From: Elusimicrobiota bacterium
GTDB taxonomy: Bacteria; Elusimicrobiota; Elusimicrobia; UBA1565; JACRDR01
NCBI GenBank assembly: GCA_016194745.1
Contig: JACQBA010000012.1
Coordinates: 9,165-73,164 of the forward strand
Length of the DNA stretch: 64,000 nucleotides
Direction of reading: 5' to 3'
Part shown: in pieces, positions 1 to 64,000 of the stretch
Layout of the letters: each line of letters begins with the position of its first letter
How positions within the stretch are numbered: the first letter of the stretch is position 1
The notes under the pieces: model-generated
Database searches by the model: none
What the model saw: only the letters and a program-made list of their open reading frames with translations
Told to the model about the DNA's origin: nothing
Program-made: the position numbers and the translations under genes

Positions 1-553
1 TCGTCGGCCCAGGCTCGAAGCTGAGGAGCGCCGCGGCGGAGACCGCGGCGAGTAGAAATCCGAAATCGGGCAAGCCCCACAGGACGAAGCCCCGCTGGAA
101 GCTGGGGTTGAGCGCGAGTAGCGCGCCGGCCGCCGCGCCCTCGGCCGGCGTGAGGAAAGCGCTGCCGAGAAGGACCGTCACGGCGGCGCACGCGGCGAGC
201 AGGATCGCCGACAATGCCGCCACGGCCGCGTCGTCCGTCCCGCATAGCCGCTCGATCGCGGCCGTGAGGGCGGATTGGAGCATGAAGCGGTCGAGGACGG
301 GCGCAGGGTGCCGCGCGTCGAAGGGAATTCCCTTTTCGTCCATGTACGCGAGGGCGTACGGCGTCACCGCCGCGGTACGGTACCCTTTGCCCTGGAGGAG
401 GTTGCGCCCGATCTCCGCGTACTGGCAGAACTCCCACGTGACGCCGCCCTCGAAGTGACGCGAGATGGAGACGAAGGACACGACGAGGCTGAGTAGCCCG
501 ATGCCTGCGGCGAGGAGAAACACGTTCGCCCGGTCGCGGCTCGGGCGGCTCAC
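1..553 (-). CDS. Integral membrane protein; C-terminal part lies outside the window (possibly a PMT/ArnT-like membrane glycosyltransferase)
   Basis: Absent from the ORF track because the stop lies left of the window. My minus-strand translation from GTG (553..551) reads VSRPSRDRANVFLLAAGIGLLSLVVSFVSISRHFEGGVTWEFCQYAEIGRNLLQGKGYRTAAVTPYALAYMDEKGIPF... and stays open to position 1. It shows hydrophobic helices and GC-rich third positions. The GTG overlaps the metG stop (GTGA). Confidence 0.45.
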   Translation of the reverse strand, partial: MSRPSRDRANVFLLAAGIGLLSLVVSFVSISRHFEGGVTWEFCQYAEIGRNLLQGKGYRTAAVTPYALAYMDEKGIPFDARHPAPVLDRFMLQSALTAAIERLCGTDDAAVAALSAILLAACAAVTVLLGSAFLTPAEGAAAGALLALNPSFQRGFVLWGLPDFGFLLAAVSAAALLSFEPGPT

Positions 554-2145
554 TTTCTCGGGAATAGGGCGGGACCCTTCTGGATCTTGTCGGAACTGCC
601 CGTGAGTACTTCCTCGGCGGAAAAATGGGCCGACATGCGGCGCACGCCGAGCATCGACTGCATTTCGGCCATCTTGCGCGGCATGAAGGGCTCGAGCCAG
701 CCCGCGATGATGCGCAGGGACCAGATGAGGTCGAACATCAGGAACTTGAACTTCTCCGGGTCCGAGTCGGCGAGCTTCCAGGGGGCCTCCACGTTCACCG
801 TGGTGTTGAGCCGGGAGATGACGGCCCAAATGCGGTTCAAGGCGTCGCAGAACGCGAGCTCCTCCATGCTTTTCGCGATGGCCGGCGTCTCGGCGGCGAC
901 CTCCTTCGAAATGAACGGCCGGTCGAGCGGCGGGCGGGTGGGGAGGACTCCGCCGAGCCGTGTGTCGACCAAGTTGGTGACGCGGCTGACCAAGTTGCCG
1001 AGATCGTTCGCCAGGTCCGCGTTGTAGCGCTTGTGGAACGCCGCGTGCGAGAAGGCTCCGTCGTTGCCGAAGGGCATCTCGCGGAACAGGAAGTAGCGCA
1101 GCGCGTCGACGCCGTACTCGCGCGTGATCTCGTCGGGGGCCACGATGTTGCCCTTCGACTTGGACATCTTCTCGCCCTCGAACGTCCACCACCCATGCGC
1201 GAACACGGTCTTGGGCAGCTCGAGCCCGAGGCCCATCAGCATCGCGGGCCAGATCACGGCGTGGAAGCGGTAGATCTCCTTGCCGACGAAGTGGACGTCG
1301 GCGGGCCAGAGCTCGCCGAACGGCGGCCGCCGGTCCGGCAGAGTTCCGTCGAGCGCCGAGAAGTTCGAGCCGTCCGGCTGCCAACCCGCCGCGGAGACGT
1401 AGTTCAAGAGCGCGTCGAACCAGACGTATACGGTATGGTCGGCGTCGAACGGGAACGGGACGCCCCAGGCGACCTGGCTCTTCTTGCGGGAGACCGAGAG
1501 GTCCCGGAGGCCGGACTCCACGAAGCGGAGGATCTCGTTCGCCCGATGCGCGGGCCTAAGGAAATCCGGATTGTCCTTGAAGTGCTTGAGCAGCCGGTCC
1601 TGGTACTTCGACAAGGCGAAGAAGTAGCTCTCCTCCTCCACGAACTGGAGGGGCTTGGAGCACTGGGGGCAACGGGGTCCCTTGTCGGGCTTTCCCTCGG
1701 CGCCCGGGGCCTTCTTCGAGGATTCCGAAAGCTCCGTGTCGGTGAAGAAGGTCTCGCAGGAGACGCAGTAGTATCCCTTGTACGTTCCTTTGTAGATGTC
1801 CTTGGAATCGAACAGACGCTGCACGGCCGCCTTGACGCGCTCCTCGTGCCGGGGCTCGGTCGTCCGGATGAAGTCGTCGTAGCGCACGTCCAGATGCGTC
1901 CACATGTCGCGGAACATCTGCGCCACTTCGTCGGCGTACTGCGGCGTCGGCATCTTGTTCTTCTTGGCGGCCTCTTCGATCTTGAGCCCGTGCTCGTCGG
2001 TCCCGGTAAGGAAGTAGGTCGCGCGGCCGCGGCCTTTGTGGAAGCGGTTCAAGATGTCCGCCGCGAGCGTCGTGTAGGCGTGGCCGATGTGCGGCTTCGC
2101 GTTGATGTAATAGATCGGCGTCGTGACGTAGAACGGCTTGCTCAT
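550..2145 (-). CDS. metG: Methionine--tRNA ligase
   Basis: ORF 550..2424. The real start is Met94 (MSKPFYVTTPIYYINAKPHIGHAYTT, a HIGH-type motif), and KMSKS is present (EKMSKSKGN). The 93 aa upstream are Arg/Pro-rich junk overlapping holB. ATGA overlap with the holB stop. Confidence 0.95.
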   Translation of the reverse strand: MSKPFYVTTPIYYINAKPHIGHAYTTLAADILNRFHKGRGRATYFLTGTDEHGLKIEEAAKKNKMPTPQYADEVAQMFRDMWTHLDVRYDDFIRTTEPRHEERVKAAVQRLFDSKDIYKGTYKGYYCVSCETFFTDTELSESSKKAPGAEGKPDKGPRCPQCSKPLQFVEEESYFFALSKYQDRLLKHFKDNPDFLRPAHRANEILRFVESGLRDLSVSRKKSQVAWGVPFPFDADHTVYVWFDALLNYVSAAGWQPDGSNFSALDGTLPDRRPPFGELWPADVHFVGKEIYRFHAVIWPAMLMGLGLELPKTVFAHGWWTFEGEKMSKSKGNIVAPDEITREYGVDALRYFLFREMPFGNDGAFSHAAFHKRYNADLANDLGNLVSRVTNLVDTRLGGVLPTRPPLDRPFISKEVAAETPAIAKSMEELAFCDALNRIWAVISRLNTTVNVEAPWKLADSDPEKFKFLMFDLIWSLRIIAGWLEPFMPRKMAEMQSMLGVRRMSAHFSAEEVLTGSSDKIQKGPALFPRK

Positions 2146-3095
2146 GGGGTCCGCGCGCAGGCCCGCTGCAGTTCGATGGCGGCCAGCTCGATCGTGAGGC
2201 GCGGGTCGACGTTCGAGCGCAAGCGCCTGCGGAGCTGGTCGATCGAGTCGACCGCCTTGCGAAGACGCGGTTCGCGCGACGCGGCTGCGGTCCCTCCGGC
2301 CAGCTCGAGGCGCAGATGCCACGCCATCCGGTGGAGATGATCGTCGACCAAGGGACGGGAGAGATGGAGCTCGCGCGGGAGCTCCTCGGCGAGGCGGAAC
2401 GGCGCCAGCGGATCGGCGGCCCACGTCGCCGGATCAGGCAGCTTGCGCTCGAAGAACGAGAGAGCTCGTCCCGGAGAGCCCTCGGACATCGCCGCGAGGA
2501 CCTTGGCCTCGGCCGCAGGCACGCCGCGGTCCTTCAATATCCCCGTGACGATCGGCTCGGACAGCGCCGCGAAGGGGAACGCGTGGCAGCGGCTCGAGAT
2601 GGTCGGCAGCAGCGCGTCGCGGCGGTCCGTGACGAGGATCCACGTCGCGCGCGGAGGCGGCTCTTCCAAGGACTTGAGCAGCGCGTTGGCCGCGGCCGCC
2701 TGCAGCGTATGGGCGTCGCAGACGACGGCGGTCTTCCAGCGGCCGGTCATGGAGCGCATTTCCATGTCCTTGATGAGATGGCGCACGGAGTCGATCTTCA
2801 GATGCTGCTGCTTCTCGACTTCCTCGCCCAGGACGCCGGCCTGGTAGGCGGAGTCGAGGCGCTTTAAGTCCATGTCGAGGCCCTTGTCCGCGCTGGCGCA
2901 GGACGCGCACTGGTCGCACGCGTCCGCGCCGCCCGCCTCGCAGTTGAGCGCCTTCGCGAACTGGATCGCCGCCGTCGCTTTGCCCACGCCGGGCGGCCCG
3001 TGGAACAGCAGAGCGGGGGGGATGCGGCGGGATTTGAGGAGGCCGCGGAGCCGATCGAGGGCGCGGTCCTGGCCTTGGAGGCGCGCGAAGCTCAC
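2142..3095 (-). CDS. holB: DNA polymerase III subunit delta-prime
   Basis: ALLFHGPPGVGKATAAIQFAKALNCE, a Cys cluster CDQCASC, LLKSLEEPP, SRC motif (ISSRCHAF). Confidence 0.85.
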   Translation of the reverse strand: MSFARLQGQDRALDRLRGLLKSRRIPPALLFHGPPGVGKATAAIQFAKALNCEAGGADACDQCASCASADKGLDMDLKRLDSAYQAGVLGEEVEKQQHLKIDSVRHLIKDMEMRSMTGRWKTAVVCDAHTLQAAAANALLKSLEEPPPRATWILVTDRRDALLPTISSRCHAFPFAALSEPIVTGILKDRGVPAAEAKVLAAMSEGSPGRALSFFERKLPDPATWAADPLAPFRLAEELPRELHLSRPLVDDHLHRMAWHLRLELAGGTAAASREPRLRKAVDSIDQLRRRLRSNVDPRLTIELAAIELQRACARTP

Positions 3096-3724
3096 CGCGC
3101 CTTCTCCCGAAGCGCCGCGTGGACGAGCTGCAGGATCTCCTTCTCCACGCGGTCGACGGGTTCGCTCGCGTCCAAAAGGACCGTCCTCGGTTCGCGCTTG
3201 GCGAGCGCGCGGTAGCCCTCGCGGACCTTGCTCCTGAACAGCACGGTCTCCCGTTCCATCCGGTCGTGCTTGCGGCGTTTGTCGCGGCGGCCGAATTCGC
3301 CTTGCGGGATGTCGAGGACCAACGTGAGGTCGGGACGCAGCCCGCCGGTCGCGAGGCGATTGAGCTGACGGATCATCGCCTCCTCGAGGCCGCGGGCGCG
3401 GCCTTGGTAGACCAAGGTCGCCAAGGTGTAGCGCTCGCAGACTACGACGGCTCCGTCCTCGAGCGAAGGGACGAGCACGTCGCGGGTGTGCTGGGCACGG
3501 GCGGCTTCGTAGAGCAGGAGCTCCGCCATCGGGTCGACCTTGTGCTTGGTGTCGAGCAGGATCTTCCGGATCGACTCGGCGAAGGAGGTGCCTCCCGGCT
3601 CGCGGGTATGGATGACCTTCAGGCCGTCCTGCCGCAGGTCGTCGACCAAGCGCTTGGCCTGGGTCGATTTTCCGGATTTATCCGGGCCTTCCAATACGAC
3701 GAAAAATCCTTCGCGTGTGCTCAC
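3092..3724 (-). CDS. tmk: Thymidylate kinase
   Basis: FVVLEGPDKSGKSTQ P-loop, TREPGGT, typical length of 210 aa. 4-nt overlap with holB. Confidence 0.93.
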   Translation of the reverse strand: MSTREGFFVVLEGPDKSGKSTQAKRLVDDLRQDGLKVIHTREPGGTSFAESIRKILLDTKHKVDPMAELLLYEAARAQHTRDVLVPSLEDGAVVVCERYTLATLVYQGRARGLEEAMIRQLNRLATGGLRPDLTLVLDIPQGEFGRRDKRRKHDRMERETVLFRSKVREGYRALAKREPRTVLLDASEPVDRVEKEILQLVHAALREKAR

Positions 3725-3746
3725 GACGCAATTCTAGCAAATCGCG

Positions 3747-5000
3747 TCAGGGAAGGCTGGACGGCCACTGGATGAGGAAGTCCGCCCAGTAGGTGCGGCT
3801 CAACAGGATGGACGTCGTCTGTAGATTGTCGCCGGTGGAGGGATCGTAATAGATGTGGGCGTGAGAGTTCGTGTTGATGTCCGCCGTGCCTTGGACGATG
3901 ACGATGCCGTGCACGAGGTCCGAGTTGCCGCCTCCGTTCGGTATCGTCAGGTTTCCTCCGATGTACAGCAGCCCTTTGATGGTCGGCGAGATGTTGTACG
4001 TCTGTCCCAGGCGGTTGTAGCCCTTGGGCGTGGTGCTGCAGTCCGTATACGGAAACGTCGCGTCGTAGGCGGTGTAGGCCGTCCAGTCGCTGCAGTATTG
4101 CTTCCACGCCTGCGGCGGGATCGTGGCGTTGTACGCCGAGAGCGCGTGCGCGTTGCCGTTGTCCCAGGACATGTTGCCCAAGATGATCACCGTGCCGTTC
4201 ATCTTGCTGCGGAAACTCGTCCAGTCGCCCTCCACGTAGAACGGTTTGCCCGAGGTGTCGTCGCAGTCGGTCGACCACGGCGTGCTCGAGGCCGGGACGT
4301 AGTACTTCATGCCGCAGGGCGCCGTCCCGCTCGCGATGGCCGAGCTCTTGTAGTAGTCGAAATCGATCGGCGGCGTCGGAGGGATGCCCGAGTAGAAGGA
4401 GTGCCACCACCAGCAGTTGGGCGTGTCGCAGTTGGGCGGCGTGGCGCTCGCGTCCTTGTCCATGCTGCTCGCGCTGAAGAAGTTCGGGTGGAGCTTATTG
4501 CCGATTGTGATCGCCTTGGGGCTGACGACCGAGCCCCATTCCACGTCGACGTTGCTGCCGCTCATCGTGACGCCGTTCTGGGCCTGGACGCCGATGTCGC
4601 CCAGCATCGCGTTGCTGTAGACGGCCCTAATGGCGCGCGTCTCCTTCTTCAGTTTGTCCTGGCCGATGCTGATGACGGTCGCCTCCTGGGTGTTGGGGCC
4701 GCTCGAGATGGAGACGCAGTAACGGCCGCCTGGGATGTCGGTGTATTGGACGTCGCACTTGAAGCCGTCGATCATGGTCCCTTTCTGGAGGTTCACCCAG
4801 GTGAGCGTAGATACGGAGATGACGAGGTAGCCCTTCTCGATGCCGGATTCGGCCTGGTGGAAGGCGGACGTACTCTGCGACTGCTTCGACGTGAACTTGG
4901 CCTCGCGTTGGGTGCTCATCACCATCACGGGGATGAGGACCGACGCGATCACCAGGACTAGAATCACGACTACCAGGATCTGCCCGCGTTCGTTTTTCAT
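3747..5000 (-). CDS. PilX-N-like minor pilin / pseudopilin-associated protein
   Basis: Internal start Met61 of ORF 3747..5180: MKNERGQILVVVILVLVIASVLIPV, a PilX_N-like ERG-x-hydrophobic helix. The remainder is Ser/Thr/Asn/Gly/Tyr/Trp-rich with Cys pairs. 1-nt overlap (TGATG) with the upstream pseudopilin gene. Confidence 0.6.
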   Translation of the reverse strand: MKNERGQILVVVILVLVIASVLIPVMVMSTQREAKFTSKQSQSTSAFHQAESGIEKGYLVISVSTLTWVNLQKGTMIDGFKCDVQYTDIPGGRYCVSISSGPNTQEATVISIGQDKLKKETRAIRAVYSNAMLGDIGVQAQNGVTMSGSNVDVEWGSVVSPKAITIGNKLHPNFFSASSMDKDASATPPNCDTPNCWWWHSFYSGIPPTPPIDFDYYKSSAIASGTAPCGMKYYVPASSTPWSTDCDDTSGKPFYVEGDWTSFRSKMNGTVIILGNMSWDNGNAHALSAYNATIPPQAWKQYCSDWTAYTAYDATFPYTDCSTTPKGYNRLGQTYNISPTIKGLLYIGGNLTIPNGGGNSDLVHGIVIVQGTADINTNSHAHIYYDPSTGDNLQTTSILLSRTYWADFLIQWPSSLP

Positions 5001-5542
5001 CAGTTCATCACCCGAATCTTCTGAATGCTGAGCTCGAGGACCTTCTTTCGGCTCAGTTGGATGTTCTTGCCCATGGTCAGCGACACGCTCACGATGGTCG
5101 GGTTGTCCGTCCTCGGGAACGAGAACGCGATGAAGACGAGGTTGCGCGTGAGAGTCGATTGGGTCGTGCCGCCCGTGCACGTGGGATAGCCGAGCGTCTG
5201 GTCCGTGCTACAGATCGACATCAGGAGGTTGGACCCGCTCTGCCAGAAGGTGATGATCTTGCTGTCGATCGTCTCGAACTGGATCTTCGAGTAGATGCCC
5301 CCGCCGCTGCCGCTGGGCGTTGAGATCACGAGGGTCGAGTCCTTGGCCTGCCGGATGAACCGGTTGACCGTGTCCAAGGCGTTGCGGGCGTCGTTTTCGA
5401 TATCGGCGCGCGCCGTCGTCATCATGAAGAAGTCGTTGAGCTTGAACAAGAGCGGCGGTCCGACGGAGGCGAGGATGCCGACGATCGCGACGGTCATCAT
5501 GACCTCCGAGAGCGTGTATCCAGTCCGCGAGCGCCGTGTCAT
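5000..5542 (-). CDS. Prepilin-type N-terminal cleavage/methylation domain protein (pseudopilin)
   Basis: MTRRSRTGYTLSEVMMTVAIVGILASV matches the class III signal (G/YTLxE plus a hydrophobic helix). 180 aa. Confidence 0.78.
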   Translation of the reverse strand: MTRRSRTGYTLSEVMMTVAIVGILASVGPPLLFKLNDFFMMTTARADIENDARNALDTVNRFIRQAKDSTLVISTPSGSGGGIYSKIQFETIDSKIITFWQSGSNLLMSICSTDQTLGYPTCTGGTTQSTLTRNLVFIAFSFPRTDNPTIVSVSLTMGKNIQLSRKKVLELSIQKIRVMN

Positions 5543-8199
5543 GGGTAGGTGATCGCCTTGTTCGTGTTCGTCGCCGCGGTCACGTTGATCCCGGAGTAGC
5601 CCTTCGTCACGACGCTGACGGTCGAGGACCCCGTCACCGTCGGAATATAGATCATGATGTTGTAGTTGGAGCCGCCGCGGACCTGGACGTCGTAGGTGCC
5701 GTCGGCCTTGGTGGAGGCGGCGTACACGACCGCTCCAAGAGCCGCCGCGGCGGTGGTGCAGGTTCCGACGGGGCTCACGCAGACGGTCGAGGGGCTCGTG
5801 GTCAAAGTGGTGGTCGACGCCAGCACGAGACCCCCGGTGGTCAAGGTGGCGCCGTTATAGGTCACCGTGCCGGTGATGTTTCCGTAGGCGCCGGCGACCG
5901 TGAAGCTGCCGGCGAACACCGTCTGCCCGTCGACGACGGTGACTCCCGTGATCTGGTACGGGTCCGAGCTCTGTCCGGTGTCAAGCGTCGGATAGACCGT
6001 GTACGTTCCCGAGGAGATGTTCTGGATATAGGCGTAGCCCGAGCTGTCCGAGGTGCCGCTGCCCGCCTCGCTGCCTCCCGCCGTGACGGCGACGACGGAG
6101 ATGTTCGGCAAGGGCGAGGTGCCGCTGGTCAAGTACGCGTAGACGACGCCGCCTAAAGTCAGGTTGAAGTCCAGGTCGGTGATGCGCCCCGTCTGCACCG
6201 TGGGATAGGCGAACGCCTGGACGTAGTTCGGATTGGCGTTGTTGACGTTGGCGATGACCGAGATCGTGCCGCTCGAGACCGCCGCGAAATAGAGGCCGTT
6301 CGTCGAGGAGGCCGTTGTCGGGACGCCGCCCGCGATCATCGAGATGGCGGGGATGATCACCTGTCCATTTACGTTGCGCACGGTCCCCTTGATGTAGCCG
6401 CCGAGGGTGAAGCTCGAGAGCATGATCCCGAAGATCGGGGAGTCGACGTTCTGATTGACGGTGACCGTGGCGGGCTGGAGGTAGTAGGTGTCGGACGCGA
6501 TGTCGATGGTCCACGCGCCCGTGCTCACGCCCGCGAGCCGGAAGGGCGCGTAGGGAAGGCTGTAGGCTCCGCTCGTGATGTACGCCGTATAGGCCACGGT
6601 CGAGCCGGAATAGGAGTCGTTGGTGCCGACGACGGCGCCGGCGCCGACGCGGCTCGTGATCGGCGGCCGGATCGCGTCGCCCGACGAACGCGGATTGTAG
6701 TTGATCCCGTACTTGGCGACGACGGAGGACGTCGCGTTCGGCGGATAGTAGAAGTCCACTTGATTGTTGTCCGAGTCGTAGGCGTGTCCGTTGTTGGCCA
6801 TCGAGGTCGCGATCGCGCTGATGGCGACGGCCGGACTCGAGATGCGGACGAACTGGTCGCCGCGCGCGAACCCGCCGCCGGCGGTCACCTGGATGCAGGT
6901 GCCCTCGCAGTACTGCGCGCCCGAGCCGGCGTTCCAGCCGACCGAATCGATCGCGCGGCCGTTGTACTCCAGGAGGACGCTCCCGCTGTGGCCGTAAGCG
7001 AGGATCGGCATGGCCGTCGGGTAGCTCCACCCCGTGGGCGAGCAGTTCGTCTGCGGGTTCGCGTAGTGAGCGTCGGCGGTAATGGTGTTTCCGTTGATCG
7101 TGAACGTCGTCGTATTCGCGTATAGGTAGTAGCCGTACGACGGCACGTAGGTGGACGTGTACACCATGTTGATGTTGAAGCAGTCCAGCGGTCCGAAGTT
7201 GCTTTGGTAGCTGAGCTCGTAGATAGGAGAGCCGCCGGACGTCGCGATATTGATGGGTGCGGTGGTCGGGTTGTAGAGCTCGACGTACTGGGCGTCGAAG
7301 CCGTTGACCTGCAGCGTGGAGGCGACGACCTGGCTGATCACAAGCTGCGTGCTGATCCACACGATTCCGCTGATCGAGCCCGAGCTGATGGGAGTGAGGT
7401 AGATGTTCCCGGCGCTGGATGTAGTGCCGGCATACGCCGATTGGATCGGCAGATAGGCGTCTTGGAAGCCCCATGAGGAAACGTGGAGCGTGTAGGACCC
7501 GTGGGCCACGCGGAAGGAGAAGCTGCCGTCGGTCGCGGAATACGTTTTGAATCCTGGATTTTCCAGAGTCTTGACGACCGCGGTCGCGAGGTTGGGCGTA
7601 CCGGTCACCTGCTGCTTTACGGTGCCGGTGAATCCGGAGTCGAGCGGGCTCACGTTCGGATTCTCGAGGAGGTTGCTCAGCGAGTATTTGCGGCGGACGC
7701 CCCCGTCGGTCCAGAGCACGTAGACCGTGATCTGCTTCAAGCCCGTGTCGGGGTAGGTGAAGGCGACTGTCGAGATTACGTTGCCGTACATCGACGCCAA
7801 CGAGACGAACACCTCACGGGTATAGGTGATGCCGCCGATCGAGATGACTTCGGGCGGATAGTTCTGGCTGTCGTAGAGGATGCCCGGGGAGATGCTGTTG
7901 TCGACGGCCGACGTGGTGGTGATGAGAAGCTGGTAGTAGGAGTTGTTCTTGAGCGTCTCGATCTTTTCTTGGGCCAAGTTGGTGGCCAGAATCCGGGTGC
8001 GCGACGTATATAGGGACATGGTGATGAGACGAAAGGAGCCGAACATGCTCACGATTCCGATCGAGATAATGGCCGTCGCGACCATCAACTCGACGAGCGT
8101 GACGCCGCGGAAATTCGGCGGAACACAGGAGAGCCCCCTTAAAAAAGCCTTAATTTTTAAGGTGGATTCAGCGCCTCGCGATGCACGGGGGGGAGTCAT
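5539..8199 (-). CDS. Giant pseudopilin (886 aa): prepilin N-terminus, carboxypeptidase-regulatory-like beta-sandwich repeats and a lamin-tail-domain-like segment
   Basis: NFRGVTLVELMVATAIISIGIV prepilin motif about 30 aa after the ATG at 8199, so the start is uncertain. Repeated GTV/GSYT..V..G segments. LVISQVVAST..DAQYVELYNPT...GSVLLEYNGRAIDSVGW resembles an LTD. Confidence 0.65.
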   Translation of the reverse strand: MTPPRASRGAESTLKIKAFLRGLSCVPPNFRGVTLVELMVATAIISIGIVSMFGSFRLITMSLYTSRTRILATNLAQEKIETLKNNSYYQLLITTTSAVDNSISPGILYDSQNYPPEVISIGGITYTREVFVSLASMYGNVISTVAFTYPDTGLKQITVYVLWTDGGVRRKYSLSNLLENPNVSPLDSGFTGTVKQQVTGTPNLATAVVKTLENPGFKTYSATDGSFSFRVAHGSYTLHVSSWGFQDAYLPIQSAYAGTTSSAGNIYLTPISSGSISGIVWISTQLVISQVVASTLQVNGFDAQYVELYNPTTAPINIATSGGSPIYELSYQSNFGPLDCFNINMVYTSTYVPSYGYYLYANTTTFTINGNTITADAHYANPQTNCSPTGWSYPTAMPILAYGHSGSVLLEYNGRAIDSVGWNAGSGAQYCEGTCIQVTAGGGFARGDQFVRISSPAVAISAIATSMANNGHAYDSDNNQVDFYYPPNATSSVVAKYGINYNPRSSGDAIRPPITSRVGAGAVVGTNDSYSGSTVAYTAYITSGAYSLPYAPFRLAGVSTGAWTIDIASDTYYLQPATVTVNQNVDSPIFGIMLSSFTLGGYIKGTVRNVNGQVIIPAISMIAGGVPTTASSTNGLYFAAVSSGTISVIANVNNANPNYVQAFAYPTVQTGRITDLDFNLTLGGVVYAYLTSGTSPLPNISVVAVTAGGSEAGSGTSDSSGYAYIQNISSGTYTVYPTLDTGQSSDPYQITGVTVVDGQTVFAGSFTVAGAYGNITGTVTYNGATLTTGGLVLASTTTLTTSPSTVCVSPVGTCTTAAAALGAVVYAASTKADGTYDVQVRGGSNYNIMIYIPTVTGSSTVSVVTKGYSGINVTAATNTNKAITYP

Positions 8200-8237
8200 T
8201 ACGTGTGCGATTTTTGATTGCGCCCTGAAGCATGAGA

Positions 8238-8266
8238 AGTATAGGGGCTTTAGAAAGTCAAATCAA
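8238..8266 (-). promoter_or_regulatory. Sigma-70-type promoter for the pseudopilin operon
   Basis: Minus strand reads TTGATT-17 nt-TATACT (plus-strand aatcaa 8261..8266 and agtata 8238..8243) in an AT-rich gap, about 35 nt upstream of the ATG at 8199. Confidence 0.4.
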
Positions 8267-8311
8267 GGTGATTTTAGTCAGGCCTTGTCCGTGACTGTCA
8301 GCACACCGTAA

Positions 8312-9154
8312 ATGATACGATGGCCGGCGATGATCCGTCGCTGGCTCGGGGTTATTAAGGAAATGGCGGGGGCGGCCGCTCCGCGGCTTCGGGTCCTGTT
8401 CGTCGGCAACAGCTTCACGGCTCGGCGCTCCTCGACGCAGCGCCCCTCCGGACGTCTTACCGGCGTGCCTGATTTGCTTGAGTCCATCGCGCGCGCGAGG
8501 CCGGAATCGGGCGGGGTCGCCTGCCGGGCCTTGGCGAGCGACGGCGCCACGCTCGAGGACCATTTGGACGGCGGCGCGCTCGCGGCTGCGCTTGCCGACG
8601 GGTGGACTCACGTCGTGCTTCAGGAGAACAGCGAGCGGGCGGCCGCGGACGAGGCCGGCATGCGGCGGGACCTCCACCGTATCGACGGCATGGTCCGCCG
8701 CGCCGGCGCGGCGACCGTGCTCATGCCGGTCTGGGCCGGCGAGGGCCGCGAGGCCGCCAGTCGTCGGGCCGGCGCGGTGTGCGCCGAGGCTGGAGCGGGC
8801 ATGACGGTCGTCGATCTTCCACGCCTCTGGTTGCGCCTGAGGGAGCGGCGTCCCGGCCTGCGGTTGTGCGCGGGCGACGGCATCCATCCTTCGGCCCTCG
8901 GGGATTACTTGGCCGCCTGCGCGCTCTATTCGCGGCTGCTCGGCAAGCCGGTCTCGGAAATGGCCGCGCCGATGGATGTGGCGACGGTCTCGGAGCTCCT
9001 GGATATTGCGCCCGCGGCCGAGGACCTCGCGCTGCTAAGAGCGGCCGCGTGGGACGCCGCGCTCGCGCAGGACGTCGGCATAAAGCGACCGATAGCGGGC
9101 GGCGACGGCGCTCCACGAGAAGCGCTCCGCTCGGCTCCGCGCCGCGGCGCTTAA
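8312..9154 (+). CDS. SGNH/GDSL-type hydrolase family protein
   Basis: VLFVGNSFT (block I) and GDGIHPSALGDYLAACALY (block V). The start is uncertain (alternatives at 8330 and 8363). The 3' tail overlaps the convergent GT4 gene by 120 nt. Confidence 0.55.
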   Translation: MIRWPAMIRRWLGVIKEMAGAAAPRLRVLFVGNSFTARRSSTQRPSGRLTGVPDLLESIARARPESGGVACRALASDGATLEDHLDGGALAAALADGWTHVVLQENSERAAADEAGMRRDLHRIDGMVRRAGAATVLMPVWAGEGREAASRRAGAVCAEAGAGMTVVDLPRLWLRLRERRPGLRLCAGDGIHPSALGDYLAACALYSRLLGKPVSEMAAPMDVATVSELLDIAPAAEDLALLRAAAWDAALAQDVGIKRPIAGGDGAPREALRSAPRRGA

Positions 9155-10042
9155 GCGCCCGCGCAGGTCCGCGTCGGTCGACAGGCGCACGATCGCCCGC
9201 TCCAGCGCCGCGGCGTCGCGCGGCGCTACGAGCAGTCCGGACCGTCCGTGCGCGACGGCGTCGGGGACGCCGCCCACGCGCGTCGCGACGACGGGCAGCC
9301 CGGCCGCCATGGCTTCGAGGACGGCCATCGGCATGTTCTCCCGCCTCGACGGGTGCGCGAGCAGAAGGCTCGTGCGCATGAGCCGTAGCGTCGCGGCCGG
9401 GCTCCGGCGCCCCAAGAAACGCGCCTTGCCGTCGAGCCCGAGGGCGCGCGCGAAGCGGCGCATGCGCCCGCCCATCTGGTCGGGGCCGCAGATCTCGAGC
9501 CTGAGGCCCGGGACGCGCCGTGCGGCGCCCGCGAAGGCCATGAGCAGGATGTCGATCCCCTTATATGCCGCGACGCGCCCGACCGCGAGCACGACGGGAC
9601 GCCGAGCGCTTCGCGCGGGCGACGGCGGCAGGTCGGTCCCGTTCGGGACGCAGGCGAGGCGCGTCGCGAGCTCCGGAAAGCGCGCGCGCAGCTCGCGGAC
9701 CCCGGCGCGGGAGACGGCGGTCGTCCGCGCCGCGAGGCGGGCGACTCGGCGGAACGTTCCGGGCCGCTCGAGGAGGGACGTCGACGCCCCTTGATGCGTG
9801 ACGACGAGATTCGTCCCCGGCGGGAAGCGGACCCGGTCGAGAAAGGCGAAGCCGCGGCTGAAGTAATGGAGGTGGCAGACGTCGGGCCGCAGCCGCGCGA
9901 GCGCCCGCTCCAGGTCCCGCGCGCTCCGCGGCGCGTGGACGGAGACCGACGTCCCGGCGCGGGCGAACTGCTTTCCGAGAGACTGAAGCACGCGGCGGTG
10001 CGCGGGGTCCCCGGCCGAGGGCGCTACGAGGAGGACTCGCAT
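9035..10042 (-). CDS. Glycosyltransferase family 4 (GT-B)
   Basis: Start at Met167 of ORF 9035..10540 (MRVLLVAPS...). Motifs RRENMPMAVLEAMAAGLPVVATRVGGVPD and a C-terminal FSWSAVAARY. Confidence 0.85.
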   Translation of the reverse strand: MRVLLVAPSAGDPAHRRVLQSLGKQFARAGTSVSVHAPRSARDLERALARLRPDVCHLHYFSRGFAFLDRVRFPPGTNLVVTHQGASTSLLERPGTFRRVARLAARTTAVSRAGVRELRARFPELATRLACVPNGTDLPPSPARSARRPVVLAVGRVAAYKGIDILLMAFAGAARRVPGLRLEICGPDQMGGRMRRFARALGLDGKARFLGRRSPAATLRLMRTSLLLAHPSRRENMPMAVLEAMAAGLPVVATRVGGVPDAVAHGRSGLLVAPRDAAALERAIVRLSTDADLRGRLSAAARSRAERFSWSAVAARYRSLYADVLRERGVPRGRS

Positions 10043-10050
10043 TTGGAAGG

Positions 10051-12024
10051 CTAGCGCTTGCGGCGCGAGGCGGCGCGGGCCTCGTGCTCGCGCCGGATCT
10101 GTCCGAGCACGCCGGCGATCCGTCGGCGCGCCGGCTCGAACGCCTGGTTGCGCGCGAGCGCGGCGCGGTAATGCGCGAGCGCGCCCTCGCGGTCGCCCTT
10201 TTTCTCGAGCATGGTTCCGTAGGCGTATTCGGGGAGCGCGTCTTGGGGCGCGGCCGTGCGCAGCGCGCGCTCGTAGCAGACGCGCGCGTCGTCGAACTTC
10301 CCGTTGTCGCGGTAAAGCGCGCCGAGGTTGACCCACGCCTCCGTGTAGGCGGGCTCCAAGGCGACCGCCTCGCGGTACTTGTCGACGGCGCGCGCGTCGG
10401 CGCCGGTGGCGGCGAGGAACATGGCGTGCACGGCGCGCGGAGCCGGGTCCTTCGGCGAGGCGCTCTCGGCCTTGAGAAAGCTCTCCTCCGCGCGCGCGGC
10501 GTCTCCCAGCCCGGCGTAGGCGCGGGCGAGGCCGAGCCACGCCTCGGTGAAGGCTGGGCGGCGCTCGATCCCCTTCAGGAACTGGTCCGCGGCTTCGCGG
10601 AACTTCCCTTCTTCAAGGAAGAGGTTGCCGCGCACGAGACTCGCGCCCGAGTTCTGGGGCGTCCCGCGGGTCGCGGAGAAGTACAGGGAACGGTCGTCGC
10701 GCCAGTCCAGGTTGCGGCGCACCGTGCGCGCGCCGAATGCCGCGGCGACGACGAGCCCTAAAGCCACGGGCGCGGACAGCTCCAGCGCGCCGGCCGAGCG
10801 CCGCCTAGGCCAAGTCGCGGCGGCCGCCTCGGCGGCCCAGGCGGCGGCGAGCGCGACGGCGGCCGCCGCGAGGTAGAGGTAGCGCTCGGCGACGGGGTTA
10901 TAGAGCGGGATCACGTTGCTCACCGGAAGCAGCGCGGCCAGGCACCAGACGGCGGCGAACGCGAGGCCCGGTCGCCGTCGCCGCAGCGCCACGGCGGCGG
11001 CGGCGAGCGCGAGGAGACCGGCGGCGCCGGCGAGCGCGCCCGGGTCCCGCCAGGCGGCCGCGACGACCGGCGCTCGATCGACCGCCAACGCAAGCGGAAA
11101 GACGAGGAGCCCCAGATACGTGAAGGCGGCCCGGGCCATCGTCGCGGCGAGAGCCGCGCGGTCCGCGAACAGGGAATTCCACTCCCACGCGGACGGCGTC
11201 ATGATGTGTCCGCGTTCGAGACCTAGGAGAAGCGAGCCCGGTCCGGGCGCGGTCGGCATGGCGGCGGCGATGCGCTCCGCCGCGGACCGCATCGCGGAGG
11301 CGGTCTCCATCCCGCCGTAGTGGAAGCGCGTCGACCAAAAGCCCGCGTACGCGCAGCCGACGACGGCGAACGCGGCGAACGCGACGGCGCCGCGAAGCAG
11401 GCGGCCGCGCGGCGCGGGGAACAGGTACTCGACGGCCACGATCAGGAATGGAAGGGACGCCGCCATCTCTTTGGACAAGAGCGCGAGCCCGAAGGCGGCC
11501 GCCGCGCCGCCGACCAGCGCCAAGTCGCGCCTCGGCGGGGCCTCCCGCGCCCTGAGGTAGAGAAGGAGCGACGTGAGCAGGAACAGCGTCGACAGGAGGT
11601 CCGCGCGGAAGCTCACCGCGTTGACGGCCTCCGTCGCGGCGGGATGAAGGCCGAAGAGGAGCGTCCCGAGGAACGCGGGCGCCGGGGCAAGGCCGAGCCC
11701 GAGGGCCAGCGCAAAGACGAGGACCGCGTTCGCCGCGTGGAGGACCGCGCTCGTCAGATGATAGCCGCCGGGGCGTCCGCCCCACAGCGCGCGGTCGACG
11801 AGCAGCGAGCCGAGGAACACCGGGCGTTCGCCCACGAGCACCTCGTGGGTCCCGAGATAGAAGCGCGGACTCAGCAGCACGCGCAGGTTGCGGGGGGATT
11901 GGACGAAGGGATTCCCCTCGACGTAAATGTGATCGTCGCCGACGAAGCCGTTGCGCAGCGTGACCGCGTAGGCGGCCAGGATGAGGGCGGCGAGGAGCCC
12001 GGCCAAGCGCGCGTGGCGGCGCAT
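10051..12024 (-). CDS. Multi-pass membrane protein with C-terminal TPR repeats (TMTC/PMT-like architecture)
   Basis: Start at Met65 (MRRHARLAGLLAALILAAY). About 10 hydrophobic helices are followed by TPR-like repeats (AWLGLARAYAGLGD, AWVNLGALYRDNGKFDDA, GALAHYRAAL). Confidence 0.75.
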   Translation of the reverse strand: MRRHARLAGLLAALILAAYAVTLRNGFVGDDHIYVEGNPFVQSPRNLRVLLSPRFYLGTHEVLVGERPVFLGSLLVDRALWGGRPGGYHLTSAVLHAANAVLVFALALGLGLAPAPAFLGTLLFGLHPAATEAVNAVSFRADLLSTLFLLTSLLLYLRAREAPPRRDLALVGGAAAAFGLALLSKEMAASLPFLIVAVEYLFPAPRGRLLRGAVAFAAFAVVGCAYAGFWSTRFHYGGMETASAMRSAAERIAAAMPTAPGPGSLLLGLERGHIMTPSAWEWNSLFADRAALAATMARAAFTYLGLLVFPLALAVDRAPVVAAAWRDPGALAGAAGLLALAAAAVALRRRRPGLAFAAVWCLAALLPVSNVIPLYNPVAERYLYLAAAAVALAAAWAAEAAAATWPRRRSAGALELSAPVALGLVVAAAFGARTVRRNLDWRDDRSLYFSATRGTPQNSGASLVRGNLFLEEGKFREAADQFLKGIERRPAFTEAWLGLARAYAGLGDAARAEESFLKAESASPKDPAPRAVHAMFLAATGADARAVDKYREAVALEPAYTEAWVNLGALYRDNGKFDDARVCYERALRTAAPQDALPEYAYGTMLEKKGDREGALAHYRAALARNQAFEPARRRIAGVLGQIRREHEARAASRRKR

Positions 12025-12037
12025 CCGCCTTACGCTC

Positions 12038-12871
12038 TCACTCGAGCGGCCCCTCGAAGTAGAAATACGGCTCGCCGTTGGCGTGCTTTCGGCGGATCGG
12101 CATGTCGGGCCGCTTCGAGAGGGCCGAGTAGTGCGCGATGAGCGCGCGTCGCGTCGTCCCCGGGACGCGCGGGGGAGAGCCGCGATGAATGAGATTGGAA
12201 TGCCACACGAGCGCATCGCCCCGCTTCGGCAGGTACGTCTCGATCTTGGCCCGCCGCCGCGCGATCTCCTCGCGGCAGGCCGACGCGACCCAGCCCTGCG
12301 TGCGCGACGGCCACGCGGGATGGTCCTGCTCGTCGGGCGTCAGATACTGGAACACGAGGTGGCGTCGGATGGCGGGCCAGCGATGCGAGCCGGGGACGAA
12401 CTGGAACGGTCCCGAGTCCGGATGGATGTCCTCGAGCGCCATCCAGACCGCGGCGTAATGGGTGCCGACGAACGCGGGATTGAGATAGGTGTCCTGATGG
12501 AAGTCCCGTTCGGTGGAGATCCACCCCGTGAGGTTCAAGTGCAGTCCGACCGGCTCGCCGATGAGCTCGCGCAGCGCGTCCATGAGGGGCGGGTGGAGGC
12601 AGAGGTCCCGGAGTTCCTTCACGTGCACGTAGGGAGAGGGCGACCGCCACCCTCCCGGGTCCGAGTGCTTCGCTCGGACCGCCGTGTAGGCGTCGATGAG
12701 TCCGTCGGGCAGCAGTCCGGGCAGACGCACGGCGCCATGCCGCCACCACTCTCGGGCGAGCCCGCGCTTGGGCGCCGCGGCGGCGCGATCGATCGGCGCG
12801 AGCAGGTGCTTCGAGCGCACTCGGTCGGTGATGTCGGGCCAGCGGATCGCGTGTTGTTTTCCGAAGCTCAT
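12038..12871 (-). CDS. Phytanoyl-CoA dioxygenase (PhyH) family Fe(II)/2-oxoglutarate oxygenase
   Basis: WISTERDFHQDTY (H-x-D), ALEDIHPDSGPFQFVPGSH, VWHSNLIHRGS. Confidence 0.8.
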   Translation of the reverse strand: MSFGKQHAIRWPDITDRVRSKHLLAPIDRAAAAPKRGLAREWWRHGAVRLPGLLPDGLIDAYTAVRAKHSDPGGWRSPSPYVHVKELRDLCLHPPLMDALRELIGEPVGLHLNLTGWISTERDFHQDTYLNPAFVGTHYAAVWMALEDIHPDSGPFQFVPGSHRWPAIRRHLVFQYLTPDEQDHPAWPSRTQGWVASACREEIARRRAKIETYLPKRGDALVWHSNLIHRGSPPRVPGTTRRALIAHYSALSKRPDMPIRRKHANGEPYFYFEGPLE

Positions 12872-12936
12872 GAGGGAGGAGTCGGTGCGCGGCGGAATTT
12901 CGATTTGATAATATAATAAACGTTCTCGGAGACAAA

Positions 12937-13674
12937 GTGCTCAAGACCGCCGCCAGACGCATCGCCGGAGACCTCGCCTACACGGACGACGCCCGAACGG
13001 CGGCCCGTCTTCGGGAGGCCAACCGCCGCCGGCATTTCCGCGAGCTGGCCGAGTCGTGGGACCTGTGGTACGAGCTCTTCTTCCACAAGGACCCGCCGGA
13101 CATGACGCGCGCGGAGTACGAGGCGCTGAGCCAGCGCGAGGCGGACCGCCTGCGGCCCTATCTCTCTCCCGAGTCCCGGTTTCTCGACCTGGGCTGCGGC
13201 GGCGGCAGAATCCTCCGCCGCGTCGCGCCCTGGTGCGCCGAGGCGCACGGAGCCGACATCTCGAACCGGGCGCTCGAGCACGCCCGGGAGGCCTGCCGGG
13301 CCCACGCCAACGTCAGGCTCCACCTTGTCGCCGATTGGACGTTGGACGTCGGCGGCCGGCCCTTCGATCTCGTCTTCTGCCACTTGATGCTGTCCCACGT
13401 GGACGTCGAGCCCGCGGTCGCCTACCTTCAGGAGGTCCGGCGCGTCCTCAAACCGGCGGGCCGTCTCGTCTTCGACCTGCCCAACCTGCTCCATCCGGAC
13501 AATCTGTCCGGGCTCCTGCGGCCCGAGAGCTCCAACTGGCCGAGCCCGCACCGCCACCGCTACTGGACCGAGGAGATGGCCCGCGCGGTGTGCGGCGCGG
13601 CCGGATTCTTCGTGGAGGAGATCGCCGCCGGGCGGTTTCTCGAGATTCGCGCCTCCAGGGCGCAGCCGTCTTAA
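12937..13674 (+). CDS. Class I SAM-dependent methyltransferase
   Basis: FLDLGCGGGRILRRV motif I, FDLVFCHLMLSHV, LKPAGRLVF. GTG start. Confidence 0.8.
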   Translation: MLKTAARRIAGDLAYTDDARTAARLREANRRRHFRELAESWDLWYELFFHKDPPDMTRAEYEALSQREADRLRPYLSPESRFLDLGCGGGRILRRVAPWCAEAHGADISNRALEHAREACRAHANVRLHLVADWTLDVGGRPFDLVFCHLMLSHVDVEPAVAYLQEVRRVLKPAGRLVFDLPNLLHPDNLSGLLRPESSNWPSPHRHRYWTEEMARAVCGAAGFFVEEIAAGRFLEIRASRAQPS

Positions 13675-13683
13675 TGTTATAAT
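13675..13683 (+). promoter_or_regulatory. Extended -10 element (TGTTATAAT) ahead of the PqqD/rSAM operon
   Basis: TGTTATAAT lies immediately after the methyltransferase stop, 44 nt before the GTG at 13728. That GTG has an SD (GGGAGGA). Confidence 0.3.
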
Positions 13684-13727
13684 CCCGCCGACGTCGAGCA
13701 GCGATCACCGATCGGGAGGACACCGCC

Positions 13728-14015
13728 GTGGCCGAGAAAGCGACGCTCAGCAAGGGCACGTGGAAGCACAGCCGCCGCATCGCCTGGCGGAAAGTGGGCG
13801 ACGAGGCGATCATCTTGGACGTGGAGACCGCGGTCTACTTCTCCCTGAGCGGGGCCGGGCTCCGGATGTGGGAGCTTCTCGGCGAGGGACGCGCGGCCGC
13901 CGAGATCGCGGGCGTCCTCGCGGAGGAATTCGACGCGGATGAGGACGAGTTGGCGGAGGACTGCGCCGAGCTTGCCGCGAAGCTGCAAAAGGAGCGGCTG
14001 ATCGAGCGGGCGTGA
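13728..14015 (+). CDS. PqqD-family protein (RiPP-recognition-element-like peptide chaperone)
   Basis: IAWRKVGDEAIILDVETAVYFSLSGAGLRMWELLGEGRAAAEIAGVLAEEFDADEDELAEDCAELAAKL fits the PqqD pattern (W..v.de.vl.d...g.y..Ln..g..iW.ll). Confidence 0.8.
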   Translation: MAEKATLSKGTWKHSRRIAWRKVGDEAIILDVETAVYFSLSGAGLRMWELLGEGRAAAEIAGVLAEEFDADEDELAEDCAELAAKLQKERLIERA

Positions 14016-15331
14016 TCGTCTTCGTCGATCCGCCCAGCCCGCCCGGGTTCATCGCGTTCCGTCACTCCCACGGCGGCTACGGGGAGTGCTGCAAGACCAG
14101 CCGTCTCAAGTTCCCGACCCTGGACCTGTTCCATTCCGCCTCGCTCCTGCTCGACCGGGGCTACGCGGCGTCCGTCGTCGACTCCGTCCTTCTCGATCAC
14201 GGAATCGACCAGTGCGTCGACGCGGTCCTGTCGAAGCGGCCCGAGGCCGTCGTGCTGCGCACGGCGTCCGGCTCCTGCCCGCACGATCTGGAGACCGCCC
14301 GCGCCCTCCGGCGGCGCTTCGACGGTCCGATCGTTTTCTACGGCCCGCACGCCGAGGTGGAAGCCGACGCGATCCTGAAGTCCGGCCCGGTGGACGCCGT
14401 CTTGTACGGCGAGGCCCCGTTCCCATTCCTCGACCTGGCGGAGAGGAGGCGCGTCGAGCGGCTCGCGTCCTTTCGCTCGCGTCGCATGACGCGGGCGCCG
14501 GCCAAGGCCTCGATGCCCGACGTGGACGCGCTCCCGATCCCGCGGTGGGACCTGGTGGACTACCGCAAGTATTCCTACGTCACCGCGCAGACCAGCTGGG
14601 GCTGCCCATTCCGCTGCGGCTACTGTCCGTACCCCGTCACTCAGGGCGAGGCGTGGCGCGCGCGCTCCGTCGCGTCGGTCGTCGAGGAGTTCGAGGCGCT
14701 GCGCGACCGCTACGGGCTGCGCTTCGTCCTCCTGCGCGACCCCGAGTTCACGCTGGACCGCGAGCGGACGCAGGCGCTGTGCCGGGCGCTGATCCGGGCG
14801 GGCGTCCCGATCACCTGGGGCTGCGAGACGCGGCTCGACACGCTCGACGACGCGCTCGCCGCGCTGATGGCGGAGGCCGGCTGCATGCGCGTCGCCTTCG
14901 GCGTCGAGACGATCCACGAGCCGGCGCTCAGGGCCATGGGGCGCAAGTCCCCGCGACCGGCCGAGATCCGGGCGAAGGTCGAGGGACTCAAGCGCCTCGG
15001 GATGCTCACCTACGCGATGTACATCGTCGGTCTGCCGGGCGAGACGGCGGAGAGCGCGCGCCGGACGGCCGAGTTCGCGCTCGAGTTGGACACGAACGCG
15101 GCCTCGTTTTCGATGGCGACGCCGTTTCCCGGCACGAGGCTCGAGGCGCTGGGACGCGAGCGCGGCGCGACCCAAGCGGAGGACCCGCTCCATCTGACGG
15201 GCTGCGTGCCGTCGATGCGCACCGAGACGCTGAGCATGAACGAGGTCGAGAGGCTCTATTTGTCGGCGAAAGGATCATGGAACGGACGAAAGCGAGACGC
15301 GCGGTCATCCGCGCCTTCAAGCCGTCTCTAG
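14012..15331 (+). CDS. B12-binding-domain radical SAM enzyme (class B)
   Basis: GTGA-coupled to the PqqD gene. An N-terminal Rossmann-like B12-binding region (VVLRTASGSCPHDLETARALRRRF..IVFYGPHA) is followed by SWGCPFRCGYCPYP (CX3CX2C). No Cys-rich SPASM tail. Confidence 0.85.
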   Translation: MIVFVDPPSPPGFIAFRHSHGGYGECCKTSRLKFPTLDLFHSASLLLDRGYAASVVDSVLLDHGIDQCVDAVLSKRPEAVVLRTASGSCPHDLETARALRRRFDGPIVFYGPHAEVEADAILKSGPVDAVLYGEAPFPFLDLAERRRVERLASFRSRRMTRAPAKASMPDVDALPIPRWDLVDYRKYSYVTAQTSWGCPFRCGYCPYPVTQGEAWRARSVASVVEEFEALRDRYGLRFVLLRDPEFTLDRERTQALCRALIRAGVPITWGCETRLDTLDDALAALMAEAGCMRVAFGVETIHEPALRAMGRKSPRPAEIRAKVEGLKRLGMLTYAMYIVGLPGETAESARRTAEFALELDTNAASFSMATPFPGTRLEALGRERGATQAEDPLHLTGCVPSMRTETLSMNEVERLYLSAKGSWNGRKRDARSSAPSSRL

Positions 15332-16404
15332 GCGAGTGCGAAGGGGACGCCCTGCGCGAGGCCGTGTCGAGCGGCTGGCTTGGGACGGGCATCTACACGC
15401 GGCTGTTCGAGTCGGCGCTGTCGAGGGACGTCGGCGGGCGCAGCGTCCTCGCGACGAACTCCGGGACGGCGGCGCTGCACCTGGCGCTCGCGGCCATGCG
15501 CGTCGAGGGAGGAGAGGTCCTCACGACCCCCGTCACCAGCGTCGCGACGAGCCACGCCATCTTGTACAACCGCGCCTTTCCTGTTTTCTGCGACGTGGAC
15601 CCGGAGACCGGGAACATCGACCCCGGCGCGATCGAGGCCTCCGTCACCCGGCGCACCCGAGCGATCGTGGTCGTCCACCTGGGCCACGCGTGCGACATGG
15701 ACCGCATCCTCGAGATCGCGAAGGCGCGCCGGCTCCTCGTGTTGGAGGACGTCTGCGCCTGCCACGCGGTGGGAGGCTCCTATAACGGGCGACCGCTCGG
15801 CACGATGGGAGACGCGGCGTGCTTCAGCTTCGGGCGCTTCAAGGGGCTCACCACGTTGGACGGCGGCGCGGTCGCCTGCGCCCGGGCGGAGTGGACCGAG
15901 CGCATGGTCCGCCTGCGCCGCATGGGCCACGGGGAGCGGGACGGCCGGATGGCGGAGGGCGAAGGCGGCGTCGAGGAACTGGGCTTTCACTACCGAATGA
16001 ACGATCTCGCGGCGGTGCTGGGACTCAGCCAGCTCCGGCGGCGGGGAGAGATCCAAGAGCGGCTCGACGAGATTCTGAGGATCTACGCGGACGGCTTGTC
16101 GGGCGTCTCGTTTCTGCGCGCGCCCAAGGCCGAGGCGTACTCGCGGGGCGTGCGCGCCTACGCCGCGTATCGGGTCCTCGGAGGACGGCGGGACGCGCTG
16201 CGCCGGCATCTCGCGGACCGCGGGATAGAGGTCAACGACGTCCTCTTTCCCAATCATCGCTACGCGCTCTACCGGCGCCATCGGCGGAAGCTGCCGGCCG
16301 CGGACCGCTTCTGCGCCGAGATGCTGCACCTGCCGTTCTACCCGGGTCTTTCCGACGGCGACGCCGATCGCGTCGTCGACACGATCCGGAAGTTCAGGGG
16401 ATAG
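15277..16404 (+). CDS. DegT/DnrJ/EryC1/StrS-family PLP-dependent aminotransferase
   Basis: Internal ATG with an AAAGGA SD; overlaps the rSAM 3' end by 55 nt. Motifs NSGTAALHLAL, PVTSVATSHAILY and CFSFGRFKGLT (candidate PLP lysine). Confidence 0.85.
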   Translation: MERTKARRAVIRAFKPSLGECEGDALREAVSSGWLGTGIYTRLFESALSRDVGGRSVLATNSGTAALHLALAAMRVEGGEVLTTPVTSVATSHAILYNRAFPVFCDVDPETGNIDPGAIEASVTRRTRAIVVVHLGHACDMDRILEIAKARRLLVLEDVCACHAVGGSYNGRPLGTMGDAACFSFGRFKGLTTLDGGAVACARAEWTERMVRLRRMGHGERDGRMAEGEGGVEELGFHYRMNDLAAVLGLSQLRRRGEIQERLDEILRIYADGLSGVSFLRAPKAEAYSRGVRAYAAYRVLGGRRDALRRHLADRGIEVNDVLFPNHRYALYRRHRRKLPAADRFCAEMLHLPFYPGLSDGDADRVVDTIRKFRG

Positions 16405-16412
16405 GGGGACGA

Positions 16413-16523
16413 ATGCCGTCCAAGAAGCCGAAGAAAGCCGCCGCCAAGAAGCGCGGCAAGAGAAAATACCAGAAGCCGGACCTGGTGAAGCACGGCGTCC
16501 TGTCGATCATCGAAGGCGACTAA
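16413..16523 (+). CDS. 36-aa Lys-rich small peptide (candidate precursor peptide)
   Basis: MPSKKPKKAAAKKRGKRKYQKPDLVKHGVLSIIEGD. An AGGGGGA SD sits 5 nt upstream, and the gene starts 9 nt after the DegT stop. 31 of 35 third positions are G/C, matching genome coding bias. The stop is 7 nt before a 30-bp-stem hairpin. Confidence 0.5.
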   Translation: MPSKKPKKAAAKKRGKRKYQKPDLVKHGVLSIIEGD

Positions 16524-16530
16524 CCCCGCC

Positions 16531-16615
16531 GGTGCCAGGTTTTCACTAATTCTCCTAACTCTCCTAATTCTCCGAAAGTTAGGCGAGTTAGGAGAATTAG
16601 TGAAAACCTGGCACC
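16531..16615. repeat. 85-bp low-GC palindromic repeat, copy 1 (MITE/REP-like)
   Basis: ggtgccaggttttcactaattctcctaact (16531..16560) is the perfect reverse complement of 16586..16615. A 25-nt centre has inner cctaa/ttagg pairing. Identical at 84 of 85 positions to 38401..38485. Confidence 0.92.
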
Positions 16616-17628
16616 AGCGCGGGGGAGCGCTCGCGCAGGAGGTCCATCGCGGCCTCGACGCGCGTCCGCGTCGGGGACCGCCGCGAGGGATCGCCGAGCG
16701 CGTCGACGGCGGGGCGCAGGAAGCCGGCGAGCCGGCACTGCTCCGAATACGTCCGGTGGCCTTGGGCGGCGATCCGTTCGGACTCGATGCGCCCCTGATC
16801 CGTCGACAAGTAGTAGCGCAGCGCGTCCGCCATCTTCTCCAGCGGCAGCGCCGCGAAGTCCCGTCCCGGCACGAGCGGCGGGGCCGCGGTCGCGGTCTCC
16901 GAGACCACGAACGCGCCTTGGCCGACTCCGTGCATCGCGACGCGGTGCCACTCGAAGTACGGCGCCGCCTCGCGATGGACGTTCAGCACGATCTTGGCGC
17001 GACGGGCGAGGCCGAGCATCTCCTCGGTCATCCGGCGGGGGGAATCCTTCCTGAGAAAGGCGTTGTCCGAGACCAGGCGCAGTTCGATCCGGTAGCGCCG
17101 CAGGTAGGGCGCGACGCTCTCGAAGAAGCGCTCCCGCCGGGGCACGCGGCTCCCCGCGAAAAGGACGTCGATCGGTCGTTCGGAGTGCCGGGGCAAGACG
17201 GAGGACGCCTGCAGGAACGGGGCGCCCGGCGCCCAGCCCATCGGCACGTACGCCGCGCGCTGGCCCTCCCTCCGCCACGCCTGGGATTGCGAGAAGTCCG
17301 CTTCCCACACGGCGTGAGCCCGCGTCAAGAGGCGCCGGACGAGAGGGAACCACTCGGCGGTCGGCTGCTCCGCGTTGTAGAGCACGACGCCCTCGGGCCA
17401 GGGCGCGACGCGCAGGCGGGCGCCGTCTCCGAGGAAGAAGAACTGCTGCGGCGCGACGACGAGATGCCAGTCGACGTCGGCGAGAAATCCTCCCGTCTCG
17501 CTGCCCCGCGCGACCTCCGCGCCCAAGTCTTCGAGTCCGGCGGCGAGGAGGTCGGCGATCTCCTGAAAGAAATAGTCCCCGAGGCGGCTGCAGTAGACGG
17601 CGGCGCGCAACAGAGGCGTACGGGTCAT
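16597..17628 (-). CDS. CgeB-like / glycosyltransferase-1-related protein
   Basis: DVLFAGSRVPRRERFF, AKIVLNVHREAAPYFEWHRVAMHGVGQGAFVVSE (Glyco_trans_1_2/CgeB-like). The last codons and the TAA stop lie inside the repeat. Confidence 0.65.
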   Translation of the reverse strand: MTRTPLLRAAVYCSRLGDYFFQEIADLLAAGLEDLGAEVARGSETGGFLADVDWHLVVAPQQFFFLGDGARLRVAPWPEGVVLYNAEQPTAEWFPLVRRLLTRAHAVWEADFSQSQAWRREGQRAAYVPMGWAPGAPFLQASSVLPRHSERPIDVLFAGSRVPRRERFFESVAPYLRRYRIELRLVSDNAFLRKDSPRRMTEEMLGLARRAKIVLNVHREAAPYFEWHRVAMHGVGQGAFVVSETATAAPPLVPGRDFAALPLEKMADALRYYLSTDQGRIESERIAAQGHRTYSEQCRLAGFLRPAVDALGDPSRRSPTRTRVEAAMDLLRERSPALVPGFH

Positions 17629-17653
17629 GGGGGAGCATTATATAATAGCCGCC

Positions 17654-18835
17654 ATGCGCGTCGCGCTCGCTTGGATCGACATGGAGGATCCCACCGACCG
17701 CGCCGTCGCGCTCGGCCTGGGCCGCGCGCTGCGCCGCCGGGGCCACGCGGTCTGGCTCGTCGGACCGAGGCGTCGTCCCGGCGAGAAGGCCGCCGAGAGG
17801 ATCGGGACCTTCCCGGTGCGGCGCTTCGGAGGCTCGGCCGCGGCGCTCGAGCTCGCGCGGTTCTCTCGGGAGGCGTCGATCGACGTCTGGCATTTCCACA
17901 TATTCGCCCGCGATCACGCCGCGCTCGCCCGCGCCGCGGCCGCGGGGAAATGGCCGCGCGTCGTCACGCCCCATCTCGTGCTCGAGGATTATCTCCCGTT
18001 CGCCGGAGGCGAGGCGGGGTTCCGGCGGCTCGCGGAGGGCGCGTCGGGCCTGACGGTCGTGTCGCGCGCGTCGCGCGAGGAGCTCGTGTCCCGCTTCCCG
18101 GAATGGAAGGGCCGCGTGTCGGTCGTTTATAACGGGGCCGACGCGGCGGAGGCCCGAACGTCGCCCGTGGGCCGCGCCGCGCCGTTCGTGCTCAACGTGG
18201 GCCGCATCGCGCCGTACAAGGGCCAGGACGTCCTCATGATGGCCTTCGCCAAGGCGCTGGAGCGCAGGCCTGGCCTGCGCCTCGTCGTGTGCGGGCGCGA
18301 TCAGACGCGCGGAGGCCTCGCGGCGCTCGTGCGCTCGCTAGGGCTTGGCGGGCGCGTGCGGCTGAGCGGCGGCAGGGCGCCCTCGCACGTGCGCCGGCTC
18401 CTGCGCCGCGCCCAGTTCCTCGTCTTGGCGTCCCGCCGCGAGAATTTTCCCCTCGTGCTCCTCGAGAACATGAGGGCCGGCAAGGCCGTCGTCGCGACGA
18501 AGGTGGGCGGCGTGCCGGAACTCGTGCGCCACGGCGTCGAGGGGCTGCTCGTGCCGCCCGGGGACGTCGGCGCCATGGCGGCGGCCGTCGAGTCCTTGAG
18601 CCGCGACGGCGCGCTGCGCGCTAGGCTCGGCGCGGCGGCGCTCGAGCGGAGCCGGCGCTTCACGTGGGACCGCGCGGCCGAGGCGTACGTCCGGCTCTAC
18701 GCTCAGGCGAGGGTAAGACGCTTGAGCTCGGGCGGGATCCTCTTGAAGAAGAAGGCGTCCCAGGCGCCGCCCGCGAGGCCGGCCCGCAGGGACGCGAGCC
18801 GCCCCGGGATCCCCGTGGGACCGAGAAGCGCGTGA
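17654..18835 (+). CDS. Glycosyltransferase family 4
   Basis: MRVALAWIDMED start (Met10 of the ORF), RRENFPLVLLENMRAGKAVVATKVGGVPE, RFTWDRAAEAY. The low-complexity tail overlaps the convergent GT2 gene by 133 nt. Confidence 0.85.
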   Translation: MRVALAWIDMEDPTDRAVALGLGRALRRRGHAVWLVGPRRRPGEKAAERIGTFPVRRFGGSAAALELARFSREASIDVWHFHIFARDHAALARAAAAGKWPRVVTPHLVLEDYLPFAGGEAGFRRLAEGASGLTVVSRASREELVSRFPEWKGRVSVVYNGADAAEARTSPVGRAAPFVLNVGRIAPYKGQDVLMMAFAKALERRPGLRLVVCGRDQTRGGLAALVRSLGLGGRVRLSGGRAPSHVRRLLRRAQFLVLASRRENFPLVLLENMRAGKAVVATKVGGVPELVRHGVEGLLVPPGDVGAMAAAVESLSRDGALRARLGAAALERSRRFTWDRAAEAYVRLYAQARVRRLSSGGILLKKKASQAPPARPARRDASRPGIPVGPRSA

Positions 18836-19629
18836 TCCGGCCGGCGTCGTCGCAGCTCGCCTAGCATGATCGGCAGGAACCCCGCCTCGTCCCGCAGCGT
18901 CCGCTCCAGATAATCCTTCGGCCGGGCGGCGAGCGCGTGGCGTTGGCGATAGCGGACCCACACGTTCGGATGCGCCGCCACCGGCCAGCGCAGGGCGAGA
19001 TTCCACATGAGGAACTGGTCTTCGTACAGTGGAAAGCGCCGCGCCGCATCCTCGAACTCCGCGAGACCCAGCAGGCGCGAGGTCTTGACGAGCGAGCAGC
19101 TCGTGCGCGGCACCGTCGCGTAGCCGCTGCTCAGGAAGTTCTGCAGGAGCTCCCCCGGACGAAATGCGCGCCGGGAGAGGGACGGCATCGCGTGGACGTA
19201 GTGGCGCGCGCCTTCGAGGTCGTCCGGGAACCAATAGGACGCTGGGCCGTAGCTCAGCGCGGCGCCGCGCGCGGCGGCTTTCGTCCAGAGGGCGAGGTGG
19301 CCTTCGAGATATTCGGGGTCCCATAGATCGTCCGCGTCCAGGAGGGCGACGACCGGCGCCTTCGCGGCGCGCGCCCCGCTCATGCGCGCCGCGAAGGCGC
19401 CCCGCCGCGCGGGATGCTCGAGGAGACGGACCGCCTCGGGCCGTCCGCGGGCGAACGCCGCCGCCGCGGCGGGACCCGCGTCGGTCGAACCGTCGTCGAC
19501 GAGAAGGAGCTCCCAGTCGGTCCGAGTCTGGGCGGCCACCGACGCGAGCGTCTCGGCGAGCGTGCGCTCGGCGTTGTAGTACGGGATCACGATCGACACG
19601 GCGGGAGCGGGAGGGCTCTTCGCGCTCAT
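18703..19629 (-). CDS. Glycosyltransferase family 2
   Basis: Start at MSAKSPPAPAVSIVIPYYNAERTL; LLLVDDGSTD; LDADD. ATGA overlap with the upstream gene. Confidence 0.85.
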   Translation of the reverse strand: MSAKSPPAPAVSIVIPYYNAERTLAETLASVAAQTRTDWELLLVDDGSTDAGPAAAAAFARGRPEAVRLLEHPARRGAFAARMSGARAAKAPVVALLDADDLWDPEYLEGHLALWTKAAARGAALSYGPASYWFPDDLEGARHYVHAMPSLSRRAFRPGELLQNFLSSGYATVPRTSCSLVKTSRLLGLAEFEDAARRFPLYEDQFLMWNLALRWPVAAHPNVWVRYRQRHALAARPKDYLERTLRDEAGFLPIMLGELRRRRPDHALLGPTGIPGRLASLRAGLAGGAWDAFFFKRIPPELKRLTLA

Positions 19630-20273
19630 GCCTCGGGTTCCGTGACGTCCAGCCCTTCCGCGCTCGAGCACCCGGCGAGTCCGACGCTTCTCAGGAGGGC
19701 CGTTCGGGACGCGACCGCCGCGTAGTCCTGATAGCGGAGCTGGGTCTTGTGCTTGCGGATCGCCGCGAGCTTCTTGGCGAACACGCGCGAGACGTCCACG
19801 AGCGCGGACGCCGGCTGAAGATAGCAGACCTCGTAGCGGCAGTCGTGGAAGCGGCGGGGACGCGCCTCGGCCGCGCTCTCGAAGCCGCGCGCGAGGGCGC
19901 GATGGTCGGGATGCGGATCCTTCGCGGAGGGACGGTAGACGACGTCGGGCGCGTACTCGGCCAAGAGCGTCTTGAGCCGCCGCGAGAGGCCGCGCGCCCG
20001 GGCGAGCCGTCCGTCCGGGAACTCCCAGAACTCGGCCGACGCGGCGCCGAGGACGCGGCACGCTTGCCGGGCCTCGTCCCGCCGGAGCGCCCGATAGTCC
20101 TTGCCGCGAAAGTAGCCCTTCGGATCTCCGGCCGCGCCGTCGGTCGCGATCACGACGTGGACGCGGTCGCCCCGGTCCGCGTGGAGCGCCACGACTCCGC
20201 CGCAGCCGATCGATTCGTCGTCGGGATGCGGGGCGAGGACGAGGACCTTCCCGCGCGGCGGCGTCCAGCGCAT
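19626..20273 (-). CDS. PIG-L/LmbE-family deacetylase
   Basis: VLVLAPHPDDESIGCGG, HPDHRAL. Start at MRWTPPRGK (Met55 of the ORF). Confidence 0.85.
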   Translation of the reverse strand: MRWTPPRGKVLVLAPHPDDESIGCGGVVALHADRGDRVHVVIATDGAAGDPKGYFRGKDYRALRRDEARQACRVLGAASAEFWEFPDGRLARARGLSRRLKTLLAEYAPDVVYRPSAKDPHPDHRALARGFESAAEARPRRFHDCRYEVCYLQPASALVDVSRVFAKKLAAIRKHKTQLRYQDYAAVASRTALLRSVGLAGCSSAEGLDVTEPEA

Positions 20274-20995
20274 CAGCGGCTCCCGGCGGCGCGCGCCGTC
20301 TTCGCCGCGTCGAGCCAATGGACGCAGTCCCGCGCCTGCCCCGACTTGCGGATGACCCATTGGAGCCCGACGCGCTCGAAGGCGAAGCCGTTGTCGCGCG
20401 TGAAGCGGTCGACCGCGTCGCGCACGCTCGGCCAATCGTAGTCGTCCCCGAACAGGACGCCCCGGTCCGTGACGAGCGGCCAGTAGTTCTGCAGGTCGGA
20501 GAGGACGTCGTCCTCGTCGTGGCTTGCGTCGATGTAGACGAGTTCGGCGCGGACGCCGTTCTTACGCAGCCACTTGGCGGCGATCGTCGAGGTCTGCGGA
20601 AAGGGGATGACGATGTCCCGGAGCCCGGCGCGCACGACGTTGGCGAGGAACTGGTAGTACACGGACGGATATCCGTGCCGCAGGCCGAGGGACTTGTAGC
20701 GCGTCTCATCGCCCGGGTCGGTCCAGAACTCGAGCGCTCCGAGCCAGGTGTCGACGCACAAGAGCTTGCCGGGCGGAGTCTGCCGCTTCAGGCGCGAGCC
20801 CATGAACACCGCGGAGGCGCCCTTCCAGGACCCTACCTCGATGGCGAGCGTCGGGCGGGACTCGTCGATGAGGGCGTGGAGGTTGGGCTCGGTGCTTCCC
20901 CAGCCCTGGAGGTCCTCGGGATAGGGCCCCGGATCGAAGCCGGCGTACGGGTCGGCGGCGTGTATGCGGCCGAGCAGTTCCTCCGCGCTCATCAT
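20273..20995 (-). CDS. Class I SAM-dependent methyltransferase (TylF/Methyltransf_24-like)
   Basis: LAIEVGSWKGASAVFM, LVYIDASHDEDDVLSDL, GVLFGDDYDW. Confidence 0.7.
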   Translation of the reverse strand: MMSAEELLGRIHAADPYAGFDPGPYPEDLQGWGSTEPNLHALIDESRPTLAIEVGSWKGASAVFMGSRLKRQTPPGKLLCVDTWLGALEFWTDPGDETRYKSLGLRHGYPSVYYQFLANVVRAGLRDIVIPFPQTSTIAAKWLRKNGVRAELVYIDASHDEDDVLSDLQNYWPLVTDRGVLFGDDYDWPSVRDAVDRFTRDNGFAFERVGLQWVIRKSGQARDCVHWLDAAKTARAAGSR

Positions 20996-21045
20996 GGGCG
21001 GTATTATGTAAAATTCCGCGTGTCCGTCGGTACCGGAATCGCCCG

Positions 21046-21762
21046 ATGAAGCGCAACCTCTATTTCTACCTCTATCCGGTCAAAGGGTCGCATTGGGACT
21101 GGCATCTCGGGCAGCTGCGCCGCTATTGGAGCGCGTTCAACGGGAAGAAGCAGCTCGTCGTCTCGCTCGACCGCCAGACCGTGCGCCTGGCGGACGTCGT
21201 GAGCCGGCTCGAGGGTCTCGACCCCGACGTCTATCCCGTCGAGAACGACCGCGCGCGGGGGGAATCCCGGTCCTTCGTCGCGGGTCTCGAGCGCTTCCGC
21301 TCGGAGTCTCCCGACGAGATCACCTTCTACGCGCACGGGAAGGGCGTCACGCACCGGGGTCTCAAGAGCCTGATCATGCAGGCATGGTCCGAGTCCATGT
21401 ACTTCATGAACCTCTCGTCTCCGGGTCTCGTCGAGGCGCTCCTCAAGACGCGCTCGACGGCGGGCTGCTTCCGCCAGGAGTACGCCCGGCACGGCGGGTC
21501 GGACTGGCATTACTCCGGCACGTTCTTCTGGTTCAAGCACTCGGCCTTGTTCACGCGCGACTGGCGCCGCGTCTCGCGCGGCAAGTACGGCGTGGAAGGC
21601 TACCCGGGCCGGCATTTCGCCCTGCGCGAGTCCTATTGCCTGACGCCCTACCGTCACTTCGGGCAGCTGTACGACCACGTCGTCACGCGCGCGGAGAGCC
21701 GGCGGTGGCTCGCCGCGGTCGAGAAGGGCCGGGGCCGCGCTCGGGCGGGAGCGGCGCGATGA
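21046..21762 (+). CDS. Hypothetical protein (no recognisable family)
   Basis: 238-aa ORF with non-shadow composition (MKRNLYFYLYPVKGSHWDW...FYAHGKGVTHRG). ATGA-coupled to the ABC-2 permease gene. Confidence 0.5.
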   Translation: MKRNLYFYLYPVKGSHWDWHLGQLRRYWSAFNGKKQLVVSLDRQTVRLADVVSRLEGLDPDVYPVENDRARGESRSFVAGLERFRSESPDEITFYAHGKGVTHRGLKSLIMQAWSESMYFMNLSSPGLVEALLKTRSTAGCFRQEYARHGGSDWHYSGTFFWFKHSALFTRDWRRVSRGKYGVEGYPGRHFALRESYCLTPYRHFGQLYDHVVTRAESRRWLAAVEKGRGRARAGAAR

Positions 21763-22529
21763 GCGTTTCCTCGGCCGGCAACCGCTGGGACCTCTTCTGG
21801 ATGCTCACCCGGACCGAGTTCCGGCTGCGCGACCAAGGCACGCTGGCGGGATTTCTGTGGACGCTGCTCCATCCGCTGTTCATCTTCTCGATCCTCTACG
21901 CGCTGTTCACGCGGTGGATGGCGCCTCTCGTCCCGAACTACGCGGCGTGCCTGCTCATCGGGATCGTCCAGTGGAACTTTTTTTCGACCGCGACGACCGC
22001 CGGCATGACGAGCCTCCGGCGCAAGGCCGGGCTGATCGCGAGCTTTTCCTTCCCGCGCGGGTACGTCGTTTCTTCATCCATTGCGGCGGTCCTTTTGTCG
22101 CACCTGCTCGAGTGGGCGGTGCTGCTTGCCGCGCTCCTGGTCTTGGGCGTGCGGCCGGGTTGGTCGTGGCTGCTCCTTCCCGCGTTGATCGCGGTCGAGG
22201 TGGCGCTGGCGCTCGGGATCGCGAGCGTCCTCTCGGTCCTCGCCGTCGACGTCCGCGATCTCGACCACGTGTGGGGGCTCCTCCTCTACGGTTTCTTCTT
22301 CCTGACGCCCGTGTTCTACACGGCGGAGGTCGTGGGCGAGGGAGCGAGGAGGCTTATCGCGGTCAATCCGCTCGCCGTCGTCATCGACGCGACGCGGGCG
22401 GCGGTGATCGGCGGGGCCTTCCGGGCGTCGCCGTCCATCTGGCTCGTCGCCGCGGGCGCGGGGCTCTTCTGCGCGGCGTCCGTCGGCCTTTTCGACCGGA
22501 TGAGCCGCGGGATCTCGGAGCGTCTGTGA
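21759..22529 (+). CDS. ABC-2 type polysaccharide/teichoic-acid exporter permease (Wzm/TagG-like)
   Basis: Internal ATG of ORF 21093..22529. About six TM helices. FRLRDQGTLAGFLWTLLHPL is typical of an ABC-2 N-terminus. Confidence 0.8.
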   Translation: MSVSSAGNRWDLFWMLTRTEFRLRDQGTLAGFLWTLLHPLFIFSILYALFTRWMAPLVPNYAACLLIGIVQWNFFSTATTAGMTSLRRKAGLIASFSFPRGYVVSSSIAAVLLSHLLEWAVLLAALLVLGVRPGWSWLLLPALIAVEVALALGIASVLSVLAVDVRDLDHVWGLLLYGFFFLTPVFYTAEVVGEGARRLIAVNPLAVVIDATRAAVIGGAFRASPSIWLVAAGAGLFCAASVGLFDRMSRGISERL

Positions 22530-23254
22530 GCGGCGCGGCGCTCGAGGTGCGCGGTCTCGGCAAGCTCTTCCACCATACGCTGCCCCGCTACCGCACGATG
22601 GTCGGGCGGCTGCGGCGCTGGGCGGACGGGGGCCCGAGCGGCTTGCCCGTGTGGGCGCTCAAGGACGTCTCCTTCGAGGTGGCGCGCGGAGAGTGCCTCG
22701 GCGTCATGGGGCCCAACGGCTCGGGCAAGAGCACGCTCCTCGCGCTCATCGCGGGCATCCTCGAGCCGACCGAGGGCGCGATCCGGGCGCGCGGGCGCGT
22801 CAACACGCTCCTCAACTTGGGCGCGGGCCTCCAGCAGGAGTTGAGCGTCCGCGACAACGTGGAGATCTTCGGAATCCTCACGGGCCTCAGCCGCAGGCGG
22901 GCGCTCGAGTTGACGCCGAGGATCCTCGACTTCGCGGGCGTCGAGCCTCTCGCCGAGGTGCGCATGGCGGAGCTTTCCTCCGGGCAGGCCGCGCGCGTCG
23001 CGTTCTCGACCGCGATGCACTCGGACTTGGACCTCCTGCTCGTCGACGAGACGCTCTCCGTGGGCGACAGCCAATTTCAGGCGAAATGCGAGGGCGAGTT
23101 CCAGAGGCTTCGGCGGGAGGGGCGCACCCTCATCGTCGTCTCCCACGACGAGCCCGCGCTGCGCGCCGTCGCCACCCGCATCCTCCGCCTCGAGTCCGGG
23201 CGGGTCGCGGGCGAGCCGGAGCGGATCGCGGCCGAGGCGGTGAGCCGTGGCTGA
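22526..23254 (+). CDS. ABC transporter ATP-binding protein (Wzt/TagH-like)
   Basis: GTGA-coupled. Walker A GPNGSGKST, signature LSSGQAARV, Walker B LLLVDE. Confidence 0.9.
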   Translation: MSGAALEVRGLGKLFHHTLPRYRTMVGRLRRWADGGPSGLPVWALKDVSFEVARGECLGVMGPNGSGKSTLLALIAGILEPTEGAIRARGRVNTLLNLGAGLQQELSVRDNVEIFGILTGLSRRRALELTPRILDFAGVEPLAEVRMAELSSGQAARVAFSTAMHSDLDLLLVDETLSVGDSQFQAKCEGEFQRLRREGRTLIVVSHDEPALRAVATRILRLESGRVAGEPERIAAEAVSRG

Positions 23255-25355
23255 GCGCGCGTCGATCATCGTCTTGTGCCACGATCAATGGGCGACCACG
23301 CGGCGGTGCCTCGACGCGCTGCGCCGCGCGACGCCGCGCGGGACGTACGAGGTACTGGCCTACGACAACGCTTCCTCCGACGAAACGCCGCGGGAGCTGC
23401 GGCGCCTGGCGCGCGGCTGGCCCGAGCTCCGCGTGATCCGCAACGCGCGCAACCTCCCCTTCGCCGAGGCGGTGAACAAGGGCATGCGCGCGGCGCGCGG
23501 CGGCTACCTCGTGTGGCTCAACAACGACGCCGTGCCGTCCCCGGGCTGGCTCGAGGGTCTCGTCGCGGCCGCAGAGTCGGGACGCGACGTCGCGGCCGCG
23601 GGGCCGATGACCGACCGCATGGCCCCGCCGCAGCAGATGGTCCGGCCCTTCCTCTCGCGTCCCAAGCCCGAGCTCGAGGAAGTCCCGTTCCTCGGCGGCT
23701 TTTGCTTCCTGCTCAAGCGCTCCGTGCTCGAGGCGGCGGGGTTCCTCGACGAGGAGTTCACTTGGGGCTGGGAGGACATCGACTATTGCCTGCGCCTGCG
23801 GCACGCGGGCCTCAAGCTGCTCCTGGCGCGCCACCTCTTCGTGCGCCACGCGGGAAGCCGGACGCTCCGGAAGATGGTCTCGCGCGAGCGCGTGCGGACC
23901 GACCTCGTCAACCGCGGCCGAATGCGGCGCAAGTGGGTCCACCGCGAGCCGTGGCGCGTCGAGCTCAAAAACCTCTTTCGCCGGATGCCCGCGCCCTGGG
24001 AGGCGCGGCTTCCCGCGGTCTCTGTGATCGCGCCTTGCTCGGGGGATTGGCAGCGCGCGCGCGCCGGCCTCCTGCGGCTGCGGGACGGCCTTGCGGCGAG
24101 GTCCTACGAGGTTCTGGCCGTCGACGCCGATCGGCGCGGCCGACTCCACGCGCACCTGTTGTCGCTCGCGCGGGAGTGGCCGGAGCTGCGCGTGCTTGGG
24201 CCGTGGCGCGCGCCGTCCTTCGCCACGGCCGCCAACCGCGCGGTCTCGGCGGCGCACGGCGAGTTCCTCGCCTTCGTCGATCCCTCCGCGGACGCCGACG
24301 CCTCCGCGCTGGTCCGCAGGGGCCCCGCGCGCGCGGGCTCCGGCGCCGTCGTCGCGCGGCTGGGGAAGTCCGGGATCCCCGACGCGGGCCCGCTCATCCC
24401 CCGTGCGGCGTTCGAGAAGGCGGGCGCGCTCGACGAGCGCTTCGAGGGCGCGTTGTGCCTCGCGGATTATTGCCTGCGACTGATGCAGGCCGGGGTGCGG
24501 ATCATCCAGCTCTATTCCGCGGACGCCGGCGCGGCCGAGGGAAGGCCGGCTTTCGCTCACGACCGCCGGCTCGCGGTGCGCAAGTGGATCGCCGTCGGCC
24601 GCAGCGAGGCGCGCGTCAAGGAGCGGCTCTGGGGGAGCCTGCACTCGTCTCGGGGAGAGCGGCCCACGGTGTCGGTGGTCGTGCTCTGCCGCGCGGGTTG
24701 GGACGCGGCGCGCCGGTGCTTGGGCTCGGTGCGGCGCCATCCGCCATCGGGCGACTACGAGGTCGTCGCGGCCCATTTCGAGGGTGACGCCCGCACCGCG
24801 CGCGGGCTGCGCCGCCTCGCCGCCGCCTGGCCCGAGCTGCGCGTCTGCGCGCCCTTGGGGGACGTCAATTTCGCCGACGGACTCAATCACGCGGCGCGCG
24901 CCGCGGGAGGAGACCACCTGCTCATCCTGTCGGACGACGCGCTCGCCGCGCCCGGCTGGGCCGACCGGCTCGTCGAGGCCGCCGTCGTGGGCAAGTCGCG
25001 GGGCATCGTGGCGCCTCTCGTCGAAGGCGCCACCCTCGACTGGCAGCGGCCCGGAGGCGGCGCGTCGGACCGGTCCGTCCACTACGTGCGGCACCATTGC
25101 CTCCTCGTGCCCGCGGACGTCTACCGCCGCGTCGGGGAGTTCGACGACCGCTTCCGCACCGGACTGTGGGCCGAGGATTACTGTTATCGCGCGAAGCAGC
25201 GCGGCTTCAACGTCTTCGTGGCGCCCAAGGTCCTGCTGCGGAGGTCCGCGGCCCCCGCGGGCGACGGACGGGACCGAGACCGGCGCGAGGACTTGAAGCT
25301 CGTCTTCGATAAGTGGGCGGGGCATCCGCTCTTCCATCTAGAGACGGCGCCGTGA
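23247..25355 (+). CDS. Three-module GT2-like glycosyltransferase (702 aa)
   Basis: Three tandem modules, each starting with a GT2-like strand (SIIVLCHDQW / VSVIAPCSGDW / VSVVVLCRAGW) followed by WPELRV. DxD-like motifs in modules 1 and 3 (NNDA, SDDA). Module 2 looks degenerate. Confidence 0.8.
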   Translation: MAERASIIVLCHDQWATTRRCLDALRRATPRGTYEVLAYDNASSDETPRELRRLARGWPELRVIRNARNLPFAEAVNKGMRAARGGYLVWLNNDAVPSPGWLEGLVAAAESGRDVAAAGPMTDRMAPPQQMVRPFLSRPKPELEEVPFLGGFCFLLKRSVLEAAGFLDEEFTWGWEDIDYCLRLRHAGLKLLLARHLFVRHAGSRTLRKMVSRERVRTDLVNRGRMRRKWVHREPWRVELKNLFRRMPAPWEARLPAVSVIAPCSGDWQRARAGLLRLRDGLAARSYEVLAVDADRRGRLHAHLLSLAREWPELRVLGPWRAPSFATAANRAVSAAHGEFLAFVDPSADADASALVRRGPARAGSGAVVARLGKSGIPDAGPLIPRAAFEKAGALDERFEGALCLADYCLRLMQAGVRIIQLYSADAGAAEGRPAFAHDRRLAVRKWIAVGRSEARVKERLWGSLHSSRGERPTVSVVVLCRAGWDAARRCLGSVRRHPPSGDYEVVAAHFEGDARTARGLRRLAAAWPELRVCAPLGDVNFADGLNHAARAAGGDHLLILSDDALAAPGWADRLVEAAVVGKSRGIVAPLVEGATLDWQRPGGGASDRSVHYVRHHCLLVPADVYRRVGEFDDRFRTGLWAEDYCYRAKQRGFNVFVAPKVLLRRSAAPAGDGRDRDRREDLKLVFDKWAGHPLFHLETAP

Positions 25356-26890
25356 GCGGGCTCCTCCATCGCGCCGTCCTCGCGACGCGGCGCGTCCCGG
25401 GGCTCTCCGCGCTCTATCGCGGCGTGTACGGCGGCGCCACCTGGGCGTCGGCGCGCGCCTTCGCGTCCGTGCCCGGCGTCGACGGCGTCCATCTGCATCG
25501 CGGCCTGAGCCGCCCCGGCTGGGAGCCCGGGGTGAGCGACATCGATCTCCTGCTCGTCCGCCGCGGCGAGGGCCGCGCGGGAGAGCACGAGCTCCTGCGC
25601 GGCGTCGCGCCGCGCCTGCGCTCGCTGCGCCGGACGTTTCCCATGCTCGGAGACCTGTGGATCGGATCTCGGTCCGAGTACTCCAATTACCTCGCGTGGG
25701 GCGGCATGCGCGCGTGGGAGGATTCTCCCGACTGGAAGCGGCTCGCCGGTGAGCCGCTGCCGCGGCCGCGCCTCCTCGAGAGCGGGGGCAAGCGGCGCTG
25801 GCTCGACCCTTGGGTGTGGCTGTTCGTCAGCCAGATGGAGGTCTCGCGCCGCGTCTTCGCCCGGGGCGGCGCGCGCGATGCGAAGGGTCAGGCCGACGCG
25901 CGCAAGCTCTACTTGGACGTCTGGAGGCTGTCGGAGCACTTGTTGGACGACGGCTCGACGCGGCCCGCCAGCCGCGAGGAAGCGCGCGCGCGCGCGCCGC
26001 TCGACCGGGACTTGAGCGCGCTGTGGCTCGACGGCTCTCTGCGGCTCGCGCGCGCCTCGCGCCGCGTCCTCGCGCGCGCCGCGTGCGCGCACGCTCGGTC
26101 GACCGTGTTTCCCGCTCCGCCCTCGGACGGCGGCCTTCTCGCGCGCTTGGCCGCGGCTCCCGCGTCGTGCGCCGTCTCGGCCCAGCCGTACCACACCTTC
26201 GTCGTGCTCGAGGACGGAGCCGACGCGCGCGCGCACGGACGCCTCGCCGAGAGGATCATCGCGGAGTCCGTCGCGGGCGTGCCGCTCGTCGTCGAGCGCT
26301 CGACCTTCGCGCTGGCGCTTCAGTCGTCCTATCTCGGGGCGCCGCTCGGCTGGCTCGGCAGCGGCGGCGGCGGGGCCTCGCCCGAGGGAGAGTCCCTGTT
26401 TCCGGGCTGGTCGCCGCGCGCCGCGGGGGCGCCGCTCGGCGACCTGCCGCTGTTGCCCGAGAGCTGGCGCTGGCAGTCGGCCGCGGAGGCCTCCTCGTGG
26501 ATGGCGCTCTGGTGGCGCTATCTGTGGATCAGCCCGGGCTGGTCGAACCGCTTCGTCCTGTTCCACCTCTACACGCGCGCGCTCGGCCTGCGCCTCGCGT
26601 TGCGGGGAGAGGAGACCGGGCCCTTCGGGGACTGGGAGCTCCTGATCGCCCGCGCCGCGGCCGCGTTCCCGGAGGAGAGCCGGCGGCTCCTGCGCGTGCG
26701 CACGCTTCTACTCGAGGAGCGCCCTGCCGACCTCGACTCGGACGACCGCGCGCGGGTGCAGCTCGCGCACGTGGACGCGGTGTCCGGCATCCTGGCGGGA
26801 GCCGGGGCGGACTTGGCCGCGGCCGAAACGCCGGGGCCGGCGCCCGCTTCGGACGCCGGCCCCGGACCGAATCGTCCCGCTTCAGCTTAG
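25352..26890 (+). CDS. Hypothetical protein with an N-terminal minimal nucleotidyltransferase-like motif
   Basis: GTG at 25352 overlaps the GT2 stop (GTGA). HRGLSRPGWEPGVSDIDLLLV resembles a Pol-beta-type G[SG]-x(n)-DxD motif. The rest is unassigned. Confidence 0.5.
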   Translation: MSGLLHRAVLATRRVPGLSALYRGVYGGATWASARAFASVPGVDGVHLHRGLSRPGWEPGVSDIDLLLVRRGEGRAGEHELLRGVAPRLRSLRRTFPMLGDLWIGSRSEYSNYLAWGGMRAWEDSPDWKRLAGEPLPRPRLLESGGKRRWLDPWVWLFVSQMEVSRRVFARGGARDAKGQADARKLYLDVWRLSEHLLDDGSTRPASREEARARAPLDRDLSALWLDGSLRLARASRRVLARAACAHARSTVFPAPPSDGGLLARLAAAPASCAVSAQPYHTFVVLEDGADARAHGRLAERIIAESVAGVPLVVERSTFALALQSSYLGAPLGWLGSGGGGASPEGESLFPGWSPRAAGAPLGDLPLLPESWRWQSAAEASSWMALWWRYLWISPGWSNRFVLFHLYTRALGLRLALRGEETGPFGDWELLIARAAAAFPEESRRLLRVRTLLLEERPADLDSDDRARVQLAHVDAVSGILAGAGADLAAAETPGPAPASDAGPGPNRPASA

Positions 26891-29403
26891 GAGCATTCCG
26901 AGTAGCCGCAGTCCTTGCAGCTCGGTCCCGAGCAGCCGGACTCGTGCGCGACGTTGCTCGAGTAGCACTTCGGGCAGAACTCCGCCTTGGCGAGGTTCGC
27001 GATCGACTCCACGGACTTCGTCTCCTGCCCGCCGCTGTCGTCGAGCCAGCCCGTCTTCTTGAGGTGCGTGCGCATCGCGATCGAGATCGCGTGGGCGATC
27101 GAGTTGACGCGCGCGTCGCCGAAGCCGACGGACCGGTCGCCCTTCACCGCGTTCAAGTGCTTGAGGATACGGATCGGGTCGCCGCCCTCGGCGAGGTATT
27201 TCGACAGCAGGATGCCGATGAGCGAGGTCAGCCCCGAAATCTCGGTGCCGAGCGGCGGGATGTTGGTGAACACCTGGTACGGGCCGCGTTCGTCGTAGTT
27301 GATGTGGATGTGCAGCGGCCCGTAGCCCGTCTTCACCTGATAGTACTCGGACTTGACGCCGAACGCCTCCGACGGGTCCCTCCGCTTCCTTTTCGCGGCG
27401 GCGCCGGACGCGGAGAGGTTGAGCACCTGCTGCGCCTTCGAGCCGTCGCGGTAGATCGTGATGCCCTTGCAGCCCAGCTCGTAGGCCATCGTGTAGGCGC
27501 GGCGCACGTCGTCCACCGTCGCCGAATTCGGCAGGTTGATCGTCTTGGAGACGCCGTTATCGACGTGCTTCTGGAACGCGGCCTGCACCTGCACGTGGAA
27601 CTCGACGGAGACGTCGTGGGAGGCCGGGAAGAGCTTCTGGATGTGCGGCGGGATCTCCTTGATGCCGCGCACCGACTTGTGGTTGTCGTCGATCCGCCGC
27701 CAGAGCTCCGACTCCCCGAGACCGAAGTAGCGGTGCTTGTGGGCGACCTCCTTGAAGAGGGGGTTCACCTCGAAGAACACGTCCTTGTCCTCGGGCGTCT
27801 CGCCCTTCTTGACCGCGTCGAGCGCCTTCGCGTTGTAGCGCGTGTAGGCGATGGCGAAGAAGGGCTCGATGCCGCCGCCCTGGAGCCCCGCCGCGATCGC
27901 GATCGTCCCGGTCGGGGCGATCGTCGTCCGCGCGCAGTTCCTCGGCAGCCGCCGCTCGCCCCGGAAGTACGGGCCTTCCGGATCGTAGATCGAGCTCTTC
28001 CAGTTCGGGAAGACCCCGCGCTCCTTGGCGATCTCCTCCGAGGCGTCGAGCGAGGCGTCGTTGATCGCCCGCATCAGCTTGTCGGCGAAGTCGAGCGCCG
28101 CGTGCGAGTCGAAGGCGACTCCCAGCTTGGCGAGCGCCTCCGCCCAGCCCATGACGCCGAGGCCGATCCTCCGGTTGCCCTTGGCCATCCGCTCGATCTC
28201 GGGCAGGGGGTAGTTGTTGATCTCGATCACGTCGTCGAGCAGGCGGATCGAGACGCGCACGACCTCCTTGAGCCGCTCGAAGTCGAAGGTGCCCTCGAGG
28301 AGCGGACCCTCGACGAAGTTCGCGAGGTTGATCGAGCCCAGGTTGCACGGCTCCCACGGGAGGAGCGGCTGTTCGCCGCAGGGGTTCGTCGACTCGATCT
28401 GCCCGAGCGCCGGCGTCGGGTTGGATCCCGAGGCGTTGATCCGGTCGATCACGACGTAGCCCGGATCGCCCGACTTCCAGGCGTGCTCGACCATCAGGTC
28501 GAAGACTTCCTTCGCGCGCACGCGCCCCGTGGGCTCGCCCGTGCGGGGATTGACGAGGTCGTACTCGGCGTCCGCGGCGACCGCCTTCATGAACTTGTCG
28601 TCGATCGCCACCGAGACGTTGAAATTCTCCATGACGGAGGCCTGGGATTTCATGAGGATGAAGTCCTTGATCTCGGGGTGGGTGTAGTGGAGGATCCCCA
28701 TGTTCGCCCCGCGCCGCGTGCCGCCCTGCTTCACGACGTCCGTCATCTTGTCGTACAGCTGCATGAAGGACAAGGCTCCGGAGGCGACGCCCTGCGTCTT
28801 CTTGACGAGGTCGTTCTTCGGCCGCAGGCGGCTGAAGGCGAACCCCGTGCCGCCGCCCGACTTCTGGATCAGCGACTGGGCCGCGAGCGCCTTGTTGATG
28901 CCTTCCATCGAGTCGGCCACGGGCAGCACGTAGCAGGCGGAGAGCTGCTGCAGCTCGCGCCCGGCGTTCATCAGGGTCGGCGAGTTGGGGAGGAAGTCCC
29001 AGCGGCTCATGACGCCGTAGAAGCGCGTCCGCCAGTCGTCGACCAGGAGCCGGGCCTCAGGCGTCTTCTCGTAGACGCTCTGAAGGTTGCGCTGCAGGCG
29101 CGCGAAGTTGGCCTCCCGCTCCGACGCTTCCAGCAGGCCCTCGTGCAGGAGCACCTGGTGCGATGCTGTCTGCCCGGGGCCGTACGCGGGGACGGCGTGG
29201 GTCGCGTGTTTGACGCCCTCGAAGACGCCCCACGGTTCCGCCTGAGGGTGGAACAGGATCTCCGCCAGCGCCAGGTTGTGCGCGACGCCGTCCAGCCAGG
29301 CCTCGACCGACGGCGCGTCGCGCAGATATTTGTCCTTGATCACCTTCTTTTGGTTCTCGGTGAGAGACAGGGCGACGGCGGGCTTGGCAGCGGGTTCTTG
29401 CAT
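26887..29403 (-). CDS. nrdJ: Adenosylcobalamin-dependent (class II) ribonucleotide reductase
   Basis: 838 aa. Motifs TNPCGEQPLLPWEPCNLGSINL and MGWAEAL, plus a C-terminal Cys-rich tail CPKCYSS...CSGPSCKDCGYSEC. Confidence 0.95.
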   Translation of the reverse strand: MQEPAAKPAVALSLTENQKKVIKDKYLRDAPSVEAWLDGVAHNLALAEILFHPQAEPWGVFEGVKHATHAVPAYGPGQTASHQVLLHEGLLEASEREANFARLQRNLQSVYEKTPEARLLVDDWRTRFYGVMSRWDFLPNSPTLMNAGRELQQLSACYVLPVADSMEGINKALAAQSLIQKSGGGTGFAFSRLRPKNDLVKKTQGVASGALSFMQLYDKMTDVVKQGGTRRGANMGILHYTHPEIKDFILMKSQASVMENFNVSVAIDDKFMKAVAADAEYDLVNPRTGEPTGRVRAKEVFDLMVEHAWKSGDPGYVVIDRINASGSNPTPALGQIESTNPCGEQPLLPWEPCNLGSINLANFVEGPLLEGTFDFERLKEVVRVSIRLLDDVIEINNYPLPEIERMAKGNRRIGLGVMGWAEALAKLGVAFDSHAALDFADKLMRAINDASLDASEEIAKERGVFPNWKSSIYDPEGPYFRGERRLPRNCARTTIAPTGTIAIAAGLQGGGIEPFFAIAYTRYNAKALDAVKKGETPEDKDVFFEVNPLFKEVAHKHRYFGLGESELWRRIDDNHKSVRGIKEIPPHIQKLFPASHDVSVEFHVQVQAAFQKHVDNGVSKTINLPNSATVDDVRRAYTMAYELGCKGITIYRDGSKAQQVLNLSASGAAAKRKRRDPSEAFGVKSEYYQVKTGYGPLHIHINYDERGPYQVFTNIPPLGTEISGLTSLIGILLSKYLAEGGDPIRILKHLNAVKGDRSVGFGDARVNSIAHAISIAMRTHLKKTGWLDDSGGQETKSVESIANLAKAEFCPKCYSSNVAHESGCSGPSCKDCGYSECS

Positions 29404-29466
29404 GGGGTTTCGCGCCTCCTACTGTTGGGTTGGCCAGGGCTCGGCGCGTCGGGCGCTGGCATTCCT

Positions 29467-29495
29467 AGTATAGAGGCGGAGCCCGATTTTGTCAA
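29467..29495 (-). promoter_or_regulatory. Consensus sigma-70-type promoter of nrdJ
   Basis: Minus strand reads TTGACA-17 nt-TATACT (plus-strand tgtcaa 29490..29495 and agtata 29467..29472). An AGGAGG SD precedes the ATG at 29403. The predicted leader is about 57 nt. Confidence 0.55.
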
Positions 29496-29582
29496 CGGGG
29501 GGATTGTAAAATCTGAGCACCGTCATAAAATAAACAACACTAGATGATAATAGATGGACGACTCCTAGGACTCTTTTGGGTC

Positions 29583-29611
29583 TTGACGAAACGAGGTTTG
29601 GGCTCTATACT
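29583..29611 (+). promoter_or_regulatory. Divergent consensus promoter on the plus strand
   Basis: TTGACG (29583..29588), a 17-nt spacer, then TATACT (29606..29611). No protein gene lies downstream on this strand. Confidence 0.45.
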
Positions 29612-29617
29612 CCCGCG

Positions 29618-29713
29618 TAAGGGACACTCGCTTCGGCGAGCTACCTAAAAAAACCTTCCTGCGGCTTCGGCTGCGGAAACGGGAAATCCCCTTCAAGGGG
29701 ATTTCCCGTTTTT
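29618..29713 (+). ncRNA. Candidate small RNA (about 96 nt, unassigned family)
   Basis: Bounded by the plus-strand promoter and a 14-bp-stem terminator with a T5 tract. Contains ctcgcTTCGgcgag and ctgcggcTTCGgctgcgg hairpins (UUCG loops). No ATG-initiated ORF. Confidence 0.3.
29678..29713. terminator. Intrinsic terminator hairpin, probably bidirectional
   Basis: aacgggaaatcccc-ttcaa-ggggatttcccgtt followed by ttt on the plus strand (cccgttttt in total) and an A-tract on the other side. It lies 21 nt past the stop of the minus-strand gene 29734..31353. Confidence 0.7.
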
Positions 29714-29733
29714 AGGGGTGCGGAGCGCGGCCG

Positions 29734-31353
29734 TTATCTCTCGTCCTTTCGGACGGCCGACATGAGGCTCGACTTGACGCTGCTCAGCGAGTCCATGATC
29801 TTGTTGAGCCCCGCGGTGCCTACGCCGGCCGCGAAGAGCGACGAGAAGATGACGCCGCCGATGCCACCCATGATCCCCGTGACCCCGAACCAGACCAGCG
29901 GGTTGAGCAGGATCGCGGGGACGCCGGCCCAGAGATAGAGCGGGATGTAGGCGAGCGACAGCACGATCGCGGAAATCCGGACCCAGGTGCCGCGAGAGCG
30001 CTCGGCGGCGTTGATTCCAAGGACGTAGTCCCACAAGCCGTAGCGCTCTCCATATTCCTTTCGGAGCTGATCCATGTTGATCGGCTCGGGCGCCGAGTCC
30101 GCCGACGCGACCGACTCCTGCGCGCCGGCCTTCGCCATCATGGCGCGGACTCCGGAACGCGTGTCGGCGTTCGGCGAGCCGTGGAAATCGGGCAGCTTGA
30201 GGTCCTTGAGGTGCCGCTGCGTCCACGAGCGGAGCGAAAAGCCGCTGACCTGCTGCTCGACCGCTTTGCGCGCGGCCTCGTGGTCCAGGGCGGCTTCCTT
30301 CTCGGTCATGCTCTTGATCGATTGCCAGTCCGTCTTGGCGAAGCTCTCGACCTGCGGGGTCGCGCTGTTCATGCCGAAGAGCTGCTTGCTGGCCTCGACG
30401 AGCCGCTCGGGCACCATGGCGAGAGCGAACATGTGGACGAAGAAGCCGCCTACCTTTAGCAGCGCGTCCATGATCCCTTCCGACGGGACGATGGCCGGAT
30501 CGCCGGCCGCCAGCGCGCCGAGCGTCATCGCGACGAGAAGGACGGCGGTCCATGCCGTGAGCTGGGACGAATAGCGGGCCGCCGAGCGGGCCGTGCCGCG
30601 CGGCGCCGGGATGGACGCCGCGGGAGACTCCGCCTGACGGACTCTCGCGTCGGAGCGGCCGAGACCGCTCGAGGCGGCGGCCGGAGCGGAATAGTGCGTC
30701 ACGGAAGCGAGCGGCGCCGCCGCCTGGGCCGCGCCGCCGCGCTCCCACGTCGAGCTCAAGCTGGCGGCGGTAGACTCGTCGACGGTCTTGCGGCCGACGA
30801 AGCCTGAGATGCGTCCGAGGAAGCGTCCGGTCGCGGCGAGTACGCCTTCCTTCTTAGAGGCTTCGCCGGGCGCTTTGCCTTCGGGGAACCAGATGGAGTA
30901 CCCCGCGGAATCGCGGCCCCGGCTCGCGCCGGGAAACATCGGCGTGCCGAACGGGAGGTGCGCGTCGGCGGTCGCGGCGACAGCCGGAGACCGCCGGGCG
31001 TCGCGGGCGAGCGCTCCGCCTCCCGTCAGCGCCTGCGGGGCGGAAAGCCTGGCCGAGCCGAGGGTCGTCATCTCGGAGGCGAAGGTGGGCTGCGACAGCA
31101 TGTTGGAGTCGAGCGTGCTCAAGGACAGCGACGGCCCGAGCGTCGTCATCTCGGTGAAGGATGGCGCCGCGAGTCCGAGGGACGCTCCGCCGAGGGGCGT
31201 CTCGACGCGGCCGACGGAGCGGGCGCCGGTCGCGCTTTGGGCGAACTGCGCGTAGGCCTCCGACGGCGCCGATCCCCCGACGATCAACGCGGACAATACG
31301 GCCGCGGCGGCTCTGGACGACAAGGGGACCCGGCTGGCGTGGAACGAGGACAT
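29734..31353 (-). CDS. Hypothetical secreted/membrane protein
   Basis: N-terminal signal-like AAAAVLSALIVGGSAPSEAYA, an internal duplicated (T/S)EMTTLG motif, and C-terminal Gly-zipper TM helices (GIMGGIGGVIFSSLFAAGVGTAG). AGGAGG lies upstream. Confidence 0.55.
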   Translation of the reverse strand: MSSFHASRVPLSSRAAAAVLSALIVGGSAPSEAYAQFAQSATGARSVGRVETPLGGASLGLAAPSFTEMTTLGPSLSLSTLDSNMLSQPTFASEMTTLGSARLSAPQALTGGGALARDARRSPAVAATADAHLPFGTPMFPGASRGRDSAGYSIWFPEGKAPGEASKKEGVLAATGRFLGRISGFVGRKTVDESTAASLSSTWERGGAAQAAAPLASVTHYSAPAAASSGLGRSDARVRQAESPAASIPAPRGTARSAARYSSQLTAWTAVLLVAMTLGALAAGDPAIVPSEGIMDALLKVGGFFVHMFALAMVPERLVEASKQLFGMNSATPQVESFAKTDWQSIKSMTEKEAALDHEAARKAVEQQVSGFSLRSWTQRHLKDLKLPDFHGSPNADTRSGVRAMMAKAGAQESVASADSAPEPINMDQLRKEYGERYGLWDYVLGINAAERSRGTWVRISAIVLSLAYIPLYLWAGVPAILLNPLVWFGVTGIMGGIGGVIFSSLFAAGVGTAGLNKIMDSLSSVKSSLMSAVRKDER

Positions 31354-31480
31354 AGGTGCGCTGCCTCCTGTGTACGACAGGGGTAGAGGATACCACGAGA
31401 TGGGTGAATCGAGCTAAAGCCCATGGGGGAAGCGGGAGGGGCTTAATGGACCTGGGTGAAAATGGGTCCTTAGGCGGCGC

Positions 31481-32248
31481 TTAGGGTTTCTGGACCGTGG
31501 CGGCTTTGCGCCCGGCGTGGGCGAAGCCGTTGAAGAAGGTGCGGAGGCGCTGCCTCACGCCGCCGGTATGGACGTAGAGCGTGCTGTGATCGTCCTGCTC
31601 CGGGATGTCGTCTCGGCCCTGGGTGTAGTAGTACACGCTCAGGGACCGGCGCGTCCTGCCGCCGGTGCGCAGCGCGACGGGATGCCCGTGGAAGGATATC
31701 TCGTTCGTCTCGAACACGACGCAGCGGTTGAAGGCCGGAGCGACATTGCCGACCCGCTCCCGTCGGTCCATGTCCCAGAGCTCGAGGTAGCCGCCGTATT
31801 CCTCGCGCCAATCCGGGTTGAGGTAGACGATGGCGTTGAGCCGCCGGTCGAGGCCCTTGTGGCGGTTGAAGTCGACGTGCACGTCCAAGTAGCCGCCGTC
31901 GACGACCTGGTGGTATCCCGCCCCCGAGAGGTCCGGGTCCGAGAGCAGCGCGGGGATCCCCGTCACGTCCGACAGGAAGCCGCGGAACTCGGGCGAGTTG
32001 ATCTCGTTGTAAAACTCGGCCGCGCACGAGCCCGCGACGCAGGGCTGCGTCCACTTGCCGCGCGCGTGCAGGCCGCGGGCGTCCACCCAATCCTTCCCGA
32101 TCGCGGGGTACTCGGCGAGGACCCGCTTCGCCTCCGCCAGGTGCAGGAAATCCTCGATGACCGCGAAGCGGAACGGACGCAGCCGGCCGAACTCCTCCTT
32201 GATGGAAGAGGCCCGGGAGCGCAGGCTCGCCATGTCGATCACCCGCAT
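31481..32248 (-). CDS. 2OG-Fe(II) oxygenase family protein (prolyl-4-hydroxylase-like)
   Basis: GGYLDVHVDFN (H-x-D), LNAIVYLNPDWREEYGGYLELW, ISFHGHP, RRSLSVYYY. Confidence 0.75.
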   Translation of the reverse strand: MRVIDMASLRSRASSIKEEFGRLRPFRFAVIEDFLHLAEAKRVLAEYPAIGKDWVDARGLHARGKWTQPCVAGSCAAEFYNEINSPEFRGFLSDVTGIPALLSDPDLSGAGYHQVVDGGYLDVHVDFNRHKGLDRRLNAIVYLNPDWREEYGGYLELWDMDRRERVGNVAPAFNRCVVFETNEISFHGHPVALRTGGRTRRSLSVYYYTQGRDDIPEQDDHSTLYVHTGGVRQRLRTFFNGFAHAGRKAATVQKP

Positions 32249-32293
32249 CGTTGACTCATCTTACCATTTGGAAATTATGTAGAATCAACGTCC

Positions 32294-32830
32294 ATGGACC
32301 TCATTCGCTTCGGCGTCGGATTGTTCAAACTCGCCGTGTCCGTTTTGCTTTCCGTCGGCGTCGTGTTCATCACCTACAAGGTGTTCGTCAAGGCCAACAC
32401 GGACTTCGACGAGATCCAGGCGATCAAGGACGGCAACACCGCTGTCGGCGTTCTCGTCGCGGCCCTCCTCCTCGCCTCCGCGAACATCATCTTCCAGGGC
32501 CTCACCCCGCTCCTGAACCTCTTGACCGTGCACCTCGGCCATTCCTCGTCCGTGTCGAACTGGCAGATCGCCCTCTACGGCGTGGGCAATCTGCTCATGG
32601 CCTTCACGCTGTCCATCGTGGCGATGTCCTTCTCGCTGCGGATGTTCGGGCGCTTGACCCGGCCCGCGATGCGCGCGGGCGTCGAGCTCGAGCACGGCAA
32701 CCTCGCGGTCGGCATCCTGCTCTCGGGCGTGGTCCTCGTGGTCGGGCTCTACATCGGCGACGGCGTGAACGCCTTGTCGAAGGCGATCATCCCGCAGCCG
32801 ACGATGAGCAGCGTCCAGATCATGCGGTGA
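32294..32830 (+). CDS. DUF350-domain membrane protein
   Basis: Two DUF350-like repeats (FDEIQAIKDGNTAVGVLVAA and ELEHGNLAVGILLSGVVLV) with four TM helices. Confidence 0.75.
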   Translation: MDLIRFGVGLFKLAVSVLLSVGVVFITYKVFVKANTDFDEIQAIKDGNTAVGVLVAALLLASANIIFQGLTPLLNLLTVHLGHSSSVSNWQIALYGVGNLLMAFTLSIVAMSFSLRMFGRLTRPAMRAGVELEHGNLAVGILLSGVVLVVGLYIGDGVNALSKAIIPQPTMSSVQIMR

Positions 32831-32871
32831 TGACGGCGCGCCATGCATGGCGCGTTGCCGTTTTATCCGTG

Positions 32872-33633
32872 ATGAAACGCATTTTTTTCTCCAGCTTGTC
32901 CGCCGCCCTCCTTGGAATCTCTCAAGCCGCCGCGGCGTCCGAAGTCCACAAGCCTCCCGTAGTGACGCGCGAACAGTGGGGAAGCAAGCCGCACCCGATC
33001 CCGGCCTCGCGCAAGCAGACCCCGGTCTGGATCACGATCCACCACGCGGGCGAGCTGTGGACCGCCCGCGTCGATCCCGCGACGTTCGTGCGGAACATGC
33101 AGGTATGGGGCCAGAATCGGCCCCGCATTGAAAAGCCGCCGCGCGACACGTACTGGCCCGATCTTCCGTATCACTTCCTGATTGCGCCGGACGGGCGCAT
33201 CTACGAGGGCCGGCCGGTCGAGTACGAGCCGGAGAGCAACACGAACTATCCGCTGAACGGGAACATCGGCGTCGAGATGATGGGCGACTTCAACCGCCAG
33301 CGCCCGAGCTCCGCGCAGCTGCGCGCGGCCGTCCAATTGACGGCCTGGCTCGCGCAGACCCATCGCATCCCCATGGACCATATCCGGACGCACCGCGACG
33401 CGGCGCCCAGGGAGACCGACTGCCCGGGCAAGGACTTCACTCGCTACATGAAGGACGGCCAGTTCAAGGCGTGGGTCGCGGCGACGCTCAAGGGCGAGAC
33501 GCCGGACGTCAATCCCGGCCCCGCGCTCCGGGGCGGCCCGACGGCGCCGATCCCGGGCGGCAAGACGGCGGAAGTCCGCGACGACGCGGCTCGTCCCGTC
33601 ACCGGCGAGAAGGCCGTCTTCACCCAGCCATGA
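32872..33633 (+). CDS. N-acetylmuramoyl-L-alanine amidase / PGRP-type (Amidase_2) protein
   Basis: Signal peptide MKRIFFSSLSAALLGISQAAAA. Motifs ITIHHAG, YHFLIAPDGRIYEGR, THRDAAPRETDCPG. An alternative start is at 32830. Confidence 0.8.
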   Translation: MKRIFFSSLSAALLGISQAAAASEVHKPPVVTREQWGSKPHPIPASRKQTPVWITIHHAGELWTARVDPATFVRNMQVWGQNRPRIEKPPRDTYWPDLPYHFLIAPDGRIYEGRPVEYEPESNTNYPLNGNIGVEMMGDFNRQRPSSAQLRAAVQLTAWLAQTHRIPMDHIRTHRDAAPRETDCPGKDFTRYMKDGQFKAWVAATLKGETPDVNPGPALRGGPTAPIPGGKTAEVRDDAARPVTGEKAVFTQP

Positions 33634-35009
33634 TCCAGCTCTCTTTCCACGGCGGCGCGGGCACCGTCACCGGGTCCAAGCACCGGATCAACGTCAACGG
33701 AGAAGAGGTCCTCATCGACTGCGGCATGTTCCAGGGCCTCAAGGAGCTGCGCGAGAGGAACTGGACGACGCCGCCCTTCGACGTCGCCACGTTCAAGAAC
33801 CTCGTATTGACGCACGCGCACCTCGACCATACCGGGTGGCTGCCGCGCATGGTCCACCTGGGGTTCAAGGGAAAGATCTACGCGACCGCCGGCACGCGCG
33901 ACGTCGCCGAGATCATCCTGAAGGATTCCGCCCATCTGCAGGAAGAAGAGGCCGAGTTCCGGAACAAGAAGGGCATCAGCTCCCACGGGAAGGCCCTTCC
34001 TCTATATACCGTGGAGGACGTGGAGCAGACGATGCCGTTGTTCCAGACCGTGGAGTACGGGGCCTGGACGCAGGTGAGCCCGTCGATCTCGTTCCGGATG
34101 GTCGACGTGGGGCATATCCTCGGCTCGGCGGCGGTCGAGTTCAAGCTGGTCGATGGGGGACGGACGGTGCGGGTGCTCGCCTCGGGCGACGTGGGCCGCT
34201 ACGACATGCCTCTTCATCCCGACCCCGAGGACGCCCCGCCCTGCGACGCGCTTCTCCTAGAGTCGACCTACGGAGACCGGGACCACGTGCCCGAGCGGCC
34301 GGAGGAGCAGCTGCTGCGCGTCGTCAAGCTGGCGATCGACAGCGGCGGCGTCGTCTTGATCCCGGCGTTCGCGGTCGGCCGCAGCCAACAGGTCATCTTC
34401 GTCTTGAACGAACTTTTCCGCACCGGCAAGCTCCCGCGCATCCCGATCTTTCTGGACAGCCCCATGGGCATCAACGCGACGAAGCTCTACGTCGAGTACG
34501 CGAGCCGCTACCGCTTCGACGCGGAGACGCTCCGCGGCGGCGTGTGCACCCTCTACGACGGCGGGGTCAAGACGATCAAGACCGCGGCCGAGTCGATGCG
34601 CCTCGCCGAACTCAAGGGGCCCGCGGTCGTCATCTCCTCCAACGGGATGCTGACCGGCGGGCGCATCCTCCACCATTTGAAGAACTTCCTGCCCAACCCG
34701 CGCAACATCGTCGCGATCGTCGGCTACCAGGCGATCGGCTCGCGGGGCCGCATGCTCCAGGACGGAGCGAAGGAGCTGTCGTTGTTCCACGAGATGGTCC
34801 CCGTGCGGGCTCGCATCGAGGACTTGAAGGGATTCTCCGGCCACGCGGACGCGGGCGAGCTGATGCGCTGGACGAAGCACGTCGAGCCCAAGAAGTGCTT
34901 CCTCGTCCACGGCGAGCCGCAGGCCGCCGAGTTCCTGGCCCAGCGCATCCGCCGCGAGCGCCACTGGGACGTCCACGTCGCCAAGCTCGACGAGACCGTC
35001 GACCTGTAG
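33630..35009 (+). CDS. MBL-fold beta-CASP family hydrolase (RNA-metabolising nuclease type)
   Basis: ATGA-coupled. Motifs LIDCGMFQG, LTHAHLDHTGWLP, ESTYGDRDH, GFSGHAD, LVHGE. Confidence 0.85.
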   Translation: MIQLSFHGGAGTVTGSKHRINVNGEEVLIDCGMFQGLKELRERNWTTPPFDVATFKNLVLTHAHLDHTGWLPRMVHLGFKGKIYATAGTRDVAEIILKDSAHLQEEEAEFRNKKGISSHGKALPLYTVEDVEQTMPLFQTVEYGAWTQVSPSISFRMVDVGHILGSAAVEFKLVDGGRTVRVLASGDVGRYDMPLHPDPEDAPPCDALLLESTYGDRDHVPERPEEQLLRVVKLAIDSGGVVLIPAFAVGRSQQVIFVLNELFRTGKLPRIPIFLDSPMGINATKLYVEYASRYRFDAETLRGGVCTLYDGGVKTIKTAAESMRLAELKGPAVVISSNGMLTGGRILHHLKNFLPNPRNIVAIVGYQAIGSRGRMLQDGAKELSLFHEMVPVRARIEDLKGFSGHADAGELMRWTKHVEPKKCFLVHGEPQAAEFLAQRIRRERHWDVHVAKLDETVDL

Positions 35010-35040
35010 TCGCGAAGGCGTCGTCGATCCTGGTCTGAGC

Positions 35041-35063
35041 GGCCTATCGCGGATAGGCCTTTT
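35041..35063 (+). terminator. Rho-independent terminator
   Basis: ggcctatc-gcg-gataggcc followed by tttt, 32 nt after the MBL gene stop. Confidence 0.7.
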
Positions 35064-35129
35064 CGTGATCTCCGGCGGAGCCCAAGGACCTGAATTCAGC
35101 CCGGCGGGTCCAGCTATAATGGCCGCCTG

Positions 35130-36836
35130 ATGATCCCGAGCCTCGCTCTCGCGCTTTCGCTTTTCGTGCTGGCCTTGCCCGCGGCCGCGCAGCCGCGCCT
35201 GGCGTCCCGCCTGCATTTCGACGCATCCCCGATCCAAGCGTTTCGCCCGGGACTCGAGGCGGTCGCGGCCTGGGCCGGGACGGAGAGCGGCGGACTCATT
35301 TTAGGAAGCGACTCGGCGTGGCGCGCCTTCTCGAGCGTGATCGGACCGCAGGCGGCGGCCGAGAGGGCGTTCACGGCGGCTCCTCTCGCGCAGGCGCTCT
35401 CGGCCGGCGGCGACGCGCACTTGTCCAAGCGCCTCACTCGGATCGCGGACGCGCCGGAAGAGGAGCAGCGGGAGCTGGTCCGCGAGCTTGACGCCGCGCG
35501 CGCGCGGGCGTCCCGCGCGGTGGCTTCCGCCGTGCACGACGCGCTCGAGGCGGAGGTCAGAGGAGCGCGCGAGCCCGCGGCGGGTTCCGGCGAGTGGATC
35601 GACCGTCTGGTCAAGTGGAGACGGCTCCGCGACGATCTCTCTGCGCTCGAGGCGACGGGACTCTACGGCGAGGCGGTCGAGGCGGCCCACATCGAGGTCG
35701 GGGCCGCCATGAGCCGGTGGCGCAGCCGCATGATGACGGCCAACGCCGGCGTCGGCTGGTACGCCGTGGCGCCGGGCGAGGCGCTCCAAGACTACATCGA
35801 GCGCACGCAGCGGGAGCTCATCGAGACGGACCCGGCGCTTTTTTTCAAGAAGATGAAGAAGGCCTCGAAGGATCCCTTCAACTACGCCCGCGTGATGATG
35901 CCGCAGTTCTACGGCACGCTCGCGCAGCAGCCCGAAGCCGCGCGGCTCAAAAGGTCGGTCAGGATCGTGATCAGCGGGGACGTGCATCACGGCAATGTCG
36001 ACGTGCTGCGCCGCGGCGAAAACCTCGTCCCTCAGCCGGACGATCTCGACGACTCGATCCGCGCGCCGGTCGCCCTCGAGCTCTCGCGCATGCTGCTCAT
36101 GCTCGCCGCGGGGACCCAAGGCGATGAGAAGAAGGCGCGCGCCGTGATCGAGGACGCGCGGGCGGCGTACCGGACGTGGGCGAGGCGCGGGTTCCGCGCG
36201 TGGACCGCCGCGGTCCAAGAGGAAGACGCGGTCAAGAACGCCAACGCCGAGCCGAAAGAGTGGTCCAGCGAGGGGAAACCCATTCACGATCCTTATGAAG
36301 CCGGCTGGGCGCTGGAGGCCGCGGGCCTCGACCCCGAGAAATGGCGGGCTCGCGACCGGCGCGGCTCCGGGGGCAGCTCGATCGGCGTGCGGCGCATCAC
36401 GTTTTCGCATCCGGACCGCGACGATGCCTTCGAGCTCAAGGAGCAGCGGCCCTCGGCCGCCCTGGCCTTCGGTGCCGTCGCCTCCGAGGCGCTCGAGAGC
36501 GTCCGCGTCGCGGCGGGCTACGCGGCGCTGCGCCAGGTCATGGATGAGTCGACCGTGCTCGAATCACGCGGAGCGAGCTGGCTGCGGCGGCATCGATTCA
36601 GTAAGGAACTCGAGCTCGACGCCTCGGATCCCGCATCGGTCGCGCGCGTGCTGGCGGGCATGACCGCGCAGATGCACCGGCGGGCCGGAGGCTCTCCCAG
36701 CCGTCTCGTCGCGGCGGCACGCGGCGTCACCACGGAGCTCGTCTTGCGGATCTTGCGCGAGTTCGAGGAGCACCAGACGGAGCTTCGCCGCCTGCTGGAC
36801 GCGGGGACCTGGGCCGATCTGAAGGAAACGGCTTAA
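35130..36836 (+). CDS. DUF2252-like protein with signal peptide
   Basis: MIPSLALALSLFVLALPAAAQ signal. KDPFNYARVMMPQFY and ISGDVHHGN resemble DUF2252 motifs. Confidence 0.5.
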   Translation: MIPSLALALSLFVLALPAAAQPRLASRLHFDASPIQAFRPGLEAVAAWAGTESGGLILGSDSAWRAFSSVIGPQAAAERAFTAAPLAQALSAGGDAHLSKRLTRIADAPEEEQRELVRELDAARARASRAVASAVHDALEAEVRGAREPAAGSGEWIDRLVKWRRLRDDLSALEATGLYGEAVEAAHIEVGAAMSRWRSRMMTANAGVGWYAVAPGEALQDYIERTQRELIETDPALFFKKMKKASKDPFNYARVMMPQFYGTLAQQPEAARLKRSVRIVISGDVHHGNVDVLRRGENLVPQPDDLDDSIRAPVALELSRMLLMLAAGTQGDEKKARAVIEDARAAYRTWARRGFRAWTAAVQEEDAVKNANAEPKEWSSEGKPIHDPYEAGWALEAAGLDPEKWRARDRRGSGGSSIGVRRITFSHPDRDDAFELKEQRPSAALAFGAVASEALESVRVAAGYAALRQVMDESTVLESRGASWLRRHRFSKELELDASDPASVARVLAGMTAQMHRRAGGSPSRLVAAARGVTTELVLRILREFEEHQTELRRLLDAGTWADLKETA

Positions 36837-36865
36837 CGCCGCCAAGCAAGACCGGGAGCGCCCGT

Positions 36866-36907
36866 GACGCTGGTGCCTTGACGCTGGTGCCATGACGCTG
36901 GTGCCAG
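36866..36907. repeat. 3 x 14-nt tandem repeat of the palindromic-element terminus
   Basis: gacgctggtgcctt / gacgctggtgccat / gacgctggtgccag. The last unit is the left tip of repeat copy 2. Confidence 0.8.
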
Positions 36908-36986
36908 GTTTTCACAAATTCTCCTAACTCGCCTAACTCTGGCCGAAAAGTTCGGTGCTCTAGGAGCGTTAGTGAATACCCGGCAC
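36900..36986. repeat. Palindromic repeat, copy 2 (degenerate)
   Basis: The left arm ggtgccaggttttcacaaattctcctaact has 1 mismatch to copy 1. The right arm is decayed (ctaggagcgttagtgaatacccggcac). The centre has a ccgaa-aag-ttcgg stem. Confidence 0.7.
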
Positions 36987-36997
36987 TGGTGTAAGAC

Positions 36998-38362
36998 TTA
37001 GTCCACCCGGCGCGCCGTCATGGGCATGCCGCCCTTGGGCCGCAGGGTGATGACGGGCTCGGGCTCGGCCGTTTTTCCCGGGATGAGGTGCAGGGTGTAG
37101 CGCTGGAGCACGGTCGCGAGGATCAGCATCGCCTCCATCATCGCGAACTCGTTGCCGATGCACTGGCGCGGGCCGCCGCCGAAGGGAAAATAAGCGAAGC
37201 GCGGGAGCGACTTCATGCGCGAGGGCTCGAAGCGCTCCGGGTCGAAGCCCTCGGGGTTCTCCCAGAAGGCCGGGTGCCGGTGGGTGATGTAGGAGCTGAC
37301 CAGGACGGCCGCGCCCTTCGGGATGCGAAATCCCCCGATCTCGTCCTCGCCGATCGCGGAGCGCTCGGTCATCCACGCGGGCGGAAACAGGCGCATCGAC
37401 TCCTGGATCACCATCCGCGTGTAGCGGAGCTTGCCCAAGTCGGCCATCGTCGGCACGCGGCCGCCCAGCTCGGTCTCGAGCTCCTTGCGGACTTGGCGCT
37501 CGGCCTGCGGATGCTTGGAGAGGAGATACCACGTCCACGTCAGCGCGTTGGAGGTCGTCTCGTAGCCGGCGAGGAAGATCGTCATGACCTCGTCGCGGAG
37601 CTGCTGGTCGCTCATCGACTCTCCGGTCTCATCGTCCTTGGAATGGAGGAGCATCGACAACAGGTCCTCGTCTTTCCCGCCCGCGCGGCGCGCGCGGATG
37701 GCGTCCATCACCACCGCGTCCAGCGTCGCGATGGCCTTCTTGTAGCGCCGGTTCTCGAGCGTCGGCACGAACAGGGGTAGAAAGGACAGCGGCTCGTGGA
37801 TGCGTTCCATGATCTGCTTGAGCGCGTACGTCAGCGCCTCGCCGACCTCGTCCGACTTGTCGGCCATGTCGACGCTGAGCAAGGTCTTGCCGACGACGCG
37901 CAGCGTGAGGCGCATCATCTCGACCGCGACGTCGATCGGCGCGTCGGGCTTCTCGCGCCGGTCCCAGGCGTCCAGCATCTCCTTCGTCAGGTCCGTCATC
38001 GTAGTTCCGAACCCCGCGACGCGCTCGCGGTGGAACGCCGGTTGGGCGATGCGGCGCTGCCGCAGCCAGAAGTCGCCTTCGCTCGTCAATAGCCCCATGC
38101 CGAGCAGCGGGCGCATCTTCTTCCAGCTGTAGGTGCTCTTGCCGTAGTTCCGATGGTTGTTCTGCAGCACGTGCTGCACGTGGTCGGGATGCCAGAGCAG
38201 GTAGTAGTAGATCGGGCCGAAGGGGAAGCGGACGATCTCGCCGTAGGTGTTCACGTTCTTGAACATCGTGCCGAGGGGGTCCTTGCGGTACTCGCGCAGG
38301 ATGCCGTAGATCGGGCTGCCTTTGGGCCCCGGCGGAGCGGGAAGCCGTCGCGGTGTGGCCAT
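36998..38362 (-). CDS. Cytochrome P450
   Basis: FGGGPRQCIGNEFA heme-thiolate loop, ESMRLFPP (ExxR), I-helix FLAGYETTSNALTW. 454 aa. Confidence 0.92.
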   Translation of the reverse strand: MATPRRLPAPPGPKGSPIYGILREYRKDPLGTMFKNVNTYGEIVRFPFGPIYYYLLWHPDHVQHVLQNNHRNYGKSTYSWKKMRPLLGMGLLTSEGDFWLRQRRIAQPAFHRERVAGFGTTMTDLTKEMLDAWDRREKPDAPIDVAVEMMRLTLRVVGKTLLSVDMADKSDEVGEALTYALKQIMERIHEPLSFLPLFVPTLENRRYKKAIATLDAVVMDAIRARRAGGKDEDLLSMLLHSKDDETGESMSDQQLRDEVMTIFLAGYETTSNALTWTWYLLSKHPQAERQVRKELETELGGRVPTMADLGKLRYTRMVIQESMRLFPPAWMTERSAIGEDEIGGFRIPKGAAVLVSSYITHRHPAFWENPEGFDPERFEPSRMKSLPRFAYFPFGGGPRQCIGNEFAMMEAMLILATVLQRYTLHLIPGKTAEPEPVITLRPKGGMPMTARRVD

Positions 38363-38400
38363 GAGAGAACCCTATTATACCAGGCGAACGCCGCTGTTCT

Positions 38401-38485
38401 GGTGCCAGGTTTTCACTAATTCTCCTAACTCTCCAAATTCTCCGAAAGTTAGGCGAGTTAGGAGAATTAGTGAAAACCTGGCACC
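38401..38485. repeat. 85-bp low-GC palindromic repeat, copy 3
   Basis: Differs from copy 1 by one central substitution (ctccaaattc vs ctcctaattc). Perfect 30-bp arms. Confidence 0.92.
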
Positions 38486-38491
38486 AAAGGA

Positions 38492-40204
38492 TTAGGCGCC
38501 GAGTTTGCGGGCTAGGACGCGGGCGACGGCGCGGAGACGGTCGCCCCAGGGGAGGCGCCAGAAATTGGTCTTGAGGGCGCCGCGGGTGAAGTAGGTCTTC
38601 TGCGAGTAGTCGATGGCGACCTCGACCATGACGGGGCGTCCCGACGCGGCCTCGGCGAAGGCGGGCGCCAGGTGCGCGAGGTCGGCGTCGCGGGCGATCA
38701 AGCGGTAGGCGCAGCCGGCCGCCTTGGCGAAGTCCTCGACGCGGTAGGGATGGAGCGCGCTCGAATCGGCGCGGTCCAGGGACGCCCGTTGGAACTGGGC
38801 GATCTGCCCGAGCTCCTCGTCGCGCAGGACGAAGGCCACGACGCCGATCCCGTAGCGCGCCGCGGTGAGAAGCTCGAGCCCGGTCATGAGGAGCGCGCCG
38901 TCCCCGGCGAGAGCCGCGACGGGCGCCTCGGGATTGGCGAGCTTGGCGCCGATCGCGGCGGGCACCGCGTATCCCATGCAGGAGTAGTCGATCGGCCCGA
39001 GGAAGCGGCCCGGAGCGTCGAGGCGCAGATGCTCCATCGCGAGGAAGGTCCCGTTTCCGCTGTCGGTCGTGTAGATCGCCCGAGGCCCCGCCGCCGCTTG
39101 GAGCGCCGGAAAGAAGGCCGCCGGCGAGACCCGCGAGGCGCTTCTCGCGGAGGCGCGCTCCTCGTCCAGCTCGCGGCGCCCCTCGGCGATCCGGGCGAAG
39201 AGCTCCTTGCCGCGAGTCGAGGAGAGCTTCGGGACCAAGGCGCGCAGGAAGTCCGCGGCATCCGCCTCGACGGCGAGGGCGGCCGGAAAGTTGCGGTTGA
39301 AGACGGAACCGTCGATGTCGACGTGGATCAGGGTCTTCGGGGGAGTCAGCCCGTAGCTCGCGGTCGCCACCTCGCCGAAGCGGCAGCCGATCGCGAGCAG
39401 GCAGTCGCACTCGTCCATGAGCTCGCGGACGTAGCGCGGCGCCATCGCGCCGAAGCCGTTCCACAGCCAGAAGGGATGGCTCTCCGGGAAGACGCCCTTG
39501 CCCTGGATCGTGGTGCAGACGGGCGCGCCCAAGGCGTCCGCCGCGTGGACGAGGAGCGCCGAAGCCCCCTTCGCTCCGAAGCCGGCGTAGATCGCGGGGC
39601 GCCGCGCCGCGTTGAGGAGCTTCGCGGCCGCCTCGACGTCGCTCGCGGTCGGCGGCCGCGCCGCGGCAGGCGCGTCGAGCGTCCCGAGCGAGACGGCCTC
39701 GTGGGCCAGCACGTAGTAGTTCGCCGGGACCTCGACCGCGACGGGGCCGGGACAGCCGGAGCGCGCGAGGGCGCAGGCGCGCCGGATCACCGCGTAGATA
39801 TCCTCCGGGCGCTCGACTTTCATCGCCGCCTTCGTGACCGGCCGCAGCATCGCGAGCTGGTCCACGTCATGGAGCTGGTAGGCGCGGCCCGTGTCGTTTC
39901 GGATGCCGCAGGTCAGCACCAGCATCGGAATGTTGTCCATGAATGCTTCCGCGATGCCCGATAGGCAATGCGTCACGCCCGCGCCGGGGACCACGTTCGC
40001 CACGCCGAGGACGCCGGAGCTCCGGGACACCGCGTCGGCCATGAATCCCGCGCTCTGTTCGTCGGTCACGAGGATCGCCTGGACGGAGGAGCCCTCCAAG
40101 GCGTCGTAGAGTTCGGTGTTGTGCGTGCCGGGGATGCCGAAGGTCCAGCGCACGCCTTCGTCCTGCAGGGCTTGGACCGCGAGCTCGGCGCCCCGGCGCT
40201 TCAT
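38492..40204 (-). CDS. Thiamine-diphosphate-dependent enzyme (acetolactate synthase / 2-hydroxyacyl-CoA lyase superfamily)
   Basis: Start at MKRRGAELAVQALQDEGVRWTFGIPG. ThDP motif GDGALLMTGLELLTAARY. 570 aa. The upstream 360 aa of ORF 38492..41290 are shadow sequence. Confidence 0.88.
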   Translation of the reverse strand: MKRRGAELAVQALQDEGVRWTFGIPGTHNTELYDALEGSSVQAILVTDEQSAGFMADAVSRSSGVLGVANVVPGAGVTHCLSGIAEAFMDNIPMLVLTCGIRNDTGRAYQLHDVDQLAMLRPVTKAAMKVERPEDIYAVIRRACALARSGCPGPVAVEVPANYYVLAHEAVSLGTLDAPAAARPPTASDVEAAAKLLNAARRPAIYAGFGAKGASALLVHAADALGAPVCTTIQGKGVFPESHPFWLWNGFGAMAPRYVRELMDECDCLLAIGCRFGEVATASYGLTPPKTLIHVDIDGSVFNRNFPAALAVEADAADFLRALVPKLSSTRGKELFARIAEGRRELDEERASARSASRVSPAAFFPALQAAAGPRAIYTTDSGNGTFLAMEHLRLDAPGRFLGPIDYSCMGYAVPAAIGAKLANPEAPVAALAGDGALLMTGLELLTAARYGIGVVAFVLRDEELGQIAQFQRASLDRADSSALHPYRVEDFAKAAGCAYRLIARDADLAHLAPAFAEAASGRPVMVEVAIDYSQKTYFTRGALKTNFWRLPWGDRLRAVARVLARKLGA

Positions 40205-41718
40205 GCGGCCGCGCGCTCCCGGCTGGCGATGCGCTCGCGCGCGGCCTCGGCGGCGCGGTCGGCCAACGCCATCACGGTGAGATAGGGATTGACCTCGGAG
40301 CACCGCGGGAAAAGACTCGCGTCGGCCACGTACAGCCAGGGCAGCCCGTGGACCCGCCCGCGCGCGTCCGTCACCGAATCGGCCGCGCTCTCGCCCATGC
40401 GGCAGCCGCCCATGAGATGCGCGCTCGAGACCGCGACCCGCCCCGTCTGCATGTAGCCCTCGTTGATCAGAGTATCTAAGTCCATTTCTGCGGATTTGTC
40501 GATGATGAATCGCGCCGAGGCCGGGGCGTGGACGCGCCGCGCGCCGGCGGCGAAGAAGAGCCGCGCGCTCGCCCGCATGGCGGAGACGAAGGCCCGCATC
40601 GTCTTCGGCGAGAGACGATAGTCGACGACCGGCTCGCCGTTCGGGCCGATCGTGACGCGGTTGTCGCGCTCCGCCTCGTCCAAAGCGAGGACGAGGATCA
40701 TCTGCAGGAGGTCCATCCGCGACACGAACGCCTCGTGAGCGGCGCCGAAGCCCGAGAGGCTCTTGGCGGTCGTGAAGGGGAAATACATGCAGGTCTCGAG
40801 CAGGAAGCCGTCCGTCTCGGCGAAGTGGTCGCAGTAGTAGCTCTTCGGATGGCCGTGGTAGTTCGTGATCGGATTCTCGTGCTGCGCCGCGAGGATCAGC
40901 GCGGGATGCGCCGTGAAGTAGCGGCCCAAGGCGGGCAGCCCTGCGCCGAAGCCCGAGCGCAGGAGAAGCGCCGGGGACTGCACCGCGCCCGCCGACAGGA
41001 TCACCGTGTCCGCCTCGATCGTCCGTCGGCCGGGAGGCCACAACGACGGGTGTCCGATCCCGGACGACGAGACGACGACGCCGAGTTCCGCCCCGCGGCC
41101 ACGCGGGCGGATCCGCTCGACTTTGCAGTTGGTCACGACCAAGACGCCGTTCCTCTCGGCTTCGGGGAGCTGGACGCGGTGCGTGCCCTGCTTCGCCGCA
41201 TTGGGGCATCCCATGTTGCACATGCCCGAGCCTTTGCAGCCCTTGAGGTTCAGCGGGAACTGCGCCGCCCGCCAGCCGAGCGTCCGGCACGCGTCGAAGA
41301 AAAGGCGGTTGTTATCGTTGATCGCTTCGGGACCCAGAAGATGGACGTTGTTTTCGCCCGCGTACTTCTCGCTGCGCCGCCTCAGGTCCTCCCACTCGAG
41401 TCCCGGGACGGCCCAGCGCGTGACGGTCTCTTTCGGGATCACGAGGGAGGTGCCGGTGTAGACGACGGTCGAGCCGCCGTACGCCTTGGCGAAGGCGAGC
41501 GTCATGCTTTTGTCCTTCGTGAGGAAGCCGCCCGAGTCGAAGTAGAGGCGGCCCGCCATCTCCAGCTCGCGTCCCGTGAACTCCTCTTCCCTTAGTTTGG
41601 GTCCCCACTCGAGCACCGCGACGCGTCGACCGTCCTTGCATAGAGGCGACAAGACTTTGGCCGCGGTGCCTCCGCCCGCGCCCGAGCCGATCACGACCGC
41701 GTCGAACCTTTCAGTCAT
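40201..41718 (-). CDS. GMC-family FAD oxidoreductase (alcohol-oxidase-like)
   Basis: FDAVVIGSGAGGGTAAKVL dinucleotide fold, GGSTVVYTG, and C-terminal AHLMGGCRMG...VADASLFP. ATGA overlap with the ThDP gene. Confidence 0.85.
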   Translation of the reverse strand: MTERFDAVVIGSGAGGGTAAKVLSPLCKDGRRVAVLEWGPKLREEEFTGRELEMAGRLYFDSGGFLTKDKSMTLAFAKAYGGSTVVYTGTSLVIPKETVTRWAVPGLEWEDLRRRSEKYAGENNVHLLGPEAINDNNRLFFDACRTLGWRAAQFPLNLKGCKGSGMCNMGCPNAAKQGTHRVQLPEAERNGVLVVTNCKVERIRPRGRGAELGVVVSSSGIGHPSLWPPGRRTIEADTVILSAGAVQSPALLLRSGFGAGLPALGRYFTAHPALILAAQHENPITNYHGHPKSYYCDHFAETDGFLLETCMYFPFTTAKSLSGFGAAHEAFVSRMDLLQMILVLALDEAERDNRVTIGPNGEPVVDYRLSPKTMRAFVSAMRASARLFFAAGARRVHAPASARFIIDKSAEMDLDTLINEGYMQTGRVAVSSAHLMGGCRMGESAADSVTDARGRVHGLPWLYVADASLFPRCSEVNPYLTVMALADRAAEAARERIASRERAAA

Positions 41719-42094
41719 GGAGGCGCTCGTTGCCGGCGCGCGAGGGGCGATAGCTCCATTCGTCCCACGCCTCGGCGCGGCCGTAGTAGCCCATGAAGAC
41801 CAAGGTGCGCACGCCCCAGAATCCTTTTCGGAACAGCGCAACCTTGGAGTCCTCGAAGTGGCACAACTCGGCGTCCTGCAGCTCCGCGGGCAGCCGGTCG
41901 AGGGGGCGGCCGTGGAGCAGAAGAGACCTCCAGCGCAGGAGGAAAAGAAAGGCGGAAAGCTGGAGGCGGGTGGCGGCGGGGCGCTCGGCCAACGCGGCGT
42001 CGATGATCGCGGCGAAGCGCCTTCGGCCGTCGGGACCCAGCCGCGCGTAGCCCGGGACGAGGCGCGGCGCTATCGCCGAGAAGAACGCGTCCAC
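41711..42094 (-). CDS. Hypothetical small protein coupled to the GMC oxidoreductase
   Basis: 127-aa ORF overlapping the GMC start by 8 nt. Non-shadow composition (FEDSKVALFRKGFWGVRTLVFMGYY). Confidence 0.45.
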   Translation of the reverse strand: MDAFFSAIAPRLVPGYARLGPDGRRRFAAIIDAALAERPAATRLQLSAFLFLLRWRSLLLHGRPLDRLPAELQDAELCHFEDSKVALFRKGFWGVRTLVFMGYYGRAEAWDEWSYRPSRAGNERLHD

Positions 42095-42180
42095 CCGACG
42101 ATCTTACAATATTGCCCCGCGGGCACCGTGCGAGCGCCTGACGTTCAATGACGGACCTCAAGTACTGCCAGCGCTAGGCT

Positions 42181-42993
42181 TCAGGGATCGCGCAGAGACG
42201 CGAGGGTCAGCAGCCGGCGGCACTCGCGATCCAGGTCCTTCAGGGAATCGTAGCCCAGCGCGTGCACGGGCTTGCCGTCGAGAAGCGCCGTCGTCCCCTG
42301 GTTGCGCGCCGCGCTCGGGGCCTTCGCCGCGATCGTCTCGACGAGGGCGCGGAAGTTGGACACGCTGCTGTAGCCCATGCGGCTTCCCAGGCACGCGTAG
42401 TTGAAGTCGCCGAAGTCGATGCGGAAGCGCCGCAGCGGCTTGCGCTCGCAGAGATCCAGGAAGAAGATCGGTTCCGTCGTCTCCTGCACCTTCTCGACCT
42501 CGCGCGCCTTGCCGCCGATGTTGATGGGAAGTCCCGTGGCCATGGACAATCCGAGGCTCGCCGCCTTTTGGGCGATGGACGGTCCTTCCTGTCCTTTGAC
42601 GGTCTTGCGGATCACCTCGCGGTAGGACGTCGTCGCGATCAGCGCGAGTCTCGTCCACGCAAGGGTGACCCGCTCGCCCGACTTGGGCAGAAGATGCAGC
42701 GACGCGTCGTCCCACTCCGCCTTGCAGGTGAGCAGCGGCTCGGGCAGGTCCTCGAGTAGGTTCTTGGGCAAGATCGTCGCGTCGAGGCCAGCGCTGAGCA
42801 GCTTCGCGGCCAGGTTCTTCGCGACCGCCTCGCTTAGGCTCTCGGCGACGATTCCCCAGTGGCCGCGGAGCTGCTGGGAGGCGTCTTGAAACGGGACCTT
42901 CATCACGGCAGCGTACGCTTCCGCGACCTTGACGGGCTCCCAGGCCCCGGGGCCTTTGAGGAGCACGGCGTACGTCAGCGGCGCCTCGGTCAC
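42181..42993 (-). CDS. Hypothetical protein
   Basis: GTG start overlaps the SDR stop (GTGA). 270 aa with balanced composition and no recognised motif. Confidence 0.5.
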   Translation of the reverse strand: MTEAPLTYAVLLKGPGAWEPVKVAEAYAAVMKVPFQDASQQLRGHWGIVAESLSEAVAKNLAAKLLSAGLDATILPKNLLEDLPEPLLTCKAEWDDASLHLLPKSGERVTLAWTRLALIATTSYREVIRKTVKGQEGPSIAQKAASLGLSMATGLPINIGGKAREVEKVQETTEPIFFLDLCERKPLRRFRIDFGDFNYACLGSRMGYSSVSNFRALVETIAAKAPSAARNQGTTALLDGKPVHALGYDSLKDLDRECRRLLTLASLRDP

Positions 42994-43823
42994 GGCCCTT
43001 TCTCTTTCCTCCGCACGACCCGCAGGCCGTCGAGCATGTCGAGCGCGCCGCGCCCGAGGCTCTGGCCACCGTCGGAGGTGACGACTTCGCCCGTGATGTT
43101 GCGGCCGAGCTCGGAGCACAGGAACAAGACGAGCGCCGACACGTCCTCCTCGAGGCCGAAGCGGCCCGACGGGACGCCGGAGAGGACCTTCTTGCGCATC
43201 TCGTCGGTCGGCCACAGCCGCTCGCGGGTCTGCGGAACGTCGATCGGTCCCGGGGCGATGGCGTTGACCCGCACGCCGTGCGGCGCCCACTCGGCGCCGA
43301 GCGTGCGCGTCAGCGTGACCACGCCCGCCTTGGCGCTCGCCGACGGGGCCAAGCCCGGCGCGCCGGCCCAGGCGTAGGCCGCGACGATGTTGACGATCGA
43401 GCCCGATTTGCGCTCGATCATGCGCTTGCCGAACTCGAGGCTGCAGTGGAACGTGCCGTTCAAGACGATGTCGATGACCTTGCGCCAGCGGACCGAGGTC
43501 AGCTTCTCCGAGGGCCAGATGAAGTTCGCGGCCGCGTTGTTGACCAGGATGTCGACCGGACCGAGCTTCGACTCGACCGCCTCGACCATCGCTTCGACCT
43601 GCTTCGCGTCGGAGATGTCGCACGCGAAGGCGTCGGCCTTGGCGCCTTGCGCCCGAAGCTCCGCCGCGGCCGACTCGAGGCGTTCCATATTGCGCGAGGT
43701 CAGCGCGACCTTGGCGCCGCGCGAGGCGAGGTCGGCCGCGACGACGCGCCCGATCCCGGTCCCGCCGCCCGTCACGACCGCCGTCTTGCCGCGGAGCAGC
43801 TCCGCGCTGAAGAGATCTCTCAT
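42990..43823 (-). CDS. Short-chain dehydrogenase/reductase (2,4-dienoyl-CoA-reductase-like)
   Basis: TGGGTGIGR cofactor motif, NNAA, S..AKAG catalytic region. A start at 43823 gives an ATGA overlap; an alternative ATG lies at 43829. Confidence 0.88.
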   Translation of the reverse strand: MRDLFSAELLRGKTAVVTGGGTGIGRVVAADLASRGAKVALTSRNMERLESAAAELRAQGAKADAFACDISDAKQVEAMVEAVESKLGPVDILVNNAAANFIWPSEKLTSVRWRKVIDIVLNGTFHCSLEFGKRMIERKSGSIVNIVAAYAWAGAPGLAPSASAKAGVVTLTRTLGAEWAPHGVRVNAIAPGPIDVPQTRERLWPTDEMRKKVLSGVPSGRFGLEEDVSALVLFLCSELGRNITGEVVTSDGGQSLGRGALDMLDGLRVVRRKEKGP

Positions 43824-44599
43824 TCCCATCGGGGTTTGCGCTTCTCCTTGACGGCCGCGAGCCCCTCGCTCGACTCTTCTCCCGCGTAGAGCCGCATCAA
43901 CTCGCCCGTCGACTCCTCCCAGCGCTGCGGCTCGTCCGGGAGCTGCGCCGCGCGCAAGTCCCGCTTGATCGAGGCGTACGCGGTCGGAGGAAGCTTGGAG
44001 AGACGGTCGGCCTCGCGCAGTACCGCGTCGAGGAAGCCCTCGGCGGGCAGGAGCTCGTCGACCAAGCCGGCGTCGGCGGCCTCTTGCGCGCGGATCGTCT
44101 TGCCCTGCAGGATCATCGACTTGATCGTCCCGGGGCGGCCCGTCATCCGCGTGATGAGCCGAATCAGCGAGATCGTGGGGGAAAGCCCGAGGCGCACCTC
44201 GCTCAGCGCCGCTTTGCCGGTCTCGGCGGCCATGAATCGCCAGTCGCAGCTGAGCGCGATGACGTAGCCGCCGAGGATCGCCGCGCCCTCGATCGCCGCG
44301 ACCGTCGGCTTGGGCACCGCGGCCCACGCCTGGTGCGCCGCCACCATGCGCTTGAACAAGAGGCCCCGGTCGGGCGCCTTCGGATCGAGGAGCTGCTCGA
44401 GATCGAGCCCGGAGGAAAAGTACTTGGACGACGTCGAGGCGAGGACGAGGCAGCGGACCGACGGGTCCTTCGCGGCCGCCTCGGCTTCCGCCGCGAGCGC
44501 GTTCAGGAGCTCGAGGCTGAGCGAGTTCGAGGGCGGACGGTTCATCGATAGGACGCGCACTTTCGCCCGATCTTCGCGTATAATAAGCGGAGAGCTCAT
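43820..44599 (-). CDS. Enoyl-CoA hydratase/isomerase family protein
   Basis: Start at MSSPLIIREDRAKVRVLSMNRPP. Motifs FSSGLDL and AAIEGAAILGG. Confidence 0.85.
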   Translation of the reverse strand: MSSPLIIREDRAKVRVLSMNRPPSNSLSLELLNALAAEAEAAAKDPSVRCLVLASTSSKYFSSGLDLEQLLDPKAPDRGLLFKRMVAAHQAWAAVPKPTVAAIEGAAILGGYVIALSCDWRFMAAETGKAALSEVRLGLSPTISLIRLITRMTGRPGTIKSMILQGKTIRAQEAADAGLVDELLPAEGFLDAVLREADRLSKLPPTAYASIKRDLRAAQLPDEPQRWEESTGELMRLYAGEESSEGLAAVKEKRKPRWE

Positions 44600-45311
44600 G
44601 AGGTTGTTCCGGGCATTATATATATTCGACAGGGCGCTTCCAGCGGCGGCCGCCGCGGCGCTTCTCTGCGCCTGCTCGACGGCCAACGTGACGGTCAAGC
44701 AGGGCTACGATTTCAGCAAGATCAAGCGCGTCGCGGTCATGGGATTTAAGGACTACTCGCGCTGGGAAGGCTCGGGCGTCGCCGTCTCGAGCGTGTTCGA
44801 GAAGTATCTCCTCGACGCCGGCTACGACGTGATCGAGCGCCGCGACGCGGCGAAGCTCCTCAAGGAGCAGTCCTTCTCGGTCTCCGGCGCCGTCGACCCC
44901 AAGACCGCCAAGCAAATCGGCCGGATCCTAGGCGTCGACGCCCTCATCTTCGGCGCCATCACGGGCTACAGCGCGGAGCGGCAGGAGACGTCGATGGTCG
45001 ACCGCGTCGAGGAGCGCCAAGAGCCGATCATCCAGCGCGTCCAGGAGACGGTCAAGCAGGGCGATCAGGTCACGACCGTCGAGCGCGACGTCATCACGGG
45101 ATATCGCACCGTCCGCAACCGCCACCGCGAGCCGCAGACGCGCACGATCATGGCCTCGGTCGGCCTCGCGGTCCGCATGGTCGACATCAACACGGGCGAG
45201 GTGCTTTGGGTCGGCTCGAACACGGGCGAAGGCTACTCGACCGGCGACGCCGCCGACGCGGCGTCCTCCGGCATCTTCAAGGCCTTGAAGAAGGCCTGGA
45301 AGCCCAAGTAG
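44598..45311 (+). CDS. Lipoprotein, CsgG/LpoB-like fold
   Basis: AAAAALLCAC lipobox-like signal. Motifs VAVMGFKDYS, LLDAGYDVIERRD, ILGVDALIFGAITGY. Confidence 0.5.
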   Translation: MRLFRALYIFDRALPAAAAAALLCACSTANVTVKQGYDFSKIKRVAVMGFKDYSRWEGSGVAVSSVFEKYLLDAGYDVIERRDAAKLLKEQSFSVSGAVDPKTAKQIGRILGVDALIFGAITGYSAERQETSMVDRVEERQEPIIQRVQETVKQGDQVTTVERDVITGYRTVRNRHREPQTRTIMASVGLAVRMVDINTGEVLWVGSNTGEGYSTGDAADAASSGIFKALKKAWKPK

Positions 45312-45312
45312 C

Positions 45313-46026
45313 ATGGAGCCGCTGCGCGTCGCGCGCGCCTTGTCGGAGACGCTCGCCGCGCTGCGCTTCAAGCCTCCCGTCGCCTGCGTCTACAACCCGC
45401 TCGAGTACGCCTGGGACGCGCACCGCCAATACGTCGAACGCTGGGGCTCGGGCCGGCGGGACGTGCTGCTCGTCGGGATGAACCCCGGGCCCTGGGGCAT
45501 GGCCCAGACGGGCGTTCCTTTCGGCGAGGTCTCACTCGTGCGCGACTGGATCGGCGTCACGGCCGCGGTCAACAAGCCCAAGCGCGAGCACCCGAAGCGC
45601 CCCGTCCAAGGCCTCGCCTGCCCGCGCCGCGAGGTGAGCGGCGCCCGCTTGTGGGGCTGGGCCCGCGACTCCTTCCGTACGCCTGAGCGCTTCTTCGAGA
45701 AATTCTTCGTGATCAACTACTGCCCGCTCATGTTCATGGAGGAAAGCGGCAGGAACCTGACTCCTGACAAGCTGCCCGCGGGCGAGCGCGCGCCGCTGGA
45801 ATCGGCCTGCGACCGGGCGCTGCGGGAGCTGGCCTCCTATTACAAGCCGCGCATGATCATCGGCGTCGGGAATTTCGCCGCGGACCGCGCGCGCGAGGCG
45901 CTTTCGGGCGTCGACGTCGGCATCCACTCCTTGCTCCATCCGAGCCCCGCCAATCCCCAGGCGAACAAAGGCTGGGCCGCAGCCGCGGACCGGACGTTCC
46001 GGACGCTGGGCGTCGTCGCGAACTAG
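45313..46026 (+). CDS. SMUG1-like uracil-DNA glycosylase (family 3 UDG)
   Basis: GMNPGPWGMAQTGVPFG and LLHPSPANP motifs. Confidence 0.8.
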   Translation: MEPLRVARALSETLAALRFKPPVACVYNPLEYAWDAHRQYVERWGSGRRDVLLVGMNPGPWGMAQTGVPFGEVSLVRDWIGVTAAVNKPKREHPKRPVQGLACPRREVSGARLWGWARDSFRTPERFFEKFFVINYCPLMFMEESGRNLTPDKLPAGERAPLESACDRALRELASYYKPRMIIGVGNFAADRAREALSGVDVGIHSLLHPSPANPQANKGWAAAADRTFRTLGVVAN

Positions 46027-46039
46027 CCGCGTCCGGGCG

Positions 46040-47149
46040 TCAGCGCGGCTTGCGGATGAACTGGATGATGGCGTCTTTCAGCTCGCCGAACTTCGAGTTG
46101 GTCTCGGGGCGCGGGACGTCCGCGTGCTTCATGCACTGGGAGGTCGGATAGTTGATTTCACCCCGGCGGATCGAGCCCGGCAGGCCGCGGACGAACTCGC
46201 TCGTCGCCTCGGGGATCACGATCTTGTCGGCCATGGACCAGGCGGTGAACACCCCGATCCGCCGCTCGCGGATCGCGGCATAGAGGGGGACGCGCAGCAT
46301 GTTGTTCTCGACGGTCAGCTTGTAGCACTGGCAGACGCCGTTCGTCGCCTTGTTCGTGTAGCGGTGTTCGTGGACCTCCGGCTGCCGCACGCCCTTCCTC
46401 TGGGGCGGAGCCTCCGCAGGGTCGCCCGTGCAGGACTCGTTCACGTCGTCGGTCCAGGGGAACTGCTCGAATTTCCGCGCCAGCGTCTCGCTGCACGAGA
46501 AGGGCGTCTTCCAATCGCTAACGCGGAATAGAGGCGAGATGAGGAACACGTCGCCGAAGCGGATCGACCTGTCGGCCGCGGCGGTGGCGATGACGTTCAC
46601 CGCGAGCGCGCCCCCGGTCGAGAATCCCGCGATGGAGACCTCCTCGCCCAAAGCGCGGGCGATCTCGAGGCCCTTTCTCGTCTCCGCCTTCCACTCCCGA
46701 TAGTCGACGTTCAGCAGGTCCTCGGGCTTGGTGCCGTGGCCCGGCAGCAGGATGCCCACGACGTTGTAGCCCTCGGCGTAGAAGACGTCCGCCAGCGCTC
46801 TCATGTAATAGGGGGAGTCGGAGAACCCGTGGATCATCAGGACGGATCGCGGGGTTCTCTTGTCGTGCAGAAAGGTTTCGTCGAACGGATGGTTGTGGAC
46901 GTTCCTGGCCCGCTTCCCCGCGACGTAGGCGCGAAGAGCCGCGACGCCTTGCCGATAGAGCGCCTCGGGATTCTCGGGCGACGCTACGGGCTGGACGTTG
47001 CCCACGTCGGGCACCGGGGCGAAGGCCGGCGCCGCTTGGTCCCAGAGGGAGGACATCGTGTTCGCGTACGCCGTGCCTTGGACCGCGCAGAAGGCGAGCG
47101 CAAGCAGCCGCTGCAGGATGTTCCGTCGATCGATAGTCATGACTCCCAT
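46040..47149 (-). CDS. Secreted alpha/beta hydrolase
   Basis: Tat-like MTIDRRNILQRLLALAF, VLMIHGFSDSP, GFSTGG nucleophile elbow. Confidence 0.7.
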   Translation of the reverse strand: MGVMTIDRRNILQRLLALAFCAVQGTAYANTMSSLWDQAAPAFAPVPDVGNVQPVASPENPEALYRQGVAALRAYVAGKRARNVHNHPFDETFLHDKRTPRSVLMIHGFSDSPYYMRALADVFYAEGYNVVGILLPGHGTKPEDLLNVDYREWKAETRKGLEIARALGEEVSIAGFSTGGALAVNVIATAAADRSIRFGDVFLISPLFRVSDWKTPFSCSETLARKFEQFPWTDDVNESCTGDPAEAPPQRKGVRQPEVHEHRYTNKATNGVCQCYKLTVENNMLRVPLYAAIRERRIGVFTAWSMADKIVIPEATSEFVRGLPGSIRRGEINYPTSQCMKHADVPRPETNSKFGELKDAIIQFIRKPR

Positions 47150-47352
47150 TTTACCTCGGCGCGGGGCGTCCTGCTTGAGTCCTTGGACCCAAGACGCAGA
47201 CGGCGATCGACGCGGCCTAAGGGGATCGAGGTCCTAGGATCCGTTGCGAGCGCCGTCGGAAGGCCGCGCGGCGCTTTCCGTTTGATTTCAGAATCGAGCC
47301 AGGGCAATTTCAGCCCTCCCGGCCATACTGTGCGCATCACAGGAGGCCGCAC

Positions 47353-47820
47353 ATGAACATGCGAGCCGCACTAGCCGTCGTCGCAGCCGTCGGACTCGCC
47401 GCCTCGGCCCGCGCCACCGTATGCGGACGTCCGGCGGAGCCCCGCAGCGCCCTCGCCCACAGCGTCGAAGACTACGTGAGGGCGAAGAGCTCCATCCCGT
47501 ACATCCGGGACACGCTGCTGCCGAACATCCAGAAATGGCTGGACAACCCCGAGACGCAGGAGTCCACGCGGAGGATCATGCTCGAGGCGAAGGCCAAGCA
47601 CGAGGCGCAGCTCGCCTATTACGAGGAAAGGCTCCCCGCGTTCCGGGCGAAGGTGGAGTCGCATCGTCCGGGGTTGGCGGACAAGCTCGACGAGCGGACG
47701 TCGTCGGTCGCGGGCGCCCGGTTCCATGACGTGGCCGACCTGCTGGATCAAGACGACTATCACGCGGCCCAGCCGTGCGAGCACGGCGGCCGGTCCGGGT
47801 CCCAAACGGGGGGGCGATGA
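47353..47820 (+). CDS. Small secreted protein, paralogue 1
   Basis: Signal AVVAAVGLAASARATVCG. Conserved with the next gene: DYVRAK..IPY...TL.PNI..W...ARF.D..DLL...DYH. Confidence 0.5.
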   Translation: MNMRAALAVVAAVGLAASARATVCGRPAEPRSALAHSVEDYVRAKSSIPYIRDTLLPNIQKWLDNPETQESTRRIMLEAKAKHEAQLAYYEERLPAFRAKVESHRPGLADKLDERTSSVAGARFHDVADLLDQDDYHAAQPCEHGGRSGSQTGGR

Positions 47821-48287
47821 AGACGGCTCATGCCGCATGGGCGGCCGCGCTCGTCGCGGCCGTCGGGGCGTCCGCCCGCGCCGCCGTGTGCGGGCCGGTC
47901 GCCGTGCCGAGGCCTCCCGTCGGGCGCGTCGCGGCCGACTACGTCCGGGCGAAAGTGGACATCCCGTACTTGGAGGAGACGTTGATCCCGAACATCGACA
48001 GATGGATCGCCAGCGCCGTCAGGGACAAGGACGCCACTCTGCAGGAGACGATGGAGCGCGCGAAGGCCGACTCCGAGCGCAAGCTCGCCGGCCACAAGGA
48101 GAGCCTGCCGCGCCTTCGCCAAGAGCTGGCGCGCCTGCGTCCGACGCTCGTCGAGAAAGTCGACGATCGGATCGCGGAGAGGAAGGGGGCGAGGTTCTAC
48201 GACATCCTCGATCTCCTGGAGGAGCACGACTACCACCGCTACGAGATACCGTGCGGACGCGGCCAAACGCCGCAAGAGGAGGACTAA
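47817..48287 (+). CDS. Small secreted protein, paralogue 2
   Basis: ATGA-coupled. MKTAHAAWAAALVAAVGASARAAVCG signal, with the same conserved blocks as paralogue 1. Confidence 0.5.
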   Translation: MKTAHAAWAAALVAAVGASARAAVCGPVAVPRPPVGRVAADYVRAKVDIPYLEETLIPNIDRWIASAVRDKDATLQETMERAKADSERKLAGHKESLPRLRQELARLRPTLVEKVDDRIAERKGARFYDILDLLEEHDYHRYEIPCGRGQTPQEED

Positions 48288-48658
48288 TGAAAGGACTTAT
48301 CGTCATGGCGGCCATGGCCGCGCTGTGGACGGAGCCCGCGGGGGCGACGCCGTTCCCGCGGGAGATCCCCGCGACGCCCGAGAGGACCGGGGTGATCCGG
48401 GACGCGTGGGACGATCCGGGCGTCCAGGCCGCCATCGCGGCGGTCAAACGAAACGGCCTGCTCAAGAACGTGGAGGAGACGAGCGTGGCGCTGAGCGAGG
48501 CGTGCGGCACCTTTGGCTGCAATCGCACGTACCTCGTCGTCTTCACGTTCGGCACGAACCATCACGTGAACTACCACCAGTCCTCGGTCCTGGCGAAGGT
48601 GAGCCAGAGCCCGCGGACCGGCAAGAGCGTCGAGGTGGTGTCGAGCTGCGCGGAATGA
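48287..48658 (+). CDS. Small secreted protein
   Basis: TAATG-coupled. MKGLIVMAAMAALWTEPAGA signal. 123 aa with 3 Cys. Confidence 0.45.
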   Translation: MKGLIVMAAMAALWTEPAGATPFPREIPATPERTGVIRDAWDDPGVQAAIAAVKRNGLLKNVEETSVALSEACGTFGCNRTYLVVFTFGTNHHVNYHQSSVLAKVSQSPRTGKSVEVVSSCAE

Positions 48659-48718
48659 TTTAGCGCGGCTCCCGGCGCCCCCCAATGTTCCGGGGGCCGC
48701 GTGTCTTACCGACGTGCC

Positions 48719-48917
48719 GCAGCCTCCGGTGACCGCCATGCCGGAGGCTGCATTGTCTTGGCGCGACTCCTTGCGATCCTTGTCGCAAGGGACCGCGCGA
48801 GCGGAGAACGTCATGCGCGCGGCCCCGGGGGGACTCCCCCGGGGCCGTTACGTTCACCTCCTTCTGTCCCGCGCCGGACGGCATGCGCGTCCGGCCCGCG
48901 GGAGCGGCACTGCTCCC
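48719..48917. other. Array of five perfect GC-rich stem-loops in a convergent intergenic region
   Basis: Stems: gcagcctccgg/ccggaggctgc (48719..48751), ccttgcga/tcgcaagg (48769..48790), ggccccgggg/ccccggggcc (48821..48846), gccggacg/cgtccggc (48873..48895), gggagc/gctccc (48900..48917). Confidence 0.6.
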
Positions 48918-48934
48918 TTCCCGCGGTGCGGGTC

Positions 48935-50053
48935 CTACCGGGGCGCTTGGATATCCGTCTTCGTCCCGTCCTGCGGCTGCCGAGTGAGCCGCACTTGGGC
49001 GAGGCCCTCCTCGATCGTCCCCTTCACCGCGGGATCGTTTTCTTCCTTGAGCCGCGCGACGAGCACTTCCTCGCCCGACTCGGGATCGATCCCGTCCTTC
49101 GACACGGCCTGCGGTATGAGGCCCGCGACCATCCGCCGCACCGACGCGTTGGAGTCGCGCAGGCGCTCCTTGAGGGCCGGCATCGCGTGCTTGGTCAGCC
49201 CGGGCCGGTTCTTGATGACGCCGAGTGCCAGCGTCAGCTCGTCTTTGTCCGCGATGCGCACGAATTGGGCGAGCAGCCTCCCGCTGATCCACGGCATGCG
49301 GTCCGACTGGGCGATGAGCCCTTTCGCGTCGAGCTGCTTGAGGACGACGCCCATGAGCTGCGGCTTGTGCAGGTTCTGGAGCTCGACCGCGCAGGCGCGC
49401 ACCGCGCTCGTGCTGGCGTCGACGCGCTGGATGAAGGCGAGGAGCTCGGGCTCCGCCTTCTTGCCGAGCGCGCGCCGCAGCACTCCGGGCTTCATCACGT
49501 CCGGCACGACCGGCGTCTTGACCAAGGCGAGCGCCGCCTCGTTGATCTTCGAGTGCTTCACCGCGTTCGGCATCGCGAGCGCCGAGAGCGCCGCCACCTT
49601 CATCTCGTCGGAGCCCGTCGTCAGGAGGTCCACCGTGAAGTCCTTCATGCGGTCCCCGCCGATCTGCCCGATCAGCACCGACACGATCGACGCCTTGAGC
49701 TGCTTCGACTCGCTCGTGTCCTCCTTGGTCCGCGCGTAGGCCTGCAGCAGCGCGGCCGACATCTTGTCCTTGGTCTCCCGGCTCAGCTCCTGCGCCCCGT
49801 CGCCCGCGATCGCCGACTGCACCTGCTCGACCGCCGCGCGCGTCGCCGTCTCGTCGTCCTTCTCGAAGGACGGGAGGAGGGCGACGAGCGTCTCGTCGGC
49901 GTCCTTGACCTCGATCCCGTCCGGGTGCGACTCCCTCTGCAGCGCGGCCGTCGTGGGACGCGTCGCAGGTTCCTCCGGCACGTACGCGCTCAGGGCGAGC
50001 ACGCCCAGAGCCGCCGCGGCCCCCGCCGCGATGATCCAACCTCTAGATTCCAT
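48935..50053 (-). CDS. Membrane-anchored HEAT-repeat-like protein
   Basis: Start at MESRGWIIAAGAAAALGVLAL (TM anchor). Helical repeats follow, e.g. LRDSNASVRRMVAGLI. An alternative start is at 50083. Confidence 0.5.
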   Translation of the reverse strand: MESRGWIIAAGAAAALGVLALSAYVPEEPATRPTTAALQRESHPDGIEVKDADETLVALLPSFEKDDETATRAAVEQVQSAIAGDGAQELSRETKDKMSAALLQAYARTKEDTSESKQLKASIVSVLIGQIGGDRMKDFTVDLLTTGSDEMKVAALSALAMPNAVKHSKINEAALALVKTPVVPDVMKPGVLRRALGKKAEPELLAFIQRVDASTSAVRACAVELQNLHKPQLMGVVLKQLDAKGLIAQSDRMPWISGRLLAQFVRIADKDELTLALGVIKNRPGLTKHAMPALKERLRDSNASVRRMVAGLIPQAVSKDGIDPESGEEVLVARLKEENDPAVKGTIEEGLAQVRLTRQPQDGTKTDIQAPR

Positions 50054-50138
50054 GGTCTTGTTCCTCGATGGGTCCGGCTCCATCACGTCGGAGCTTCCCA
50101 TTGCAGAGGATACGCCCGCCGCCGCGCGATTATTTCGG

Positions 50139-50237
50139 GGGGCGGGGATCGGGGGTCGGGGTGCGGAACGGCAAATGCCTTTCATGAAGGGCCGCGGCCT
50201 TTCCGAACTCCGCCCCCCGAACCCCGACCCCCGCCCC
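50139..50237. other. 28-nt imperfect inverted repeat made of G-runs / C-runs (G-quadruplex-capable on both strands)
   Basis: Left arm ggggcggggatcgggggtcggggtgcgg (50139..50166) matches the reverse complement of ccgccccccgaaccccgacccccgcccc (50210..50237) at 25 of 28 positions. The loop is 43 nt. Confidence 0.6.
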
Positions 50238-50276
50238 AAAAAAGGTCGACCCCCGGGAGACTGCCCCCGGGGGTCG
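50238..50276 (-). terminator. Rho-independent terminator of the serpin-like gene
   Basis: Minus strand: cgacccccggg-(8-nt loop)-cccgggggtcg, then acc and TTTTTT. It lies 18 nt after the stop at 50294. Confidence 0.75.
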
Positions 50277-50293
50277 TTGCGCCGCCGCTGCGA

Positions 50294-51412
50294 TCAGTTC
50301 GCCGGCTGCTTCATGTCCTTGGGCGTGATGAGCCCCGCGAACGGGATGACGCCGTTGACGTCGATCCAGAATAGGTACGAGTCGTTGATGACGAAGGCTT
50401 CCGCCGGGATCATCGGCGCCGAGGCGCGCACCGCTCCGCCGGCCGCGGCGGCTTCGAGGCTGATGCCCTTCTCGTGGATCTTGATCTTCTGCTCGAACAG
50501 GAACTGCCCCATCTTGTAGGGCGCGCCCGCGCGGTCCTTGTGCGTGGCGACGACGCGCCCCGGCCGGAGCAGCGTCTTGTCCGTGTGCGCGTAGTCGGCC
50601 TTCGGGAACGCGACGCCCTTGTACGCCGGGACGGCCGCGAGCGACCAGTTGCCCGAGATCTCCCGCGCCTTGTCCAAGACCGCGGTCGCGCTGTCCGCGG
50701 GGAACTTGCCATCGTACGGCGTCAGGTAGAACTTGTTGCGCTTGCCGTCCTTGCCGACCGTCTCGAGGCGGGCGATGACGAAGTCATGCTTCGTCGACCG
50801 CATGAAGCCCGCGTTGCGCAGGTAGGCGGCCGGCTTTCGCTCGCCGCGGACCTCGATGCCGACGCTGTCGCCGCGGTCGGCCCAGTCTTCCTTGATCACG
50901 AGCGTCGCCGCCGCGGAGACGGCGTCGTTTTCGCCCGGCGGCTGGAGGCGGATCGAGAACTTTCGCTCTTCCAAAAGCCCGTTGGAGTTCTTGACCGAGT
51001 TGCCCACGTCGAAGGCGACGTCGAAGTAGTCGCCGGCGCCGCCGACGAACTTGCCGTCCTTCCAGAAGCCGATCTTCCCGAGCTTGGAGAGCTCGCCCGA
51101 GAGCTTGTCGTACTGCGCGCTGATCGATTGGCCGATCTTGTCGGCGAACTGCCACCGGGCGCTCTCGCCGATGTACTCCTTGCCCATCGTGGCGAGCACG
51201 CCGACGATCGGGTGCGGCGACGAGACGGTAGTCGCGGCGCTCAGGTCCGGCTTGCGGGCCGGCTGCTGCGGGACGGCCGGAGCGCGGCCCGGCTCGAGCT
51301 GGGACAAGCGCATGTCCCGGATGGCGGTGGACGCCTGGTTGATATCGTCCGCGTGCGCGACCGCGCCGACGGCGGCGACGGCAAGGAACGTCAGGAAACT
51401 CTTGGCTCTCAT
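50294..51412 (-). CDS. Secreted serpin-like protein
   Basis: AAGGAG SD before the ATG at 51412. Signal MRAKSFLTFLAVAAVGAVAHA. The C-terminus IHEKGISLEAAAAGGAV....AEAFVINDSYLFWIDVNGVIPFAGLITP aligns with the serpin hinge, reactive-centre loop and s4B/s5B consensus (..EKGTEAAGA....F.FNKPFVFLI....PLFMGKVVNP). Confidence 0.55.
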   Translation of the reverse strand: MRAKSFLTFLAVAAVGAVAHADDINQASTAIRDMRLSQLEPGRAPAVPQQPARKPDLSAATTVSSPHPIVGVLATMGKEYIGESARWQFADKIGQSISAQYDKLSGELSKLGKIGFWKDGKFVGGAGDYFDVAFDVGNSVKNSNGLLEERKFSIRLQPPGENDAVSAAATLVIKEDWADRGDSVGIEVRGERKPAAYLRNAGFMRSTKHDFVIARLETVGKDGKRNKFYLTPYDGKFPADSATAVLDKAREISGNWSLAAVPAYKGVAFPKADYAHTDKTLLRPGRVVATHKDRAGAPYKMGQFLFEQKIKIHEKGISLEAAAAGGAVRASAPMIPAEAFVINDSYLFWIDVNGVIPFAGLITPKDMKQPAN

Positions 51413-51542
51413 TAGTATCTCCTTTTCCGAATATCGCTTCATCGTACCACGGCTCGCCCAAAATCCCCTGGGTCTCCGGGGCCATTTCCGGCTGGGCCCA
51501 AAATCCGGCGGCGTGTGGCGTCTCGGCGAGGCGGTCGAGCCG

Positions 51543-52388
51543 CTATTTTGATATCCCTAGGGAGGCCAGGAGCCCGCGGCGCGGGAGGTGCTTGAGCAGG
51601 AACTTCATCGCGCTGACGAAGTGGACCGCGCGCAGGCGCCATTGTCCGACGCGGGCGCTTTGGCGGCGGTAGTCGTGGGTCCACTCGACGTCCGGGTGAT
51701 GCTCGATGTCCCAGCCGGCGTGGGCGATGCGATAGCAGAGGTCGATATCCTCGTAGTACATGAAGAACCGCTCGTCGAAGCCTCCCGCTTGGAGGAGGGC
51801 ATCGCGCTTGATCAGGAGGCAGGAGCCGAGCATCCAGTCCACCCGCGTCGGCCGATCGAGCATATCGTCGGTCATCAGGTAGCGGCGCATGAAGCCGAAG
51901 GAGGACGCGAGCCGCTCGGGCAGCAGTCCGCGTACGAGGACGGTGAGCAGCGTCGGGTAGCGTCGGCAGGAGGACTGGACCCGCCCGTCGGCGTAGCGCA
52001 GCCGCGGGCCGACGACGCCCAACCGCGGGCGCGCGAGCAGCCGCTCTAGCAGGAGGCGCAGGCTTCCCGGCGCCACGATCACGTCCGGATTGGTGACGAG
52101 ATACGCCTCGGCCTTTACGCTCCGCAGCGCGCGGTTGTTGCCGCCGCCGAAGCCGACGTTCGACTCGTTGCGCAGGAACGTCACCTCCGGGAACCGCCGC
52201 GCGAGGTCCTCGCCCGGCGCGTCGAGCGAGGCGTTGTCGACGACGACGACCCGTACCCGCAGGTCCGAGCCTTCCGCGGCGAGCGCCTCGAGGCAGCGCT
52301 CGAGGAGAGCCGGGGTATTGTAGTGCACGATCGACACGACGAGGTCGTGCGTGAGCACCGTTCCCGGCTCGAGAAGCGCTTTGCTCAC
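51543..52388 (-). CDS. Glycosyltransferase family 2 (rhamnosyltransferase-like)
   Basis: GTG start overlaps the upstream stop (GTGA). Motifs VSIVHYNT, VVVDNAS, NVGFGGGNN, FFMYYEDIDL. Confidence 0.85.
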   Translation of the reverse strand: MSKALLEPGTVLTHDLVVSIVHYNTPALLERCLEALAAEGSDLRVRVVVVDNASLDAPGEDLARRFPEVTFLRNESNVGFGGGNNRALRSVKAEAYLVTNPDVIVAPGSLRLLLERLLARPRLGVVGPRLRYADGRVQSSCRRYPTLLTVLVRGLLPERLASSFGFMRRYLMTDDMLDRPTRVDWMLGSCLLIKRDALLQAGGFDERFFMYYEDIDLCYRIAHAGWDIEHHPDVEWTHDYRRQSARVGQWRLRAVHFVSAMKFLLKHLPRRGLLASLGISK

Positions 52389-54052
52389 CGCGGGCTCCGT
52401 CCCCGGAACACCATGGCCGCCGTTTCGAGGATGAGGCGGAGGTCGAGCCACAGCGACCCGTTCTGCACGTAGTAGCTGTCGTAGACGATCCAGCTCGAAA
52501 AGTCGGAGGTGATGCCGCACCACACCTGCCAAGGGCCGGTGAGCCCTGGCTTCACCCGCAGGCGCAGGTCGCGCCACGACGGGTGCAGGCGCATCTCGGC
52601 GTCGGCGAGGGGCCGCGGGCCGACCAAGCTCATCTCGCCCTTGAGCACGTTCCAGAACTGAGGGAGCTCGTCGAGGCTCGTCTTGCGCAGCCAGCGACCC
52701 ATCGGCGTGATGCGGGGATCGTGCTCGATCTTGAACATCGGACCGTCGCTCTCGTTTTTGGCGCGAAGCGCGCCCTGCTGCAGATGCGCGCCGGCTTGCA
52801 TCGTGCGGATCTTGAGCATGGTGAACTCGCGGCCGCCCTTGCTAAGGCGCTTTTCCCGGAAGAAGACGGGGCCGGGCGAGGTCAGCTTATGAACCAGCCC
52901 GAGGGCCAGGCACGCCAGCGCGATCGCGGGGCCGAACAGGAGCGTGACCCCGAGGTCCATCGCGCGTTTCAACGCTTCAGAGAGCGGCCCGCGGTGCCGG
53001 ATCTCCTTGAACAGCGAGCCGTTCGTCCTGATCTTCCAGGAACCGTCGTCGCCGTAGTTGTTCAGGAGGGAGCGGTGGCCCCGCGGGAACTGCACGCCGT
53101 TGAAGGCCAGGCTCCGCGAGAGGCGGCTTTCGTTCTTGACGTGGGCGCCCTCCAGAACGATCGAGTGGCGGACGACGCTGTCTCGTCCGATGCGGACGTT
53201 CGAGTCCACGACCGATTGGTGCACCACGACGCCGTTGCCCACCTCGGTCCGGTCGCCGATCACGGTAGGCCCTACGATCACGGCGTCCTCGCCGATGGTC
53301 ACGTTCTCGCCCAGGATGATCGAGCCGTGGAGCGACGCGGAGGCCGCGACGCGGACGCCGCTTCCCGCGCGCCCCGGGGAGGAGCGCAGCGCCGCCTCGT
53401 GGTTCGCGCTGAGGTAATCCTGGAATGTGCGGAGGGGATTGACCGCGCCCTGGAGCAGCGCTCCGCGCACGTCGATTCCTCCCGCGAGGGCGGCCGGGAC
53501 GAGCTGCTCGCGGATGTCGAAGTAGCGGTCCCGCGGAATGAGCGAGAGGGCCTCGGGATGCGCGCAGTAGACGTGCGCGAGGCGGCAGTGGCACGTCTCC
53601 CAAAACAGAGTCCCGAGCGGGCGGTCGGCGCCGGCGCAGTCGCCGCAGCCGCCTTCCTGGACTCCGGCCACGAGGAACGGCAGCGCGGACGGAATCGTCA
53701 GGATCGGCGAAAGATCGAGCCGCAGGAAGCTGTTGCCGTTGACGATCAGGAACGGGGCGTCTTTCAGCTCGTCGGCGAACAGGGCGACCGAGCCCGCCGT
53801 GCCGAGGTACTTCGCCTCTTCCCGGTAGTGGATGCTCGGCAACAGCGCGCCGCCGTCGCCGAAATGGGCTCGCACGTCCTCGTTTCGCGGCGACAGAGGG
53901 ACGTGGACGTCGGTGACGCCGGAACGCTGCAGTAGCGTGAAGAGATGCGACAGCGCCGGGACGTTTCCGACCGGGAGCATCGCGCGGGATGTCTGGTGCG
54001 TCAGCGGGTAGAGCCAGTTGCTTGAGCCGCCCATGAGAATGACTGCTTTCAT
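52385..54052 (-). CDS. Fusion protein: sugar-phosphate nucleotidyltransferase, left-handed beta-helix and polyprenyl-phosphate glycosylphosphotransferase (bacterial sugar transferase)
   Basis: N-terminus MKAVILMGGSSNWLYPLT...GTAGS. Hexapeptide repeats IGEDAVIVGPTVIGDRTEVGNGVVV. A TM helix, then PVFFREKRLSKGGREFTMLKIRTM...DELPQFWNVLKGEMSLVGPRP. Confidence 0.85.
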   Translation of the reverse strand: MKAVILMGGSSNWLYPLTHQTSRAMLPVGNVPALSHLFTLLQRSGVTDVHVPLSPRNEDVRAHFGDGGALLPSIHYREEAKYLGTAGSVALFADELKDAPFLIVNGNSFLRLDLSPILTIPSALPFLVAGVQEGGCGDCAGADRPLGTLFWETCHCRLAHVYCAHPEALSLIPRDRYFDIREQLVPAALAGGIDVRGALLQGAVNPLRTFQDYLSANHEAALRSSPGRAGSGVRVAASASLHGSIILGENVTIGEDAVIVGPTVIGDRTEVGNGVVVHQSVVDSNVRIGRDSVVRHSIVLEGAHVKNESRLSRSLAFNGVQFPRGHRSLLNNYGDDGSWKIRTNGSLFKEIRHRGPLSEALKRAMDLGVTLLFGPAIALACLALGLVHKLTSPGPVFFREKRLSKGGREFTMLKIRTMQAGAHLQQGALRAKNESDGPMFKIEHDPRITPMGRWLRKTSLDELPQFWNVLKGEMSLVGPRPLADAEMRLHPSWRDLRLRVKPGLTGPWQVWCGITSDFSSWIVYDSYYVQNGSLWLDLRLILETAAMVFRGRSPR

Positions 54053-54075
54053 CTAGTTGCCGGCCTCCTTTTGGA

Positions 54076-55359
54076 TCACGGATCGAACTCCAGGTACGTC
54101 GGCTCGACGCCGACGGGAACGGTCCCGTCCGCGCCGGGCGTCGCGGCGGACGACTCGCCGAAAATGGTGACGCGCGTCGCCTTGCGGCCCTTGGGGAGCT
54201 TGCGCTTCGCCTCCCCCTTCCGGCTCCAAACGACCTCGATCGTCCGCCCGCCCTTCTTGAAGCGGTAGCCTTCGATGCCGGCCTCGCCCGGGATCTCTCC
54301 CTCGGGGACCGCTTTCGCAAGCTCCGCGTTGAAGACGTCGAACGCGCGGTGCGCGGGAAGCGGGGAGCCGTCGCCCGCCATCAGGCCGAAGTCCATGTCG
54401 CGGGGGAAGCCGACGTCCTTTCCCGGATTGCGCAGCGTGTGCCAGAACACGCGTTCGACGTCGCGCTGCGAGAGGGCGGCCGCGAAGTTCTTGACCAGGA
54501 AGACGGCTTTGGCGGCTTCCTCCTTCTCCCGATCCTTCGTCTCGAAGTACAGGCCGGTGGTCGAGGTCTCGGTGATCCAGATCGGCTTGGCGACCGCGTG
54601 CCGGCGCATCACCTCGCGGTTGACGCTCAGCGCCTCCTGCAGCGTGGCGAAGGCCGGATACACATGGAGGTTCGCGACGTCGAAGAACTTCCCGCCGCCG
54701 AGCTCGAGGAACTTGTCAAACCACTCGGTGCTTTTCGGCATCGCGAGCCCGCCCATGAGGACGACCGCCTGGGGGTTGCCCTCCTTGAGGCCCGCGTACG
54801 CCTCGCGGATCAAGGCGAGGTACTCCGCGGCGTCGGGCTTTCCTTTCCAGAAAAGCAGGAAATCCTGCTCGTTCCAGACCTCGTAGTATTTGATCTTGCC
54901 TTTGTAGCGCGCCGCGACCGCCTTCGCGAAGGCGCGGTAGCCGGGCAGATCCTTCGTCGGAAAATGAGTGGGTCCGACGTCGAACCCGTGCACTTTGATC
55001 GTCTTGCCGTCGCCGTTCCATTTGCTGGAGATGGGAAGCGTGAACAGGGCCTCGATGCCGTTCTTCTTGAGCACCTCGACCGCCGTGTCGAGCGCTCCCC
55101 ACTGGTAGCGGCCCTTCTGCGGCTCGAGGACGTCCCAGGCGTCGGCGTTGAAGCGGACGATCCCGACGCCCAGCTTGCGCGCGCGCTCAGCGTCCTTCTC
55201 CCACACGTCGCGCGGGGCGTACAGCCCGAGGCCCCCCGCCGCGTAGGTGCCGAGCCTGGCCGGACCGATTTCGGACGGGGCGGCATAGGCGGGCCGGAGT
55301 AGCCCGGCCGCGGCGAGGAGCGACAGGAGGCTACGACGCATAGTTCGATACCGATTCAT
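54076..55359 (-). CDS. Secreted glycoside hydrolase, clan GH-A (GH5/GH39-like)
   Basis: Signal RRSLLSLLAAAGLLRPAYA. YYEVWNEQD (acid/base NE) and IWITETS (nucleophile). An alternative start is at 55341. Confidence 0.72.
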   Translation of the reverse strand: MNRYRTMRRSLLSLLAAAGLLRPAYAAPSEIGPARLGTYAAGGLGLYAPRDVWEKDAERARKLGVGIVRFNADAWDVLEPQKGRYQWGALDTAVEVLKKNGIEALFTLPISSKWNGDGKTIKVHGFDVGPTHFPTKDLPGYRAFAKAVAARYKGKIKYYEVWNEQDFLLFWKGKPDAAEYLALIREAYAGLKEGNPQAVVLMGGLAMPKSTEWFDKFLELGGGKFFDVANLHVYPAFATLQEALSVNREVMRRHAVAKPIWITETSTTGLYFETKDREKEEAAKAVFLVKNFAAALSQRDVERVFWHTLRNPGKDVGFPRDMDFGLMAGDGSPLPAHRAFDVFNAELAKAVPEGEIPGEAGIEGYRFKKGGRTIEVVWSRKGEAKRKLPKGRKATRVTIFGESSAATPGADGTVPVGVEPTYLEFDP

Positions 55360-56434
55360 AGACCTCGAGCGTCTTCCTCGCGGCCTCGCGCCACGAGAAC
55401 TTTCCTGCCTGGCGCAGTCCTTCGGCGCTCAGGCGGTCGCGAAGCCCCTCGTTCGAGGCCATCGTTTTCAAGGCGCCGGCGATGGAGCCGACGCTCAAGG
55501 GGTCGACGTACAGCGCGGCCTCGCCGCATACTTCCGGCAGGGACGAGGTGCTCGACGCGATCACCGGCGTGCCGCAGCTCATCGCTTCGACGACGGGCAG
55601 ACCAAAGCCCTCGTAGAGGGAAGGATAGGCCAAGGCGGTGGCGCCGTTATAAAGGAGAGGCAGGTCCTCTTCCGCTACATAGCCGAGGAACCGGACGTCC
55701 GGAGCCCCGCCGTCGGCCAGATTGTCCCGGCCCCACGCCTTGGCTCCCACGATTACGAGCTCTTGGTCGAAGCGCGGGTCGCGCCGGCAGATGTTGTAGG
55801 CGTCGATGAGCCGCCGCAGATTCTTGCGCGGCTGCAGTGCGCCGACCGAGAGGAAGTAGTCCCTGGCGATGCCGTACGTGCGCCGCGCCGCTTCCACTTT
55901 GGCTCGATCGGGGCACGGCGCGAAGGACGGGTGCGCGGCGTTGTAGATCACGTGGATCTTCTCGGCCGGGATGCCGTAAAGCCGGACCAAGTCGCGCTTG
56001 GTGTTCTCGGAGACCGTCAGGATCGCGCTCGCGGCCTTGGCGCTGAATCGCGTCATCTTGAGGAAAAGCGCGCGGTCTCGTGGAAAGGATTCCGGAAAGT
56101 ATTCGAAGCTCAGGTCATGGATCGTCAAGACGAGTTTCGCTCCGCCCGCCCGTACGCCGACGTACTGGGTGTGGAAGACGTCGACCGGCTCCTTGATCAG
56201 CTCCCAGGGATATGCGAGCGGCACGCGCAGGAGCGGGTTCTTGAACTTGAGCCGGCGGTCGTGATGGCGGCCTTGGAACTTGGCGAAGAACGCCTCCGCT
56301 TCGCGATGCGTATAGTAGAACCAGTAGTCGTGCTGCGGCCGGAGGTCCGCGTAATGCGAGACCAGGTTCCGATAGTACGTCTCGTCGCCCGTGCGGCGGC
56401 GGCCGATCGTCTGCAGGTCCAGGGCGATCCTCAT
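55331..56434 (-). CDS. Glycosyltransferase family 4
   Basis: Start at MRIALDLQTIG. Motifs PSLYEGFGLPVVEAMSCGTPVIASSTSSLPE and FSWREAARKT. ATGA-coupled. Confidence 0.88.
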   Translation of the reverse strand: MRIALDLQTIGRRRTGDETYYRNLVSHYADLRPQHDYWFYYTHREAEAFFAKFQGRHHDRRLKFKNPLLRVPLAYPWELIKEPVDVFHTQYVGVRAGGAKLVLTIHDLSFEYFPESFPRDRALFLKMTRFSAKAASAILTVSENTKRDLVRLYGIPAEKIHVIYNAAHPSFAPCPDRAKVEAARRTYGIARDYFLSVGALQPRKNLRRLIDAYNICRRDPRFDQELVIVGAKAWGRDNLADGGAPDVRFLGYVAEEDLPLLYNGATALAYPSLYEGFGLPVVEAMSCGTPVIASSTSSLPEVCGEAALYVDPLSVGSIAGALKTMASNEGLRDRLSAEGLRQAGKFSWREAARKTLEVYESVSNYAS

Positions 56435-57363
56435 GCGCTCGTGGACCTCAAGAGGCTTCCGATGTAGGCGCGCTGGTGGCGTGCGCGCTCGGCGTATTCG
56501 GCGCGGCTGCGTAGAGCGTTGAGCGCGCCGTAGGCGAGCCACCGCAGGGAGAATCCCGCGAGCATCAGGTTCTTGAGCAGGCGGTACTTGAGCGGCGAGG
56601 CGTTGCGCCGCAGGTAGAGCAGTTGGCTCGAGATCTGGGTCTGGAACACGCGCTCGGGGCTCTTCTTGATGCTGCCTTTCATGAAGTGAGTCATCGAGGC
56701 GTCCGGCAGGAAGAGGAGCTTCCAGCCCGAGGCGGCGAGATCCTTCGACGCCTCCATGTCCTCGGCGTACATGAAGTAAAGCTCGTTGAAGAACGCATCC
56801 CCACGGATGGCGGCGCGGCGCACGAGCATCGCGGCGCCGGAGATCCAATCGACGTGGATCTCCGACCCGGCCGGCCGGCGCGCCCAGTAGATGCCGGGGA
56901 ACCAACGGTCGGACAGGAGGCGGTTGAGGAAGAGGTATTGATTAAGCGTGGTGCGCACCGTCGGAAACCGGTGGCCTTGCCCGCCCTGAAACTCGCTGCG
57001 GCCGCCGGTCAGAGAGCACGTCGCGGCGCCGGCGTCGGGTCGCGCGTCGAGCGCCGCGACCATCCGGGCGATCGCCCCGCCCGCGGCGAGCGTGTCCGGA
57101 TTGAGGAAAAGGACGTACTCCGAGGGCTCGCTCTCGCGCAGCGCCCGGTTGCAGGCCTTCGCGAAGCCGAGGTTGTCGTCGTTGACGAGGACCCGGACGG
57201 AGGGGAATTCCCGGCCGAGCATCTCGACGCTCCCGTCGTCGGAGGCGTTGTCGACCACGCAGACTCGCAAGTCCAGGTTCGCGCAGTCGTCCAGCACCGA
57301 ACGCAGGCACGCCCGGAGCATGTCCCGGCCATTCCAATTCACGATCGCAATGAGGAGTTTCAT
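56431..57363 (-). CDS. Glycosyltransferase family 2
   Basis: MKLLIAIVNWNG, VVDNASDDGS, NLGFAKACN, FMYAEDME. ATGA-coupled on both sides. Confidence 0.88.
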   Translation of the reverse strand: MKLLIAIVNWNGRDMLRACLRSVLDDCANLDLRVCVVDNASDDGSVEMLGREFPSVRVLVNDDNLGFAKACNRALRESEPSEYVLFLNPDTLAAGGAIARMVAALDARPDAGAATCSLTGGRSEFQGGQGHRFPTVRTTLNQYLFLNRLLSDRWFPGIYWARRPAGSEIHVDWISGAAMLVRRAAIRGDAFFNELYFMYAEDMEASKDLAASGWKLLFLPDASMTHFMKGSIKKSPERVFQTQISSQLLYLRRNASPLKYRLLKNLMLAGFSLRWLAYGALNALRSRAEYAERARHQRAYIGSLLRSTSA

Positions 57364-58334
57364 ACGACCGGCTCCGCGATCCGGCCGAACGTGGGATTGC
57401 GTCTGACCGAGATGCGCCGGTAGCCGTCGCGCACTCCTCTGCGGCTGTGGTAGCCGAAGAGGCGATCGGTAAAGAACCCGGCCACGCCCGTCAGACCGAA
57501 GCGGCGCGAGGCCCCGATGGCGCGCTCCAGAGGTCCGATCGTCCAGGCGTTGACGAGAGCGTCGGCGACACGGGCCCGCCAGGCGCCCTCGGGCGTCATG
57601 CCTTGGCGGACGAGGTAGTCCTTGAGTTCCGGATGGAGCTTGTAGAACTCGACCAGGCAGTAGCCCGATTGATAGGCACGCTTCATGTACTGCTTCATGT
57701 CCATCGGGTGATCGTGCAGGCCCCGCGCGCTCGCGTCCATGAACAGCCGCAAGCCGTGCTTGCCGAGACGGTAGCCGAACTCGACGTCCTCGTGGGCGGG
57801 GAACGAGAAGGCGTTGGAGAACCACGTGCCCGTCTCGGTGATCAGCGCCTTCTTCAGAGAGACGTTGGTCGTCCAGAATTGCTCCCAGCTGAGCTCGCCC
57901 TTGTCCCGCGCCTTCAAGAACGACTTCTCGAGCCGGACGACGTCGTAGCCGGGACCGCGGAACTCCTCGACGAAGCCGAGAAGGGCATATTCCCGCGCGG
58001 GATGCGTTTGGTGCCACTCGGCGTGCTTGCGGACGAGGTCGGGCTGGGCGATGAAGTCGTCGTTCAAGATCAACAGAAGGTCGTGGCTGGCGCGGCGGAT
58101 GGCATTGTTCCGCGCGGGACCCGAGCCTTGGTTCTCCTGCCAGTCGAACGCGAGCTCATAGGGCGCGGACTCACGGAACTCCGCCAGGCGGTCCATCGTG
58201 TCGTCCCTCGAGCCGTCGGCGATGACCACGACCTCCATCTCGCCGAGGGGATGGTCCTGGCGGGTGAGCGCCTCGAGGCACTTCGTCAGGATCCGTGAAT
58301 TGTTGTAGGTCGGGATGATGACGCTGACCTTCAT
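57360..58334 (-). CDS. Glycosyltransferase family 2
   Basis: MKVSVIIPTYNN, VVVIADGSRDDT, LILNDDF, HEDVEFGYRL. Confidence 0.88.
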   Translation of the reverse strand: MKVSVIIPTYNNSRILTKCLEALTRQDHPLGEMEVVVIADGSRDDTMDRLAEFRESAPYELAFDWQENQGSGPARNNAIRRASHDLLLILNDDFIAQPDLVRKHAEWHQTHPAREYALLGFVEEFRGPGYDVVRLEKSFLKARDKGELSWEQFWTTNVSLKKALITETGTWFSNAFSFPAHEDVEFGYRLGKHGLRLFMDASARGLHDHPMDMKQYMKRAYQSGYCLVEFYKLHPELKDYLVRQGMTPEGAWRARVADALVNAWTIGPLERAIGASRRFGLTGVAGFFTDRLFGYHSRRGVRDGYRRISVRRNPTFGRIAEPVV

Positions 58335-58957
58335 GGACGTTCCTTCTCGAGCTCTCGTTCGGTCTTGACGCGCAGCGGCTTGGCCGGCATGCCGAATACG
58401 ATCGTATTCGGCTTCACCGGGCCGAAGCACCAGGAGCCCGCGCCGATCATCGCGTGGTCGCCGATATAGGCGTCGGTCACGATGCTCCCGCCGTAGCCGA
58501 CGGTCACCCAGTCGCCGAGGATGGGGCCGCCGAGCCAGCCGCCCGTGTCGCCCTGGCCGCGACCGCCGACCCCGTTGCGGCCGAATAGCGTGCAATTCCG
58601 GCCGAACTTGGCATGCAGGGTGCAACCCGGAAGATGCGCGACGACGAAGCCGGGGCCGATCGAACAGTACGGGCTCGCGTCGAAGCTGAAAAGAATGATG
58701 TTGAGGTAGTAGAGCGGCATCGCGAAGAGTTTCAGACCGCTGCGCTGGAGGAGGATCGAGAAGCGGAGTATGGCGACGGCAATCAAATTGATCGTAAGAA
58801 ACCCCTTGGCGACGGACAGCGCGTGCGTCGGCTGGCCCATCTGGACGCGCTTGCGCACCGCGTCCGCCCACAGGAAACGCAAGGTATTGAGCACGGTGAC
58901 GGGGTAGTCGTCCTTCGGCGCCGAGCGATGCGGCGCGATCCGCTCCTGCGTGATCAT
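58331..58957 (-). CDS. Hexapeptide-repeat O-acetyltransferase (serine-acetyltransferase-like), paralogue A
   Basis: An N-terminal helical region is followed by left-handed beta-helix repeats (IGPGFVVAH, LGDWVTVGYGGSIV, IGDHAMIGAGS). Confidence 0.72.
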   Translation of the reverse strand: MITQERIAPHRSAPKDDYPVTVLNTLRFLWADAVRKRVQMGQPTHALSVAKGFLTINLIAVAILRFSILLQRSGLKLFAMPLYYLNIILFSFDASPYCSIGPGFVVAHLPGCTLHAKFGRNCTLFGRNGVGGRGQGDTGGWLGGPILGDWVTVGYGGSIVTDAYIGDHAMIGAGSWCFGPVKPNTIVFGMPAKPLRVKTERELEKERP

Positions 58958-59565
58958 TGGCCCCTCGCCTCCGCCGCTTCGAGACCCCAGGAGCGATGGC
59001 TCCGCTCGCCTACGGCGGATACTACGCGCGCGGGATTTCCGGCGACCCTGGCTCCCGCAGGCACGTCTCTCAAGACCAGCGAGGTCGCGCAGACGAAGGC
59101 GCCGTCGCCGATAACGTGCGGGCCCATCACCAAGCACCGGGCCCCGAGCACGACGCCGTCGCCGATGACCGGCAGTCCCGGGCCCGCGCCGATGTCCTTG
59201 TTCGAGCCGTTGCCCCCGACCCCGACGTGCGCGGTCAGGACGACGTTTTTGCCGAACTTGCCGGAAACGATCGTGCCGGAGGGGTGCAGTAGGACAAGAC
59301 CCTCTCCGAACTCCGCGTTCGGGCTGATATCCGAGTTGGTGAGGATGGTGTTTACTATGTAGACGAGCCGCGCCGTCAACTTTCGGCCGCGGCGCTCGAA
59401 GTAATGCGCCGTCCGGTGAAGCGCGACGGCCCAAAAGCAGGGATGGAGCGCGAAGTTGACCAGCGTACCCGCCGAGCGCTCCTTGTTGTGAAAGGCGGCG
59501 AGCGCGCGATAGTCTGCGCGGATGAGCCGCAGGGTCTCGCGGAGGCCGGGGCGCGAGGCGCTCAT
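58954..59565 (-). CDS. Hexapeptide-repeat O-acetyltransferase (serine-acetyltransferase-like), paralogue B
   Basis: ISPNAEFGEGLVLLHPSGTIV, PVIGDGVVLGARCLVMGPHVIGDGAFV, AGNPARV. Confidence 0.8.
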   Translation of the reverse strand: MSASRPGLRETLRLIRADYRALAAFHNKERSAGTLVNFALHPCFWAVALHRTAHYFERRGRKLTARLVYIVNTILTNSDISPNAEFGEGLVLLHPSGTIVSGKFGKNVVLTAHVGVGGNGSNKDIGAGPGLPVIGDGVVLGARCLVMGPHVIGDGAFVCATSLVLRDVPAGARVAGNPARVVSAVGERSHRSWGLEAAEARGQ

Positions 59566-60341
59566 GCGGCTTCCTTGACCAGCTCGACGACTTGGAAGTA
59601 CGACCAGGGCGCCGTGCTCGGGGCGCTCTTGAGCATCAGGTCGTCGAGCGATTGGAGCGCGCGACGCGCGGGACCGAAGTCCTTGAGAAGGAACGAGCCG
59701 GCCAGCCGGAGGCAGATCATCTCCGGGTAGTGGCGCTTCACCTGCGCGAACGCTCCGGTCAATATCCGCAGGCGCTCGTCGTCGAGCGGGGACTCGTCCT
59801 CGGAGCCGCGGCGCAGCTTGAGGGGCGAGAGGACCCGGTCGCGGAAGAACATGAGAAGCGGATTGCCGGCGTTGTTCTCGACGAAGACCGCCTTGCCGCC
59901 GGGCTTCAGCACCCGGGCGAGCTCGAGGCCCGAATGCCTCGCGTCGAGATGGTGCAGGATGCAGCTCCCCACCACGAAATCGAAGGCGCCGTCCTCGTAG
60001 GGCAGCTCGTGGGCGCTCGCGCGGCGCAGCTCGACGCGGTCCTCGACGCCGTTGCGGCGGAACCACTCGCGCGAGACCGCGAGGCTCTCCTCGGAGATGT
60101 CGACGGCGCTGACCTCGGCGCCGCGCTTGGCGAGATGACAGCTCAAGGCGCCGTAGCCGCAGCCGTAGTCGAGGATCCGCTTGCCTCGGATGTCGCCCAG
60201 GAGGCCGAGCGCGTAGCGATGCAGGGCGATGAGCTTCGTGTCGTTGGTGTTGACGAGATCGCCGTAGTAGCGGATGTCCCGAGACAGCGCCTGAGCGCGC
60301 GCGTCCCAGAACTGCCGCTCCCGGACTTCCACCTCACGCAT
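59562..60341 (-). CDS. Class I SAM-dependent methyltransferase
   Basis: ILDYGCGYGALSCHLA motif I, FDFVVGSCILHHL, LKPGGKAVF. Confidence 0.85.
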   Translation of the reverse strand: MREVEVRERQFWDARAQALSRDIRYYGDLVNTNDTKLIALHRYALGLLGDIRGKRILDYGCGYGALSCHLAKRGAEVSAVDISEESLAVSREWFRRNGVEDRVELRRASAHELPYEDGAFDFVVGSCILHHLDARHSGLELARVLKPGGKAVFVENNAGNPLLMFFRDRVLSPLKLRRGSEDESPLDDERLRILTGAFAQVKRHYPEMICLRLAGSFLLKDFGPARRALQSLDDLMLKSAPSTAPWSYFQVVELVKEAA

Positions 60342-61782
60342 TGACGGCCTCCGGTTCGGGCGGCGCCGCCTGTTTCGGGAATAGAAACTTCAATTCTTCC
60401 GAGCCGAGCACGCCGGCCGCGACGATCGCCGCGGCGTAGGAGAGGGAGAAGACCGCGATCCGGAGCCAGAGCGGCCGGCCCGCCAGGGCGGCCGCGCCGG
60501 CCGACACGGCGAGCGCGACGACTCCGAATCGAGCGGCCAAGGGCGCCACGTCGATGCGCCGGAAGCTCTTCTTCATCACCCCGAGCAGCAGGCAGAACGA
60601 GAATACCTCGGGGATCAGCGTCGTCAAGCTGGCGCCCAGGTGGCCCAACGGCGGCAGGAGGATCAGATTGATCAGCGCGACGAAAACGGTCGCGTATCCG
60701 AGCGTGCGCACGACTTCCCTTTCCTGGTTCAGCGAGAAGAGCACGCTCGTGGCGGCCGAGTTGGCGTAGCTGAAGAGGACGGCCGCGCTCATGATCCGCA
60801 GTCCGGGCACGGCCGGCAGAAACTTCGATCCATAGACGATCCCGATCACCTCCGGCGCGAACCAATAAAGTCCCAGGGCGACGTAGAGGGCGAGCGCCCA
60901 GAGGTAGCGCAGGCAGCGGAGATACGTGCGCCGGATCTCGCCGGCGTGGTTCTCGAGATTCAGCTTCGAGATGACTGGGTACACCGCCCCCGTGACGCTC
61001 GTGGCCGCCATCCCCAAGGCGCTGATGAAGCGATATCCCGCGGTGTAGAAGCCGGTCGCGTCGTCTCCTTTGAAGAGGGTGAGGAGGATCGTGTTCGTCT
61101 GCAGGAATAAGACGAGCAGGATGCCGTAGAGCGAAAAGCTCAAGCCGTCGAGGAAGAGCGTGCGGCTCGCCTCCCACGAGACGGCGGCGAAGGGAGCCGA
61201 ACCGTAGCGCCTCGAGACTACGCGATAAGAGACCACCGCGATCACAAGCGACGCGCCGCATTGGATGGCCGAGAAGATCAGCAGGGAGCGGGAGAAGAGC
61301 AGGACAGGCAGGCTGAGGCCCACGCTCGCGACGTTGAGGCAGACCCGCAGGATCCCCTCGTACTTCATCTCCTGCCGGCCTCGGAAGAAGGAGCAAAACA
61401 TGAAGATGAGCGAGTCGAACAGGCGCGCCAGGACCAAGAGCGAGACGATCAGCATCCGTTCACGCGAGTAGCCGAGGGCGACGAACAGCGCCTCGAGCCC
61501 GAGCATCAGCGCGAGTCCGACCGCGGCCCGCGTCGCGATGGAGTTGCCGAGGAGAGCGTCCACGTTCCCGGGGGAGCGCGCCACTTCCCGCACGATCAGC
61601 TGGTTGGCGCCGTAGAGGCAGGCGATGGCGACGACGGAGCCGAGCGCGTAGGAGAATGAGTAGAGACCCAGCGCCGCGACGTCCAAGAAGCGCGCGAGCA
61701 GGATCACCGCGGCGATCCCGGCCACGAGGTTCATGACCTCGGTCAAGAACAGGACCCGGGCGTTGGCGAAGATCCTCCGCAT
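60334..61782 (-). CDS. Polysaccharide flippase (MOP/Wzx family)
   Basis: Start at MRRIFANARVLFLTEV. 482 aa with about 12-14 TM helices. The upstream 480 aa of ORF 60334..63231 are out-of-gene shadow. Confidence 0.85.
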   Translation of the reverse strand: MRRIFANARVLFLTEVMNLVAGIAAVILLARFLDVAALGLYSFSYALGSVVAIACLYGANQLIVREVARSPGNVDALLGNSIATRAAVGLALMLGLEALFVALGYSRERMLIVSLLVLARLFDSLIFMFCSFFRGRQEMKYEGILRVCLNVASVGLSLPVLLFSRSLLIFSAIQCGASLVIAVVSYRVVSRRYGSAPFAAVSWEASRTLFLDGLSFSLYGILLVLFLQTNTILLTLFKGDDATGFYTAGYRFISALGMAATSVTGAVYPVISKLNLENHAGEIRRTYLRCLRYLWALALYVALGLYWFAPEVIGIVYGSKFLPAVPGLRIMSAAVLFSYANSAATSVLFSLNQEREVVRTLGYATVFVALINLILLPPLGHLGASLTTLIPEVFSFCLLLGVMKKSFRRIDVAPLAARFGVVALAVSAGAAALAGRPLWLRIAVFSLSYAAAIVAAGVLGSEELKFLFPKQAAPPEPEAVNA

Positions 61783-63290
61783 CAGCGGACGGCCTCCTCG
61801 GGGCGCTTCCACTCCATGTTGTGCGCGGCGGTGAGCAGCCCGAGCATGAAGTAGAACATGACGCAGCTGCTCGGCGGTTCCATGTCCACGTTCACGTGGA
61901 GTGCGTAGGCGAGGATTCCGAAGAAGAAGCCGAGGTGGAGGTCCCAGCCCTCGCCGTAGGGCCTGCGCCTGAAGTTCGCCATGCGCAGCGCCGCGAACAG
62001 GAACGCGAGCAGTGCGGCAAGCCCCACGACCCCCGTCTCGGAGAACGCGAGCAGATAGACGTTGTGCACGGGGAAGCGGAATTTGCGCGAGATCTGGACT
62101 GGCGTGTCGTCGTAGCTCGGCGCGACGTTCTTGAAGTGATTGAGGCCCACCCCGAGCAGCGGGTGGTCCGCGATCATGTTGCCGGCGACGCGCCACTGGT
62201 GGAATCGCACGCGCAGCGCGCCCGCGTCGTCCCGGGTGAACCGGCGATACACCGGGCCCGCGACGAGACCCGCGAGGAGAAGCCCGCACGCCGCGACGAG
62301 GGCGGTCCGCCCGAGCAGGCGGCGCTCCTTCAGGTTCCTCGCCACGATGAACAACATGGCGAGCGCGCACGCGACGCCGGTCCCGACCAGGCCGCCGCGC
62401 GACATCGTGAAGTAGAGGCAGGCGAATCCCGCGAGCGTCGCGGCGGTGAAGTAGCGCCGCGCCGTCGGGCTCGACGTGAGGGAAAAGCTCAGGCTGAGCA
62501 TCACGGGGAGGAGCATGTCCAGGTAGAACGCCATCATGTTCGGATGGCCGAGCGTGCCGCCCGCGCGGAAGATCGTCTCGGTCCCCACCGTCGACTCGAG
62601 TTTCTTGTCGACCTCGCCGAAATAGACCATCGCGCTTCCTAAGGTCCCGCCCGCGAAATACTTCTGGAGCAGCATGACGACGAGCTGGAAAAGGAGGCCG
62701 AAGGCCAGGCAGCCGAGGATCCAGCGGAGTTCCTTGGCCGTCCGGAGATTCCGGGCCAGGAACCAGTACAGGAGCAGGCACTTGACCATGCGGATCAGCT
62801 CGTAGCCGCCGAGCACCGGATGGGCCGCGTTGACGAAGGACAGCGCGGCCGCGAGGAACAGTCCCGCGATCGGCAGGAGCAAGGTCCGCGCGGGCCGTGC
62901 CGTCCGCCCCGCTTCCCGCAGCGAGGAGGCGAACCAGAGGAGGTACGAGACGAGGAGCATGACGTCGACCAGCGACAAGACGATCCGGTCGGTGTTGTCG
63001 TACGGCCACAGGTAGTCCGTCTTGTAGAGCGTCTTGTTGTTGCCCAGGAACAAGGCGAGCGTCATGATCGTCAGGAAGTACATCCGCCGGTCCTTCGACA
63101 GGACGGCGCCGAAGGCGAGGGCGAGGCCCGCCGCGACCGCGATCGCAAATCGCGGCGGCACGCTGGCGATCACGGCCATGGCGATACCCCAGGCCGCCGA
63201 GAACGCGAGCACCCACGGCCACGGGCTCCAAGCGGCGGAGCCGGCAGCGGGTTCCCGAGACTGGGAGAAGTCGGGTAAGGCCGCGATCAT
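61782..63290 (-). CDS. O-antigen ligase / polymerase family membrane protein (Wzy_C domain)
   Basis: Multi-TM protein with GGTLGHPNMMAFYL and FTMSRGG loop motifs. 502 aa. Confidence 0.82.
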   Translation of the reverse strand: MIAALPDFSQSREPAAGSAAWSPWPWVLAFSAAWGIAMAVIASVPPRFAIAVAAGLALAFGAVLSKDRRMYFLTIMTLALFLGNNKTLYKTDYLWPYDNTDRIVLSLVDVMLLVSYLLWFASSLREAGRTARPARTLLLPIAGLFLAAALSFVNAAHPVLGGYELIRMVKCLLLYWFLARNLRTAKELRWILGCLAFGLLFQLVVMLLQKYFAGGTLGSAMVYFGEVDKKLESTVGTETIFRAGGTLGHPNMMAFYLDMLLPVMLSLSFSLTSSPTARRYFTAATLAGFACLYFTMSRGGLVGTGVACALAMLFIVARNLKERRLLGRTALVAACGLLLAGLVAGPVYRRFTRDDAGALRVRFHQWRVAGNMIADHPLLGVGLNHFKNVAPSYDDTPVQISRKFRFPVHNVYLLAFSETGVVGLAALLAFLFAALRMANFRRRPYGEGWDLHLGFFFGILAYALHVNVDMEPPSSCVMFYFMLGLLTAAHNMEWKRPEEAVR

Positions 63291-63297
63291 CCGGGCG

Positions 63298-63990
63298 TCA
63301 GAGGACCTTATAAAGGAACCTGGGCACGTGATGCTGCTTGTTGTTGACGACGACGCCGAGCACTTTCGCCCCGTTCATGTGGAGCAGGTGCATGAGGTGC
63401 TTGGCGGGCTTCTTGCGGCTGGTCTCCTCGTTGACGATCAGGATCGTCGAGTCGCACAGCGAGTGGAGCATGAGCGAATCCTGCCGCCGCGAGAGGTTAT
63501 AGCCGCGGACCACGACGGTGCCGTACTTGTCGGCGGCGGACTTGAGGAAGCCCCGGTAGTGGTCCTCGCCGTAGGCGGCCAGACCCGTTCCTTTGAGACG
63601 CGGGCCGATCGCCGCGAGGGCGAGTCCCTGGTCCACCGGCTGGATCGCCTGGTGGATCACCGCCGAGCCGTCGAAGTACTCGGAGACGCTCTTGCGCGCA
63701 TCCGCGGACGGCACGGGACGGCTCAGGAACACGCCGCCGTTGAGCTCCGGCTCGATCAATAGGACGTTCCCGTCCCTGCCGTCCTGGCGCTCCCGCTCGA
63801 TGCGGCTCAAGCAGAACGCGAGCACCTGCGCGAGCTGGGAGTTCGACTTGCTGTCGTCGGTCGCGGCCAGGCACAGCGTGCGGACGTTATTGCGGCGCAG
63901 CAGCGTGTCGATCTGGTAGACGAGCGGCATGAAGGCGTCGAGGTCGAGTTGCTTACGCTTCAAATTCAGCGACCGTCGTCTTCGCCACAT
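63298..63990 (-). CDS. BY-kinase/CpsD-like P-loop protein with degenerate Walker motifs
   Basis: Layout is CpsD-like (LCLAATDDSKSNSQLAQVLA at the Walker A position, LLIEPEL at A-prime, GVVVNN near the C-terminus). The true start may lie at or beyond the right window edge. Confidence 0.45.
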   Translation of the reverse strand: MWRRRRSLNLKRKQLDLDAFMPLVYQIDTLLRRNNVRTLCLAATDDSKSNSQLAQVLAFCLSRIERERQDGRDGNVLLIEPELNGGVFLSRPVPSADARKSVSEYFDGSAVIHQAIQPVDQGLALAAIGPRLKGTGLAAYGEDHYRGFLKSAADKYGTVVVRGYNLSRRQDSLMLHSLCDSTILIVNEETSRKKPAKHLMHLLHMNGAKVLGVVVNNKQHHVPRFLYKVL

Positions 63991-64000
63991 GCGGTTCGAC

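Follow-up and report, generated by a model that had tools for sequence, protein, structure and literature searches.

Gene organization of the locus

The window, that is, the whole stretch of 64,000 nucleotides that was analysed, carries four tightly packed plus-strand genes encoding a PqqD-family protein, a radical SAM (rSAM) enzyme, a DegT-type aminotransferase and a peptide of 36 amino acids. All four had been described in the original prediction, and our analysis confirmed their presence, coordinates and families. The features considered here are listed below, with the evidence for each assignment in parentheses.

10051..12024, minus strand: multi-pass membrane protein with a C-terminal OGT-like TPR domain (TPR families)
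12038..12871, minus strand: PhyH-type Fe/2OG oxygenase (PF05721, E 1e-17)
12937..13674, plus strand: class I SAM methyltransferase (Methyltransf_25, E 2e-18)
13675..13683, plus strand: extended -10-like box TGTTATAAT (direct reading of the sequence)
13728..14015, plus strand: PqqD-family RRE, 95 aa, lasso-B1-like (PF05402, E 2.9e-14)
14012..15331, plus strand: AprD4-like radical SAM enzyme, 439 aa (PF04055; CX3CX2C, without SPASM)
15277..16404, plus strand: DegT/DnrJ/EryC1-type PLP sugar aminotransferase, 375 aa (PF01041, E 6e-86)
16413..16523, plus strand: 36-aa precursor-like peptide (conserved homologues, fixed stop)
16531..16615, strandless: palindromic repeat element, REP/MITE-like, 38-bp stem (folding energy, repeat copies)
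17654..18835, plus strand: GT4 glycosyltransferase, MshA/BshA/PimA-like (Glycos_transf_1, E 2e-36)
19626..20273, minus strand: PIG-L/LmbE-family GlcNAc de-N-acetylase, BshB-like (PF02585, E 2.3e-34)

The GTG start codon of the rSAM gene overlaps the TGA stop codon of the PqqD gene (GTGA), and, judged by gene arrangement, the two are translationally coupled at nearly every locus. The DegT gene in turn shares 55 nt with the rSAM gene. These overlaps agree with the original prediction, as do the CX3CX2C motif of the rSAM enzyme (CPFRCGYC) and its lack of a SPASM domain. The peptide gene, with GGGGGA 5' of its start, adjoins the DegT gene as described, although the spacer between the DegT stop codon and the ATG at 16413 is 8 nt and not 9 nt. 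The extended -10 box noticed after the methyltransferase gene is also real. Of the 15 orthologous loci, 14 have a TATAAT-type box 15-45 nt 5' of the start of PqqD, regardless of the upstream gene. We regard TGTTATAAT as the probable promoter of the PqqD-rSAM-DegT-peptide unit. The wider region of the window is a cell-envelope glycan locus with GT2s, a rhamnosyl-O-methyltransferase-like gene and an ABC transporter.

The hairpin beyond the peptide gene had been described as a 30-bp stem capping the ORF. The structure itself is evident (dG -86 kcal/mol, z -13), but its stem measures 38 bp, and it is one of three copies in the window of a dispersed palindromic repeat of ~85 bp, the others lying at ~38.40-38.49 kb and 36.89-36.99 kb. 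It was not found 3' of the peptide gene at orthologous loci and is therefore no feature of the cassette; with convergent genes on either side, it probably serves as a terminator at this site. Short-read contigs end at the palindromic repeat.

A conserved peptide and its PqqD-family partner

In the product of the 36-aa ORF, MPSKKPKKAAAKKRGKRKYQKPDLVKHGVLSIIEGD, a variable Lys-rich N-terminus is followed by a lasso-type leader motif mid-way and by an invariant C-terminus, VLSI(I/V)EGD-stop. The division into leader and core that was originally proposed is roughly correct, GVLSIIEGD being the invariant portion. Database searches yielded ~98 homologues ending near-invariantly in KHGVLSI(V/I)EGD-stop. 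The invariant C-terminus can be given as the 8-residue VLSIVEGD, or as 9-11 residues across the ~98 homologues; an exhaustive profile search found no wider family. Of the 14 orthologous genome loci, 13 have the gene and the other is cut by a contig end. The place of the gene inside the locus shifts while the linkage to PqqD is kept. Its seven invariant codons (G, V, L, S, E, G, D) show synonymous substitutions only, and its stop position is fixed across loci, with each of the three stop codons used there.

A short, Lys-rich ORF that matches nothing in Pfam or NCBIfam and is omitted by some annotations might be a chance reading frame or a functionless, decaying remnant of a lasso precursor. However, the number of homologues, the fixed stop and the exclusively synonymous codon changes place it far beyond chance, and its shifting position with maintained PqqD linkage also argues against this explanation, which we consider refuted. 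Judged by its conservation, the small ORF is a real gene for a translated precursor-like peptide, as had been predicted.

The leader motif is Y19-x-x-P22-x-L24-x-x-x-G28 (YxxPxLxxxG), and KKAYKKPKLVKHG is common to the peptide and to genuine lasso precursors, i.e., peptides preceding an Asn-synthase-type lasso cyclase. The lasso model NF033528 gave a weak match in six of 14 peptides. In lasso leaders, YxxPxL occupies positions -17 to -12 (PMC10368454), and this numbering puts the C-terminal Asp of the peptide at core position +1. The polybasic half had been called leader-like, but as the recognition element the lasso-type YxxPxLxxxG is, by sequence, the more likely.

The matches to PF05402 and PF04055 bear out the prediction of a stand-alone RRE-type PqqD protein partnered with a radical SAM enzyme. 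The best NCBIfam matches of the PqqD protein are lasso PqqD chaperones, under cut-off, and its best PDB match is the lasso chaperone TbiB1 (5v1u, E 2e-9). Its gene lies directly 5' of the rSAM gene in 15/15 loci, both occur in 14/14 orthologous genome loci, and it is found on every peptide locus of sufficient length. At 36 loci whose rSAM homologue is more distant, it is missing.

The radical SAM enzyme resembles sugar-acting enzymes

The rSAM enzyme aligned with PDB 6fd2 (AprD4) over residues 3-415 (E 1e-41 with the single sequence, 9e-67 with a profile), and AprD4 was also the top fold match of its AF2 model (pLDDT 94, TM 0.83). The identity to AprD4 is 26-30%, which is insufficient to fix the substrate or reaction. 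The best NCBIfam matches were AprD4 (172 bits) and HpnJ (146 bits), both under cut-off; the RiPP B12-rSAM ApyD was a weaker match (110 bits). The substrate of AprD4 is paromamine, whose glucosamine ring it dehydrates (PMC5461906), and the enzyme works without binding cobalamin (PMC12931638). HpnJ is a putative, knockout-assigned rSAM enzyme with BHT-glucosamine as its proposed substrate, which is made by the glycosyltransferase HpnI and the deacetylase HpnK (PMC13459092). Both best-matching characterised enzymes have glucosamine rings of glycosides as substrates, in the case of HpnJ putatively.

The original label of a class-B, B12-binding enzyme was partly right: the B12-binding domain PF02310 was not detected in the window rSAM, and AprD4 is cobalamin-free, but some orthologues have a precomputed PF02310 match. 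The C-methylation expected of such an enzyme was not borne out: the rSAM resembles AprD4 along its whole length, is not close to peptide C-methylases and was rejected as a recognisable B12 C-methylase. Where PqqD is absent, the nearest relatives of the enzyme are encoded in plain glycan loci, among genes for epimerase/dehydratase, flippase and glycosyltransferase proteins. No NCBIfam model reached its cut-off for the peptide, PqqD or rSAM, and no published description of a peptide-PqqD-rSAM system was found in the literature, in agreement with the earlier view that the combination is unlike the described RiPP classes.

Associated sugar enzymes and variable genes

The nearest families of the DegT protein are PseC, ArnB and DesI, all under cut-off, its best PDB matches are TlmJ, perosamine synthetase and ArnB, and the lysine of its FSFGRFKGLTT motif aligns with the PLP lysine. 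By sequence it is a sugar-type aminotransferase resembling the 4-aminotransferases of keto sugars. DegT orthologues were found at 12 of the 15 genome loci, and L008, L009, L011 and L070 either lack the gene or have a paralogue in its place.

The GT4 protein (best PDB matches MshA, PimA and BshA) belongs to a clade of ~30 orthologues at 42-57% identity, with a sharp drop beyond. This clade matches the peptide family in its small size and occurs on the same contigs as the rSAM enzyme and the peptide. The gene was found in 14/15 loci, and in L004, L005, L006, L010, L012 and L070 its start overlaps the peptide stop or lies within 12 nt of it. From this distribution we take it to be a dedicated glycosyltransferase of the module, often translationally coupled to the peptide gene.

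The PIG-L protein, whose nearest NCBIfam model is BshB1, retains intact metal-ligand motifs (HPDDE and DPHPDH). Its gene is a frequent accessory of the module: besides the window, homologues with 42-58% identity occur in L001, L003, L005, L014, L060 and L070, i.e., in five of 15 genome loci and seven of the ~19 loci examined in fetched flanks. Members of this family deacetylate GlcNAc-aglycone conjugates, including teicoplanin, which has a peptide aglycone, and N-acetylparomamine (PMC4101496).

Full-length methyltransferase orthologues (42-49% identity) occur in only three of 14 genome loci (L004, L006 and L014); L001 gave a weak partial match and the metagenome contig L063 one at 35%. On this distribution, we class the gene as a variable accessory 5' of the conserved -10 box. 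PhyH gave no tblastn match in the 14 orthologous genome loci or the tested metagenome contigs, which places it outside the conserved module. The TPR membrane protein has orthologues in at least nine loci, on the upstream side of PqqD, from which the PhyH and methyltransferase genes separate it in the window; no sequence in Pfam or the PDB matched its N-terminal domain.

The hosts of the peptide module are groundwater Elusimicrobia. A peptide-centred DNA scan of metagenomes gave 11 contigs, nine of which have module genes adjoining the match. L065 was rejected as a chance match within an unrelated ORF, and L068, a contig of 1.7 kb, has a peptide match without a module gene. SPASM/twitch-type rSAM enzymes usually act directly on peptide residues, and an enzyme of this type, related to peptide maturases, adjoins the peptide gene in L060 and L070. 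L070 is without the AprD4-like rSAM, and its PqqD, peptide, GT4 and PIG-L genes are still together.

A possible pathway and its alternatives

We tentatively propose, by analogy, that the locus is a lineage-specific, RRE-dependent, RiPP-like module fused to amino-sugar tailoring, in which the peptide may serve as the aglycone of a GlcNAc-derived sugar. PqqD would bind the YxxPxL leader and hold the peptide, GT4 would put GlcNAc or a similar sugar on the invariant Ser of the tail (Ser31), and PIG-L would take off the acetyl group. The AprD4/HpnJ-like rSAM, docked on PqqD, would then abstract a hydrogen from the sugar ring, perhaps with diol dehydration to a keto-deoxy sugar, and DegT would transaminate the ketone. 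Variable accessories (the methyltransferase, further glycosyltransferases and other rSAM enzymes) could decorate the product. We infer glycosylation of the peptide from gene linkage and family analogies only, and we know of no precedent for an RRE-guided radical SAM enzyme acting on a peptide-attached sugar. Any envelope glycan locus is rich in GT4, GT2 and DegT genes, whose linkage here could therefore partly be neighbourhood conservation. The patchy occurrence of PIG-L and DegT and the SPASM/twitch rSAMs of L060 and L070 also speak against the proposal, as does the lack of a conserved protease or exporter to account for the fate of the product.

It is also possible, though somewhat less likely, that the module is a classical RiPP system in which the PqqD-guided rSAM directly alters the VLSIVEGD tail, by C-methylation, epimerisation, another change of Val, Leu or Ile, or chemistry at the C-terminal Glu-Gly-Asp, the sugar genes being syntenic by accident or decorating the finished peptide. 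RiPP loci typically show overlapping PqqD and rSAM genes and a conserved leader motif, as here, the aliphatic tail resembles substrates of peptide C-methylases and epimerases, and the C-terminal Asp at core +1 lies where RRE-bound leaders present their substrate. The PF02310 matches of some orthologues, the ApyD match and the SPASM/twitch rSAMs of L060 and L070 point in the same direction. However, the closest characterised relatives of the rSAM in sequence and fold act on sugars and not on peptides, and PF02310 is undetected in the window enzyme itself. Moreover, the residues at which rSAM cross-links are usually made (Cys, Tyr and Trp) are missing from the tail, invariance of the core is atypical of RiPP natural products, and mere neighbourhood is hard to argue for a GT4 whose distribution is as narrow as that of the peptide and which is coupled to it.

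We consider it distinctly improbable that the rSAM and DegT enzymes belong to an ordinary NDP-sugar or glycan pathway, making a deoxy-amino sugar carried by an NDP or a lipid for the neighbouring glycosyltransferases, with the PqqD-peptide pair as a small basic subunit, activator or membrane tether of the rSAM complex. A DegT aminotransferase and a radical SAM enzyme are a known pairing in sugar deoxygenation, namely DesI/DesII. DesII has been described (PMC11434129). The glycan loci of the PqqD-less homologues and the GT2s, rhamnosyl-O-methyltransferase-like gene and ABC transporter of the window would also fit such a pathway, an invariant tail would suit a protein-protein interface, and no conserved protease or dedicated exporter was found among the loci. 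Against this, all characterised PqqD-family proteins, to our knowledge, bind peptides that are subsequently modified, and the leader motif is the one that lasso chaperones recognise. In L070, the PqqD-peptide pair survives the swap of the AprD4-like rSAM for an unrelated one, and is therefore not simply a subunit of the AprD4-like enzyme. A glycan locus had originally been offered as a competing explanation; the glycan enzymes do matter, but as part of the answer and not as an alternative to it, because GT4 co-distributes, PIG-L recurs and the rSAM relatives act on glucosamine. We continue to prefer, tentatively, the peptide as aglycone, and the locus points to an undescribed peptide-modification pathway that probably builds a tailored amino sugar on a peptide.

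Comparison with known systems

The nearest known relatives of the window PqqD are the lasso B1 chaperones, and the mid-region of the peptide carries the same canonical YxxPxLxxxG leader as lasso precursors. The original analogy with daptides did not hold: their aminotransferase and methyltransferase pairing is not conserved here, the methyltransferase occurring in 3/14 loci and PhyH in 0/14, and DegT is of the sugar type. The rSAM is homologous over its full length to AprD4, a cobalamin-free sugar diol dehydratase. In the proposed pathway, the peptide would take the aglycone role that 2-deoxystreptamine has for AprD4, bacteriohopanetetrol for HpnJ, and inositol or malate for MshA/BshA.

A conserved peptide gene in a compact cassette

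The original prediction described tightly packed genes for a PqqD protein, a radical SAM enzyme (rSAM), a DegT aminotransferase and a precursor-like ORF of 36 codons, with a PhyH gene diverging next door, and all of these were present in the window, which has a GC content of 68%. The features discussed here are as follows.

12038-12871, divergent: PhyH oxygenase
12937-13674, plus strand: class I SAM methyltransferase
13728-14015, plus strand: PqqD-family protein (PF05402, E 2.9e-14)
14012-15331, plus strand: radical SAM enzyme (PF04055; motif CPFRCGYC; SPASM domain absent), with a GTG start that overlaps the stop of PqqD
15277-16404, plus strand: DegT/DnrJ/EryC1 aminotransferase (E 6e-86), overlapping the rSAM gene by 55 nt
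16413-16523, plus strand: 36-codon peptide ORF encoding MPSKKPKKAAAKKRGKRKYQKPDLVKHGVLSIIEGD, separated from the DegT gene by an 8-nt spacer that contains GGGGGA
19626-20273, minus strand: PIG-L deacetylase (PF02585, E 2e-34; HPDDE and DPHPDH motifs intact)

We scanned 185,579 species-representative genomes with a profile of the rSAM orthologues and retrieved 14 orthologous loci, all from Elusimicrobia or unclassified MAGs, with rSAM identities of 51-67%. A short ORF ending in KHGVLSI(V/I)EGD was found in 13 of the 14, so that the proposed search for such an ORF at syntenic loci of other genomes gave a clear answer; the 14th contig ends too early to show it. Among 5.8 billion proteins, a profile search recovered approximately 98 homologues of the peptide (33-57 aa), none of them named, in which a variable, Lys-rich N-terminus is followed by the almost invariant C-terminus [KQ]HG[VIT]LS[IV][VI]EGD. 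Across the 14 loci, the codons of the invariant Gly, Val, Leu, Ser, Glu, Gly and Asp show synonymous third-position differences only, and the stop codon may be TAA, TGA or TAG but is never shifted in position. The pattern is that of purifying selection acting on a translated product whose C-terminus is fixed. The conservation of the homologues and the synonymous-only variation of the codons rule out both a chance ORF and a lasso remnant.

The peptide is also closely tied to its surroundings. A peptide-centred DNA scan of metagenome contigs gave 11 matches, of which nine adjoin other genes of the module, one is a chance match and one lies on a short contig without any of them. The site of the peptide gene varies (after the rSAM gene, after the DegT gene, or 3.5 kb further on among glycosyltransferase genes), always within the locus. 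Beyond the peptide family itself, a few lasso-like peptides and a single sibling were all that an exhaustive HMMER search found among 1.84 billion cluster representatives. That the tail has stayed invariant while the enzymes diverged to approximately 50% identity suggests that its role in the cell is a conserved one and not that of an arms-race metabolite.

A lasso-type leader and its chaperone

In its central part, KK(Y/W)xKPxLxKHG, the peptide carries a canonical lasso leader, in which YxxPxLxxxG has the same spacing as in lasso precursors; 13 residues of this leader are identical to those of genuine lasso leaders. The sequence KKAYKKPKLVKHG is common to one family member and two weak outgroup hits, and in the case of the hits an Asn-synthase-type lasso cyclase comes next. 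Six of the 14 peptides gave weak matches to the NCBIfam lasso model NF033528. It has been reported that YxxPxL occupies positions -17 to -12 of lasso leaders (PMC10368454). Counted in this way, the last residue of the peptide is core position +1, just one past the end of the leader, which leaves no room for a lasso core.

The PqqD protein points in the same direction. The match to PF05402 that the original prediction had called for was obtained, and the best PDB match is the lasso chaperone, or RiPP recognition element (RRE), TbiB1 (E 2e-9); the best NCBIfam models are two lasso PqqD families, both below cut-off. A PqqD gene is found in all 15 genome loci (the window and its 14 orthologous loci), always directly upstream of the rSAM gene, and is absent at all 36 loci of more distant rSAM homologues.

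The radical SAM enzyme is related to AprD4

No NCBIfam model passed its cut-off for the rSAM. The best score was that of AprD4 (NF033070, 172 bits) and the second that of HpnJ (146 bits), both far below the respective cut-offs of 500 and 578 bits. Residues 3-415 align to residues 10-424 of the AprD4 structure 6fd2 (E 1e-41 with the single sequence, 9e-67 with a profile) at 26-30% identity. The AF2 model (pLDDT 94) likewise had AprD4 as its top Foldseek match (TM 0.83/0.81), ahead of TsrM (0.71/0.56). The enzyme belongs to a clade related to AprD4 and is not an AprD4 equivalog, its score remaining far from the cut-off of that model. It occurs in 15 of 15 genome loci, which were themselves retrieved with the rSAM profile, and is missing from a variant locus described below (L070). 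The closest homologue without a PqqD partner (36% identity) lies in an ordinary glycan locus. The same glycan locus (L054, 18080-20890) also encodes a 936-aa B12-binding rSAM into which an intein with a LAGLIDADG-like domain is inserted.

The original prediction had taken the enzyme for a class-B, B12-binding rSAM that might C-methylate the peptide. Its description of a CX3CX2C enzyme without SPASM domain, coupled to the PqqD gene through GTGA, was correct, but the assignment to the B12-binding class can be upheld only in part. PF02310 was undetected in the window protein, although it is listed for some orthologues, and the N-terminal Rossmann-like domain matches AprD4. Models of C- and P-methylases (PoyC/rSAM_ocin_1, TsrM, PhpK, KedN5 and others) scored far below their cut-offs, for example 49 against 282 bits for TIGR03975 and 60 against 500 bits for TIGR04428. 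With AprD4 the closest relative, an identity as class-B C-methylase is unsupported.

AprD4 is a radical SAM 1,2-diol dehydratase that acts on the glucosamine ring of paromamine (PMC5461906) and does not bind cobalamin (PMC12931638). HpnJ is a putative rSAM assigned from a knockout; it is proposed to convert BHT-glucosamine to a cyclitol ether, after the action of the glycosyltransferase HpnI and the deacetylase HpnK (PMC13459092). The enzymology thus points to sugar-type radical chemistry rather than to C-methylation.

Sugar enzymes travel with the peptide

We compiled the gene content of the 15 loci from gene clustering, tblastn and gene-call tables. A DegT orthologue is present in 12 of them; the window protein still has the PLP lysine and is similar to TlmJ, perosamine synthetase and ArnB. 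Glycosyltransferases are more frequent still, with GT4 in 14 of the 15 and GT2 in 13. The GT4 orthologues form a clade of approximately 30 proteins (42-57% identity, followed by a sharp drop) that share contigs with the rSAM and the peptide, and in six loci the GT4 start overlaps the peptide stop or lies within 12 nt of it. By these measures GT4 is a dedicated member of the module. Among known structures it is nearest to those of MshA, PimA and BshA, which place GlcNAc or mannose on small alcohol acceptors.

The PIG-L deacetylase of the window also occurs in L001, L003, L005 and L014 and in two further loci, L060 and L070. Enzymes of this family act on GlcNAc-aglycone conjugates, including the peptide aglycone in teicoplanin and N-acetylparomamine (PMC4101496). 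The competing explanation offered with the original prediction, that the cassette merely belongs to a glycan locus, was right in that glycan enzymes are present; with a dedicated GT4, DegT and PIG-L, however, they seem integral to the system and not an alternative to it.

Further downstream, the region 18703-26890 looks like an ABC-transporter-dependent glycan pathway. It contains GT2 genes, a 702-aa double GT2 and an ABC-transporter ATPase domain within approximately 21.8-23.2 kb. A Methyltransf_24/rhamnosyl-O-methyltransferase-like gene at 20273-20995 (minus strand) belongs to this downstream part of the locus.

Variable neighbours, promoter and repeat

The genes upstream of PqqD are less constant. 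The methyltransferase was found in only three of the 14 orthologous loci (42-49% identity), in addition to weak or metagenome matches, and the PhyH oxygenase in none. At least nine loci encode a multi-pass membrane protein with a TPR domain, the N-terminal membrane domain of which has no Pfam or PDB sequence match. No conserved protease or exporter was found across the loci. Upstream of PqqD in eight of the 15 (L002, L005, L006, L008, L009, L012, L013 and L014, but not in the window) there is an HprK-like P-loop protein of approximately 335 aa, exemplified by L002 3962-4972 (minus strand), with weak kinase-model matches (TIGR04355 and PF07475, E ~1e-3). In lasso clusters, HPr-kinase-like enzymes phosphorylate precursors together with B1, and by analogy the HprK-like protein may be a further enzyme that tailors the peptide. 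At 5539-8199 of the window (minus strand) lies the gene for a protein of 886 aa that has a prepilin-type methylation motif (PF07963) at its N-terminus and CarboxypepD_reg/LTD-like domains; L012, L013 and L014 carry orthologues of it upstream of the module.

The extended -10 box noted earlier after the methyltransferase gene (TGTTATAAT, 13675-13683) has proved to be general: in 14 of the 15 loci PqqD is preceded, at a distance of 15-45 nt, by a TATAAT-type box, irrespective of the upstream gene. Its conservation places a transcription start between the methyltransferase and PqqD genes and suggests sigma-70-like promoter usage in these Elusimicrobia.

The hairpin that was said to cap the peptide ORF is real (38-bp stem, dG -86 kcal/mol, z -13). 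However, it is one of three copies (16531-16615, ~36895-36985 and ~38400-38485) of a perfect or near-perfect palindromic repeat of approximately 85 bp, REP/MITE-like and AT-rich against the 68% GC of the genome, and it is missing after the peptide gene at the orthologous loci. It is therefore a genomic repeat and not a feature of the cassette, and the idea of a dedicated attenuator or terminator of the peptide gene was discarded. A cytochrome P450 gene (37001-38362, minus strand; PF00067, E 3e-95) lies between two of the copies, and two cassette-bearing short-read contigs break exactly at the first copy. The repeat at 16531-16615 probably terminates two convergent genes.

Variant loci and a sibling peptide

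In L070 there is no AprD4-like rSAM within 10 kb, and PqqD, peptide, GT4 and PIG-L stay together (8213-11867). An unrelated 477-aa SPASM/twitch rSAM is divergent from PqqD-peptide-GT4, and PIG-L is convergent. In L060 (755-3985) both types of rSAM surround the peptide gene. GT2 genes surround the peptide gene in one subclade, made up of three genome loci (L008, L009 and L011). In L008 (identical to L053, 15951-19848) three genes come after it, for an rSAM of 344 aa, a DegT paralogue of 441 aa and an rSAM of 514 aa in which a B12-binding domain is clear, and two of these three genes were found in each of L009 and L011 within the fetched flank. This set is a second tailoring block. On a separate contig of only 2.5 kb, L074, the stretch 1996-2512 encodes the sibling peptide MAKKAPTKKTRKRKYARPSFKKHGVLSLTSVDAYY, with the same leader and another tail, and, 22 nt after it, the N-terminus of an apparent B12-binding-type rSAM.

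Proposed pathway and alternatives

These results show a translated and strongly constrained peptide, bearing a lasso-type leader, that is locked by its genetics to three partners: a chaperone of lasso type, an AprD4/HpnJ-like rSAM whose gene overlaps that of the chaperone, and a dedicated GT4. DegT and PIG-L often join them. With high confidence we regard this as a genuine, previously undescribed, chaperone-dependent peptide module. The original prediction is accordingly supported in part: the module is a new peptide-modification system, whereas the enzymology favours sugar-type radical chemistry over C-methylation.

As to the chemistry, the families reproduce a known succession of glycosyltransferase, PIG-L-type deacetylase, rSAM on glucosamine, and amino or keto tailoring, so that the simplest reading, which we put forward tentatively from the enzyme families, is that the peptide serves as the aglycone of a sugar tailored by GT4, PIG-L, rSAM and DegT. 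GT4 would glycosylate the invariant Ser of the tail and PIG-L would deacetylate the sugar on the peptide. The PqqD-docked rSAM would then carry out radical chemistry on the sugar, perhaps a dehydration to a keto-deoxy sugar, which DegT would aminate; variable accessories may decorate the product. The fuller picture of an aminoglycoside-like deoxy-amino sugar built on a ribosomal peptide, in which the lasso-derived pair delivers the glycopeptide to the rSAM and the product is a housekeeping-type envelope glycopeptide of Elusimicrobia rather than a variable antibiotic, is doubtful in its entirety.

We also considered that the rSAM modifies the aliphatic and acidic tail directly, the sugar enzymes being mere neighbours or late decorators. 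The overlap of the PqqD and rSAM genes, the conserved leader motif and the aliphatic character of the tail agree with this; the kinship with AprD4, the close linkage of GT4 to the peptide gene and the invariance of the tail argue against it, and we consider it somewhat less likely than the aglycone reading. A plain NDP- or lipid-sugar pathway, with the PqqD-peptide pair as a non-substrate accessory, would suit the glycan setting of the nearest PqqD-less homologue. It sits poorly with a leader motif that matches the one recognised by lasso chaperones and with the persistence of the PqqD-peptide pair in L070 beside an unrelated rSAM, and seems improbable.

RRE-dependent rSAM maturation of peptides is well known. 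We found no description of the combination seen here, in which a lasso-type leader and chaperone serve an enzyme with glucosamine-ring enzymes as its closest characterised relatives, in the company of a GlcNAc deacetylase, a sugar aminotransferase and a glycosyltransferase dedicated to the module. If the peptide is the aglycone, RiPP logic would reach on-peptide sugar biosynthesis, the AprD4-like clade would gain a role outside aminoglycoside pathways, and leader/chaperone pairs would be portable between unrelated enzyme classes. It would then be the first RRE-guided radical chemistry on a sugar instead of an amino-acid residue. Whatever the chemistry, a 36-aa peptide whose last 8 residues are invariant, together with its four to six enzymes and approximately 100 natural variants, makes a ready test case, in a phylum that to our knowledge has almost no experimental biochemistry.

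Comparison with known systems

The NCBIfam release of June 2026 has no model that covers peptide, chaperone or rSAM, and the literature searched contained no description of the system, an absence that is no proof of novelty. As for the definition of a RiPP pathway with a stand-alone RRE, a conserved precursor and a PqqD-like recognition element are both present, and binding and covalent modification of the peptide are predicted.

The likeness to lasso systems (TbiA/TbiB1) lies in the YxxPxLxxxG leader and in a stand-alone PqqD closest to TbiB1. Known lasso clusters, however, carry a B2 (transglutaminase-like) protease and an Asn-synthase-like cyclase. Neither B2 nor C genes were found among the conserved gene clusters of the 15 loci or the Pfam results for the neighbourhood in the window, which disposes of a hidden lasso cluster. 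Lasso cores comprise approximately 15-25 residues with an N-terminal Gly, Ala, Ser or Cys and an Asp or Glu at positions 7-9, whereas the module peptide has no core and no Thr at position -2, and its chaperone is coupled to an rSAM instead.

The pathways of PQQ (PqqA/D/E) and mycofactocin (MftA/B/C and the glycosyltransferase MftF) also combine a small peptide of conserved C-terminus with a PqqD-family chaperone and an rSAM, and mycofactocin is a glycosylated product. Their rSAMs, in contrast, are SPASM enzymes acting on Tyr/Glu or Val-Tyr, while that of the module is AprD4-like and the tail has no aromatic residues. The PQQ_PqqD and mycofactocin models score far below their cut-offs, and no equivalent of the PqqF/MftE peptidase is conserved in the module. 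Daptides resemble the module in having a precursor and an aminotransferase, and the methyltransferase of the window had been part of that analogy, which does not hold: neither the methyltransferase nor PhyH is conserved, the daptide_MTase model gives a weak generic match (26.6 bits, cut-off 175), DegT is of the sugar type, and the C-terminus is an invariant Asp instead of the Thr substrate of daptides. We know of no rSAM or PqqD in daptide clusters.

The apramycin pathway (AprD4/AprD3), taken with the formation of paromamine by a GlcNAc transferase and a BtrD-type deacetylase, shares its families with the module (rSAM, GT4, PIG-L and aminotransferase). It differs in that no AprD3-type reductase was recognised in the module, where DegT follows the rSAM instead, and in the module's lack of aminocyclitol genes; conversely, no aminoglycoside pathway is known to have the PqqD chaperone and ribosomal peptide of the module. 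HpnI/HpnK/HpnJ of hopanoid side-chain biosynthesis match its families in step order (GlcNAc transfer, deacetylation, and a proposed rSAM step on the glucosamine ring), but their aglycone is a lipid, that of the module presumably a peptide, and no hopanoid genes lie nearby. The order of glycosyltransferase, deacetylase and rSAM is known for the conversion of paromamine to lividamine and only proposed for hopanoid glucosamine. The chaperone-peptide pair is the element without a counterpart in the paromamine and hopanoid pathways. By analogy, the module would work in a RiPP-like manner, with precursor, RRE and rSAM, using a recognition pair apparently borrowed from lasso systems.

Follow-up and report, generated by a model that had tools for sequence, protein, structure and literature searches.

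What is an AT-rich palindrome of 86 nt doing, in several copies and each time just behind a stop codon, in the GC-rich genome of an Elusimicrobiota bacterium? The window considered here, a stretch of 64,000 nucleotides, carries housekeeping genes (those for MetRS, Tmk and RNR) together with many genes for polysaccharide synthesis, and the element occurs in it three times:

16531..16616, + strand: copy c1, an 86-nt unit composed of the 85-nt palindrome and a common 3′ A
38401..38486, + strand: copy c2, in the same orientation as c1 and identical to it at 85 of 86 positions
36900..36987, − strand: copy c3, in the orientation opposite to that of c1 and c2, with one arm decayed

Architecture and gene context of the three copies

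The two well-preserved copies lie 22 kb apart between unrelated flanks. Over the palindrome proper (16531-16615 and 38401-38485) they are identical at 84 of 85 positions, the sole change being T/A at element position 35, and this part of the preliminary description was borne out by the sequence read-out as well as by the repeat search. The latter places the unit at 86 nt, the A at 16616 and 38486 being common to c1 and c2. In both copies 31 perfect outer arm pairs, and not 30 as first described, are followed by a 1×1 mismatch, 5-7 further pairs and a 7-nt loop. The hairpin of more than 30 bp that had been proposed for the RNA holds, with predicted minimum free energies of −64.7 kcal/mol for c1 (z −15) and −60.1 kcal/mol for c2 (z −14). 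Folded as single-stranded DNA, c1 reaches −39.6 kcal/mol; a single arm alone gives −0.2 kcal/mol, no better than shuffled sequences. The window contains the 29-nt arm five times, whereas 100 dinucleotide shuffles do not contain it once. The copies are low in GC as claimed, the measured values being 44.7% for c1 and c2, 51% for c3 and 68.0% for the window instead of the ~42% and ~70% initially estimated, and they represent the only low-GC islands with strong folding in the window. An arm-profile search of the window with nhmmer revealed neither further copies nor solo arms. One weak arm match at 27263-27280 was discarded as a chance match that lies inside the RNR coding sequence and is kept as coding in relatives.

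Each arm begins with the GC-rich terminus GGTGCCAGG and continues in an AT-rich stretch containing two to three direct sub-repeats, TCTCCTAA, with a period of 9-10. Sub-repeats of this size, about one helical turn apart, could serve as a binding array, and the element would then be bound, as double-stranded DNA or as a cruciform, by a host protein with a nucleoid, partition or regulatory role. The arm motif GTTTTCAC/GTGAAAAC even resembles the parS half-site, TGTTTCAC. However, the half-sites within the element are 53 nt apart and do not abut as they do in parS, and known operators are much shorter than a perfect palindrome of 86 nt. Moreover, the copies are found at gene ends and not at promoters, and one of them is decayed, so a protein-binding site strikes us as highly improbable. 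A sigma-54 promoter, for which TGGCAC in the terminus might be taken, was rejected on reading the sequence: there is no TTGC at the right spacing.

The third copy, originally described as a decayed copy at 36900..36986, is real, but it ends at 36987 and its decay concerns one arm only. The left arm, next to the DUF2252 gene, matches the right-arm type of c1 and c2 at 38 of 40 positions with a single mismatch in the first 39, and reverse alignment of the whole DUF2252-side half shows 43 of 44 positions to be those of the c1/c2 right half. At position 17 this arm carries a private A. The likeness to c1 runs on into the flank, where two bases beyond the common A still match (GGCACC-AGCG in c1 and c3, GGCACC-AAAG in c2). 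The opposite arm, next to the P450 gene, retains 28 of 40 matches and has acquired no compensatory changes, and the hairpin is weakened to −37 to −41 kcal/mol. One-sided decay departs from a simple neutral decay expectation. At its DUF2252 side, c3 is joined by a small tandem array:

36865..36906, + strand: 14-nt unit TGACGCTGGTGCCA repeated 3.0 times (TRF, 96% matches, score 77)

The unit consists of 7 nt of flank and the first 7 nt of c3, which means that the junction between element and flank has been triplicated. Replication slippage at a fork stalled by the hairpin may have produced the array, as may repeated processing of the c3 terminus.

The genes adjoining the three copies are the following:

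16413..16523, + strand: small ORF of 36 aa (MPSKKPKKAAAKKRGKRKYQKPDLVKHGVLSIIEGD) with a GGGGGA Shine–Dalgarno sequence and a GC3 of 0.86
16597..17628, − strand: glycosyltransferase-like ORF of 343 aa (Pfam Glyco_trans_1_2), convergent with the small ORF
35130..36836, + strand: DUF2252 gene, convergent with the P450 gene, with c3 and the tandem array downstream
36998..38362, − strand: P450 gene (Pfam p450, E 3e-95), stop codon at 36998-37000
38374..38382, − strand: extended −10 box TGGTATAAT, 11 nt before the P450 ATG, as read from the sequence
38492..40204, − strand: gene for a TPP-dependent enzyme (P0121) of 570 aa, stop codon at 38492-38494

All three copies lie 6-10 nt past a stop codon, in line with the earlier observation that they hug gene ends. 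Copy c1 begins 7 nt past the stop of the small ORF at 16413-16523 (+), c2 is located 6 nt past the stop of the TPP gene and 38 nt ahead of the P450 ATG, and c3 follows the P450 stop at 10 nt. The small ORF itself lies downstream of PqqD-like, B12-radical SAM and aminotransferase genes. It had also been stated that all three copies are intergenic, which is correct for c2 and c3; c1 overlaps the last five to six codons and the stop of ORF 16597-17628 (−), encoding its final residues (L)VPGFH and providing the TAA stop codon. If the 86-nt unit is taken out of c1, a 340-aa ORF results that ends three codons on with ...SPA(R/L)RG* at a TAG, which overlaps the TAA that terminates the convergent small ORF. 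The impression is that c1 entered the glycosyltransferase-like gene 7-8 nt ahead of its former stop codon; a deletion that restores the frame has a likelihood of about 1 in 3 by accident. The idea that c1 had inserted into a pre-existing hairpin was rejected, as the reconstructed empty site folds like shuffled sequences (z −0.33).

The position of c2 is of particular relevance for a possible function. The extended −10 box TGGTATAAT, missed by the two-hexamer promoter scan because it has no −35 box, lies between c2 and the P450 gene, and c2 therefore parts the 3′ end of the TPP gene from the P450 gene's own promoter. Such a precise placement, with a gene end on one side and the following promoter on the other, the occurrence of every copy 6-10 nt past a stop codon and the extreme hairpin (z about −15) would all make sense if the element were mainly a host-selected RNA structure of the 3′ end, acting as terminator, insulator, stabilizer or RNase III site and spread by recombination or gene conversion, in a co-option similar to that suspected for SPRITE repeats. 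We consider this a possible but rather unlikely origin. The pairing of c3 was lost uncompensated, from −65 to about −40 kcal/mol, which selection should have prevented; c3 is therefore better regarded as a dead copy than as a selected structure. In addition, the presence of the same 86-nt sequence at unrelated loci would still require a copy mechanism.

The P450 gene, together with its promoter, is exactly what the mutually inverted copies c3 and c2 enclose. In this c3-P450-c2 arrangement both arms that face outward are intact and the inward c3 arm is decayed, as if only the outer ends mattered. This raises the question of whether the copies are the recombination or transposition ends of a mobile cassette, with c3 and c2 mobilizing the P450 gene as a MITE-bounded composite or in an attC-like fashion. 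In favour of such a cassette, no Elusimicrobiota appear among the named top matches of the P450 (Cyanobacteria, Chloroflexota and others), the best homologue is 63% identical, and the neighbours of its homologues elsewhere are unrelated. The GMC-TPP pair is conserved in the related Elusimicrobia genome GCA_016180815.1 (L102), where it is followed 10 nt on by a hydrolase gene, with neither a P450 gene nor an element downstream. Against such a cassette, no direct repeats flank the c3-P450-c2 unit as a whole, the GC3 of the P450 gene is host-like (0.93) and c1 brackets nothing. A single bracketed gene is likely to be a coincidence, given that elements lying past stop codons often flank single genes. 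The arrangement is thus compatible with pairwise gene mobilization, and equally to be expected by coincidence if copies land after stops; overall we judge a mobile P450 cassette to be very unlikely. A Pfam scan of the ~48 ORFs of the window detected no transposase or integrase and no match to Y1_Tnp, and within this set of ORFs the original statement that the window is devoid of a transposase holds.

Assembly support, further copies and distribution

Long perfect palindromes can be generated by template switching during library preparation, and an assembly or library artefact such as a fold-back chimera or an adapter hairpin has to be considered. This explanation is effectively refuted. Logan contigs, which are independent assemblies of the SRR12113409 and SRR12113410 reads, match the window exactly across the flanks and 28-30 nt of the arms (L001 corresponds to 36907-38428 and L105 to 34484-36929). 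The same junctions between flank and arm are present in the assemblies of the two runs; they are seen for c2 (in L001, L103 and L104) and for c3, and the TGACGCTGGTGCCA array is likewise found in contigs of both runs. An artefact would also have had to arise at three loci with different flanks, to diverge in one of them and to supply the stop codon used by ORF 16597-17628. We know of no adapter that the element sequence resembles.

Every Logan contig examined terminates inside the element arms. The positions of these breaks are informative, because a contig that leaves unique sequence and enters a repeat is carried on for 30 nt when k = 31. The DUF2252-side contigs from the two runs enter the left arm of c3 and end there after exactly 30 nt, and on the P450 side the contig breaks off at arm position 8. 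Owing to its private A at position 17, the c3 left arm has no 31-mer in common with c1 or c2. To account for the breaks within it, the sample must contain a further sequence with arm positions 1-37 of the c3 variant and different neighbours. On the TPP side, the contigs of both runs end in TTT plus 28 arm bases, whereas TT plus 29 would be expected from the window copies by themselves; a break one base early points to an additional copy with TT at its flank. The one break left, TCT plus 28, agrees exactly with what the right flank of c1 predicts and hence validates the break-point reasoning. From these break points in the assembly graph we infer at least two more copies outside the window, either in the same genome or in co-occurring strains.

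How far does the element extend beyond this sample? Not one match was obtained when 185,579 GTDB representative genomes were scanned for the exact pattern. Searches of IMG/VR with a 16-mer and of JGI metagenomes with a 20-mer returned 18 matches, all of them chance single words on low-GC gut or phage contigs without extension. Peptides encoded by the element (four open frames, concatenated) had no match among 5.8 billion proteins, which makes a very high copy number unlikely; a single HMMER match among 1.84 billion representatives was due to chance and concerned a eukaryote-type tandem repeat. When plasmids and phages were searched by blastn for a parent IS with matching ends, only chance-level matches to plasmids and none to phages were obtained. 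Rfam yielded 0 matches at gathering thresholds, the only models to appear being eukaryotic miRNA-precursor hairpins far below threshold.

Among relatives, neither a copy nor an arm was present in 1.2 Mb around the RNR gene from 80 related genomes, and there is no element downstream of DegT in locus L035. The closest relatives have protein identities of 63% for P450, 66% for TPP and 65-80% for RNR (Elusimicrobiota MAGs), and synteny is mostly gone. The databases contained no genome close enough for a comparison with empty sites, and GTDB no close relative. Taken with the near-identity over 86 nt of c1 and c2 between unrelated flanks, the absence from distant relatives supports the initial proposal of a dispersed, copied element. 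A single full-text search of the literature led to one general insertion-sequence survey and to no account of interspersed repeats or MITEs in Elusimicrobiota.

Comparison with known classes of repeats

The preliminary description favoured a MITE or a REP-like element. Part of this proposal can be retained: the sequence is copied, has the appearance of an insertion and has no transposase nearby. It lacks, on the other hand, a target-site duplication, a terminal tag and a hairpin within the arm. The sequences bordering the copies are CCCCGCC / AGCGCGG for c1, CTGTTCT / AAAGGAT for c2 and GACGCT / GGTGTAA for c3, and no direct repeat of 2-10 nt is present at any of the three, the young c1 and c2 included.

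Bacterial MITEs include the Correia elements, RUP, BOX and ERIC, and transcribed Correia elements are targets of RNase III (PMC10969869; PMC3049150). With 86 nt the element falls well within their size range (<500 bp) and has perfect inverted arms of 31 bp. It is AT-rich relative to its host, resides at gene ends, gives rise to a stable stem-loop in the transcript and, as MITEs can, supplies a stop codon and alters gene ends. Of the multiple dispersed copies expected of a MITE, three are seen in 64 kb and at least two more may be deduced from the Logan break points. The element differs from MITEs in that the inverted repeat spans nearly the whole element (31-38 of the 43 nt in each half) rather than forming short TIRs around an unrelated core, in the lack of a target-site duplication and in that no parent IS with matching ends was encountered among plasmids and phages. 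A Tn3-type 38-bp IR or TIME is not supported either. Such elements have a 5-bp duplication, a GGGG start and a TAAG inner end, none of which is found here.

REPINs, as presented in the sources cited, are doublets of REP sequences that form hairpins and are mobilized by RAYT transposases (Bertels & Rainey 2011, PMC3116915; Di Nocera 2013, PMC3733652). The terminal 16-mers start 71 bp apart in GI REPINs and 69 bp apart in the element, and both are palindromic over their whole length, with highly conserved ends, a less conserved centre and a single long hairpin (PMC3116915). Both are extragenic and mostly downstream of genes, between convergent or unidirectional ORFs, without a duplication and without an adjacent transposase. 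However, half of the element does not form a hairpin of its own (−0.2 kcal/mol), while a REP half is an imperfect hairpin of 20-40 bp. The REP features given in the survey of these sequences include an unpaired tag, GTAG or CGTC, at one end; the abstract of the survey counts 8 phyla and names a few, Elusimicrobiota not being among those named (PMC3733652). None of GTAG, CTAC, CGTC and GACG is present at or beside the termini of c1 and c2. The element is furthermore AT-rich in a GC-rich genome, in contrast to the GC-rich REPINs of Pseudomonas.

SPRITE repeats are enriched at the 3′ ends of coding sequences (PMC3049150), a placement that the proponents of a host-selected RNA structure could claim in their favour. 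Like them, the element is a low-copy, interspersed long duplex, AT-rich with respect to the host and right at the 3′ ends of coding sequences, with no established target-site duplication and a suspected co-option as terminator. A SPRITE has an 18-bp stem and a long U-rich tract, whereas the element has a stem of ~38 bp and no U-tract. On neither strand is the stem followed by a T-run (AGCGCGG and AAAGGAT on one strand, GGCGGGG and AGAACAG on the opposite strand), and the terminator scan did not flag the element. The bidirectional terminator function first ascribed to it is thus not supported in the canonical sense. This also weakens the case for a selected RNA structure, since the genome does make use of a canonical bidirectional terminator with A-tract and T-tract, located in the window at 29677-29711.

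The core consensus of attC sites is GTTRRRY/RYYYAAC. The centre of the element, GTTAGGC/GCCTAAC as read from the sequence, fits this consensus, and the single P450 gene between two copies recalls attC sites as imperfect palindromes flanking single genes, promoter-bearing or promoterless; both points would favour a mobile P450 cassette. In the element, however, the core-like motifs are internal, the stem has no extrahelical bases and there is no unpaired central spacer. Copies c2 and c3 have opposite orientations, and there is no integrase in the window, no array and no duplication around the bracketed unit. The element works in the manner of a MITE or REPIN, yet it lacks a trait that defines each of them, the duplication in the one case and the sub-hairpin and tag in the other, and it is therefore filed only as a bacterial interspersed palindromic repeat in the broad sense.

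Palindromes of relatives and a model for the element

High-GC Elusimicrobiota loci contain a few long AT-rich palindromes that have unrelated interiors and are situated in intergenic spacers beside gene ends:

3776-3852 of L026: 77 nt, GC 0.42, in the spacer between two co-directional genes
12502-12583 of L050 (L050a): 82 nt, GC 0.40, 8 nt past the RNR stop
18119-18189 of L050: at most ~15 nt from the upstream stop or overlapping it, with A/T-tract flanks like those of a true bidirectional terminator
4689-4753 of L029: at most ~15 nt from the upstream stop or overlapping it

That unrelated AT-rich palindromes of relatives are similarly placed, one of them 8 nt past the RNR stop and another with the flanks of a bidirectional terminator, is again what a selected 3′-end RNA structure would predict. 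There is also some likeness in sequence. The arms of the L026 and L050a palindromes contain two to three short direct sub-repeats each (TTTGAC), and the termini of these two palindromes agree with those of the element at 11 of 16 positions (p ~0.003 each by shuffling, with nine termini compared). For a palindrome past the RNR gene in a Limnocylindria MAG the agreement is 10 of 16 terminal positions (p 0.015). The terminal consensus with the distant Elusimicrobiota palindromes reads GGKGNCA...TTTSAM. None of the analogues recurs within the small amount of DNA compared. The likeness hints at a superfamily with conserved ends, for which the support is moderate given that nine termini were compared. 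One may go further and envisage a superfamily, as yet undescribed, of AT-rich whole-length palindromes with GGKGNCA...TTTSAM ends and sub-repeats in their arms, which would be mobilized by a transposase, insert past stop codons without duplication and, as pairs, carry genes such as that in c3-P450-c2. In this extended form we hold the proposal to be unlikely. Its hosts would be high-GC Elusimicrobiota and possibly organisms beyond them.

The explanation we prefer, with about an even chance of being correct, is that of a non-autonomous mobile palindrome, restricted to one lineage and MITE/REPIN-like in kind, which is present in low to moderate copy number and inserts without duplication just after stop codons. 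In this model a transposase whose gene lies in another part of the genome would bind and cleave at the termini GGTGCCAGG and the sub-repeats TCTCCTAA. The element would insert via a single-stranded hairpin intermediate in the style of IS200/IS605/RAYT; such a route is favoured over DDE cut-and-paste because of the missing duplication, the landing past stops and the full palindrome. Points that speak against a mobile palindrome are that only three copies are seen, that there is no duplication, no transposase in the window and no matching IS in the plasmid and phage collections.

Once inserted, the element should be co-transcribed with the upstream gene. For ORF 16597-17628 this is certain, as its stop codon lies inside c1. 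The transcript would fold into a hairpin of ~38 bp with about −60 kcal/mol, able to block 3′ exonucleases, to offer a site for RNase III and to insulate neighbouring transcription units from each other, as in the case of c2 between the end of the TPP gene and the P450 promoter. The RNA hairpin is probably a stabilizer of the 3′ end or an insulator. Mobility of the palindrome and selection of its RNA structure, the main competing explanation, are compatible with each other and need not be exclusive.

Genome dynamics in the uncultured phylum Elusimicrobiota could usefully be traced with a small mobile palindrome that rewrites the 3′ ends of genes. In the present case it has donated a stop codon to one gene, parted two transcription units and bracketed an apparently acquired P450 gene, and it is a practical source of assembly breaks. 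If the terminal likeness to the distant palindromes is true, it would point to a conserved transposition system; otherwise it would be one more lineage-specific repeat of the MITE/REP-like type.

A possible RiPP-type gene cluster beside c1

The region 13728-16523, upstream of the first copy of the 86-bp AT-rich palindromic repeat (c1), is possibly a RiPP-type gene cluster, composed as follows.

13728-14015: PqqD-family peptide-chaperone-like ORF (NCBIfam lasso_PqqD models, E 3e-9, below cut-off)
14012-15331: B12-binding radical SAM gene (AprD4, HpnJ and ApyD-like models, every one below cut-off)
~15.3-16.4 kb: PseC/DegT-type aminotransferase gene, following the radical SAM gene
end at 16523, 3' of the aminotransferase gene: 36-aa ORF (peptide MPSKKPKKAAAKKRGKRKYQKPDLVKHGVLSIIEGD) with a good Shine–Dalgarno sequence

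The stop of the 36-aa ORF lies 7 nt before the start of c1, and its peptide contains a YxxPxLxxxG motif that resembles the lasso-peptide leader motif recognised by PqqD-like domains. The longest ORF at 14086-16404 is a composite of two real genes (radical SAM and DegT) in a GC-rich overlapping frame, and the one at 38492-41290 combines a GMC oxidoreductase and a TPP enzyme gene in the same manner; the boundary between the true genes falls near 15331 in the first case and near 40204 in the second.

Sequences surrounding c2, c3 and the P450 gene

The two other copies of the repeat, c3 and c2, flank a cytochrome P450 gene, and each has a distinct short feature at its side.

36865-36906: 14-nt unit TGACGCTGGTGCCA, 3.0 tandem copies
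38374-38382, - strand: perfect extended -10 box TGGTATAAT, just downstream of c2

The array represents a triplicated junction made of flanking sequence and the first 7 nt of c3, and is also found in independent Logan assemblies from two runs. Just 11 nt separate the extended -10 box from the ATG of the P450 gene downstream, a spacing which implies that the P450 transcript would be nearly leaderless and made from its own promoter.

Palindromes in other genomes

MAGs from related Elusimicrobiota, together with a single Limnocylindria MAG, possess AT-rich palindromes of their own (46-82 nt), located in intergenic spacers adjoining gene ends, two of them after the RNR (ribonucleotide reductase) gene.

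L026 3776-3852: AT-rich palindrome
L050 12502-12583: AT-rich palindrome
L050 18119-18189: AT-rich palindrome
L029 4689-4753: AT-rich palindrome
L099 7834-7879: AT-rich palindrome

Three of these have termini resembling GGTGCCAGGTTTTCAC (10-11/16 positions). The 16-nt terminus of the 86-bp element also matches, at 13/16 positions, the RNR segment CGTACCAGGTGTTCAC (window 27263-27281, - strand, and around position 12100 in many RNR loci); this being conserved coding sequence, we judged the likeness to be due to chance.

Other features and a probable intrinsic terminator

The glycosyltransferase gene block at 55300-59500 has a markedly lower GC3 (0.71-0.74, compared with 0.85-0.95 elsewhere in the window) and may be a later-acquired portion of the polysaccharide locus. 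Overlapping imperfect G-run/C-run inverted repeats (GGGGGGCGGGGATCGGGGGTCGGGG ... CCCCGACCCCCGCCCC, 50134-50237) occupy the 5' end of a HEAT-repeat ORF (48935-50239, - strand).

29677-29711: perfect 35-nt palindrome AAACGGGAAATCCCCTTCAAGGGGATTTCCCGTTT, flanked by A- and T-tracts

This palindrome falls in the gap bounded by the RNR start (29403) and the upstream gene's end (29734). In form it resembles a canonical bidirectional intrinsic terminator, and it provides an example of the ordinary terminator form in the source genome.
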